Shown here: in pieces, positions 1 through 64,000 of the stretch | How positions within the stretch are numbered: position 1 is the stretch's first letter | Layout of the letters: every line of letters begins with the position of its first letter | Source of the DNA: Macrostomum lignano | Lineage: Eukaryota | Reading direction: 5' to 3' | NCBI GenBank assembly: GCA_002269645.1 | Contig: NIVC01000510.1 | Span: 29,878 to 93,877 of the forward strand | Length of the DNA stretch: 64,000 nucleotides | Position numbers and translations under genes: made by a program | Notes under the pieces: model-generated | What the model was told of the DNA's origin: nothing | The model's input: the letters and a program-made list of their open reading frames with translations, nothing else | Databases searched by the model: none

Positions 1-215
1 CTATGGCACGCGTGCATAGACCATTTAAGCACGCAAAATCGATGTATGAGTTGCATTGTATTACGTTGGCTTAATACTTTAGATGGCGCGTTAGATGCAC
101 GCTCAGTTAATTTGTCTTAACCATAGACAAAAATGCGTGAAAGGCACGCAAGTTGATTGAGTGTTGCGAAGAAGGGAATAAGAAGCTGTTAAATTAAAAT
201 CACTTGTGAGAGAAT

Positions 216-641
216 ATGGCTGAGCCACCAACTAAAGTCAGACTTCTGAATCTGAGCAAATTTCCAAACGAAATGATTTCCGGCTTGTCCACCAATGAGA
301 TTGACGACATTCTGAACGAGCCTGATAATCTACCGGAGTCGGCAATTGATCGAGAAGAGGAGGATCTTCTGGAGGCACTTTTCAAGAAGATACCTGACGA
401 AGAAGCTGAACTACTTGAATTGGAACAGCTCGTTTCCGAAATCGAGGACACCGCTGCTAGTAAAAGTGTGACAAAGGCTACCGAATATTATGTCGGTAAG
501 TTGCAGAGCTTCATGGAGAACCATCCGTCAGTTCAGCGTGATTTGGCGACTTCTACACCGCGCGAGATCGACAGTCTATTGCGATACTTCTATGGCTCAC
601 TTCGCAAGAGGAATGGCGAATACTTTGCTCCAGCCAGCCAG
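216..641 (+). mobile_element. Crypton/DUF3504-associated N-terminal coding fragment (KCTD1/ZMYM/QRICH1-like tyrosine-recombinase lineage)
   Basis: ORF contains SKSVTKATEYYVGKLQSF...EIDSLLRYFYGSLRKRNGEYFAPAS, resembling the 'L..FY...RK.DG..Y...S' motif that precedes DUF3504. It ends at a probable donor CAG|GTAGGT (641/642). No downstream recombinase exon was recognised. Confidence 0.55.
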
Positions 642-2489
642 GTAGGTAATCGTCTACGCAGTCTACCTTGTTTACACAGTTCCCTGTTATTCGTTCGTTG
701 TACTTGTAGCAGAAGTATACTTATTAAAATATACTCACTTTCCGTGCATTACACGCACGCGTTAGACGCACGCTTGTTGCCTTTACTCAGATAGAAAATT
801 GCCATAGACACCTACATTAGACGCACAGTAAATCGTGCATCTAACGCGCGCCAGCGTGATACAATGTTGTAAACTGGGGTCTGTTTTTATTGATTTTCCG
901 TAAGCGTTGCCCCAGTCTGAATTGTCTGAATTGAATATCCGCTAGTTTTTTTAGAACTGGACTTAGATCAAAATTGAACGTGAAAAGATGTAATACTATA
1001 AGTTATAGTAACATTTCACGAGCATTTGACATTATGGTTGTATTTTACGGTAGAATAATTTTGTGAACCCATTGCATGCTGTTGATAGATTCTTAATGCC
1101 GGGACATCAACTCTCGATGGCGGTAAATCAGCTCTAGATTTCTACGGCTACTAGAAGGTACTATTATGAAGGAGCTAGTGATTTGGGAAAAGAGTATATT
1201 GAATAGCAGTATAAGGCTACAAAGGCTATAAGGTTAAGTCCTTGTTGGACCCTGTCCAGGTTTCCAGCGTTAGACAAGCGATCCTTGAGTGAGAAACTTT
1301 AGTGAACGATTCTTGAGACCTTGTTCGACACAACTTTTTACGAAGTACAAGCAGCTCTTATTCTTGTAAGGGCTAGTGGAATTGAATGTCGTGTGTTTCT
1401 GGGTCTAGATCTATTTCAGAGAACTGCAATAGGCATGAATTCTGGTTAGCAGACATCGATAAATATAGGCGAAAATGTCATTTCTGAGCAACGGCTCATT
1501 TCAAGAGAGTGATTTACATATCGAGCTACATACAAGCTAGTTTGCTGGGGTGCTGTTGGCGTCAGTGGACTTCAGACAGCACAGGAGGCTATGAACATAA
1601 AACAAACACTCCTAGATCATACGGGTGAACATCAGTGTTGACTTTCTCATCAGCAACCCACTGCACGCACCTAGCAAACAAACCAACCAAGCAAAGTTTC
1701 AGGGAAATTTCAGTTGCTGATATCTCTTTAGTGTACTTTTTTAGCGCAGAGTTTTCTTGACTGACTCTTGTCTATGATACGAGTAAAATCCAATCCAGAT
1801 CTGCAAAAAGCTTATTTTTCTTAAGTCCGTTCTACCGATTTTCATAAAATTTCTTTCCGAATTTTTATTGGTCAAATCAATCTCGAATCAAACACCTCGG
1901 TCGACGTATCCGGACATCGATATACCGTCGATGGACGACGTTGTACATGGTAATTTGGTTGGAGAGACCTTCTACATAGGCCGAACGTCAAGGTTATATA
2001 AAAGCATGTCAACATACATGGCTTGTACAGGATGCATGCTTGGTTTATAATTTGGTTAATAATAGTTCAATAGGAGTCGTCCAGAGACTCCGTGCGTGAA
2101 CTTCTGTGCTCGTCAGGCATCATTAGAGATTTATTGGGGCCTCTTATAAAGTACATAGTAAACCGAATAGCATGTGTGCCTACGACAAGTGCTTCCGTTT
2201 CCCGAATAAAGCCACCAGTATAAAGGAAGCCCTCGGTCAACTGTTAATTGACTATCCTGCGAGTTAGCGACTGGGACGTACAGGGCTGGAACGGGCAACG
2301 GACACAAACTTGTGCGACCCGGCCGACCAATCAAAGACGAGCGCAGACGAGTCTCCGCAGCAGTCATTTGTCTATACTTCAGGATTAACCGGAGCTATAA
2401 GTTTAGATTTAGAATAATAATTAAATGCACGCGCTTCCGTGACAGACAATGATCGACTCTTAAAGACATTGAGCAATGCCAGTCAAGCA

Positions 2490-10654
<8,165 letters not shown>

Positions 10655-11309
10655 CTATGCGTAGCATATAAGTAGTATGACTGACTGGGTCATTCCATGT
10701 TTAAGTAACGTGTTACGAGAGAGAGATTCACTTTTTGCATGCCGATAATGGGGATTGTGCCATAGACAAATCTTAATCCTTCTAGAAATTATTTAAACAA
10801 AGGAAATAGTTTGTTATTACTGAAACTAAGAACTAAACTAAACACAAATAATCAAATTTAATTTATTATCAAAAACTGACTTTGTCATAAGCGCAATTCT
10901 AGCACCAATATATTGTATATTTGTCAAGTCGAAGTTAAAAAAAGATTGAAACCATATACTTAAAAAATCAACAATAAATTGCAGGAACCAACTAAAAATC
11001 TAAAACTGATTATGCACTATTACGAGTACAGTAAAAATCAGTGTAACAACCATAAAAAATTCGATTGCACTTGAAGGTTTCTTTGTAAAAAATCATCTAA
11101 ATAGACACAAAATTAAAAGTTCGTTTAAAAATTTCTGGAATGACTCATCTGGCGCAAAAAAGCAACATACATGTAATGGCTCGCCCAGGTTTCATTGGGC
11201 AACAGAGTGTCTTACTAGTCGCTTTGTCATTAGAAATAGTAGAGTAGAACAGCGCAGTGTTTTTTAACCAATAAATAATAATCATTGATTACACCTGCTC
11301 TAATTGCGG

Positions 11310-11582
11310 CAGATGTGCAACCGACAGCTCAGCCGCAGCTATTGCGCGGCCCATCTGAAGGCTGCGTACGGCTGTTCAGTCCAAGGACTTGGGGGTTGCC
11401 ACAAACACAGCCTCAATTACCCCAGCTAATGCTGGCACCCATTTTACAGCTGAGTGAACTGAAGCAATGTAGAGTCAAGCGTCTTGCTCAGAGGACACAA
11501 ATTGTTCCGAGTGGGGTCGAGAATCGAACCCCCGACCTTTAAGTCGTGAGTCCGACGCTCTGACCACTAGGCTACAACCCCC
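11310..11582 (-). mobile_element. tRNA-derived SINE, apparently full length, with CORE-like central domain
   Basis: The minus strand starts GGGGTTGTAGCCTAGTGG (A box) ... GGTTCGATTC (B box), then TGTGTCCTCTGAGCAAGACGCTTGAC, similar to the MIR/CORE-type GTGxCCTTGGGCAAGTCACTTAAC. Related copies lie at 31391, 56348 and (complemented) 22219. Confidence 0.85.
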
Positions 11583-11665
11583 TTCACTAGAATTTCGGAT
11601 CAAATTCATTAAATACGCTTTCAAAACTTGTAGTGTTCAATGGTAGTTGGAAGTTTGTTTCTTCC

Positions 11666-14600
11666 CTATTGTTTCTTCTTTCCCTTTGTCTCGTCCGGTC
11701 CCGCTTGGCTAGCAATCCTCGCCGTCGTCCTCGAGTCCCACACTGCGATGTAGCCATCGTGACTGCGAGCGGCGCTCAGAAACCACCGACCAGGCGATGG
11801 CGGCGCGGTCAGACACTCCACAACGTCGGCGTGGCCGTGCAGCGAAAGCAGCTGTCGGGCCTCGCAACACTGGCTGTCGGCTTTCCCAAAGCCGAATTCA
11901 ACTAGAAAGATGTAGCCCTCTTTGCAGCCAACTAGTAGCATAGATTTCTTAGCTGAAGCTTTGTTGCTAGGGTCTTTAGAATCTTCCGGCACGGTTAGCT
12001 GGCACAGCGAGCCAATGCCTCGACAGCGGCCAGTCTCCGACGGGCACTGTAGCTTTAGTCGGCTAGCCGGCTCTCGAACTGTTAGAGCCGGTTTGTTGCT
12101 AGGGCCAAGCTCCGTAGGGTAGAAACGTAGTTCACCAACTCTATCAGAGGCTGCCACCAGCACTAGGCAGTGGTCTTGAGTGGTTAAAGCTAACAATCGA
12201 TCGCATTCAAAATGGCCACCGGATTCTAAGCTGACCAAGAGTTGAGGCTTGTGACTGGCATTTAGGCTGAAGATTGCTCTGGAAATCAATGGTAGTAGGT
12301 GTAGACGAATCATATCAGTAGTGCCTTGACTAGAGCAATGTACATTTAAGGGGTAGAAGTATTTGTCTAGGGCCTCGTGGCTGGAGGATTGGAGCAGTTG
12401 GGCTACAGCGAGTGTACATTAGGGGGGGGGGGTAGAAATATTTGTCTAGGGCCGCGTGGCTGGAGGATTGGAGCAGTTGGGCTATAGCGAGTGTACATTG
12501 GGGGGGGGGAATATTTGCCTAGGGCCACGTAGCTGGAGGATTAGAGCAGTTGGGCTAGAGCGAGTGTACATTAGGGGGGTAGAAATATTTGTCTAGGGCC
12601 GCGTGGCTGGAGGACTAAAAATTTTTAGGAGTTGGGCCATATATGGACTTTTAATCTACTTAGTAAGTAGTAGTATTTAGGCAAGCAATTCTAATCGTCC
12701 AAACCTGCGACTGCAGAACAGCAGCAACGGTTTGACTACTTCGCTCATATCGCATCCGCCTGCACATTGGTGGGCAGCGGTGATCGGACTCAAGCACACT
12801 GGCCTGACACCCGGTCCGCAGTCTACTCGTCTTAGCAGCTTTCTTTGAGCAGTGTGCCAGACTAAAATTTCGGCTGGCTGCTTGTCGGCGATGCTGAATC
12901 CGCTGCTGATTGAGTAGCAGTGATTGTTAACTTCTACCATGCTCAGCACCGGATGTCGGTGACCAATCAAGCGCTCCTCGGTTGAATGAGTACGATGGGC
13001 GGTGCAGATCACAGTCAGCTGACTGCCGCTCTGGTGATGGTAGGTGGCCAACCAGAAGTGCGACGGCTCGCTGCTTACCTGAGAAGACGGAAATTAGAGT
13101 AAACATTTGTAGTAGGTGAAATGGTAGACAGAATAGATGAGACAGTAGACAGGGTAGTACAAGAAACGGTAGACAGAATGCTAGGCAAGTTAAAATGGTA
13201 GATAAGATAGTAGATAAGACGGTAGACAGGGTAGATGAGACGGTAGACAGGGTAGATGAGACGGTAGACAGGGTAGTTGAGACGGTAGGCAGGGTAGATG
13301 AGACGGTAGGCAGGGTAGGTGAGACAGTAGGCAAAGCACAAGTAGACACAGACCTGCATCGCGCAGTGAATCCTGCCTGGCGGACTGGCTACAACACAAT
13401 CGATTTGTCCAGCCTCAACATCCACAATAGCCAATTTGGACATGGTGCTGGTGTTGAATGCGCAATAGATAGGTTCTGGGTAGCTGTACTGAGCAGCATT
13501 GCTCATTGGAAACAGGCCAACAATGGTGACCTTCTCTGATTCGCCAAAAGCCGGATTAAACTTGCTAACCAGACTGTCATAGGTGCTAGCGGGCAGGCTG
13601 CAATCGTAGCGGCCCTTGCTAAAGTACAGAAAACAGTCCATGAGCTGTTTGTCAGCCCGGTGAAACTGGCTACCCTCCACTGAAGCCAGTGCCAGGAGGG
13701 TGTCAATAATGAGGGCATTCTCGCAAGCCTTGTGCAGTATGGTTCTGTCCTTGGCTATGCGATATGCTCTCACGGCCGCCAGATATTCTTCTAGCACAGT
13801 GTACCATGCCGGCAGATCACCCTTCAGCCATATGGTGTGGCTGCTGTTGTGCTGGTGCGCGGACTGGTGACGGTCCAGGGACTTGCTGAAAAATGGTTGC
13901 AGGGGCGCTTAATGCAACTGGGACTGACCTGGAGGGTGTTTAAAGCAACTGGAATTGGCCTAAAGGGTGTTTAAAGCAACTGGAATTGGCCTAAAGGGTG
14001 TTTAAAGCAACTGGAATTGGCCTAAAGGGTGTTTAAAGCAACTGGAATTGGCCTAAAGGGTGTTTAAAGCAACTGGAATTGGCCTAAAGGGTGTTTAATG
14101 CAACTGGAATTGGCCTAAAGGGTGTTTAAAGCAACTGGAATTGGCCTAAAGGGTGTTTAAAGCAACTGGAATTGGCCTAAAGGGTGTTTAAAGCAACTGG
14201 AATTGGCCTAAAGGGTGTTTAAAGCAACTGGAATTGGCCTAAAGGGTGTTTAAAGCAACTGGAATTGGCCTAAAGGGTGTTTAATGCAACTGGAATTGGC
14301 CTAAAGGGTGTTTAATGCAACTGGGACTGACCTGGAGGGTGTTTAATGCAACTGGGACTGACCTGGAGGGTGTTTAATGCAACTGGGACTGACCTGGAGG
14401 GTGTTTATTGCAACTGGGTTTGACCTACATGTCGAGGGTGTTTAATGCAACTAGGACTGACCCAGAGGGTTTTTAATGCAACTGGAATTGACCTAGAGGG
14501 GATTTATTACAACTGGAATTGACCTAGAGGGTGTTTAATGCAACTGGAATTGACCTAGAGGGGGTTTAATGCAACTGGAATTGACCTAGAGGGGGTTTAA

Positions 14601-17600
14601 TGCAACTGGAATTGACCTCGAGGGTGTTTAATGCAACTGAGACTGACCTAGAGGGTGCTTATTGCAACTGAAATTGACAGATGGTGCTTATTGCAACTGA
14701 AATTGACATAGAGGGTGTTTAATGCAACTAGAATTGACCTAGAGGGTGTTTAATACAACTGGGACTGACCTAGTGGGTGTTTAATGCAACTGGAATTGAC
14801 CTAGAGAGGTTTATTACAACTGGAATTGACCTAGAAGGGGTTTATTACAATTGGAATTGACCTAGAGGGTGTTTATTGCAACTGGGACTGACCCAGAGGG
14901 TTTTTAATGCAACTGGAATTGACATAGAGGGGGTTTGATGCAACTGGGACTGACCTGGAGGGTGTTTATTGCAACTGGGTTTGACCTAGAGGGTGTTTAA
15001 TGCAACTGGAATTGCTTTGATGGGGTTTATTACAACTGGAATTGGCCTTAAGGGTGTTTAAAGCAACTGGAATTGGCCTAAAGGGTGTTTCATGCAGCTA
15101 GAATTGGCCTAGAGGGGTTTTATTACAACTGGGACTGACCTGGTGGGTGTTTAATGCAATTGGAATTGACCTAGAGGGTTTTTAATGCAACTGGAATTGA
15201 CCTAGAGGGTGTTTATTACAACTGGGACTGGCCTGGAAGGTGTTTAATGCAACTCGGGTTGAGCTGTAGGGAGTCAGAAACCTGAGGTAAACAAACCTCT
15301 CCGCAGGCCCAGCCGGCATGGAGTTCTCCACTGTTATCCTCATCGACGCGTACCCTGAGGCCAGCCGCCAGAGCATCCGAGTTGGTCGTTCAACTTTGGA
15401 CACCTGGTCCAGATTGGCCAGGCATACAAAGGGGGAGCCGCTGTGGCCTTGCGGACTGCGCAGGTAGAGTCTCTTGTCGGTGAGGATGAGGTGACCGGCG
15501 CCCAGCTTCTCCACGTGCACCAGACTGCCGGCTTTGAGAACGATCTGAATTATTGGATAGTGGGGGCATGAGCTAGTTAGTGCTGTGCTAGCTTTGCTTA
15601 GGGATGTGAGAGGCTGGCCCAGCAACTGAGGATCTGGGAGCCTGGCTCAGCAACTGAGGATCTGAGAGGCTGGCTCAGCAACTGAGGATCTGGGAGGCTG
15701 GCTCAGCAACTGAGGATCTGGGAGCCTGGCTCAGCAACTGAGGACCTGGGAGGCTGGCACAGCAACTGAGGATCTGGGAGGCTGGCTCAGCAACTGAGGA
15801 TCTGGGAGGCTGGCTCAGCAACTGAGGATCTGGGAGACTGGCTCAGCAACTGAGGATCTGGGAGACTGGCTCAGCAACTGAGGATCTGGGAGGCTGGCCC
15901 AGCAACTGAGGATCTGGGAGGCTGGCCCAGCAACTGAGGATCTTGGAGGCTCGCTTAGCAACTGACACTCTGAGAGGCTGGCCAAGCAACTGACACTCTG
16001 AGAGGCTGGCCAAGCAACTGAGTATCTGGGAGGCTGGCCCAGCAACTGAGGATCTGCGAAGCTGTCACAGGAACCGAGCTTTTGGTTGTAGAAAAACGGA
16101 AGTTTGATATTCGATCTTAAGCTTGTTACAGTGGAGTCAGCAACAGACTCACCGCGCCATCCTCGGGCGCATCAACGTCCAGCAGGCCGCGCACCCGGCT
16201 GCTCCACATTTCGTAGAAAGCGTCGAACACTCCCGGATCGACGCCGAATTTCTCCTCCGGCATCAGCAGCTGGTCGCCGTCCTCGTCTTCGATGTTGATG
16301 TCAACGTTGGCAGCAGTGCCGGTGACGGCAGACTGGTCCAGCGAAAGCAGCAACAGGGTGTTGAACAGCCTCCGCTGGAGTTCCTCGTCGAAGCTGATGC
16401 CCAGATTGGCCAGACACTCGCCGAAGCTCGTCTTGCTGATGCAGCGAGTTGGCAGCTGAATTTGGCGACTAATCCTTCGCCGATCTTTTAAAGCTTCGTC
16501 GCCGGATTCAATTGTGTCGACGACGTCTCCGCCTGCTACGGCGGCGGCTGCAGCTGCGGCTGCCACAGCGGCCGTCATGATCGACGCCGGCTGCTCGAAG
16601 CTGTCCTCGGCGTCCAAATCGAAGTTGCCACCGCTAGCTGAATGAACGAACTGGCGCAGCTGGTCTAGCTCCTCTTTCAATGCCTGACGCTCGGCATCTG
16701 ATAGGCCGCGCATAATCTCGCGAACTGCCGGCTGGTTCACCAGGCGACTGTCCAGTCTGTAGCACTCGTGACAGTCGCGCAGAGCTGGCACGTTCTGACC
16801 AGTGGCCAAGTGGTACATGCTGCGCAGGTAGTGAATCGCCACGCGCCTGGGTGCAAATTAAAAAGGTTAGAAAGGTGCAGCTTTGAGATGGTGTACCTTT
16901 GAGATGGTGTATCTTTGAGATGGTGCAGCTTTGAGATGGTGTAGCTCTGAGTTGGTGTACTTTTGAGATGGTGCAGCTAAGCTAGAAGTGTTTCAGACCT
17001 GCTTCTCTCGGCTCCATCCAGCTGCCTGCCCAGCATGTCGATGCAGCGCTGATAGAATCCGTCTCCGCCAGCCTCCTTGGGGAAGTACTCCGGCAGCTGC
17101 AGGTAGTCCGGATTGCGCTGACTCGGCTCCAGCTCCGGCACTCGTGGCATGGACATCAGCGCGGTCGACTGACGCTTTTTAGTCTGTGCGTAGCTCTGCT
17201 TCCGGTTGCTGCGAGCCTGCCGATCCCAGGCGTCCTCCCGGTTGTCGAGCCGGTCGTGCAGGAACGCGTCAAACATGGTGCCGTTGACAACCATTTCGTA
17301 GAATGACCGATCGGCATTGGGCAGCGAGTTCAAATAGCCGTCCTTGTTGAAGAAGCGAGCCTCCTCTTTGATGAACTGGGTCACTGTGCCGAATAACTCG
17401 ACCATAAGCTGAAGGAAAGTGTTCAGCAGCAGGTGCCGATTTTCCATGTTGAACTGAGTCTTCTGCTTGTTGAAGTCCTCGATGGACAGAGCATCGGGCT
17501 TGGATAGAATGACCCAGTCAAAGTTCAGCTTCTTCAGCCTCGGCGATAACTGATCTTTTAATCGACGCAGCACATCCCTGTTAATTAGGGGGGGTAATAA

Positions 17601-19010
17601 CCGGATGCTTAGGCATATTATGAAAAGGCCATAGTGCAACGCCTTCGGCGACATCGTCCCACAGCCAGCGTCACCCAGGGTGTACAGCGGCCCTGACTTT
17701 CGTTGTCAAGCATGTACACTCTCTACGCCTTGGGGTTGACCCTCGTGGTTGCGAATCGCACAAATTCCCTAATCTCGATTCGCGATGAACGACGGCTGAC
17801 TAAAAGAAACATACAAAACACAATCTGGACTCGCACCTGGGCATCGATGGCACCAGTTCGGCCGGTTCTGTCAGGTACACCTTGCCAGAGTCCAAGTCTC
17901 CAACCACTAGCCCGGCAGTTTCGTTCACTTCGTCGCGACAGTTGGAATGACAGCCAAAAAAGAATGGCTGAGGCGCGCCGAGGAACTCCACGCTCGGTAT
18001 GTTGGACATGTACGGCAGGTTCCAGCGCATCGGATAGAGCAGCAGCAGCAGCGACTCCATCACCAGAGCGATCAGTGACGCGTCGGAGCTTGTCACCACG
18101 ATGCGCTGATCGGTGAGCAGCGCCGACAACAACAGTAGAATATCGTCCAATGGCAGACTGCGAAACAGTACCGTGACGTCAAAGTCAACCACTAGGCCTA
18201 TGCGAGGCATCGGCGGCAGTAGGTTCAGCGTGACGCCAAATAGTTCAGACTGGATGCCCAGACAGGTGTCTGATGGAGGCGGCACAGGGGTGCTGCACAG
18301 AGCGATGGTGGCCGACATTATGATAGAGTTGAAGTTGTGCGGATCCTCTTGGCTGACACGGGACAGAATGGCTGACAGCGAGGTTTTTAGTACGGAGAAA
18401 TAGGGCAGTTTGGAGACCAGGATGACGGTTGAGGGCACGTAGACAATCTGAAATTGAAATTGACGCTACCCTGAGAACCTGGATTAGGTATTGAGCGAAG
18501 GATTCACCCCATGAAGACGGTAACTAGGCAAAGAAACGTACCAAAGTCACTTACGTCGCCCCAGAGTCGTTGCAGGTAACAGGTAAAATAGGAAAGAAGT
18601 GACTCTATACGACTCTAAAACGACGAGATTTCACGTTACAAATCGCCAAAAAGCCGGCAAAGAGTGGTCTAAGAGTCAATTTGAGGCGCTTTATTGACTG
18701 AGACTCTGCAACGGTTCCGGGGCGCTTCTATAACAACCCTGGAGCCGTAAAGTCGTATCTGAGGCCTGCCAGAGCCGCTGTATATTCACTGAGTTGCGTC
18801 AAAAGCGCATCTAGAATCTAGAATTACCCCGATTGGCAAAGCTTCGGCCAATTATTCAGCCGCGTCGGCCGCTAAGTCTGTCGGCCGGCCGCATCTGTTG
18901 CGAACTCCCGCAGCTCACGCTGGCGGATCCGCTTTTAAAAAGCCGACTCCGGTAATCCCCTGGTGTAGTGGTAGTAGTAGTGGTAGTAGTAGTGGTAGTA
19001 GTAGTGGTAT

Positions 19011-19045
<35 letters not shown>

Positions 19046-21393
19046 AGTAGTTGTAGTGATATTGGTAGAGGTAGTAGTATAAGTAGTAGTTGTTGTAGTA
19101 GTATTGGTAGTAGTAGTAGTAGTAGTAGTAGTAATAGTGGTACTTCTAGTACTAGTAGTGGTCGTGGTCGGGGTGGTAGTAGTAGTATTAGTAATATAGT
19201 CGTGTATCAACACTAGCATTCTTTGTCGTTGTGGTCGTAGTAGCTTTTATAGTAGTGCTTTGTGTGGTTTAAATCGTAGCTTTCTACTAACAGTAGTAAA
19301 TAGCACCGCTTTTGTTTGTTGTGCACGCATTTAAGCACTGCTTTTGATGGTATCCTGTCTGTCCGCTTTCCCGCACACTTATTCAAAATTTTTCGTTTGT
19401 CACGCTACGCTCGTCGAATCGCATTTCGCATTTATTACAACTCTATTTAGTCGAGTGAATTCAGTAGAAAGGTAAGCGCTAACACAATGACTCCTGGACG
19501 ACTTTTTCGGAACGCTTCTACAACTCATGTGATGCGCTGATGACTCAACAGTCGCCTCTCCATCGCATTACAGTCGATTGAGTCGTTTAAAAGTCACAAG
19601 AGTAGCCTAGTGAGTTATTTGCAATGTCTCTTTAGCGATTCTTGTCACGGTAACGTTTTCAACGGGATTTGCGGCAGAGCCAAAATTCAGGCTTAAAAAC
19701 CTATATCCGGGCTACCCAATGATGTTAAACAAGCGCACCTCATCATTCAGTCCATCCACGTCATCGTCTCGACAGTCTTCCTCTAAGCGAAGCTGCACCA
19801 AGCTGTCATCGTCTGCATCCTCTTCGGCGTCCTCATCGCTGTTGGGGCCAGCATTAGCCAGGCTGGGTTGCCGTCTGGCGCGGTACTGCCGACCGAATGT
19901 CAGCAGGGTGGCGTAGAGTCGGTCGCCAGATATGTGCGTCAACACATGATAATCGATCCTCGCTTCCAAGGGGCGGGCACTGATCTGCAGATGGGAGGTG
20001 AAAACTTAGTTATCTAAAGCACGGTGACCAATTCAAGACACGGTGACCAATTCAAGACACGGTGACCAATTCAAGACATAGTGACCAATTCAAGACACGG
20101 TGACCAATTTAAGACAGGGTGACAAATTCAAGACAGGGTGACCAATTCAAGACATAGTGACCAATTCAAGACACGGTGACCAATTTAAGACAGGGTGACA
20201 AATTCAAGACAGGGTGACCAATTCAAGACACGGTGACCAATTTAAGACAGGGTGACAAATTCAAGACAGGGTGACCAATTCAAGACACGGTGACCAATTC
20301 AAGACACAGTGACCAATTCAAGACACTGACCAATTCAAGACACTGACCAATTCAAGACACAGTGACCAATTCAAGACACTGACCAATTCAAGACACTGAC
20401 CAATTCAAGACACTGACCAATTCAAGACACTGACCAATTCAAGACACTGACCAATTCAAGACACTGACCAATTCAAGACACTGACCAATTCAAGACACTG
20501 ACCAATTCAAGACACTGACCAATTCAAGACACTGACCAATTCAAGACACTGACCAATTCAAGACACTGACCAATTCAAGACACGGTGACCAATTCAAGAC
20601 ACGGTGACCAATTCAAGACACGGTGACCAATTCAAGACACTGACCAATTCAAGACACTGACCAATTCAAGACACGGTGACCAATTCAAGACACTGACCAA
20701 TTCAAGACACTGACCAATTCAAGACACTGACCAATTCAAGACACGGTGACCAATTCAAGACACGGTGACCAATTCAAGACACGGTGACCAATTCAAGACA
20801 CGGTGACCAATTCAAGACAGGGTGACAAATTCAAGACTTTGTGACCAAATACAAGACAAAAAGCGAGATAATTCTAGACATACGGCATCGATGGGCATTG
20901 GAGAACAGTAGAATTCAAAACACACAAACGCACCATTATGCTTAAAAGTACAAACCTGCAAGCCTTCCGGGTAGCAGAGATCCGGCAGTCCTTCCGCCAC
21001 CTCGCCAGCCACCTTCTTCTCGTGCTTTGTCACCGCAATGTTGCGCACAGACGACATTCGTCTACCGTCGGCTCCGCCAACACCAGACAGGCCGCCGCCG
21101 ATGCCGCCGCCGCCGACGCTGCTACCGGTGAGCGTTGGTCGTCGACGCATCAGTCGAGCCAGAGTCTGCTGCTGCTGGTCCTCGTCAGACATCAGCGACT
21201 TAACAACGTCAGCATTCGCTCGGGCAAAGCTCGGCCGACGAGCCTGCCTACTAGATGCCGCCGAGATTGACTGCCGCGGCGAAGACGACGGAAGCAGGGA
21301 CTGGACGATGCCCAGGCGACGACCCCCACGGCCGCCACCACCGCCGCCGCCGCTGCTGCTGCCGCCTCCGACACCAAGGCTCGCTAAATAAGG
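11666..21393 (-). CDS. DENND3: DENND3-like Rab GEF (uDENN-cDENN-dDENN, GRAM/PH-like, C-terminal WD40), exons 3-11
   Basis: Exons (minus strand) 21393-20956, 19984-19739, 18447-17837, 17577-16999, 16846-16153, 15544-15297, 13885-13354, 13078-12705, 12329-11666; all phase-consistent. Motifs include EGLPDLCYPEG, YHVLTHISGDRLYA, ILVSKLPYFS, ALLTDQRIV, LLYPMRWNLPY, HLILTDKRLYL and the WD repeat LHGHADVVECL...SHDGYIAVWD. With the two exons in the complemented block the CDS is 4749 nt (1582 aa). Confidence 0.88.
12335..12630. repeat. About 75-80-bp tandem repeat, about 3.5 copies
   Basis: TGTACATT...GTCTAGGGCC...GCTGGAGGA recurs near 12339, 12413, 12492 and 12565. Confidence 0.85.
13110..13330. repeat. 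21-bp minisatellite (GAGACGGTAGACAGGGTAGAT)
   Basis: Directly visible. Confidence 0.88.
13910..15260. repeat. 31-bp minisatellite (GGGTGTTTAAAGCAACTGGAATTGGCCTAAA)
   Basis: About 1.35-kb array with a homogeneous 5' block and a variant 3' block. Confidence 0.95.
15605..16060. repeat. 28-bp minisatellite (CAACTGAGGATCTGGGAGGCTGGCTCAG)
   Basis: Directly visible. Confidence 0.93.
16875..16980. repeat. 16-bp minisatellite (CTTTGAGATGGTGTAC)
   Basis: Units at 16881, 16897, 16913 and onward. Confidence 0.88.
17677..17736. other. Intronic hairpin element, copy 1
   Basis: AGGGTGTACAGCGGCCCTGAC-loop-GTCAAGCATGTACACTCTCT..GCCTTGGGGT; near-identical to 21598-21659 except in the loop. Confidence 0.6.
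18965..19210. repeat. (GTA)n microsatellite
   Basis: Directly visible; source of the poly-V/poly-T ORFs. Confidence 0.93.
20020..20850. repeat. 17/19-bp minisatellite (GACCAATTCAAGACAC[GG]T)
   Basis: Directly visible, with two interleaved unit lengths. Confidence 0.95.
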
Positions 21394-21597
21394 CTGCTCG
21401 AAGGATTAGAGCGAGCCGCAGTAAATTCGCAATGAATATAAACGTTGCTTCTATCAAAAAACGGAACTAGGGCTTAGCTGAGTTTCTGAGAAATCAAAGA
21501 CGACATCGACCCGAAGGCAGCAAGGAAGAAAGCAATCGTGCCCGTTGAGCGAACCCACGAGCACGCAGCGGATACGTACACAGGTACACACTCGCAT

Positions 21598-21659
21598 AGG
21601 GGTGTACAGCGGCCCGACTTGCTAATCGTCAGGCATGTACACTCTCTGTGCCTTGGGGT
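21598..21659. other. Intronic hairpin element, copy 2
   Basis: AGGGGTGTACAGCGGCCCGAC-loop-GTCAGGCATGTACACTCTCT..GCCTTGGGGT. Confidence 0.6.
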
Positions 21660-21841
21660 GTAGGCTCTTATGGGTTGGATGTAAATCGTGCGACAACCGG
21701 TGGAGGGTCCCGGTTCAAGCCACGTGTTTGTTCAGGGTTTAATTAAGGGGGGTTGGGAGGAGTCCGGTTATAGAAGGACTAATAGAAGGACTTCAAATTC
21801 ATCGATTTTTAGTTAATACTTTTTCGAGAGAAAGTAGAGTG

Positions 21842-22013
21842 GCCGCGGAGCGACAGAAGAAGGAGAAGTAGGAGGAGGAGATAGTACCACCCTCAGACCC
21901 GTCCGCCGACGACTACGACGACGAGTTGGTCGGCTGGGACCCGCTCCCTCGCTCTCCGGGAGCTCGGGCGCACCTTTCGACCGTCACCCATCTTGCCTCG
22001 GTGACCGCCCACC
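21842..22013. CDS. DENND3: DENND3-like coding exon 2 (inside complemented block; true strand minus)
   Basis: Letters read 22013->21842 without complementing: tttacag|C CAC CCG CCA GTG GCT CCG TTC TAC...GAG GAA GAA GAC AGC GAG GCG CCG|gtgaga (HPPVAPFYPLPAF...EEEDSEAP). Phase 2 in, phase 0 out. Confidence 0.85.
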
Positions 22014-22218
22014 GACATTTAACTAATCTTTCTCTTTGTTAACGAAAGAAATTATCTGTTGGAGCAACTGTTATCCTGTTGACGTACATTCAATCTCCCG
22101 TCAACCTTTAAAACGCTTAAAGTTCACTACCGGCCAAAAGTAACATCAATACACAAAGCAGGCTCGATAACAACAAAGTTATAATTATTATTATTAACTA
22201 ATATGGATGTGTTTATCT

Positions 22219-22490
22219 GTCTACACGTTGGCTGTCGAGTCGGCGTCGATAACGCGCCGCGTAGACTTCCGACGCATGCCGACAAGTCAGGTTCCTGACC
22301 CCCAGCGGTGCGTGGGAGTTAATGGGCTCGATCACGACCGTGGGTAAAATGGCGACCCACTTGACTTCGTTACGTCTCAATTCACAGAACGAGGTCCTGT
22401 GTTTAACAAGACTCACCCAGCTCTTAGCTTGGGGCTGGAAAATCAGCACTCAGGCTGCGAGATTGGTGATCCGATGTTGGATGTTGGGGG
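22219..22490. mobile_element. SINE copy in complemented form
   Basis: The plain complement aligns by eye end to end with 11310-11582. Confidence 0.9.
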
Positions 22491-22584
22491 ACAAAAGTTC
22501 GATAACTGTTAATCCTTCAAGTCTTAATAATTTCGACTGCTAGTTATTAGATACCTTTTCGTGCGATTTCTGTGTTTATGATTG

Positions 22585-22775
22585 AACAACCCTTTTTGGC
22601 GGAATCTAAGCAACTGTCAACGATCCTTTGTTCCGAGCATCCGCTACGACCAGTCGTCGAACAAACCTGGCGACGGTCGCGGCGGCGGACCGGCTCCGGC
22701 CTCTGACGACGACAGTAGCCGCGGTTGATGCTGTTCATGAAGATTCTCTGCTAAGAAATCTATTTTCGGTCTGTA
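22585..22775. CDS. DENND3: DENND3-like coding exon 1 (inside complemented block; true strand minus)
   Basis: Letters read 22775->22585 without complementing: ATG TCT GGC TTT TAT CTA AAG AAT CGT CTC TTA GAA GTA CTT GTC GTA GTT GGC GCC GAT = MSGFYLKNRLLEVLVVVGAD...YEPCFLATVNESKAVFPN, ending AA|gttagt. This is a typical uDENN first strand. Confidence 0.85.
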
Positions 22776-23717
22776 ACGTTAATCATTATTGACGACGATA
22801 GTTACTTAAAGAAAATTGACGAAGACGTTTTCTCCCCCAACTTGAGATAAATAATCAAAACTCAATTTCAAAGTTTTTTACGTATAGTAACTTAATTTAC
22901 TTTAACTTTAATACGAAAAGAAGAAGAAGAAGAGTACACGTTATCAATATAACAGCCACTGATTCATTTTAACAAAGGATTGAACTGGTATCACTAAAGT
23001 TAATAGTACCATCGCATCGCAAATCATCTTTTGATTAACTATTAAATAGGTTAACCAACTTCTTTTTATCTCGACAATCCCATTTACACTATTCATCCGA
23101 CAGACATTTTTTATCTTATTTTATGACGTTAAAAATAACATTGAGGAAAGAGATTAGATTATCCTTGTATTAAATACATGGTGAGCATATAGTAAAATAC
23201 TTTAAATCCCACTGACTTTTAATACCGATAGATTTTTGACCGTCAAACTAGCTATTTGATCAATCTGACTAATTTGAACTCTATGTTGTTGTTTCTTTAA
23301 GTTTTATACAGTATAAACCACATACTCACGATCGTCTTATTTCATTTTTTATAATCACTAAATCTTTTTTTGGGTCTTTATTTGACAGACTTAAGAAACA
23401 TAGAGTGTAGGTATAAACATTGTCATAAACTTTGTTGTTAAGAGATGACTCAGTCATAACCGACTGTCATGGCGCGCACTACGATTAGGCGTCACGCCTA
23501 ATTCAGCTTTAAATTAACTGAATTTATTAATCTGTTTTTTAGATTTCGGTATGAGGATGGTTTACGTAAAAAATAATCAGCAATGTGCTCATGTAAATTG
23601 TAAAATTATTTTTTAATATAAATTTATTTATCTATTTATGTTATTTGCGTTTTTGTAGACGAAGTCGTTTCGAAAAATTTTTATCAGAAACAAAATGACA
23701 TTGACAATCTTTTCAAG

Positions 23718-23846
23718 ATATACGTTGTTGTTAAAGTTTTTTGCAAGAGGAAAAATGACTGAAAAGTATCTAGCTATCATCACACTCAAATAATCACAAA
23801 TTTCATAAAACATAGCGTCAACCTTGGACCTTCGTCGGATTTTTAC
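23718..23846. promoter_or_regulatory. Candidate eEF2 TATA/TOP promoter, short 5'UTR intron and ATG-only first coding exon (complemented block; true strand plus)
   Basis: The complement reads TATAT (23718), TTCTCCTTTTT (23745-23755), a gtgagt...tcgcag 37-nt intron (23783-23819), then exon TTGGAACCTGGAAGCAGCCTAAAAATG|gtaagc (ATG 23844-23846). Phase 0 matches ttttag|GTG AAC at 30891. Confidence 0.55.
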
Positions 23847-24562
23847 CATTCGAGGACAAAAAAGACGATGATAATCGATTTAATAAAACGTCATAACGAC
23901 ATAAAAATGACCATTACGTATTAAGACCGACAAAGCGGGGTTTGATTTGGTAAGGACGGTTCCTGTAGAAAGGAAAAATCTGGCAAAGCGGGTATTTATT
24001 ACAAATCTTTAAAAAAAACGTTAATCCAGATCATTAAAAGCAGATGAATTGATCCGGATACCGATACGTAGAAAATAAAGCTTCTAAACCATAGATTGAT
24101 TTCTTCTAAATCTTCATAGTTAGTTTCTAAATCACAGATTCCTTTCCTGGTAAAACTTTAAACGCGAACGTTGTTATTTCCTGGAAAAAACGTTGACAAC
24201 GCTGTTAAGTTCCTGAAAACGACAACGCGTGTCTAAGGTTTGTTACGGTTTAAATGTAACGTTTTTAGATAGTGTAGTTCAATTTAACGTAAATCTTTGA
24301 CGTGTAAAAGATTTAAAAGGTTTTTACAAGAAATCAATTTGTTTTTGAAAGATATTGTAGAAACTTATTAGTTTTTATAATTATCCATGATTGTTTAAAA
24401 TTTTGAAATATAAACCTTTTCATGATAATGATAACATTTATTTTTACCTTAAAAAATTTGAGAGTAACAACAATTACAATCCGGATGTTACACGTACATC
24501 AAAACATTTTCTTTTTAATATCATCACCCACACGGTTTTCAAAGAGTTCGAATTTTACCACG

Positions 24563-25284
24563 GGGGATAACCTTATTCAACTGTTTTACACCTACTGGTA
24601 GGCAGTGTAAAAACCTAAGAGGACCACAGCGTAACACGTTGTCACCATAGTTCACCACACAGTACAACGCGTTGTAACCTTTGGTCTACAGCAGTACGTA
24701 ACGTGTTACGTTGCGTTGTCACACCGTTGAACCACAGACCGTAGTACACAGCGCAACGCCGGATCTATACATCGGTTTTGGAGTATTTGACACAAAGTAA
24801 CATTATACAAATACAACAAAGAACCATAAATTTACAAAATTTGTACAAACTATTATTGATCAAGAACTTAACAAGAAAAAATAAAACTGCCATTTCATTG
24901 ATTATGAAGTTTATATTAAAAATCTTTACAATGAACAATCAATGTTACGTACGTGACAAAAGATTCACAACATGGAAACAACAAAATGACAAATAACAAA
25001 AATTTAAAGTAAAGAAAAAGACGTTTTAACTTTCCTTATGAAAACAGAGAGTGAGGTACCAGAACCACAACCCTCACTTACCGTTTTGTCTTTAACAGTT
25101 AACGTTGCACCGACGATACCACAGGAGGGGGAGGGGGACCAATAAGCCAACAGTCACAACGCAACGTGCAACGTAGCGGTGGGGGGATCAGTTGTTTTAA
25201 ACCACAGCGCAGTACGAAAACTTCCGTGTTAAAACCGTGGGTACAACGTACAGGCGTCCAAAAACTTTGAATAAGGTTATCCCC
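24563..25284. mobile_element. MITE-like element with an 18-bp perfect inverted repeat (within complemented block)
   Basis: GGGGATAACCTTATTCAA (24563-24580) versus TTGAATAAGGTTATCCCC (25267-25284); outer ends not resolved. Confidence 0.45.
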
Positions 25285-26344
25285 ACCACGGGGTTTCACC
25301 ATGGGATTATACGGTTTGAGAAGTTACCATACAACCTTTTAAGACCACATGTACATTGGAACTCACATCCATACGGTTTTCATCCGTACGTGTCAACCGC
25401 ACGTAGTGAGGACTCTTTAATCATACGTACGTGTGGACCGTATGTTGAATATCTTAGAACACTTTCTCAATCATTTTTTTCTTATTCACTTTTTTTATTT
25501 TTAGTAAAATTCATTTTTTATAATTCGAAAGATCAAAAAAGTTCGAACATAATTCCGTAAATTTGTTTATAAACGTATATAGTTAAAAAACGATATTTAT
25601 TATATCCCCTTTTTCGTTTTTTTAGTTGGTTTATTAATCGGTTTTCACAAGAAGTGCGTTGGGTTTTTTCCAGTAAATAACAACGTTAAGATCGTATTTA
25701 AATTCTCACACTCACATATGAGTTTTAAAAAACACACGTGGGCGGACCGACAGTATTAGACCAAAAGTAGGTTTCGTTGTAGGGCTTAAAGTAGACCATA
25801 CATTATGTTTACAGAGTAAATTTTTGGCCTACTCTCGGCCTACTTTTCAAATGTTTGGTCTACTTTTGTACGTATAAACTGGAAAGTAGACCCACAAGTT
25901 GGTTGTAATCAGGCCTTTAAGTAGGTCCTTCGATAGACCTTTCGACGTCTCTTGTCCCGCCTCGTTTAACACCTCGTTTAGACCTGCTTTACATACGTAC
26001 GGAGGTGGCCTACTCTTTGGCCTGTTTTAAGGTCTACTTACGGCCTAGTTTACATACGTGTGGAGGTGGTCTACTTTGACCTACTTTAAGGCCTACTTAC
26101 GGTCTAGTTTACATACGTGTACAGATGGCCTACTCTTTGACCTGTTTTAAGGTCTAGTTTACATACGTGTTCAGATGGCCTACCCTTTCGTCTATTGTAC
26201 AATTTCTTGATTCATTCCAACTGTTGTTCTGCTTTAGAAAACTTTTACATTCTCTTGTTTAACGACCTTTGTGGAGTTTCTTTCGTTCCATATAACGTGA
26301 ACGTGTCTCCCACCGGTTGGAAATTAAGTGAAACGATCTATCTC

Positions 26345-26750
26345 ATCACCTTCGACTTATATAACTTTGGCTTCTATGTACGCGTTATCAGCCGACTGGC
26401 TAAACCGCCGGTTGGTTACATTCAGTGTTTTTACGGGTGGGCTTATTTATGTTTTCATCATGATTCATCTACTGTTCCGTAAAAAGGAATTATTCTCTCA
26501 GTATCAATGAGAACGACAATTGGGTTTCAACGTAACCAAAAAAACATGGCTTATAACTTTGGCTTGTATGTACGCGTTATCAGCCGGCTGGCTAAACCGC
26601 CGGTTGGTTACATTCAGCGTTTTTACGGGTGGGTTTATTTATGTTTTCATCATGATTCATCTACTGTTCCGTAAAAAGAAATTATTCTGTCAGTATCAAT
26701 GAGAACGGCAATTGGGTTTCAACGCAACCAAAAAAATGTACATTCAGCGT
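26345..26750. repeat. 192-bp tandem duplication (within complemented block)
   Basis: Sequence near 26360 recurs 192 nt later; the ORF track shows twin ORFs at 26328 and 26520. Confidence 0.8.
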
Positions 26751-29700
26751 AAAAACCGGTTTTTTGGTACAGCGTAAAAACAATTTTGATTCAACGTGTC
26801 GGCTGGTTTAAAACCTTCAACGCGTACATACTTTGGTTTCTATTAACAATTTCAACGTACAGCGATTTTTACGTTTATGTGTTCTGTACGAACTCAGTTT
26901 TTATCTTACCGTTTTGGAGTATAACCCACCTGTTTAGTCCTCTTTACCTCTTACTCTACTGTGTGATAGAAAATCCGCCGATGTTTAATCATGATCCGTC
27001 TTTTTGATCTTTAAAGTGTCTTCTTTTTGAAGGTCGATGTGCTTCTTTATCCGCGTCTTTTTTTTGAGTGAATATTTTAACCCCTGTTGTCTTTTTTATC
27101 GCTGTATATGTAAAAAGGTATGATCCTCACTTTGTTTTACAGTTGTCTTTTGATCTTTACATCTGGGTTCCAACTATAATGGATAGACGTCTTGTCACTA
27201 ATAACATGTGCAATCATTACAATTCATTTCAATGACAAGATTTTATGGGTGGTACCACATATCTAACGTCCGTTATCCATGTAGCACGTATAAGTCGTAC
27301 AGAAACAAGGAAGTTGACTATTATATTATATGAGGGAAGAAAAAGTAATAACACAGAAACTAGACTAACGACCTGACTATTCTTTCTATGTGATATCTGT
27401 TGATTTGTATTAATCAATAACTTAGTGTTTCGTATTCGTTATTTGAAACCTTTTAAGGTAATTTGTATCCGGTTTCCGTTGTATCTGTTGTCACATAAAT
27501 TTAACTTTAATCCTATTGTATACCGTGTTTTAATGATGCCGAAAACGGTGTTTTACATACCGAAAATATGGTAGAAATCACTATGTCGAGATATTAAGTT
27601 ATGAATGTTCATGAAGTGTTAAATACAGTGAGTGTCACACTGGTCGTTGTTTTTACACTCTTTATTGGGTCGATCTTTCTTTTTTGTGTCATCGATGAAT
27701 TTACTTCTTTTTCACTTTTTGTAAGTGATATCGTTAAAACGGTTACGAATAAATAACAGACTTATCTTTAAGAACAAAATTAAGTAAGGTCGATTAAGTT
27801 CGTCGTGTAAAAGTAAAATTTAGTTATAGTAGTAGTTAGTATGTAACATCCCTATCTAACTCTGCCATAATGGGATAAACAGATCCGATCACCGGAAGGA
27901 ACGATAACGGTCAAGGAAAGGTGGGTTCATCTTTTATATTTTTGTGTTCTTTTTCGATTTAACCCGACAAATAAATTCAAATTGTGTCTTTTTTCTACTG
28001 AAGAATTTTTTGTGTTATTGTGTCGATAAAATTTTTTCGTGTCTTTTTGTGTTTATTGTGTCGTCACCAGTGTAACCAGTGAGTAATGTATAAAGAAATG
28101 GATTATTGTTGAGTTACGTCAGAACGTTTAATGAATGAGTATTTTTTAGGTTCAGGGGAAAGGCTTGAGTCATAAAGTAGACCTGAAGAAGGTAAAACAC
28201 GTAACCAGAAATAGACCGAAAACCACCCAGTTACCTGTCCTACATTTTGGCCTGTTTTAAGGCCTGGTTCTATACGAAAGAAGGTCAAAAGTAGACCAAA
28301 AGTTAGACCGACTAACAATCTCAAATTAGCTGTTCAGTTGCCTAGTTTTTGACCTACTTTTCTCAGTGTTTCTCTTGAGAAAGTAGGCCGAAATGAGGCC
28401 TAAAACCGGGTCAAAAACCAGGTCTTTGTTTTTGACCTAGTTTTGGCCTAGTTGTAGAAAAACCAGGCTTTTGTGGGGGGATTTTGCCCAATTTGGCCTG
28501 CTCCGGTCTACTTTTGGTCTAATGCTGTCGGTCCGCCCGTAAATATTAAGTTAAAAACAAGTCCATACGTGGAACGTACTAGATCTGATACAATATACTC
28601 AACTATTAAAAAATACACTATCCTCCGTTTCTTTCTTAAAAACATGTTTTAGGTTCTACGTAAGACATACATAACGTTTTTTGAACGTACGTATAAAAAC
28701 TATTTGAACACATATGTATAATCTGTTTGAACACGTGAACTCAGTAACGATTTTTGAACTTCATACTAAAGTAAAATTTTCCAACATATAATGTGAACAT
28801 GGTTACGACCCTAACCAACCCTGTTTAGTTTGAACCAGGTTACACGATAGAATTGTTAGAGATATACGGTTCGATATATGGTTTTTCCGTGTAATCCGGG
28901 AAAACATGTGGTTCAACATACGGTTACCACATGAGGTCCAGAAAACATACAACCTTAAAGACCGTATATATATTTGATAGATTTGAGACCGTGAACATTG
29001 TACATTTTGTCTAAAATAACGTACATTTTCGTTAACCGAAACCCGTTTTTATATAAAATAACAGTTTTACTGTTTGGTATTTTCCAGGAAATAACAATGT
29101 TGAAATTCTTCAGAAATTCATAACGTTATATTCTTTATAAACGTGTACAATTACATATTTGTAAGAAATTTTTTCATGTGTTAAAATTCAAGATTTAATC
29201 GGTACGTTTCTAAGATAGGATCTGGTTTTAATGAAATATCTTATATAAATATCTGTATTATTTTTAGTGTTCCGCAGTAGCCATAGCTACGGGATCCTAT
29301 GGCAATTACGGTAAAATAGGTGCCTACAGCAGCTACAGATACGCCTACAGTAGCTAGCTGCTCTTATGGCTACAAATACGGAAATATGGTAGTTGTTGTC
29401 AGATTCTGTAGATTGCCATAGCCATAGTTACTGTTTAAAAATTGAAAAAATATTAGAAACAGGTAGAATAAAACAAATATACTTTTAGTAAACTGTATTA
29501 TCAACTTTGAAACTTTTAAAATATACCTAATAAAGTACAAACAAACACTAGCAAATTCTATTTTTTTATGTGAAAAAGTTCAGCATTAGTACTTTCATTA
29601 ACAATTTAGTATTGTCGCTCTGAAAAATAGATAAAATATAATCTTACGAAGTCAATCAAGTGTTTCTTTTATTTTGTAACTTAATTTGCAGTTTTTTAAG

Positions 29701-30890
29701 CACTAGGTTATCTTATTGATTCAAAATATTTTGTTTTCTAGACTTTTTGTTAAAACTATGGCTATGGGAACTATTGGAATATGGTAATATTGGGGTCCCT
29801 ATGGCTATGGAATATGGAGAATTGGAATAAGCCATAGTTTTGCTTATGGCTACAGCTATGGTACATGGACCCTCCTTACAGCAAAACACTAACTATTTTG
29901 TTAAGATTATGTTTTGTATAGATCTACAATTGTCAAAATATTAATAGGTGTATATATAGTTTAGGTGATTATTTTTGGAAAATATTCAAACTATCATATT
30001 GTTTTTGTATAAGATCATTTTGAATTTGTTGCAGAATATTTAGACAAACATATAGGATCCTCATAAGATGCCTATCAAGGAAAGTGTAGAAATATTCATC
30101 AAATTTTAAGACACAAATATTAAACAAAGATAGCAAATCTAGTAAGTAAACTAATGAAATTAAATGAAAGAACACTGCCACATTTTTGCAGCCAATGTAT
30201 AAACTATACCAGATACCTTTTTCCCACACTAGTGCACTAGATTGCACATAGTATTAAGGGCAATCCATATCAGATGCTATCCACAATAATGGCAAAACTA
30301 AAACTGGAAATAAAGCATATGCAATAAAAGATTAAAAGCTAGTCAACTAGTCAATTGCACCATTTGACATAAAAACTAGTTTTTTATTGCTATATTGTTA
30401 TTAAAATTAATAAACTGGAATAATGCATAGTAGCATATTCACTAAATTATATAGAACACCTTAACTTGGTCACATAAAATATGCAGCATGATTCCATTTA
30501 AAAATGCTACATCTTACACTTGTTTAATTTAAAAGCAAAGCCCCAGACTACTACATAAAGATTAAAGAAAGAATTAAAATAAGAAACTGCTTCTAGGTAT
30601 TCAGGAAAATTTCATTTAGAAGCATGCAACCCCCTAATTTACACTGGATGTGCAACTTACTTTTTGACTTTTTTGATGTTTGTTAAAAATGTTTGTAATG
30701 AAATTCTTTATTTATGCTGTTTCATAAATCTCATTAATGATGATAATTTTGAATCTTGCCCTAAAAACCATGTGGGCTTTCAGCTACTAGATGGACTGAC
30801 AAAATTATGATAACTCTATGATTTTGCACCGCTTTAAATTATGGTTCTTGGTAATTAACATGGCCCCATCACTTTACTAAAATATTTTAG

Positions 30891-33800
30891 GTGAACTTCA
30901 CTGTTAATCAAATCCGTGGCATGATGGACAACAAGCGGAACATCCGCAACATGTCTGTCATTGCTCACGTGGACCACGGCAAGTCGACCCTGACCGACTC
31001 TCTTCTCTCCAAGGCTGGCATTATCGCCTCGGCCAGAGCTGGCGAGACCAGGTTCACCGACACGCGCAAGGACGAGCAGGAGCGCTGCATTACCATCAAG
31101 TCTACGGCTGTTAGCATGTACTACGAGCTGACTGAGGCCGATGTGAAGTTTGTCAAGACCCTGCAGGAGGTGTCCAAGCGCAGCGATGGAACGGACGAGT
31201 CCGGCTTTCTGATCAACCTGATCGACTCGCCTGGCCACGTGGACTTCAGCTCTGAGGTAAGTTGTTGTCAGGTGACCTTTTGGACAACAAATAGAGGAGA
31301 GTCTCCTGTACACAAAGCCACTATTCGACTAATTTGTACAAGTAAATGACCTTATTTGAACTCTTAGTTCAACACAATTACCTGCACATAGGTGTTGTAG
31401 CCTAGTGTTCAAAGCGTCGGACTCACGACTTAAAGGTCGGGGGTTCGATTCCCGTTTCCACTGGAAACAATTTGTGTCCTTGAGCAAGACACTTAACTCT
31501 GCATTGCTTCAGTTCACCCAGCTGAAAAATTATTAATTATTATTGTTACCTGCACATGATGACCTTATACTGCCCCAGGCTGAAAAATATTTTTATTGAG
31601 GATTCAGTTCTCTGATGCAGGTGAAGTTTTCTGTTTTTTTTGCGGTAGTCTTGAAGAGAATATTGTTTTAGTAATCGGCTATTATTATTGCCTAATTATG
31701 ACGAACAGGTGACCGCCGCTCTGCGCGTCACCGACGGCGCCCTTGTCGTCGTGGACTGCAACTCTGGCGTGTGCGTGCAGACGGAGACGGTGCTTCGGCA
31801 GGCCATCGCCGAGCGCATCAAGCCGGTGCTGTTCATGAACAAGATGGACTGCTCGCTGCTGACGCTCAAGAAGGGCAAGGAGGATCTGTACCAGCAGTTC
31901 CAGCGAGTCGTTGAGAACATCAACGTGATCATCGCCCAGTTCGGCGAGGAGGGCGGCCCGATGGGCAACATCTTCGTGTCGCCGGAGAAGGGCACCGTCG
32001 GCTTCGGCTCGGGCCTGCACGCTTGGGCCTTCACGCTGAAGCAGTTCGCCGAGATCTACGCCTCCAAGTTCAAGATCGAGCCGGAGAAGCTGATGAAGCG
32101 TCTGTGGGGCGACAACTTCTACAACACTGAGACGAGGAAATGGGTGAAGACTCAGGAGAGCGACAAGTGCGTTCGCGGCTTCATCCAGTTTGTGCTGAAC
32201 CCAATCTACCAGGTAAGATATTGATGCGTTTTTTTAGTCGCCTGTTGGTTTATCAGCTCATGCGTGATGACCTTATACTGCCCCAGGCTAATGCAATCAA
32301 TTAAATGCTGCAATTGATGATTCAGTTTGTCTGACCAGAGCTGTAAACCAGTCAGCGCTTTTATCTATAACATCTAAAAAGTATTTTTTACCTGCACATG
32401 ATGACCTTATACTGCCCCAGGCTGAAAATATCTTATTGAGGATTCAGTTCTCTGATGCAGGTGGAAGACTTTTGTTTTTATTGTCACATTTATTTCTCAG
32501 CATTGTCCTTGCTATATACTGTACCATCGATTGTACATTCACCGATTCATTCTACAGATGTTTGACGTTGTGATGGACCAGCCGATCGAGGAGGGCCTGA
32601 AGCTTGCCGAAAAGCTCAACATCAAGCTGGACGCTGAGGAGCGCGAGCTGACCGGCAAACAGCTGCTTAAAGTGATGATGCGCAAGTGGCTCCCAGCTGG
32701 CGACACTCTGCTGCAGATGATTGCCATCCACCTGCCGTCTCCCGTGACCTCCCAGCGCTACCGCATGGAGCTGCTGTACGAGGGACCCCACGATGACGAG
32801 GCCGCCATCGGCATCAAGACCTGCGATCCGAAAGCGCCGCTCATGATGTACATCTCGAAGATGGTGCCGACCTCCGACAAGGGTCGATTCTACGCCTTCG
32901 GTCGGGTGTTCTCCGGAGTTGTGAGCGCCACCAAGGTGCGAATCATGGGCCCCAACTTCGCGCCGGGCAAGAAAGACGACCTGTTTGAGAAGAGCATCCA
33001 GCGCACCATCCTCATGATGGGCCGCTACACCGAGCCTATCGAGGACGTGCCGTGTGGCAACATCTGCGGCCTGGTTGGCGTCGACCAGTTCCTGGTGAAG
33101 ACCGGCACCATCACCACCTACGCCGCTGCGCACAACATGCGCGTCATGAAGTTCAGCGTGTCGCCTGTCGTTCGCGTCGCCGTTGACTGCAAGAATCCGT
33201 CCGACCTGCCGAAGCTGGTCGAGGGTCTGAAGCGCCTGGCCAAGTCCGACCCCATGGTGCAGATCTACAATGAGGAGTCTGGCGAGCACATCATCGCTGG
33301 AGCCGGCGAGCTGCATCTGGAGATCTGTCTGAAGGATCTGGAGGAGGATCACGCCCAGATCCCCATTAAGACTGGCGATCCCGTGGTGTCGTACCGCGAG
33401 ACTGTTACCAACGAGAGCAACCAGGTTTGTTATTTACTTTGCTAGAGTCAGAGAGGCTGCGTGCATCCTGGCGCACTTTAAGTGGCATTGTCGGGCAAAC
33501 CGGCGAGAGGCATTACTGTCCATTATCGCTTGGCATGTACACTTCAGTGTGCTTTTGTGGTTAGCCCTTAAAACGACGTTAATTGCTCAAGCAGACCCAG
33601 GTGTGTTATCCTTTAATTAGCAATAGGAGTTTCCCTAGCACCAGAGTCCTCAGACTAGAAGCCTGTCTTCACCGTCTGACAATGAGATCAGAGACCAGTA
33701 ACCTAGAAAGGCACAGTGCATAGAGTACTATTTGGCCAATTTCACAATCCGGTTGTTGATACTGAATTACAATATTACACTGCAGACGGTGCTGTCCAAG

Positions 33801-35185
33801 TCGCCCAACAAGCACAACCGGCTGTACATGAAGGCTCGTCCGCTAGACGAGGATCTTTCCAAAGACATCGACGATGGCAAAATCGCGCCTAGGCAGGACG
33901 CCAAAGAGCGCGGCCGCATCCTTGCCGACACCTACAACTGGGACGTGACCGAGGCTCGCAAGATCTGGTGCTTTGGCCCGGACACCAACGGCGCTAACCT
34001 GGTTGTCGACGTCACCAAGGGTGTACAGTACCTGGCCGAGATCAAGGACAGCGTTGTGGCCGCATTTCAGTGGGCCACCAAGGAGGGCGTCATGTGCGAC
34101 GAAAACATGCGCGGCTGTCGCTTCGACATCTGCGACGTAACGCTGCACACCGACGCTATCCATCGCGGCGGCGGCCAGATTATCCCGACTGCTCGGCGCT
34201 GCTTCTACGCCGCCGTGCTGACCGCTGAGCCGGCCCTGCTGGAGCCGGTGTATCTGTGTGAGATCCAGTGCCCCGAGAACGCCGTCGGCGGCATCTACGG
34301 CGTGCTGAACCGTCGTCGCGGTGTGGTGTACTCCGAGGAGCAGGTTAATAAAAACAGCTCTTGTTAGCTATCTTCAAGGGTTCGTATGGAAACCTGCCAC
34401 AATGGCCCTTATTTCCCATGAAATTCGCCCTTATATCCCTACAGGAATCACCCTTATATTTCATGGGAATCGCCCTTATATCCCATGGGAATCGCCCTTA
34501 CATCCCATGGGAATCTCCCTTATATTCCTACAGGAATCGCCTTTATATTCCATGGGAATTTCCCTTATATTCCTACAGGAATCGCCCTTACATCCCATGG
34601 GAATTTCCCTTATATTCCTACAGGAATCGCCCTTATATTCCATAGGAATCGCCCTTATATTCCATGGGAATCGCCCTTATATTCCATGGGAATCGCCCTT
34701 ATATTCCATGCGAATCGCCCTTATATTCCATGGGAATCGCCCTTATATTCCATAGGAATCGCCCTTATATTCCATGGGAATCGCCCTTATATTCCATGGG
34801 AATCGCCCTTATATTCCATGGGAATCGCCCTTATATCCGGATTTAATGGCGGATAGTAACAGGAGTTGACCCTAAATTCATGCCATTATTGCAACAGTCA
34901 CTAACAGCAAGCGCCAATCAATCCCGTGAACAGGTGACCGGCACCCCGATGTTTATCGTGAAGGCCCACCTGCCAGTTAACGAGAGCTTCGGCTTCACCT
35001 CGGATCTGCGCCAGGCCACAGGCGGCCAGGCCTTCCCCCAGTGCGTGTTCGACCATTGGCAGGTGATGCCTGGCGACCCGCTGACCGCCGGCACCAAGCC
35101 CAGCCAGATCGTGATAGACACGCGCAAGCGCAAGGGCCTGCAGGAGGGCATCCCGCCGCTGGACCGGTTCCTGGACAAGCTGTGA
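30891..35185 (+). CDS. EEF2: Eukaryotic elongation factor 2 (all coding exons except the ATG exon); 849 aa in total
   Basis: Exons 30891-31256, 31709-32212, 32558-33424, 33786-34343, 34934-35185; all phase 0 and GT-AG. Motifs: [50 protein letters not shown], and the diphthamide loop [16 protein letters not shown]. Confidence 0.98.
31391..31525 (+). mobile_element. SINE copy (tRNA head plus CORE-like part, 3' half missing) with 12-bp target-site duplication
   Basis: Matches the reverse complement of about 11445-11580; followed by an AAAAATTATTAATTATTATTG tail; TTACCTGCACAT occurs at 31378-31389 and 31546-31557. Confidence 0.85.
31548..31622 (+). ncRNA. SNORD31: Box C/D snoRNA, U31/SNORD31/snR67-like, copy 1
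   Basis: Terminal stem ACCTGCA/TGCAGGT; box C ATGATGA (31556); guide CCTTATACTGCCCCAGG; D' CTGA; C' TGAGGA; box D CTGA (31612). The guide pairs with the conserved LSU P-loop CUGGGGCGGUA. Confidence 0.85.
32254..32343 (+). ncRNA. SNORD31: Box C/D snoRNA, U31-like, copy 2 (divergent)
   Basis: Stem CAGCTC/GAGCTG; box C GTGATGA (32264); same guide; D' variant CTAA; C' TGATGA; box D CTGA (32331). Confidence 0.8.
32390..32462 (+). ncRNA. SNORD31: Box C/D snoRNA, U31-like, copy 3
   Basis: Stem ACCTGCA/TGCAGGT; box C ATGATGA (32398); same guide; D' CTGA; box D CTGA (32452); nearly identical to copy 1. Confidence 0.85.
34390..34830. repeat. 22-bp minisatellite (GGGAATCGCCCTTATATTCCAT)
   Basis: Lies in the last eEF2 intron; directly visible. 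Confidence 0.93.
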
Positions 35186-35714
35186 AAAGTTGCGTATTCA
35201 ATTGCGCAACCGGGTTCGTTGGCTAACTTAAAACAGAAACTGAGGGTGTATCGGTTTTTGGCACGAAGGAATCATTGTTAGTTGATTCAGCTCGAGCAAA
35301 GCTGCCGTAATATAAGTCTACGTAAACTTCATGATTTTGTAGTGATAAAATTATCTGACAAAATATTTTTTGAAAAGAAAACAACAGAGAATTAGAACTA
35401 TTTGATGATGCGGCCTTTGTCTCTTGCAAAAAATATTTAACTTTGAGAGGAATATCTTCGGGGTTTGTGGAATCCGCAATGCACATCTTTGTCCCAAATT
35501 TGGCACCGAAAATATGGTTTGTTCTTGTCTCTAAGGCTTCGTTGTTGGGTTGCTCTACTAATATAAAGCTGACGTGATGCAAGGCAAGTTATTGTGGAAA
35601 GAATGATGATTAAAAAAATTATATATTCAATGTTTTTCTGTCTTTGAAACTGTTTTTCTTTTCTCGACCATAACTGACATTTTCATGCATATTTTTATTT
35701 TGCGAAATCAAATC

Positions 35715-36835
35715 AATGTCTTGGCTCCTAAGGACACAAACTTGAGACCTAAGGACACAAACTTGATACCTAAGGGCACAAACTTGATACCTAAGGACAC
35801 AAACTTGAGACCTAAGGGCACAAACTTGACACCTAAGGACACAAACTTGAGACCTAAGGGCACAAACTTGACACCTAAGGACACAAACTTGAGACCTAAG
35901 GGCACAAACTTGACACCTAAGGACACAAACTTGAGACCTAAGGGCACAAACTTGACACCTAAGGACACAAACTTGAGACCTAAGGGTACAAACTTGAGAC
36001 CTAAGGACACAAACGTGTCACCAAATGACACGTAATTTACAAGCCAAGGACACAAACTTGACACCTAAGGACACGCAAGTTTCAAGCCAAGGACACAAAC
36101 TTGACACCTAAGGACACGCAAGTTTCAAGCCAAGGACACAAACTTGACACCTAAGGACACGCAAGTTTCAAGCCAAGGACACAAACTTGACACCTAAGGA
36201 CACGCAAGTTTCAAGCCAAGGACACAAACTTGACACCTAAGGACACGCAAGTTTCAAGCCAAGGACACAAACTTGACACCTAAGGACACGCAAGTTTCAA
36301 GCCAAGGACACAAACTTGACACCTAAGGACACACAAGTTTCAAGCCAAGGACACAAACTTGACACCTAAGGACACGCAAGTTTCAAGCTAAGGACACAAA
36401 CTTGACACCTAAGGACACGCAAGTTTCAAGCCAAGGACACAAACTTGACACCTAAGGACACGCAAGTTTCAAGCCAAGGACACAAACTTGACACCTAAGG
36501 ACACGCAAGTTTCAAGCCAAGGACACAAACTTGACACCTAAGGACACGCAAGTTTCAAGCCAAGGACACAAACTTGACACCTAAGGACACACAAGTTTCA
36601 AGCCAAGGACACAAACTTGACACCTAAGGACACGCAAGTTTCAAGCTAAGGACACAAACTTGACACCTAAGGACACGCAAGTTTCAAGCCAAGGACACAA
36701 ACTTGACACCTAAGGACACACAAGTTTCAAGCCAAGGACACAAACTTGACACCTAAGGACACGCAAGTTTCAAGCTAAGGACACAAACTTGACACCTAAG
36801 GACACGCAAGTTTCAAGCTAAGGACACAAACTTGA
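35715..36835. repeat. 21-bp minisatellite switching to a 43-bp (21+22) higher-order unit
   Basis: (AAGGACACAAACTTGAGACCT)n to about 36010, then (AAGGACACAAACTTGACACCT AAGGACACGCAAGTTTCAAGCC)n with period 43 (36061, 36104). Confidence 0.95.
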
Positions 36836-37532
36836 CTTGCTTAATACTCGATTTGCCTCTGCGCTATTCAATGCTATCGACAAAATTTGGAAGAAAAGTC
36901 GGTTTTAACTTTGTGGAATATCGTGTGCAAACTCTGATCACAACGGGCCAGAATTTGACAACCTCCAAAAATTGTACGTGGTGAGTTTAGAGTTAGTCGC
37001 TCCAAACTTGTGCGTGCATTAGCGGGTTAGAAATCGATCACTTGTATGCAGCCCACGCGCCAGGCCCTTGCCTTTCCTATAGCAAATGTGAGTTGCTGCG
37101 GTGGACTGAGAAACTGTCAGCAGAAGTTTGGTCTAGCTTGGGGAATTGATATGGAAATTTTGGTGTACGCAAATGTATAGTAGCTTAAATGTAGATTGTA
37201 CATGTAATATATACATATATGCTTTTGGGAGCAACGCAAGCTGACACATGTATTAGGCTGCTTGGAACTTCTTTTATATATAGTTTCTAATAATACAAAA
37301 TTCCGTACATGAACGTCTATGCTTATTGCTGCAGTCATGCCGTGACCGCGGCGCGTGTATTAAATTAACTTTTTGGCACAGACGTTTTGACATACACGCG
37401 TGTACTTTAACTGTAATGCTATTGTACTCTTGTCCAAATCTTTCTCATGAAATTTTGCTAAATTTGAGTCTTATTCAAATTACAAGGAGTACAAATATGT
37501 CTATATGTCTATTTATGTACATATGTAGCTTA

Positions 37533-40323
37533 CCCGATCAAAAAAAGTTGGCTTAATTATGTCTTAAAGATGCCTTGCATAAGACAGAAAGATGTCTTCA
37601 AGACATCTTACAATTGACTTAATTCGGTCTAAAAATTGGCTCCTTGCAACACTTGTAGACAACTTAGAGATAACTTAAAGACGTCTTCAGACATCTTCAA
37701 GACATCTTAAAATCTACTTAAAGACATCTTCCAGATGACTTGCAGAAGACGTCTTGCCCAAGATCATTTAAGAAATGCTGTTGCCATTGCAATCACAGTT
37801 GTTTAAAAGAAAAATGACTAAAAATATTACAGCACTCTTTTGTTTCGTTTCAGGCAATATTGATATGAAAGAGAAGCTATTTAGTAGGCTTCTAAACATG
37901 GTTCAATGTAATTTATTATTTATGATTTATATTTTCATTTTATAAAAGGCACAGTTTAAAAGTCACAGAAGCAATAAAATGGTGAATCAAAAACAAGTTA
38001 AAATACACTAAATAAAAATGCAAAAATACTCAAGTGCAAGTGTATAATTTTATAATGCATCATACCCAGTCATTGCATGGAAATACTTGGTTAATGCAAT
38101 AATGACTAAGTTGCTCATTGCTTGGTGGAAAACTTGCTGTAAATTGATCCTTTGCTAGCCAACTACTAGTTTAGAATTGGCTCAATCCAGGAACATTCAA
38201 GATCCAGGTTAGCTTCCACTATGATGGATAGCATGTGTTGATAAGGCTGAAAAGGATAAGTTTAATAAAGGTTATAGTTTATAGGTTGTTCGGCTGAAAT
38301 AATTTGAAATTCATAAGTAAAAAACAAAAAATAATAAATAATAGATTATTTTACTAATCTATTAATATAATACTTTAAAAATCTAATAAATAAATTGCCT
38401 AGGCCCCTACTATATATTCACACAAGTGTATTATACAATAACTTTGCCTTAGGCTTAAATACATAGGCTAAAGCTTAGGGCCTAATCTCAAAGCAAAATA
38501 AAAAGATTAGAATATCAATTTTATATAAAACTTCTAGGCATACCAACTCTATTTATTCTCTATTAGGCCTAATCCAATTTTTGAATGTGATATAGGCCTA
38601 ATAATAAATTATAAGGCTATATCTATTTCTTATTTAAATTTTCATTGGCCTAGCCAAGAAAAAAGCACTAATGACTAGGCCTAATATTCAAAATATTGAT
38701 ATATTGAAAACATCATATATATGCCATTAGCCAATAATAAAGGCAAAGAGGAAGCAACATATAAAGGCCTATAGGCCAAGGTTTTCTTTTTTGCCAGAGA
38801 CAAGGTATAAAAGTGCACTCTAGACTCATTTTTATAGTGCAATTTTAAGGCTCAAAGTGCAATTTCTTATTTTAGGGCAATGCAAATGAGGCTTCAATTC
38901 AAGTTTAATAGAAAAACAGGTTATAAGACTTCCCTAAATTGCAATTTTCAATTTCTGGGTGCAATTTTAAATTAAAAGTGCATATACACACTCTACATAT
39001 AAAAAATAAACCTAGCTATAGGCTCATGGAAATTATTTATTACTTTTGACATAAAAATCAAAACAAAAACTATTTAGGCCTAAGGAAGAAGCTAGGGCCT
39101 ATCTAAGGCTAAGAGGCCTACAACAGAACAAAATAGCCTAATAAGCCAATTCAACAACTATAAAACTTTGACTTTAAAAAGCCAGAAGTAAATAAAACAT
39201 ATATTTTTAGTTTTAGGCCTAGTACATGGGCCTCTAGTTAATGCCTGAATCTTTTAAGGCCTAACTTAAAATGTAAACATGACTATGCATTAGTTAACTA
39301 GTGCTTACTAGTGCTAGGCATAGCAATAGATTTGCAGTAGGCCTAACTAAAAAAACATTGCATCCAAGGTCCAATTTAAAATTGTAATTTTTAAGTCAGG
39401 ATGTTACATAGCATCCCTATTGCCTATTGCATAAAAACATTTCTGGCCAATCTGGGTTTTTTGCTGGCACCTGGCACTAGAATATGAAATACAATCCTAG
39501 AAGCTATCCAAGGAAGAATTAGTAAAAAATACTACTAAGAAGGTCTAATTTGAGGATAGTAGATGTATCATCACGAATAGTAATACACTATCGCATTAAG
39601 TAAAGATAAATCTAGGGTAGGGCTTACACCAGAAATCTATATAGGCTATAGCAGCCAATTAAAAATTGAAACTTATCACAAGAGATAGAAGCAAGTGTTC
39701 GACAATTAGGCGGCCTTCACGGTCACAAGGTTGTCTTTTAGTAGTCCTTTTTAAAAATGTCGTTCCGCCATATTGATTTTAGCTATTTTTAACAAAAGCA
39801 TCACCGATATATATTGCAACTTAGTCTTTTTTAATGCTTAGCTGTTTAGAATTTTGTAAATATATTTGCTCCAATCAAAACTGTTGTAGTTAAACTTTGT
39901 CTCAAAGTTTGTAACGACTCAATACAAAAAATTGCATATAATTGCACTCCAAAAGCGTAAAGGATTTTTAATAATAGGCACACCTTCCACAGACTACAAT
40001 ACAACAAAATTTTTAGATAAATGTCACAATAGTTGCTTGTTTTATTTTTTATTGATTTTTACGATCTGGATAAATTTGTATCTGAAACTTCCTACTTACA
40101 GTAGAAACAGTTGTTTATGTAAATTTTTAGTCTTTAAGGTGATGTCTTAAAGATGTCTTCAACAAGACATCTCATAAAAGTCAATTTCAAGTCATCTTCA
40201 AGACAACTTTATCAAGATAGCTTGTGGAAGCAAAGTGGAAGATATCTTGAAATTGTCTTGAGGTGTCTTTAGCCATCTTAAGACAATTCTAAGACGTCTT
40301 AAGACAACTTCTTTTTGATCGGG
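37533..40323. mobile_element. About 2.8-kb non-autonomous DNA transposon with TA target duplication
   Basis: TA|CCCGATCAAAAAAAGTTG ... CAACTTCTTTTTGATCGGG|TA; subterminal AAGAC/GTCTT repeat fields at both ends; AT-rich interior with no recognisable ORF. Confidence 0.75.
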
Positions 40324-42128
40324 TAATGACTCTTCATGAACAACTGAAGTAGAAAGATGTACGCTACGAGTCGAGTACACATTTTTACAATACCCTATAT
40401 GAGCTGAAATTATAAATAATATCGCCGAAAGACGAGTTTGGTCGAGAAGGATCTGTTCTTCTATTGATAGTATAGTATAGATGCACTAGCAATACGATAG
40501 AATAATGAATAAATACGTTCCTTACCGCGACCTCTCCAGCTCATTTCTAAGATAATCGAGTGTTAAAGCTGTGCCCTGCCACGTCAGTAGTTTATGACAT
40601 CCATTTACGCTCTTACATATAAAATTAAGCATCCAGCCTACAATCGCGGCTTTGCCAAAGCCTACAGGCTTATAGTACATGTATTTCATCATTACATAAC
40701 TTCATCAAATCTATCAAAGCTGAATCTTTGTCTTTAAAGTCGCATAGCGACAAATTATGCATGCGACGGTTACTACTACGTAATTGCATTGTAAAAAATA
40801 TGGGAAAGCGCGAACTAATCCAAAATATACATTATTTCATGTACACCACGTGCCCATCTATATCGTGAAGACAAGTCTCATCTGCATACATTTAGGTTAA
40901 AAAAGATAAAGAATGCTCTCCAATATCTAGGCTTTAATATCTAGTAGGCTTTAATATCTATATAGGTTGGCAGAATGCAGAAGTAAAAACTGGAAAGCAA
41001 AATGGAACGTGTCGGTTGACATGTCGAAAAAGTATAATGGATGGAATTAATTACTGGAATCTTTGACTTAAATAAAAAAATTGTTCCAATGCACCAAAAA
41101 CTTATTTCGAGCTTGCTTAAGTTGAACCTGATTTGTTTTAATAGCACGTTGCTCTAGTTACACACGACAAGGAGTAAACAAAATACAAGTATCGATAATT
41201 TAAACTGTGAGAATTCACTTATTTTTCACTTACTTATGCAGTTGTTTTGCTTGACCTTTCTTGTCAGAAACAAAAATGTCAAACGGAAGAGGCGTTCAAA
41301 CTAAACAGAATGTAATCTTGAGATTGTGTATGCTAATGTCACTTTGTGGCGCAAGTATTTCCTAAACTGCAATAATTATTATTTAATGAAATTTTATTAC
41401 GCTTCTATTAATAAATGAGCTGGTCCATGTGTTACATGTTAAATTTACGTAAGTAACAAGAAATAACAGAGGTATAGATAGCGCTCTATAGTGTAAGAAC
41501 TGTAGAGATTATAAAAAACATGCTATAAACTATAACTTAGCTGCTAGCTAAAGTAAGCCTAGAAAATTTATAAAATAGCTTACCTAATGCTTTAAATTTA
41601 TGAATAAACCGAGTCCTACATGCAGGTCCTATTTCCGAAAAGAAAGAATTTTACTTTCTTTTTTTGTGTTATTAATTATATACATTGATGGTTTTTTATA
41701 TATCCATTTAATTTTTCAATTAAACTCCTTACAAAATTGCCTCACTCCATATCATATAATTTTCCTATTGTCTTGTTTACTTTGTATTTTTTCAAGTAGA
41801 CATTATTTAAGGAGATTTGAAAACTATAGCAATAACTGACCCCGAATTGAATTTAGTTAGTCTTATTATTTTAATCTCGTAATTAAACAAAGTGTCAGTG
41901 TAATATTTTTGTATTCTAGTCTAGACGAAGATGAACGTTTTTTATTTTCTAAATCTGAAAGTGTTCAAAACAATACTCGAAATAATGATTTATAAATGTC
42001 AGATTAATGCTTTGACAGGTTTATTGAGGTTATTGATTATCTAAATATATTGAATTATGCCACTATTACAAGCTTTGATTAATTGGTTTTCAGCTAAGCA
42101 TCATTTTCCAATTCCTAAAAATAGAACC

Positions 42129-45100
42129 ATGAGTCACGTGATGCTCTCGTACCAGTGGGACAAGCAGGCCCTTGTCAAGAAAGTTTACGAAGCCCTCCAG
42201 TCTCAGGGAATCGCCGTGTGGATGGACATCCATGGTGGAATGAGCGGCAACATCAATGACAGGTATATATATAGCTTAAAAGGCAGCTTTAATTTTAAAT
42301 ATACTCTAATAAGCTACTTACAGTAGGAGAAGTAGTATAGTACTGGCATAAAGTAGAAGTATGAGTAGTAGAGCCAAAGCTGTGCATGGAAGAATTTGCA
42401 TATAAATACAAGGCAACATGATCTAACAATTAAAAATTAAATTAAGGCACTCCAGTTATAATTTAATCCAACGGCACTCCCCTAAACTGAAATGGCATTC
42501 CCCAAAACTGAAATGGCACTCTCCTCAAAACTGAAATGGCACTCTCCCCAACACTGACATGACACTCCCTAAAACTGAAATGGCACTCCCCTGAACTAAA
42601 ATGGCACTCCCCTAAACTGAAATGGCACTCTCCTAAACTGAAATGGCACTCCCCTAAACTGAACTGGCACTCCCCTAAACTGAACTGGCACTCCCCTAAA
42701 CTGAACTGGCACTCCCCTAAACTGAACTGGCACTCCCCTAAACTGAAATGGCACTCTCCTAAACTGAAATGGCACTCCCCTAAACTGAACTGGCACTCTC
42801 CTAAACTGAAATGGCACTCCCCTAAACTGAAATGGCACTCCCCTAAACTGAACTGGCACTCCCCTAAACTGAACTGGCACTCTCCTAAACTGAAATGGCA
42901 CTCTCCTAAACTGAACTGGCACTCCCCTAAACTGAACTGGCACTCCCCTAAACTGAAATGGCACTCCCCTAAACTGAAATGGCACTCTCCTAAACTGAAA
43001 TGGCACTCCCCTAAACTGAAATGGCACTCTCCTAAACTGAAATGGCACTCCCCTAAACTGAAATGGTACTCCCCTAAACTGAACTGGCACTCCCCTAAAC
43101 TGAACTGGCACTCCCCTAAACTGAAATGGCACTCTCCTAAACTGAACTGGCACTCCCCTAAACTGAAATGGCACTCTCCTAAACTGAAATGGCACTCCCC
43201 TAAACTGAACTGGCACTCCCCTAAACTGAAATGGCACTCTCCTAAACTGAAATGGCACTCTCCTAAACTGAACTGGCACTCCCCTAAACTGAACTGGCAC
43301 TCCCCTAAACTGAACTGGCACTCCCCTAAACTGAAATGGCACTCTCCTAAACTGAAATGGCACTCCCCTAAACTGAACTGGCACTCCCCTAAACTGAAAT
43401 GGCACTCTCCTAAACTGAAATGGCACTCCCCTAAACTGAACTGGCACTCCCCTAAACTGAACTGGCACTCCCCTAAACTGAACTGGCACACTCCCCTAAA
43501 CTGAACTGGCACTCCCCTAAACTGAACTGGCACTCTCCCCAAAACAACCACAGCATGGCCGCAGGCGTAGACAACGCAGCGGTGGTATGCCCGTTCATCA
43601 CTGCCAAGTACCAGGAGTCCAAAAACTGCAAGAAGGAGCTCAACTATGCCGACGCTCGCGACGTCCCAATCGTGCCGGCCATGGCCGAGCTGAAGTTCAA
43701 GGCCACCGGCTGGTTGGGCATCATCACGGCCGGACTGCTCTGGATGGACTTCCGACGTGATGAGGCCTTCGACAACAGCATTGTGTCGCTTACTAAAGAA
43801 ATCATCCACGCTGCCGGAGACAAACTCAAAATTGGCCAGGCCAGTCCATCCCAGCCTCCGGCGCTCAAGGTGGATCTGAAGAAGAAACCCGGCCGAGCTT
43901 TCAGGCACAGCCAGTTGGGAAAATTTCTGGCCGAATCGGGTGAGTCAGAGTTAGGGGTGTTAATATTGTTGTAGCATTTATTCAATTAGTTTATAGGCCT
44001 CGCTTTCAACTTGGCGCTAGTGCTTCATCGAATTCGCTGGCCCTAATGTCCGAATTAGTATCTCTAACTGGCGTCAATTGAACCCTGATTGGAGTCTCTA
44101 GCACCCTAATTGGCATGCCCTAATGCCCTAATTGACAAACCTTAATACCCTAATTGGCAAACTTAAATTGTCCTTTGTTTGCAATCCCTAATACCCTAAT
44201 ACCCTAATCGGCAACCCTAACTCCCTAATCGGTTCAAGTTTATGTTCATGTACATGTAAATGACATGATAACGCGCTCGAAGGCATTCCAGATCGTCGGT
44301 ACATTAAAAAGCTACCAAAGAAATGATGACATTTGCACAGCCTTGCATATCAATAAGACGCAAACACCTCTATCATTCCCCCATGCGCAGGCGAGGTGAA
44401 GCACCACCAGGCTAGCGGCAGCCGGAGCACCCTGGTGCTGCGAGACACGCCCGAGGACACCAGCTACTGGGAGGAGAGCAAGCTGGAGCCCAAGTCTGAG
44501 ATCCACTACTTCCGCAACTACCAAACTAAGCAGTACCTCGGTGAGTGAGGCTGAATATGACTCTGCATCACAGTCCCAATCATTATGCGCTCTGATAATC
44601 ATTATCTCCCTCACTCTGATAATCATTATCTCCCTCACTCTGATAATCATTATCTCCCTCACTCTGATAATCATTATCTCCCTCACTCTGATAATCAATA
44701 TCTCCCTCACTCTGATAATCATTATCTCCCTCACTCTGATAATCATTATCTCCCCCACTCTGATAATCAATATCTCCCTCACTCTGATAATCATTATCTC
44801 CCTCACTCTGATAATCAATATCTCCCTCACTCTGATAATCATTATCTCCCTCACTCTGATAATCATTATCTCCCTCACTCTGATAATCATTATCTCCCTC
44901 ACTCTGATAATCATTATCTCCCTCACTCTGATAATCATTATCTCCCTCACTCTGATAATCATTATCTCCCCCACTCTGATAATCAATATCTCCCTCACTC
45001 TGATAATCATTATCTCCCTCACTCTGATAATCATTATCTCCCTCACTCTGATAATCATTATCTCCCTCACTCTGATAATCATTATCTCCCTCACTCTGAT

Positions 45101-45686
45101 AATAATTATCTCCCCATTTTGATAATCATTATCTCCCTCACTCTGATAATCATTATCTCCCTCACTCTGATAATCATTATCTCCCTCACTCTGATAATCA
45201 TTATCTCCCTCACTCTGATAATCATTATCTCCCTCACTCTGATAATCAATATCTCCCTCACTCTGATAATCATTATCTCCCTCACTCTGATAATCATTAT
45301 CTCCCTCACTCTGATAATCATTATCTCCCTCACTCTGATAATCATTATCTCCCTCACTCTGATAATCATTATCTCCCCCACTCTGATAATCATTATCTCC
45401 CTCACTCTGATAATCATTATCTCCCTCACTCTGATAATCAATATCTCCCTCACTCTGATAATCATTATCTCCCCCAGGCTACGACCCGAACGGTGACTAC
45501 ATCTACACGAAGGGCCAGCATTACGGCGCCGAAGAGTGGCTGCTGATCTCGGACGAGGAGTCCACGGACGGCCGCAGGGCGGTGGTGATTTTTGCCAAGT
45601 TCGGCCAGCGCTACCTGGCTATTAGAAATGGCAAGCTGACCGGCGTGGCCAACAAAGGGCCCGACTGCGTTTGGTACCTGGATTAA
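42129..45686 (+). CDS. TIR_2-type domain protein with C-terminal beta-trefoil-like (fascin/ricin-B) domain, 292 aa
   Basis: Exons 42129-42262, 43554-43939, 44391-44540, 45478-45686; phase-consistent (879 nt). TIR motifs: HVMLSYQW, GIAVWMD, ITAKYQESKNCKKELNYA, GWLGII..GLLWMDF. Confidence 0.85.
42475..43540. repeat. 21-bp minisatellite (CCCTAAACTGAAATGGCACTC)
   Basis: Fills most of TIR gene intron 1. Confidence 0.95.
44580..45475. repeat. 24-bp minisatellite (TCTGATAATCATTATCTCCCTCAC)
   Basis: Fills TIR gene intron 3 right up to the acceptor. Confidence 0.95.
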
Positions 45687-47099
45687 CATGGCTTTGATTA
45701 TTAGCTACAGAATAGTAATGCTAGTAGCTATTAAGGACAGGAAAGGACAAATGTCATTATTTGTTAAATCTTCGTTTGACTTTTTAGATTTTTCTCTTGT
45801 CAATTGGAACCTTTTCTCATTTTTAAAACATATTTAATTTTTCTATCTGTTACTTCATATAGCACAAAATATTACACCAATATGTCATCAACTACTTATT
45901 AGCTTTTAAATAAGTAGTTTAGACGCAAGTTAACTAAAACAGCTTATACGCGACATAGTCTTATATTTTCCAATTTACTGACTTTCTAGATGTTTTTTGA
46001 TGTTCTCTTAATACCGTATATTATTATACCGTCATGCAGGGACTACTTTAAGTAGAATGATGGAAAACTACGCTTCTTGAAAATTTTTAGGAGACAGATT
46101 TTACTGAAAAAATGCATTACGGAGATAGGGTTTCATTTTTCAGACAGCTAAGAAATGATTCTCCAAGAATTTTCTAAACATTTCCAAGAAACGCAGTTCC
46201 CATCCTACTTTAAGTAGTCCTTGCCTGCCTTCATGCTTATATTAATGCACTTTTTGCCACTTATTTGGCATTTCACATCATTTTATTAACCACGGCGCAT
46301 ATATTGCAACTATTTCAATGTATCGACAAGATTCTTTCAGACTAATAACTCTGTTTGAAAAATAAATCATCTTTTGTGCATTCCTTAGTTTTATTTATAC
46401 ACAAATTTTGCACACGCCTCTAAAAACTTCATCTCTATATTAGACAATTTGATGAAGAAATTGAGTTTTGCGTTATAAAATTATTTAATCATGTTTTAGC
46501 AAAAGTTTATTCCGATTATTAAATTTATTTATTAAATATTAGCATAGTTATTGTAGTTTTTAGAGAGCAATTGCGAAACAACGAATAAATACAAACGTAT
46601 TACACATGTAATAAATATAGTACTTATAGGCGACTGCATTGAATATAACAAACAAACAAATATATCATGCAGCAAACACATCATAAAAAGCTGCTTAAAA
46701 GGCAAAATAATAATCATGCATCCGGTTTGCTATCGATCAGACGGAACTACTGAGGCACCTAACTATAGCAAACATATAATATTTGATTTTTGTAGCAGTT
46801 CATGCTACTGACAATAATATAGAGGTTTTAAGCACACCAACATGTATAGTAGTAGTACTAATATACAACAGCTTATAAATAGCATCAAGAAATTCTTTTC
46901 TTTAAATGACAAAACATTTCACTAGAAAGTTAAAAAAATTGACGGTGAAATTAGTACAATTTTTTAGCTCGTAAAAAATCTATTTACAAAAATTTAATAT
47001 GCTATGCTTTAGCATAAACACAATATCGTCACTAAATGATACGCCTAAACAGTGTATCAGGGTTGTTATTAATAAAATTTTCAATGTTATGCAAGAGCC

Positions 47100-47330
47100 T
47101 TTCTACAGTGTACATTATAAGGGCAGGGGTTTTCCACAGTGTACACTAGGGGTAGGAGTTCTCCTGAGTGTACATTATGGGGGACAGGGGTTTTCCAGAG
47201 TGTACACTAGGGGTAGAATTTCTACTGAGTGTACATTATGGGGGACAGGGGTTTTCCAGAGTGTTCACTAGGGGTAGATGTTCTTCTGAGTGTACATTAT
47301 AGAGACAGGAGTTTCTAGGGTGAACAGTAG
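47100..47330. repeat. About 61-bp tandem repeat
   Basis: GAGTGTACATTAT recurs near 47166, 47227 and 47288. Confidence 0.75.
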
Positions 47331-47689
47331 GGTTGGATGTTGCATAAAATAGACAGAAGAGCCTATACTGCATGGCACTTAAAATGTGAAAAACTAAGAA
47401 AATGTTGCGAACGCAATCATGCAACATAATTAAGCTAGTGAAAAAGCAAGCACATTGAAAAATCCGTTTTTACTGTATGGCAAATAAAGTACATAAGGTA
47501 CTACTGATGCTAGTAAGACATGCAGCGGAAAGCAACGCTAAGCGGGTACAAATGGAAGCCGCTTGTCCAAGTAAAGCTGACAACAAAAAGTTGTTGACAA
47601 TAACAAGCTTAAAAAGCAGCATGGACTTTAACCATAAACACTCGACAGAGCGACAGTCAAACTTAAAAGTTAAGCATCTTTAAAATCAT

Positions 47690-48115
47690 CTCACCCCTAG
47701 AAAATATCTAAACTTCAAAATCTCACCCTAGTAGATAAACAAACTTCAAAATCTCACCCCAGTAGATCGATATCTGAACTTCAAGATCTTACCCTTAGTA
47801 GATAGCTAAACTTTAAGATCTTACCTTTAGTAGATAGCTAAACTTCAAAATCTCACCCTAGTGGATAATTAAACTTTAAAATCTCACCCCCAGTAGATCA
47901 ATATCTAAACTTCAAAATCTCACCCCAGTAGATCGATATCTAAACTTCAAAATCTCACCCCTAGTAGATCGATATCTAAACTTAAAAATCTCACCCCTAG
48001 TAGATAGCTAAACTTAAAAATCTCACCCCTAGTAGATTGCTAAACTTCAAAATCTCACCCTAAGTAGATTGCTAAACTTCAAAATCTCACCCTAAGTAGA
48101 TTGCTAAACTTCAAA
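47690..48115. repeat. About 30-bp minisatellite (AAACTTCAAAATCTCACCCTAGTAGAT...)
   Basis: Directly visible just downstream of the integrin gene. Confidence 0.85.
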
Positions 48116-48190
48116 GTAAACTTAGAGCATAAACTTGTGTAAAAGACGCAGAAACATCGCAGTTTCATATTTAACAATTAAAAAAGCCGA

Positions 48191-51100
48191 TCAAAAGTCG
48201 TTCTTGCCGGCAAACACGGGATTAGTGACGGTGGTGTTGGGATCTCGATAGACCGGATTCTCCCCGGCGCCCCAGGCGGAGTTCTGAGTCTGACTCTTGA
48301 ATTTGGCGAACTCTCGCCGGTCGGATATCGTGATCAGAGCCTTCCAAATCAGCAGGATGATGATGCCGACAATTACCACGGCGGCTACTACGATGAGTAC
48401 GAGAATGAGCGGAGACACCGGTCGCGGCACTGCTTCTCCTCCTGGATGAACAGCGTCATGTTGCGAATAGACCTGCTGCCAATGCTGCCGTCCCCGATGA
48501 TGTAGCCGTACAAGAGGCTGCACTCGTTGGCCATGTTCAGCACGCAGGTGCTCTTGTCGTTGATCACCTCGCTTTGGGGAGTCAACTGGATCCTAATTAG
48601 GGATGAGCAGGCATGAGGCTGTTAATATTAGCTTCTAATCTCACCAATATTTTCTCTAGTCTCACAACTTTTCTCTAGTCTCCAATCTCTCCTCACATCT
48701 TCTATCATAACACACTTGATGTACTTTAGTCTTGACCAAGATATGATATAATCACATCTAGTTTCTCTTTTATCTGATTTAGATAATCTCTAATCTCATC
48801 TACTCGTAGATACTCTCTAATATCATTTTCTAGATTTTCTCTAATCTCATTTCCTAGATCCTAGACTCTAATCTTAGATTCTCTCCAATCTTATCTCTTA
48901 GATTCTCTCTAATCCCATTTTCTAGATTATCTCTAATCTCATTTCCTGGATTCTCTCTAACCTTATCTCCTAGATTTTCTCTAATCTCCTTTTCTAGATT
49001 TTCTCTAATCTCATTTTCTAAATTATCTCTAATATCATTTCCTGGATTCTCTCTAAATCTTATCTCCTAGATTTTCTCTAATCTCATTTCTTGATTCTCC
49101 CTCATCTTATCTCTTAGATTCTCTCAAATCTTATTTCCTAAATTCTCTAGTCTCATCTCCTAGTCTCTCTAATCTTATAGATTGTCTAATCTAATCCGAT
49201 ACCATTCTCAAAAATATTTCTACTAATCCAATCCCAATCCCTGTCATCTCATCTGCTAGATTCTCTCTAATCTCATATTTTAGATTCCGCACTAATTTTT
49301 CAAAAAGCTTAGAACGAACAGACGCCGGAGACACCCACTTGCTAGCGTCAATCCAGACGCCCTCCTCAACCAGGCTGCAGTTGCACTGGGTCTGCCGGTC
49401 CTCGGGCGCCAGTTTCCGATTATTGAACACGCACTCAACGCATCGGCGGAGGCCTTCGTCGTTGCACAGGCTGCCAGTTGATCCAGCCTTGGTGTCGCAG
49501 TGCGGATCAGACGACCACAGGGCTTCGCAGACGCATCGGCCGCAGATGCAGGTGCCGTGATTTGAGCACTGCATATCTTTGTATTGCTCTTTCTTAGAAT
49601 GACAGTCCGGTTTGAGCTTGTTAGCGTCTGAGCATGAGCAGTCTTTCTCAGAGTAGCCAGGCTTGCAAATGCACGTCCTTTTGCCGTCGCATTCGCCTCG
49701 ACTGGGCCCGCCGCAGGGCTCCTTGGTGTCCCAGGAGTCCGGGCAGGACAGCTTGTCCAGCTCGCACAGTTTGCCATAGTAGTTGTCCTTGTAGCACACG
49801 CACTTGTTGCACACGCACCGGCCGTTCTTGCTGCAAATATTCGACACGTCGCCGGAGTGGCACTGGTCGACCTGGGACCCGGTCTGGGCGTCGCATTGGC
49901 ACGAGTCGCCGCTGTAGTTGCCATGGCAACTGCATACTCCGCACTCCAGGTGGCTGGGTTGGAAAGAAAAAACATTGATAATTCATTTTAAGATTTACCG
50001 AGTTTAGGGGTCGGCCAACTTCGGCCACATGCGGGCTACCAAGCCTCTCTATCTTGCTCTCCATCAATCCGGCCTGCTCAAGGTTTGCGACTCTTCTCAG
50101 CTCCTTTCTCTCTAATCTACTCTTTAATCTTCTGTCTCTTCTCTCTCTCTCTCTCTCTCTCCTCTTCTCTCCTCTCCTCTCCTCTCCCTCTCTCCGCTCC
50201 CTTCTCTTCTCCCTCTCTCCGCTCCCTTCTCTTCTCCCTCTCTCTTCTCCCTCTCTCCGCTCCCTTCTCTTTACCCACTCTTTATCTCCCTTCTCTTCTC
50301 CCTCTCTCCTCTCCCTTCTCTTCTCCCTCTCTCTTCTCCCTCTCTCCGCTCCCTTCTCTTCTCCCTCTCTCTTCTCCCTCTCTCCGCTCCCTTCTCTTTT
50401 CCCACTCTTTATCTCCCTTCTCTTCTCCCTCTCTCATCTCCCTTCTCTTCTCCCTCTCTCTTCTCCCTCTCTCCTCTCCCTTCTCTTCTCCCTCTCTCTT
50501 CTCCCTCTCTCCGCTCCCTTCTCTTCTCCCTCTCTCTTCTCCCTCTCTCCGCTCCCTTCTCTTCTCCCTCTCTCTTCTCCCTCTCTCCTCTCCCTTCTCT
50601 TCTCCCTCTCTCTTCTCCCTCTCTCCGCTCCCTTCTCTTCTCCCTCTCTCTTCTCCCTCTCTCCGCTCCCTTCTCTTCTCCCTCTCTCTTCTCCCTCTCT
50701 CCTCTCCCTTCTCTTCTCCCTCTCTCTTCTCCCTCTCTCCGCTCCCTTCTCTTCTCCCTCTCTCTTCTCCCTCTCTCCGCTCCCTTCTCTTTTCCCACTC
50801 TTTATCTCCCTTCTCTTCTCCCTCTCTCATCTCCCTTCTCTTCTCCCTCTCTCATCTCCCTTCTCTTCTCCCTCTCTCACCTCCCTTCTCTTGTAAGGTC
50901 ATCCAAAAAGTGCTAGCGACTCCGAGAATTACGTACAGCCGAGTACAGCGCTGGCTAACTAAAGCTCTGCGGGATGACGCAATCAAAACAGTAGAACTCA
51001 CCCGACATTCTGACACTTCGGCACCTTCTGCAGAGGATTAGCTTTGGCCTCGCACTCCGGACAATTGCACAGCGATTTAATTCGAACTTCCATTCGATCG

Positions 51101-54100
51101 TCAGAAGTTGTTGACGCGAAATGTACAATCTCTTCTGGCCGGGGCAGGCACTTGGTGAGGGTGACGGTGGCCCTGTAGGACACGGTAGCTCCTAGCGGCA
51201 CTCGGTGGCACCTGTTGCCCAATTTGAAATCGGTCTCGCCGGGGCATCGAACCTCGGACGTGATGTTCAACCATAGGCCAGGATCGTTAGCCCGAATCTC
51301 AACAGTCTCAGCAATGGATCGATAATTCTTTTTAATCAATTCCAATACGTTATCGTTAGTGACCAGATCGACTTCAGTCACCACTGGCAGGGCGTGCTTC
51401 AGTTGCATGTACAGAGGCGTGTAGCTGTCAGATTTCAAGGCGAATATTACTGACACCTTGGCGTCGGAGAGCACCTTGGCAACTTGCCCAATTGATGGAT
51501 AGTCAAATCTGAAGTTTTATCAATTAATTATTGTCAGTAAAGTATCGGTAAAGAAACCCCCCCCTGACAATTTTTTGCTGGAGCAACGCAGGCCACGAAA
51601 TTGAAGAACACGGGCCAACTTTTTGTTGCGCACCTTCTCAAACAAGAATCAAGTCGCCAGCCCTCTGGACCAACGAGATATTCGACGATTCTGCCGGAAG
51701 GTCGGATTTTCCCATAAGCGCTAGTGTATTCAGTACACCACTATGCGTCAATCAGCACTGCGTCTCAGTGCAGCCTTGCCAAGTCTCCAAATTTTATCAG
51801 CAACTTGAACACATGTGTCTGCATTAGCACTGACTTCGTTGGTCACTGGCCTTCACCCAGATGGAGCTTCTGGACCTTCAACAGGTGGCACCAGGTGACT
51901 ATGGACACCCTGATACGAATTTCTCTAGTTTCGCCGATCAAGCCTCGACAGTGGAAAACCTCAACTGCTAGGTATCCTCAGCTGGTCTCTCGAGCATTCC
52001 GTCATCACCCGACGCCGTCGGTACTTTCAACAGATGACACCAGGTGACTATGGACATCATTTTGCGAAAATGTCAGATTTTTCTTTTCAAGCTTCAATAA
52101 TAGGCAAGCCTCAACCGCCGGAAATCTTCAGCTAGTATCTCAAGCATTCAGTCTTCACCCGGACGCCGTCATCCCCCCTCTTGGTAGTTCTACTGTTAAC
52201 CATTTTCAAGTAGTTTTTTTCTATAAGTAACCTAAACTAAAGATATACAGGAGTCACAGCAGAAATATCACGACAGGGTGAACTAACCACTAGCTCCTCA
52301 CTCGCTCACTCACTTCTCACTTCCCACTCACTCACTCCTTACTCACTCACTTCTCACTCCTCACTCACTCACTTCTCACTCCTCACTCCTCACTCATTCA
52401 CTTCTCACTCCTCACTCATTAACTTCTCACTCATTCACTTCTCACTCACTCACTTCTCAGTCCTCACTCACTCACTTCTCACTCACTCACTTCTCATTCC
52501 TCACTCACTCACTTCTCACTCACTCACTTCTCATTCCTCACTCACTCACTTCTCACTCCTCACTCACTTCTCACTCCTCACTCACTCACTTCTCACTCAC
52601 TCACTTCTCATTCCTCACTCACTCACTTCTCACTCCTCACTCCTCACTCATTCACTTCTCACTCATTCACTTCTCACTCCTCACTCACTCACTTCTTACT
52701 CCTCACTCACTCACTCCTCACTCATTCACTTCTCACTCCTCACTCATTAACTTCTCACTCATTCACTTCTCACTTCTCACTCACTCACTTCTCACTCCTC
52801 ACTCACTCACTTCTCACTCACTCACTTCTCACTCCTCACTCACTCACTTCTCACTCACTCACTCACTTCTCACTCCTCACTCACTCATTTCTCACTCACT
52901 CACTTCTCATTCCTCACTCACTCACTTCTCACTCACTCACTTCTCACTCCTCACTCACTCACTTCTCACTCACTCACTTCTCACTCACTCACTTCTCACT
53001 CATTCACTTCTCACTCCTCACTCATTCACTTCTCACTCCTCACTCATTCACTTCTCACTCACTCACTTCTCACTCACTCATTCACTTCTCACCCCTCACT
53101 CATTCACTTCTCACTCCTCACTCATTCACTTCTCACTCCTTACTCATTCACTACTTGCTCCTCACTCATTCACTCTCACTCCTCACTCATTCACTACTTG
53201 CTCCTCACTCATTCACTTATCACTCCTCACTCATTCACTCCTCAACTCATTCACACCTCTCACAATCGCTCCTCATTCACTCACGCCTCGCTCAGTTGAG
53301 TATTAACTAACCGTTGCCAAGTTACAAAAAACATCTCTAACGCACCTGGTGGCATTGACGTACTCCAGACTGCCAGTAACATTCAGTTTATTCCTACCCG
53401 TCTCCAGGTGACACTGCGACTCGGGAAACGGTTCGATAATGCCGCCAAACCGGCCGTCGCCAGCCATGTGAAAGCCGCCATCAATAGCCAGCAGGACCAC
53501 TTTGCGAGAATTCGATCGCCAACCAATTTGTGAGCGGCAGATCACCGCCTGCAGTAGGGCGTCTAGGGAGCCTTCGGGGGCGTCCAGGTTGGCCGAGATG
53601 GTCTTGGCCGCTGTGACCTAATGTGGGTATGAAAAGGCACAAATGAAAGTTAAATTAGTCAGACAACGTAGTTTCAAATGAAGGGTACAAATGAAGGTTA
53701 AAGAGTCGGGGAAGGGCAGCACAGGTACAAATGAAGGTTAAAGAGTCGGGCAAAGGTAGCACCGGTACAAATAAGGTTAAAGAGTCGGGCAAAGGTAGCA
53801 CCGGTACAAATAAGGTTAAAGAGTCGGGCAAAGGTAGCACCGGTACAAATAAGGTTAAAGAGTCGGGCAAAGGTAGCACCGGTACAAATAAGGTTAAAGA
53901 GTCGGGCAAAGGTAGCACCGGTACAAATGAAGGTTAAAGAGTCAGAGCGCGTCGTAATTAGGGTAAGTAGAGTACAAATAAAGGTCAAATTATCGAGCGA
54001 CGGTACAAATGAAAGTTAAAAGCCTGGGAGGGTAGCATAGCATTTATATAGCTCATCCAAAGGTAATAACGCTACATATCGGTATATAATAAGGTGAAGA

Positions 54101-56022
54101 TTTACTTCTTTAAGCTCGACGACATTCTGGCTCAAATCCATAGCGTGAATATAGCTGAAGGTGTCGATGCACCGTTCGCCGAAGCCCAAAGAGTCGCAGG
54201 GCGCAGCAGACGGATTCGGCTGCACATAGGGGAACACTGGCTTGTCGACAAAGAATCCGACCCCGATGCGCCAGTTGCGAGTCAGCTCGCCCAGAGTCTG
54301 CTGGATCTTCTCGGACATGTTGGCTACGGACTGTAGGAAGTCTCGCATACTGTGACTCTTGTCGGACAGGATGTACATGTCCACCGGGTAGTTTTCAGCT
54401 TGCTTAAATTCGAATTCCAGTTGGATTGAATGATGAGTTCGGGCCCATACGCTCACGTTTTGAGGCTTGATTTGGTTGCTATCGCTCAGCGGGTTGTCGA
54501 GCATGATCTGGGAATGTGCAGAAGGACAGGGGTGATAAATCTTAATTGGCGAGCTTCTGGTCCTATCTAGAGTTCTGCCGTAGCTATGGAAACGGCTATG
54601 GGAAGTTACGGATATGGTTATGGGAACATAACTGAATGAATATAGCTAGATAAATGCAATCCCCGAGAGATTGTTCTAGTACAATAAATAAGTGAGACTT
54701 TATTTAAGATTATTATTTCGATTATTTATTTACTTTCTCACGATATTATAGTGCATGATGGAAGAACATTTGCTATTGCCATTGATCAGTTGCCTTCTGT
54801 AAGTGGGGCTGTGGGATGCAGTGTGGGGGCTCAGTCAGACATGCTCTGATGATGTACTCCGTGCCTTGGAGCCCCAGATTAATGTGGCTCAGAATCGAAG
54901 ACGGCGACTTTGATGCGAGAGTGCGACGCGACGGGTTGTGACCCACTATATAGGGCTGGGTGTGACCGGATTAAGGAGCCACGTGTGACAGGCTGTGACC
55001 CATTATTAAGGGCCAGGTGTGACAGATTGTGACTCACTAAAGGAGCCAGGAGTGAAAAAGTTGTGACTCACCATGAGGAGCCAGGCGGAATAGTTGTGAT
55101 CCAGGGATCCAGGACCCAGGGTTGAGAGGTTGTGATCAACTTTTAAGGGCCAGGTGTGACCGGGTTGTGATCGACTATTAAGGGCCAGGTGTGACCCACT
55201 ATAAAAAGCTAGATGTGACAGGTTGTGACTCAATAAAGAGCCAGATTTGACAGGTTGTGACCCAATAAGGACCCGGATGTGACAGGTTGTAACCCAATAA
55301 GGAGCCAGATGTGACAGGTTGTGACTCAATAAAGAGCCAGATGTGACAGGTTGTGACCCATCATAAAGAGCCAGATGTGACAGGTTGTGACCCATTATAA
55401 AGAGCCAGATGTGACAGGTTGTGACCCACTATAAATAGCCAGGTGTGACAGGTTGTGACTCAATACGAGCCAGATGTGACAGGTTGTGACCCACTATAAA
55501 TAGCCAGGTGTGACAGGTTGTGACCCACTATAAAGACTAAAGAGCCAGATGTGACAGGTTGTGACTCAATAAGGAGCCAGATGTGACAGGACAGGTTGTG
55601 ACTCAATAAAGAGCCAGATGTGACAGGTTGTGGTCCTATATAGAGCCGGATGTGATTGGGTTGCAAGTCTGCATGAAGACCATTGATCCGTATCCATCTA
55701 TAATTGACCAATAAAGACAGTCTAAGGCTACCAAGATTGAGTAAAAGTACATTTCTTCCCTCACCTCAGCGCGACTAACTGGCGACTCCATGAGAATGCA
55801 GCCGCGGTCCCTAAGCTCGGCCTTAGTGCCGCACCTGTGCTGAGGCCCAATGCGACTGTCATCAAATGATTCGTCTGTGCACCAGGCGCAGGAGCTGTGC
55901 AATTTGATGCAGGCCGAACAGCTGGTTGGCGGAATGCCCACAGAGCAGGGCGAGATGGAGGACACTATAGTGACAGTGGCAGAGCATAGCAGTGCCAGAA
56001 ATAGTGATTTGGGAAGTAGCAT
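48191..56022 (-). CDS. Integrin beta subunit (apparent 1-nt deletion in last exon)
   Basis: Exons 56022-55765, 54507-54106, 53617-53346, 51508-51002, 49953-49339, 48592-48191. Signal peptide; PSI domain (SCSACI..HSSCAWC); YPVDMYILSDKSHSM (MIDAS DxSxS); ISANLDAPEG; DGGFHMAGDG; DYPSIGQ; Cys-rich EGF repeats; TM; tail with NPVY and NPVF. The summed length of 2456 nt is one short of a multiple of 3. Confidence 0.92.
48760..49290. repeat. Degenerate repeat (TTCTCTCTAATCTCATTTCCTAGA)
   Basis: Directly visible. Confidence 0.75.
50120..50890. repeat. CT-rich minisatellite (CTCTTCTCCCTCTCTCCGCTCCCTT-type units)
   Basis: Directly visible. Confidence 0.92.
52295..53280. repeat. (CTCA)-based low-complexity array (CTCACTCACTT/CTCACTC)
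   Basis: Directly visible. Confidence 0.92.
53655..54020. repeat. 30-bp minisatellite (AAGGTTAAAGAGTCGGGCAAAGGTAGCACCGGTACAAAT-type)
   Basis: 10-aa periodic ORFs in three frames; tandem units visible. Period 30 is taken from the ORF periodicity. Confidence 0.85.
54935..55635. repeat. 32-35-bp minisatellite (AAAGAGCCAGATGTGACAGGTTGTGACTCAAT)
   Basis: Directly visible in integrin intron 1. Confidence 0.9.
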
Positions 56023-56347
56023 GATTGTTTTTAGTAGCTGGAAAAGTTTATGAATCATTTTTAAATTAGTTTTTTCTACTTTTATTTTACAAAACGTTTG
56101 GGAGATGGAATTTTTTTGTTTTTGTTGTCAAATTTTTTTTTTATTATTTTAGTAATTTTTATTTAAATACATTTTTTATTTTCTTAATAATTTGATTAAG
56201 TCAGGAACATTTAAAACATGGAAACTTCGAACTCACAACAAATTTTTCACACACTCAATTTAAAAATCCCCGACGCCACTCTTCTATAGTCCCTAAAAAC
56301 AAAATTACCACTATAAAAATTATATACAGTGATAATAATATAGAAGA

Positions 56348-56565
56348 GGGGTTTAGCCTGACTGAAGCCCAGTTGTTATTTGTGTCCTTTAGCAGTGACA
56401 CTGAACTCTGCATTGGTTCAGTTCAACCAGCTGCAAAATGGGTGCCAGCTGGGTAACTGAGGATGTGTGTGGCAACCCCCCCCCCCCTAGTCCTTGGACT
56501 GAACAGCTATACAACCTTCAGACATGCTGTGCAATAGCTGTAGCAGAGCTGTCGGTTGCACATCT
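56348..56565 (+). mobile_element. Diverged SINE copy (head partly deleted)
   Basis: TTTGTGTCCTTTAGCAGTGACACTGAACTCTGCATTGG...AAAATGGGTGCCAGC...AGTCCTTGGACTGAACAGC...GAGCTGTCGGTTGCACATCT matches the reverse complement of about 11311-11500. Confidence 0.8.
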
Positions 56566-57116
56566 ATCTATTAGGACAGGTATAATTAATCAGGTACTAA
56601 TATTAATATTACCCATAAATGTTCAACTCCCAAATTTTACATAATCTATGCAACATTGCTTTTCACAAAAATATGACATAACTATATCAAAAGAGCCTTT
56701 TGGCAATAGCTTCCCTTGTTTTCTCTCAGTTTTACAGGTTTTTCTATTGATTAATTCATTTCTTTTTTCATTTTTTGTCATGTGTATCTTTCTTTAATTT
56801 ATTGGGGGCTTTGTTGATTGATCTAGCAATATACCTACCTTGACTGAGTGTTATGCAATAAATGCCTTAAAATAACTTTTGTTAGTTAAATTTTCAATTT
56901 TTTCCTAAAAATATAAATGTAGAATGATATAAATGGTTAATATATTATAAAAATTTAAAGTTTCAAGCAAGCTATACTCCACCCTTTGGCTTTGTGGTTT
57001 ATTTAAAACTGGTCATTTTTTATTTTTTGTCTACTACATGTTAACTAGACTTTAAAATTAAATGGCATCTAACTAAAAAACAGGTTGTCACTTTGGTATC
57101 TGGGTAAACATTCAAT

Positions 57117-57639
57117 AAACATTCAATGAAACAACAAAACATCCGCAACATGAAAGCTGAGGAAAGAACCATTAAAAGTTATTCAACATTGTCCTGAAGC
57201 TTCACCACATAGTCACCACTGTGCTGCACACTTCTGCCATTGGCTGTGCATGTTGTCAATGTTGTCAATCAGCAAAATCTGAGCGTGGCATCTCATGAAG
57301 GAGAATTTGGCGAGTCAATGCTTCCAAGCTCCCATGACAAGCAAAGATTTGTCCATGCAGCAGCTTCTTCCTCTTTGGAAAGAAGGCAAAGTCAGCTGTT
57401 TACAAATCCAGAGAGTAGGGTGGCAGTGAGAGCAGCACAGATTTTGCCTGCTTGATCGTCTCCTCTGTTTTCTTGGCCATGTGGGACGTGCGTTGTTGAA
57501 ATGCACAGCCGATGGCAGAAGTGTGCAGCGCACCCAGTGGTGACAATGTGGAGAAGCCTCAGGACAATGTTGATTAACTTTTAACTGTTCTTTCCTCAGC
57601 TTTCATGTTGCGGATGTTTTGTTGATTTGTTGAATGTTT
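57117..57639 (-). mobile_element. Degenerate mariner transposase fragment inside an about 135-bp inverted repeat
   Basis: Arms 57117-57251 and 57501-57639 are reverse complements with scattered mismatches. The spacer on the minus strand gives VHFNNARP / KKTEETIKQAKSVLLSLPPYSLDL*TADFAFFP, resembling mariner HDNARPH...PPYSPDL..DF.LF. Confidence 0.65.
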
Positions 57640-59049
57640 CATTGTTTCATGCATCAGGTACAAAGCTTTGGTCTATGGCAATTTGTAAAAGTAGCACAGG
57701 GGGTGGGGCAGAAAAGTGCTCATATCTCAAGAATGCCAGCAGATACAGAAATAAACAGAAAGTCATTTTAAGGCAGATAATTCTCTTTTTAACTGCAATA
57801 GACTTAATATTTCTGATTAGTCAGAAAAGGCTATATTGAAGAAAGTGAACTGACTTTTGGGACACCCCTTGTAATAAATGCAAGTCTACGAGACTCATAA
57901 ATGCAAAACTTTTGGGCCTTGTAATACATGTGAATATATTGTGATTATGGCTTTTTTGACTGTTGCTTTTCTGATTGTCACTTTTTATCTATTGCCTTTT
58001 CACTCTCCTAAGGATGCTATTTTCTCAATGAATTTGTGACATGCATGAGGGTTTTTGGCCCTTGCACCGCCTACATTACCATATATAGTAAGACTTCATA
58101 TGCAATAGACAAAAAATTTTTTGGCATATAGCATGTGCAAAATGGATTTGGAAATAAAACAGATTTGGATTTGGCTACACTGTGGAAATTTGTAATTGGT
58201 AATGTCTTAATTTAAATTATTTTTTTCAATATTTTAATTATGAAATTTTAGTTAAATAACTACAATATAATATATTTTGTTATAATTATAACTTGCAACA
58301 AAATAAAAGATAGAGAAAAGTAATCCAATCTGTGAAAAAGAATTCAATTTGTTTAAACAGGCTTTGCTGCATTGCGTAAGCATATAAGCAAAGTGCTCTT
58401 TAAAACATAAGCACATTTTTGCTTTTAACCTCCTCTCCCTAGTCACCACTTTGCATGCAGCACATAGTGCAAATGAAACCCTTGGAATGTAGCATGCAGA
58501 GTCAAATTTTTTGTGGCATGCATGAAACATCTTTGGGACTATGGTTGCTTTTTTGACCTATTATAGAATATAGTAGGTACTTTTGTCTATGTCCTTTTAG
58601 TGTGTTCATACAAAGTTACTTAGTCTTGGAGATATGGCAGCCTGAATACACTATTTAATTTGAATTAAATAGGCCCTAAGATTTAAAATGCTAAGAAAAT
58701 GTCAACTGACTAAGATAATGAAGTAGCTAAAATTCTATTATATACTGTATGTTACATATTTCACGCATGTAATTCTGCCTTTTCTTTTTAGTGTATTTGT
58801 AAACTTCTAAATTAATACTATGCACTAAATATGTACGGCTACATCTTTTATTTTGCCTTAACAAAGAATACAGTAAGAAAATATTGTTATAATGTATCTG
58901 CCATTTTTATAAAGTTTCCTATATAAGCAAAAAATATATGTTAGAAAAGATAACTTGTGTTTGCTTGGTTTGCCACTTGGCTCCAATACTCCTATCCTGT
59001 TCTCAAGCATTAGAAGAACAGTTGTGCTAAAAATAGAATTTAGTATTCG

Positions 59050-59554
59050 TCAATCTTCCTTTCTTATTCAGAGGAGCGTACAGTAGAGACGCACAGCCAC
59101 TCCTTTCCCTTCTCCCCCGAGCGTTTCCCCAAGAAGAATCGGCCTTGCATCCCAACCCCTCCCTGATCTTCCCTAGACATAACAACTGTCAAGTCACTGC
59201 TCGCCCCGACTAATTGTCCCTTAGTATTAGAAGTTCTATTCCCGCTACTTAATTCCTAATGAAGCAACCTGCCATTTATGCCAGCATTCCCTACTAACCA
59301 CTAGAATTCCCCATTAGCGTGCCAAGCAACTCTAATCCATCGCGAAACCCTTATCTCCCCCCATTTATATTTCCCCAGACTGAGTAGAAAATTGTGTCTT
59401 GCTGCTCAGACACATCATGCCACCAGGAGCAACCTAAGGCTTACTTCTATTAGTAGAATAAATTACATTTTCCTCCCCAAATCCTAAGAAACGCTCAGAA
59501 AATCCCCAGTAACCCCTGACCCCCTTACAACAAATTTGGTGTCAGCAATAGGAT
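59050..59554 (+). mobile_element. Possible LTR remnant with degenerate tRNA-Leu-type primer-binding site
   Basis: C-rich block ending ...CTTACAACA-AATT-TGGTGTCAGCAATAGGAT (59537-59554), close to the TGGTGTCAGAAGTGGGAT PBS; no second LTR or ORF was seen. Confidence 0.35.
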
Positions 59555-60991
59555 AAACTTCCCTCCCCCCAACCCCTGTAACAATAAGGAATCAAGTGCC
59601 AGGGAATTATATAAATGAAATTTCAAAGAATATAGCCATGATCTTCCAATCTTATAAATATCTAGGATTGGAGATAATATAACAAATACTGCTTTAGCTA
59701 GGCTATAAAAGATTAGACACAGGCCTAACTGAACCTTCTGTTGATCATATCATTCACAATACTCAATAGGCCTTAGGCCTACTCAAAGTCAAAACTTTTG
59801 GGCCTAGAGAAATAGTTTCTAATCCAATGATTGAACACTAGCCTATTCTGATTGACAAGTAGTAGAACACTTTAGTTTGCTGCAGAAAAATACTAGCATA
59901 GCATAGAATAATACATTAATACAGCATAATGCCATGGCATAATGGTGTTTAAGTTTTTCTCTTGAATGTTGCGTTTCTATTATTATATTCTACTATTAGA
60001 ATCTCTACACAGAAAAAATATAATTATAAGCAAAAGTAGTATAGCTGTTATTTCACAGTATAAAAATACACTAACTGCATTAGGTAGGCTGCTTAGCTTT
60101 TCAATTGCGCAGTAGGAATGTAAGTAGATAGCTGTAATAACTGTAATTAACCGATTGTCAGGGTCTGGTCTAATAGATTTTCTAAGATAACGACAATTTC
60201 CAAATTAGGATTTTGTGTATTTAAACAAGTAAGTATAACTGGTTGTTTTTAAGCTTGTAATACAATTATACTAACAATATTTTTTACAAAGGTTTTACTT
60301 TTAAATAATAAATGCTTAACTTTAAGAGTCGTAATGTGGTGCATCCAACGTTTCGTCTGACAAATTTAACATGAAAAAGCAGACTTTATTTAGTTAAATA
60401 AATTTTCCAGCCAACAGCTGCAAAAAAACTGTATTTTCAAGGAAATTTTAGGAAGATAATTCTAACGCTGGAAGTATTTTGATTTTACTGAGAATCACAG
60501 GTATACGGAGACTATACAAAGATTAAAGAGCCTAAAATATTTTATTAAGTAAATGGAGTTATTTAACCAATTTTGTACAGATAATGTATCTTTGGACGTA
60601 TCGTAAAATACTGCCATTTAGTGGAATTTTTATCCAACTAAGCTCCATAAGCTTATGGAGATAGTAATTTATTTTTATAACATGTTGCTCGCTTTCCTAT
60701 ACAACTTTATTTGCTTAGTTAGGATACTTATTGTTTTAAGCTTTTTTAGTCTGAAACATTTAGCATCTAAATGGATTTAAAATGTATACTGCATACTGTA
60801 TATGTCTCTTAGCTTAAATACTGCTTTGTAAATATCTTATCAATGTATTATTATACATATGTTGTTTTTTGTTTCATTCATAAATTTCTAAAATCTTTTT
60901 CGAAATTGGTATCGAAGGTTTATATTATAATGCATGACCAAGCGGCAAAAAGCCTGAAGCATTGATAAAAACAGTATAAGCTACAGGCACC

Positions 60992-63672
60992 ATGGCTGTC
61001 TCATTGCCAGTAACCTTCGAGCCTCAATCAGCCATGAGTCTCAGCAGCTTGGTAACATCCATCGAATATAAAACTGGCGCTCTCTACGATGGTGACGTTA
61101 GCGATCAGGCCAAGCAGGGAACCGGGGTTTTCACTTGGCCTAATGGTGACACGTACTCCGGCGAGTTTTCCAATGACAAGAGAAATGGCAAAGGTATTCT
61201 GGTATTCTGGGTCGGAATGTTTGATTGTTATTTCATTGTTTTGACTGATTGTTAAAACGTAAACAACTTCAGGTGAACAAGTTTGGTACGATGGAGACCG
61301 CTACAATGGCGAATATGTCGACGACATGAGACACGGATTCGGCGAATACACCTGGAATAACGGAGAGGTAAGAATTAAAACTGACAGTGCGAGATAATTA
61401 CTCAATTAAAAAATATAGACTACTAAATCGGATTGACAGCAAAAGAAGAAAAAAGCTTTTTGCTCCCAGCCTTGCACACTAGTCACAGGGACCTCCAATC
61501 TGCACCTCTGTAGCTGGCGCCCCTCTGTAGCTGGCATCCCCCTCTGTAGCTGGTACCATTTAGAACATTTAGAACATTCATATTTAGCATATCGTATTTA
61601 GTGCAGTCTTTCGCGTAGAAAAGATCGATGGGCAATTCTCGTCCACCGAAATTTAGAAAATTGTTTAAACTTATAATTTTTATCTCTATGCAGCGCTACA
61701 TCGGTCAGTTCTACAAAGACCACCGGCACGGGCCGGGTCAGTACACCTGGGCAGATGGCAGTAGTTTCGTCGGTACCTACTACATGGATCGCAAAGAAGG
61801 CTACGGAACGTTTTTCTACGCCAATGGCGACAAATTCGATGGTCTCTACCAAGCTGACGAGCGCGAAGGCCCCGGCGTGATAACTTATGCCGATGGTAGC
61901 CAGGACGTCGGACTGTGGCATCGAGAGCGACTATCCAGACTGCTGACTGAGGTTCCTGACACGTTCAGCCTGGGCAACCACCCAGAGCTCGACTACGATC
62001 CCAGCCGTGGCAAAGTTCAACTGCCTGCCGAGGGTCGACCGGATCCGCAGCTCGACGCCTTCCTAGAGGCGATCGTCAATCCGCCACCCGAGTGGACGTA
62101 CGACCCGGCCGCTGCGCAGCGCGTCAAGTCACGTCTGGACGGCGAAGTGCTCACTGGCAGCCGACCGGACAGCGCTGCTTTTAACAGAAAGGACTCCGAC
62201 GTGAACTTTCGACGCTCGGCTGGTCTGCGGGAAGACGCCGAGCACACGGATGAGGCTGACGCGGCCGGGAAGGAGACTCCGGCGGCGGAAACTGAGCAGC
62301 AGGATGCCTCATCTTTGCCACCGTCGAGCAATCAGTCTCCAACGCATCAGCAGCATCAACACAGGGCGTCGCCGAAAAAGGCAGGCGGTAGCAGCCCTAG
62401 CAGGTGAGGAGGATGCTGATAAATTTGGTTTGATTTGGTTTGGTTTTGTTTGATAGAATCACTCGTGAGGCTTCTGACTTGATTTTCAAGCAAGGGAGAA
62501 GCTAACGAGATCGAAGAAATATTATCTTTTTGTGTCCTCCGCCACAGGAGTCCGAAGCGCGGCTCGCCCAGTCGGAGGCCGCAGCCGACCGTTAAGCCGG
62601 CGAAGCGAGGCGGCCGCTCCACTGTTGAAACGCCCAACGAGTCGTCGAACAGCCCAACGGCCGACGCGGAAGCCGCAGCCAAGAAGTCTCAAACAGTGGA
62701 CGCTTGGAATCCTACACCGGCCAGCGTGGCGATGCAACTCCACGTGATTCGGTTTCGACAGTTGCAGTCACGAGCCGGATTCGATGTGGATGCAGTTCTT
62801 CGAGCCGATCGGAGTGGCTTTTGCCAACAGGTACAAAATGTTTTTAATAGGCAAACTTTTAAACGTTGACCTACTTGATTTATGGATAAAGGCTATGCCA
62901 ACCGCAGCCGAAAGTAAAACTGAAAAACTGCAAACTGCACTGTAGTCGATAATTTGCTTGAAAAGGTGGATAGAAACCCTGAGACATTTCATCCAGATCC
63001 CTCTTAGAATCCCAGGAGAATTTTCTATTGCAGTTGGTCTGCCTCAGCTCCACTCTAGCGCATTCATTTATAAGTAGCTTGCACACATTCGACGCATCTC
63101 CAGACTTTGATTCTGTGCGCGGCCTCATTCGTTTGGGGCTTGTGCGCAAAAATTCGCCGGCGGGTGTCGTGCGTCCCTACTTACAGTACCCACCCACGTA
63201 TAGGTGCACAGCGGAACAGACGGAATTGCGTCAGCGCTGGTTGTAGGACAATGTCACTGAAAGCGTTGCACCAGGGTGCATAAAACCCTGAATATTTATT
63301 CTTGGCATAGTTTAAGAAACTTACTTTGCGGAGCCTCAGAGAATTCCATTGCATAGCTTATATAATTCGCAACACCAGGGCCCATTGGAGCGTCGCTCGG
63401 TAGAGCTGATCGAAGCCGCCAAGTCTGGCGACCTCGCTGCGGTGCGCGGCTTATTGTCCAGCGGCGACGTCGATCCCAATGTGTCTGACAGTCTGGGCAA
63501 AACTCCACTTCTCTGCGCCAGCGTCAACTGGCACCGACAGGTGGTCGATTACCTGCTGGACGCCGGTGCGGACGTCAATCGGCTTAGCGACGAAGGCGTC
63601 TCCTGTTTAGCTGCTTGCTTCGTTCACTACTATCCGAGCGACAAGTTTCAGCGGAACATTGCTGAGAGTCCG
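60992..63672 (+). CDS. ANKMY1: Ankyrin repeat and MYND domain-containing protein 1, 5' part (MORN repeats then ankyrin repeats); continues beyond the window
   Basis: Exons 60992-61193, 61273-61367, 61694-62403, 62548-62830, 63379-63672; phase-consistent. MORN repeats YxGxFxxDxRHGxG; GSQDVGLW; WNPTP..MQ.H..RF; ankyrin ...[23 protein letters not shown]; this is the ANKMY1 order of domains. Confidence 0.9.
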
Positions 63673-64000
63673 GTAAGAAGCATGTTTTCGTGCAAGTTAT
63701 GTCTATAGTCATGGGAATGTCGAGAAATCAACAATTGCTTTCCTGGAAACTAACTATACCGCTAACTTGAACTTAAATTTCTGCCAAACGAGCGAATTTC
63801 GTTGCATTTTTTCGAGTTTTTTAACACCAAATTGGCAACATTTCCTTTTGAAATAAAAAAAGACCAGTTTGTTTTTCCGGAGATTTCCAAGTCGGAAGAT
63901 TTGGAGCGGAGATGTTGGCAATATCTTGCTTAAAAACGGAAAACGTCTTATCTAGCTAATTTACTCGGACTTTTTAGCGAAAACTACGATTTTCAAGCTC

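What the first reader, a model, noticed from the sequence alone, without database searches (positions are those of the whole stretch)
21670..29265. About 7.6-kb block is the complement-without-reversal ('mirror') of real DNA
Seen: the plain complement of 22219-22490 reproduces the SINE at 11310-11582 in the same left-to-right order, with the first 41 nt identical. The block is rich in ACGT/TACGT words where the flanks are rich in TGCA, and it has no convincing ORF in the six normal frames although two genes point out of it. Established: a true inversion gives the reverse complement, and polymerases do not produce a parallel complement. Inference: the block was complemented in place by an assembly, gap-filling or file-handling step, or was planted. 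A genuine biological origin would be unprecedented and is unlikely. Practical effect: both flanking genes would be annotated as 5'-truncated.
Basis: partly seen in the sequence, partly recalled or inferred. Interest (0 to 1): 0.9.

Follow-up and report, generated by a model that had tools for sequence, protein, structure and literature searches.

The report
Complemented-but-not-reversed 7.6-kb sequence block
About 7.6 kb of ordinary animal DNA (the promoter, first exon and first intron of the elongation factor 2 gene) has been written with every base swapped for its pairing partner but not reversed, which is a data-handling or planted artefact and not biology.

Summary
From about 21670 (±15) to about 29265 (±50) the window reads as the plain Watson-Crick complement of normal DNA, without reversal. 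As written, the block matches nothing else in the window on either strand. Its plain complement matches three copies of a tRNA-derived SINE, with E values down to 1e-109. CG/GC is 333/153 and ACGT/TGCA is 68/4, the inverse of the flanks, and this holds in 18 of 18 400-bp bins.

Complementing the block in place restores a pyrimidine-rich leader followed by ATG|GT at 21885. This is the missing one-codon first exon of the eEF2 gene, whose exon 2 at 30891 starts at residue 2. It sits head-to-head with a DENND3-like gene. That orientation, and the G+C continuity at both junctions, show the true sequence is the in-place complement and not the reversal.

The junctions carry no repeats and no N gaps. 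No known polymerase makes a parallel complement, so this is a file, assembly or script error, or a deliberately planted block. I could not tell which, because the source species is absent from every collection available here.

Biological interest is low. The value is for quality control.

The parts
21670..29265 (.). Block written as the plain complement (no reversal) of the true sequence. The left edge is 21664-21680 and the right edge 29212-29314 by likelihood changepoints.
   Evidence: word statistics and Markov forward/reversed log-likelihood; 0 hits as written, 3 hits after complementing.
22182..22480 (-). tRNA-derived SINE copy, readable only after complementing. After repair it has the same orientation as the copy at 11271-11579, with the head at the right and the A/T-rich tail at the left.
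   Evidence: E 1e-109, 89.3% over 309 columns; alignment of four copies; 41-base identical prefix.
21846..21887 (+). Candidate eEF2 exon 1, read on the complement. It is a pyrimidine-rich (TOP-like) leader ending in ATG at 21885-21887, followed by the donor GTGGGAGT at 21888. The 5' end of the exon is not determined.
   Evidence: 88% pyrimidine in the 40 bases upstream, the highest of 42 ATGGT[AG] sites in the repaired window (next best 65%).
30891..31259 (+). eEF2 exon 2, in normal DNA. It starts at residue 2 (VNFTV...) after the acceptor TTTTAG, and the TAG is in frame, so the initiator ATG must come from an upstream exon. The 3' end given is approximate (last residue aligned to solved eEF2).
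   Evidence: aligns to residues 2-115 of solved eEF2 chains, E 8e-56.
20812..21192 (-). First coding ORF of the DENND3-like gene, which points away from the block. Its ATG is at 21192 with an in-frame stop upstream, so the coding sequence is not cut by the block.
   Evidence: Pfam DENN, dDENN and TPR_DENND3 on downstream exons.
11271..11579 (-). Reference SINE copy in normal DNA. On the - strand its head carries an A box (TAGCCTAGTGG) and a B box-like motif (GGTTCGATTCT).
   Evidence: The box motifs were read directly from the sequence. ARAGORN and Rfam do not call it.
31394..31530 (+). Partial SINE copy (head half) in an eEF2 intron, in normal DNA.
56378..56610 (+). Diverged SINE copy (tail and body) in normal DNA.

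Best explanation
The stretch from about 21670 to about 29265 is ordinary nuclear DNA of an animal genome. It holds the shared promoter region between a DENND3-like gene and eEF2, eEF2 exon 1 (leader plus ATG), and most of the roughly 9-kb first intron with a SINE and two small tandem repeats.

It has been recorded base by base as its Watson-Crick complement without reversing the order. Put another way, the opposite strand has been written 3'->5'. The true sequence is the in-place complement.

The cause is a non-biological step. Candidates are a script or editor applying 'complement' to a coordinate range, a scaffolding, patching or gap-filling step that reversed a segment without complementing it when it needed flipping, or a deliberate plant in this test window.

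Shown: the transformation, its extent, and that complementing restores genuine features. Inferred: which step caused it.
For: 1. As written, the block matches nothing else in the window on either strand. Its plain complement matches three SINE copies, at E 1e-109, 3e-47 and 5e-44 (alignment).
2. Word statistics that distinguish forward from backward reading are inverted over the whole block and only there. CG/GC is 2.18 against 0.35-0.82, (AC+GT)/(CA+TG) is 1.30 against 0.75-0.89, and ACGT/TGCA is 68/4 against 89/276. All 18 of 18 bins agree. The Markov log-likelihood falls by 156-276 units across the block, with sharp turning points.
3. eEF2 exon 2 starts at residue 2 and is preceded by an in-frame TAG, so an upstream ATG exon is required. 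The complement supplies a leader of 88% pyrimidines followed by ATG|GTGGGAGT at 21885, on the + strand, at the G+C-rich left end next to the divergent DENND3-like gene.
4. G+C content is continuous across both junctions as written: 0.57|0.52 on the left and 0.29|0.32 on the right, in 400-bp windows. An in-place complement predicts this; a reversal does not.
5. The two junctions share no direct or inverted repeats, and the window contains no N.
6. From established knowledge, template-directed polymerases make antiparallel complements only.
Against: No raw reads, no second assembly and no public record of this locus could be reached. The best eEF2 hit in 5.8 billion proteins is 78-85% identical, the exact-protein look-ups found nothing, and a metagenome scan gave 0 matches. 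So the artefact was not shown directly, and I cannot say whether it sits in a public assembly or only in this window.

The exon 1 assignment rests on sequence context alone. The junctions are located only to about ±15 bases on the left and about ±50 on the right.
Confidence: 0.9

Rival explanations
1. It is still an artefact, but the true sequence is the reversal of the written block and not its complement. In this case a segment that should have been reverse-complemented was only complemented, so the real locus is inverted relative to my repaired version.
For: This is the commonest slip ('complement' chosen in place of 'reverse complement'). SINE homology and word statistics cannot separate the two readings, because the reversal is simply the reverse complement of the complement.
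Against: It would put the TOP-like ATG|GT exon on the - strand near 29050, pointing away from eEF2 exon 2. It would also join the 57% G+C left flank to a 29% G+C block end, and the 52% G+C block end to the 32% G+C right flank.
Confidence: 0.06
2. It is a genuine biological parallel complement: a stretch replicated with the systematic exchange A<->T + C<->G ('swinger' DNA as proposed by Seligmann), or synthesised in parallel orientation.
For: The formal pattern is exactly the one described for 'swinger DNA' with sharp switches, for example the 16S gene in the Kamimuria wangi mitogenome record (PMC4942731). One paper claims parallel-primed PCR synthesis (PMC4304224).
Against: No accepted enzymology exists for it. 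PMC4942731 itself notes that only the A<->T + C<->G rule has ever been seen in DNA records, and that rule is exactly what a 'complement' function produces. As written, the block would destroy the promoter, leader and start codon of eEF2, an essential gene. Yet the eEF2 coding exons in normal DNA remain well conserved: 78% identity to eEF2 of other animals over a 291-aa exon and E 8e-56 to solved eEF2 structures. The mirrored SINE is still 89% identical to its relatives, so it shows no sign of age.
Confidence: 0.005
3. The block is normal DNA with unusual composition (foreign or repeat-rich), and the mirror match to the SINE is coincidence.
For: Some tandem arrays in the window shift single dinucleotide ratios locally. 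For example 20001-21000 has CG 22 and GC 11, although the Markov test calls it normal.
Against: A 309-column mirror alignment at 89% identity (E 1e-109), plus two further mirror hits, cannot arise by chance. The only other mirror hits in the window are self-symmetric satellites. All 18 bins are shifted, not just repeats.
Confidence: 0.001

Closest known systems
Orientation-handling errors in sequence files ('complement' or 'reverse' applied where 'reverse complement' or nothing was needed)
   Same: The result is identical: the sequence becomes homologous to real DNA only after a plain A<->T, C<->G swap, and direction-sensitive words (CG/GC, TGCA/ACGT) are inverted.
   Different: Here it affects an internal 7.6-kb range of a longer gap-free sequence and not a whole record. 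The edges fall at no gap, repeat or annotated feature boundary. That points to a coordinate-range operation or a plant more than to a whole-contig flip.
'Swinger DNA' A<->T + C<->G with sharp switches (Seligmann; the Kamimuria wangi mitogenome 16S record), as described in PMC4942731
   Same: It is formally the same transformation, embedded between regular sequence with abrupt switch points.
   Different: That literature reads the pattern as a polymerase state. Nothing here supports a biological origin. This case is nuclear, mostly non-coding, and would disable an essential gene.
Chromosomal inversion
   Same: Both are a block with two breakpoints inside otherwise collinear sequence.
   Different: An inversion gives the reverse complement, yet blastn of the written block on both strands finds nothing. 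There are no inverted repeats at the breakpoints, and word statistics would be unchanged by a true inversion.
Mirror repeats / H-DNA-forming tracts
   Same: 'Mirror' symmetry of sequence. The (AGAGTG)n array at 4208-4921 is a trivial example and shows up in the mirror scan.
   Different: Mirror repeats are short tracts, usually homopurine-homopyrimidine, that are symmetric about their own centre. The block is complex sequence with no self-mirror hit.
eEF2 gene structure with a first exon carrying only the leader and the ATG (known for vertebrate EEF2; recalled from my own knowledge, not checked here), and eEF2 as a TOP mRNA
   Same: Exon 2 begins at residue 2. The repaired block supplies a pyrimidine-rich leader followed by ATG|GT.
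   Different: The transcription start and the splice were not confirmed by transcripts.

Membership tests
Complement-only / reverse-only sequence-handling artefact | The plain complement, in the same left-to-right order, is homologous to genuine sequence, while the written form is not on either strand. | tested here: met
   0 hits as written and 3 hits after complementing (E 1e-109, 3e-47, 5e-44). Alignment.
Complement-only / reverse-only sequence-handling artefact | Direction-sensitive word statistics are inverted throughout the block and switch sharply at its edges. | tested here: met
   CG/GC 2.18 against 0.35-0.82; 18/18 bins; changepoints at 21664-21680 and 29212-29314.
Complement-only / reverse-only sequence-handling artefact | Repair restores interrupted genes or features across the junctions. 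| tested here: met
   the missing ATG exon of eEF2 appears at 21885 on the + strand. G+C continuity at both junctions.
Complement-only / reverse-only sequence-handling artefact | Raw reads do not support the written junctions but do support the repaired ones. | not testable with these tools
   No reads, and no public copy of the locus.
Biological inversion | The reverse complement of the block is collinear with homologues, and word statistics are unchanged. | tested here: not met
   no hit on either strand; statistics inverted.
Biological inversion | Inverted repeats or duplications at the breakpoints (frequent but not obligatory). | tested here: not met
   only chance 8-10-mers are shared between the two junction regions.
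'Swinger' A<->T + C<->G DNA (Seligmann) | The sequence matches its template only after a systematic A<->T + C<->G exchange, with sharp switches to regular sequence. | tested here: met
   This is a formal description only (PMC4942731).
'Swinger' A<->T + C<->G DNA (Seligmann) | The molecule exists in the organism, produced by a polymerase. | not testable with these tools
   Needs raw reads or PCR. Prior plausibility is very low.
Mirror repeat / H-DNA | The tract is symmetric about its own centre, typically homopurine-homopyrimidine. | tested here: not met
   no self-mirror hit inside 21670-29265. Skews in the block are near zero.
tRNA-derived SINE (element at 22182-22480 after repair) | A tRNA-like head with pol III A and B boxes, a body, an A/T-rich tail, and multiple dispersed copies. 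| tested here: inconclusive
   Four copies align. The A box TAGCCTAGTGG and B-like GGTTCGATTCT were read from the sequence. ARAGORN and Rfam call nothing. Target-site duplications were not examined.
eEF2 gene (right flank) | The protein aligns to eEF2 from residue 2 onward and carries EF2 domains. | tested here: met
   (residues 2-115, E 8e-56); the hits carry PF00009, PF03144, PF14492, PF03764 and PF00679, with 78% identity to animal EF2.

The most novel reading that the evidence does not exclude
The block exists as written in the animal's chromosome: a 7.6-kb stretch of nuclear DNA copied as a parallel complement (a systematic A<->T + C<->G exchange). It would be the first case verified at read level of what has been called 'swinger' DNA.
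Probability: 0.004. Interest if true: 1.

Novelty: not a real feature. Interest (0 to 1): 0.1.

Why it matters
The biological significance is essentially nil, because it is a recording error or a planted control.

The practical significance depends on whether the block is in a public assembly. If it is:
- eEF2 would be annotated without its promoter, leader and start codon.
- Reads and RNA-seq would drop out over 7.6 kb.
- Repeat and CpG analyses would be distorted.
- The region could be mistaken for novel or foreign sequence, or cited as 'swinger' DNA.

The case also shows that a simple forward-versus-reversed Markov likelihood, or the CG/GC and TGCA/ACGT ratios taken together, can find such blocks automatically. 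Single ratios give false alarms in tandem arrays, for example at 20001-21000.

Tried and rejected
- Exact-protein look-ups of the two flanking ORFs, meant to fetch the public contig, found nothing on record.
- A protein homology search with a 291-aa eEF2 exon gave a best identity of 78-85%. The source species is therefore absent, and no second copy of the locus could be fetched.
- A metagenome scan with a 32-base exon-2 word gave 0 matches. I did not use the second scan, because a SINE-word hit would not bear on this locus.
- ARAGORN on the window and on the repaired window, with and without pseudogene mode, and Rfam at gathering threshold, found nothing. The SINE head is too diverged to be called a tRNA.
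- Pfam on the longest ORFs of the block as written and complemented gave no hits either way. ORF content therefore does not discriminate, as expected for promoter and intron.
- A search for repeats shared by the two junctions in all four orientations found only chance 8-10-mers.
- Alternative ATG|GT first exons in the normal DNA between 29266 and 30890: four sites exist, all A/T-rich with 47-55% pyrimidine. None is TOP-like.
- I considered intron strand skews as a test of complement versus reversal, and dropped the idea because the skews are small and variable.
- I considered and rejected three readings: only the SINE is mirrored (18/18 bins say otherwise), other mirrored blocks exist in the window (one search finds none), and odd-composition foreign DNA.
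Full report
**What the window is.** The window is animal nuclear DNA with no N.
- On the + strand, from 30891, lie exons of elongation factor 2 (eEF2). The first of them aligns to residues 2-115 of solved eEF2 structures at E 8e-56. A 291-aa exon is 78% identical to the eEF2 of other animals.
- On the - strand, ending at an ATG at 21192, lies a DENND3-like gene with Pfam DENN, dDENN and TPR_DENND3 domains.
- The two genes diverge from the interval that contains the reported block.
- The window is also very rich in minisatellites.

**Checking the observation.**
- The plain complement of 22219-22490 shares its first 41 bases exactly with 11310-11582.
- With gaps allowed, the complement of 22182-22480 aligns to 11271-11579 at 89.3% over 309 columns, E 1e-109.
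- It also matches two further copies of the same element, at 56378-56610 and 31394-31530 (four-way alignment).
- The block as written has no hit to the rest of the window on either strand at E<=1e-5.
- In a mirror scan of the whole window against itself, the only other hits are two self-symmetric simple arrays, at 4208-4921 and 48795-48914. There is only one such block.

**Extent of the block.** Complementing without reversing is statistically the same as reading DNA backwards, so words that differ from their own reversal are informative.

| Measure | Block 21670-29265 | Elsewhere in the window |
|---|---|---|
| CG/GC | 333/153 = 2.18 | 0.35-0.82 in 207 other windows of the same length |
| (AC+GT)/(CA+TG) | 1.30 | 0.75-0.89 in the same windows |
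| ACGT/TGCA | 68/4 | 89/276 in the rest of the window |

- All 18 400-bp bins inside the block have CG>GC and AC+GT>CA+TG. Outside, 17 and 20 of 139 bins do. The block is therefore continuous and not confined to the SINE.
- I trained Markov models of order 1-4 on the flanks (both strands) and scored forward against reversed reading. The cumulative log-likelihood rises up to 21664-21680, falls by 156-276 units, and turns up again at 29212-29314.

**What is really there.**
- eEF2 exon 2 begins GTG AAC TTC ACT (V-N-F-T) directly after the acceptor ...TTTTAG. That TAG is in frame, so the reading frame cannot extend upstream and only Met1 is missing. An upstream exon ending in ATG is therefore required.
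- In the complemented block, 21846-21896 reads ...CGCTGTCTTCTTCCTCTTCATCCTCCTCCTCTATC ATG | GTGGGAGT. The 40 bases before the ATG are 88% pyrimidine. That is the highest of all 42 ATGGT[AG] sites in the repaired window, and the next best is 65%.
- The four ATGGT sites in the normal DNA between 29266 and 30890 are A/T-rich and not TOP-like.
- A pyrimidine-rich leader is what is expected of eEF2, a classic TOP mRNA. This last point is established knowledge and was not tested here.
- After repair the region reads as a head-to-head, G+C-rich promoter region, then eEF2 exon 1, then a first intron of about 9 kb. The intron carries a tRNA-derived SINE (22182-22480) and two small tandem repeats (25988-26156 and 26360-26736).

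**Complement in place, or reversal?** The reversal of the block is the reverse complement of its complement, so repeats and word counts cannot separate the two readings. Two observations can.
1. The candidate exon 1 lies on the + strand upstream of exon 2 only if the truth is the in-place complement. Under reversal it would lie on the - strand near 29050.
2. G+C content is continuous across both junctions as written: 0.57|0.52 on the left and 0.29|0.32 on the right, in 400-bp windows. Reversal would join 0.57 to 0.29 and 0.52 to 0.32.

I therefore take the true sequence to be the in-place complement, with confidence about 0.9 against about 0.06. The same written result arises in two ways: a correctly oriented range was complemented, or a segment held in the opposite orientation was reversed but not complemented.

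**Origin.**
- The two junction regions share no direct or inverted repeat in any orientation.
- No tandem repeat lies at either edge, and there is no N gap.
- The left edge sits inside a promoter, roughly 200 bp upstream of exon 1. The right edge sits in featureless A/T-rich intron.
- This looks like an operation on an arbitrary coordinate range, from a script, an editor, a patch or a deliberate plant, more than a mis-oriented contig at a scaffold join. That is inference.
- A biological origin would need a polymerase that makes a parallel complement, and none is accepted.

The literature contains two contrary claims.
- Seligmann's 'swinger DNA' is reported only for the rule A<->T + C<->G, including a 16S gene embedded in an otherwise regular mitogenome record (PMC4942731).
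- One paper claims parallel-primed PCR (PMC4304224).

The only exchange rule ever seen in DNA records is the one a 'complement' function performs. That argues for file handling. As written, the block would also remove the promoter, leader and start codon of an essential gene whose coding exons remain well conserved.

**What could not be done.** I could not reach raw reads or any second copy of the locus.
- Exact-protein look-ups found nothing.
- No protein more than 85% identical to this eEF2 exists in the 5.8-billion-protein collection.
- A metagenome scan found no match.

Whether the block is in a public assembly or only in this window is therefore open.

- Only eEF2 is 5'-truncated. The DENND3-like coding sequence starts at 21192 with an in-frame stop upstream, about 480 bp outside the block.
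- The lack of ORFs is not evidence. The complemented block has no Pfam-supported ORF either.

**Verdict.** This is not a biological feature. Interest is low except for quality control. The most novel reading not strictly excluded is a real parallel-complement segment, at a probability of about 0.004.

Noticed in passing
window 3097-10334, 13909-16078, 20020-20858, 34401-36836, 42473-45473, 47688-49175, 50136-53284, 53684-55655: The window is unusually dense in mini- and microsatellite arrays, many with strong strand skew. Examples: (AGAGTG)n at 4278-5381, a 31-bp unit x43 at 13909-15254, a 19-bp unit x46 at 20020-20858, a 43-bp unit x25 at 35751-36836, a 21-bp unit x51 at 42473-43543 and a 24-bp unit x37 at 44590-45473. 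Several create long spurious ORFs.
   Followed up: partly
window 20001-21000: The 19-bp tandem array in the DENND3-like intron has CG 22 > GC 11 and GTC+GAC 94 against CTG+CAG 32. On single-word ratios it looks 'mirrored', yet the Markov test calls it normal. A whole-assembly scan for mirrored blocks should therefore not rely on a single ratio.
   Followed up: partly
window 4208-4921 and 48795-48914: These simple arrays are nearly identical to their own reversal and so appear in the mirror scan. The first is purine-rich on the + strand and is formally a mirror repeat of the type that could form H-DNA.
   Followed up: no
window 11271-11579, 22182-22480, 31394-31530, 56378-56610: This is a tRNA-derived SINE family of about 300 bp with an A box, a B-like box and a (TAA/ATT)-rich tail. 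The window holds four copies, one of them inside an eEF2 intron. ARAGORN and Rfam do not recognise it.
   Followed up: partly
window 49191-56058 (- strand), 61628-62407 (+), 7124-8263 (+), 11666-13797 (-): Other probable genes, judged only by reading ORF translations. They are an integrin-beta-like gene (cysteine-rich EGF-like repeats and a DxSxS-type motif), a MORN-repeat-like ORF, a beta-1,4-galactosyltransferase-like exon, and WD-repeat-like exons that probably belong to the 3' part of the DENND3-like gene. None was checked against a family library.
   Followed up: no
window 30891-35185: The eEF2 of this organism is at most 78-85% identical to any entry in the 5.8-billion-protein collection. 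The best named hit is Branchiostoma floridae at 77%. The source species and its close relatives are not represented, so the organism remains unidentified.
   Followed up: partly
window 29270-29900 and 34401-34836: Short words related to GCCATAG/CTATGGC recur in the intron just right of the block. A 22-bp array (AATCGCCCTTATATTCCATGGG) lies in a later eEF2 intron. Any relationship between the two was not examined.
   Followed up: no
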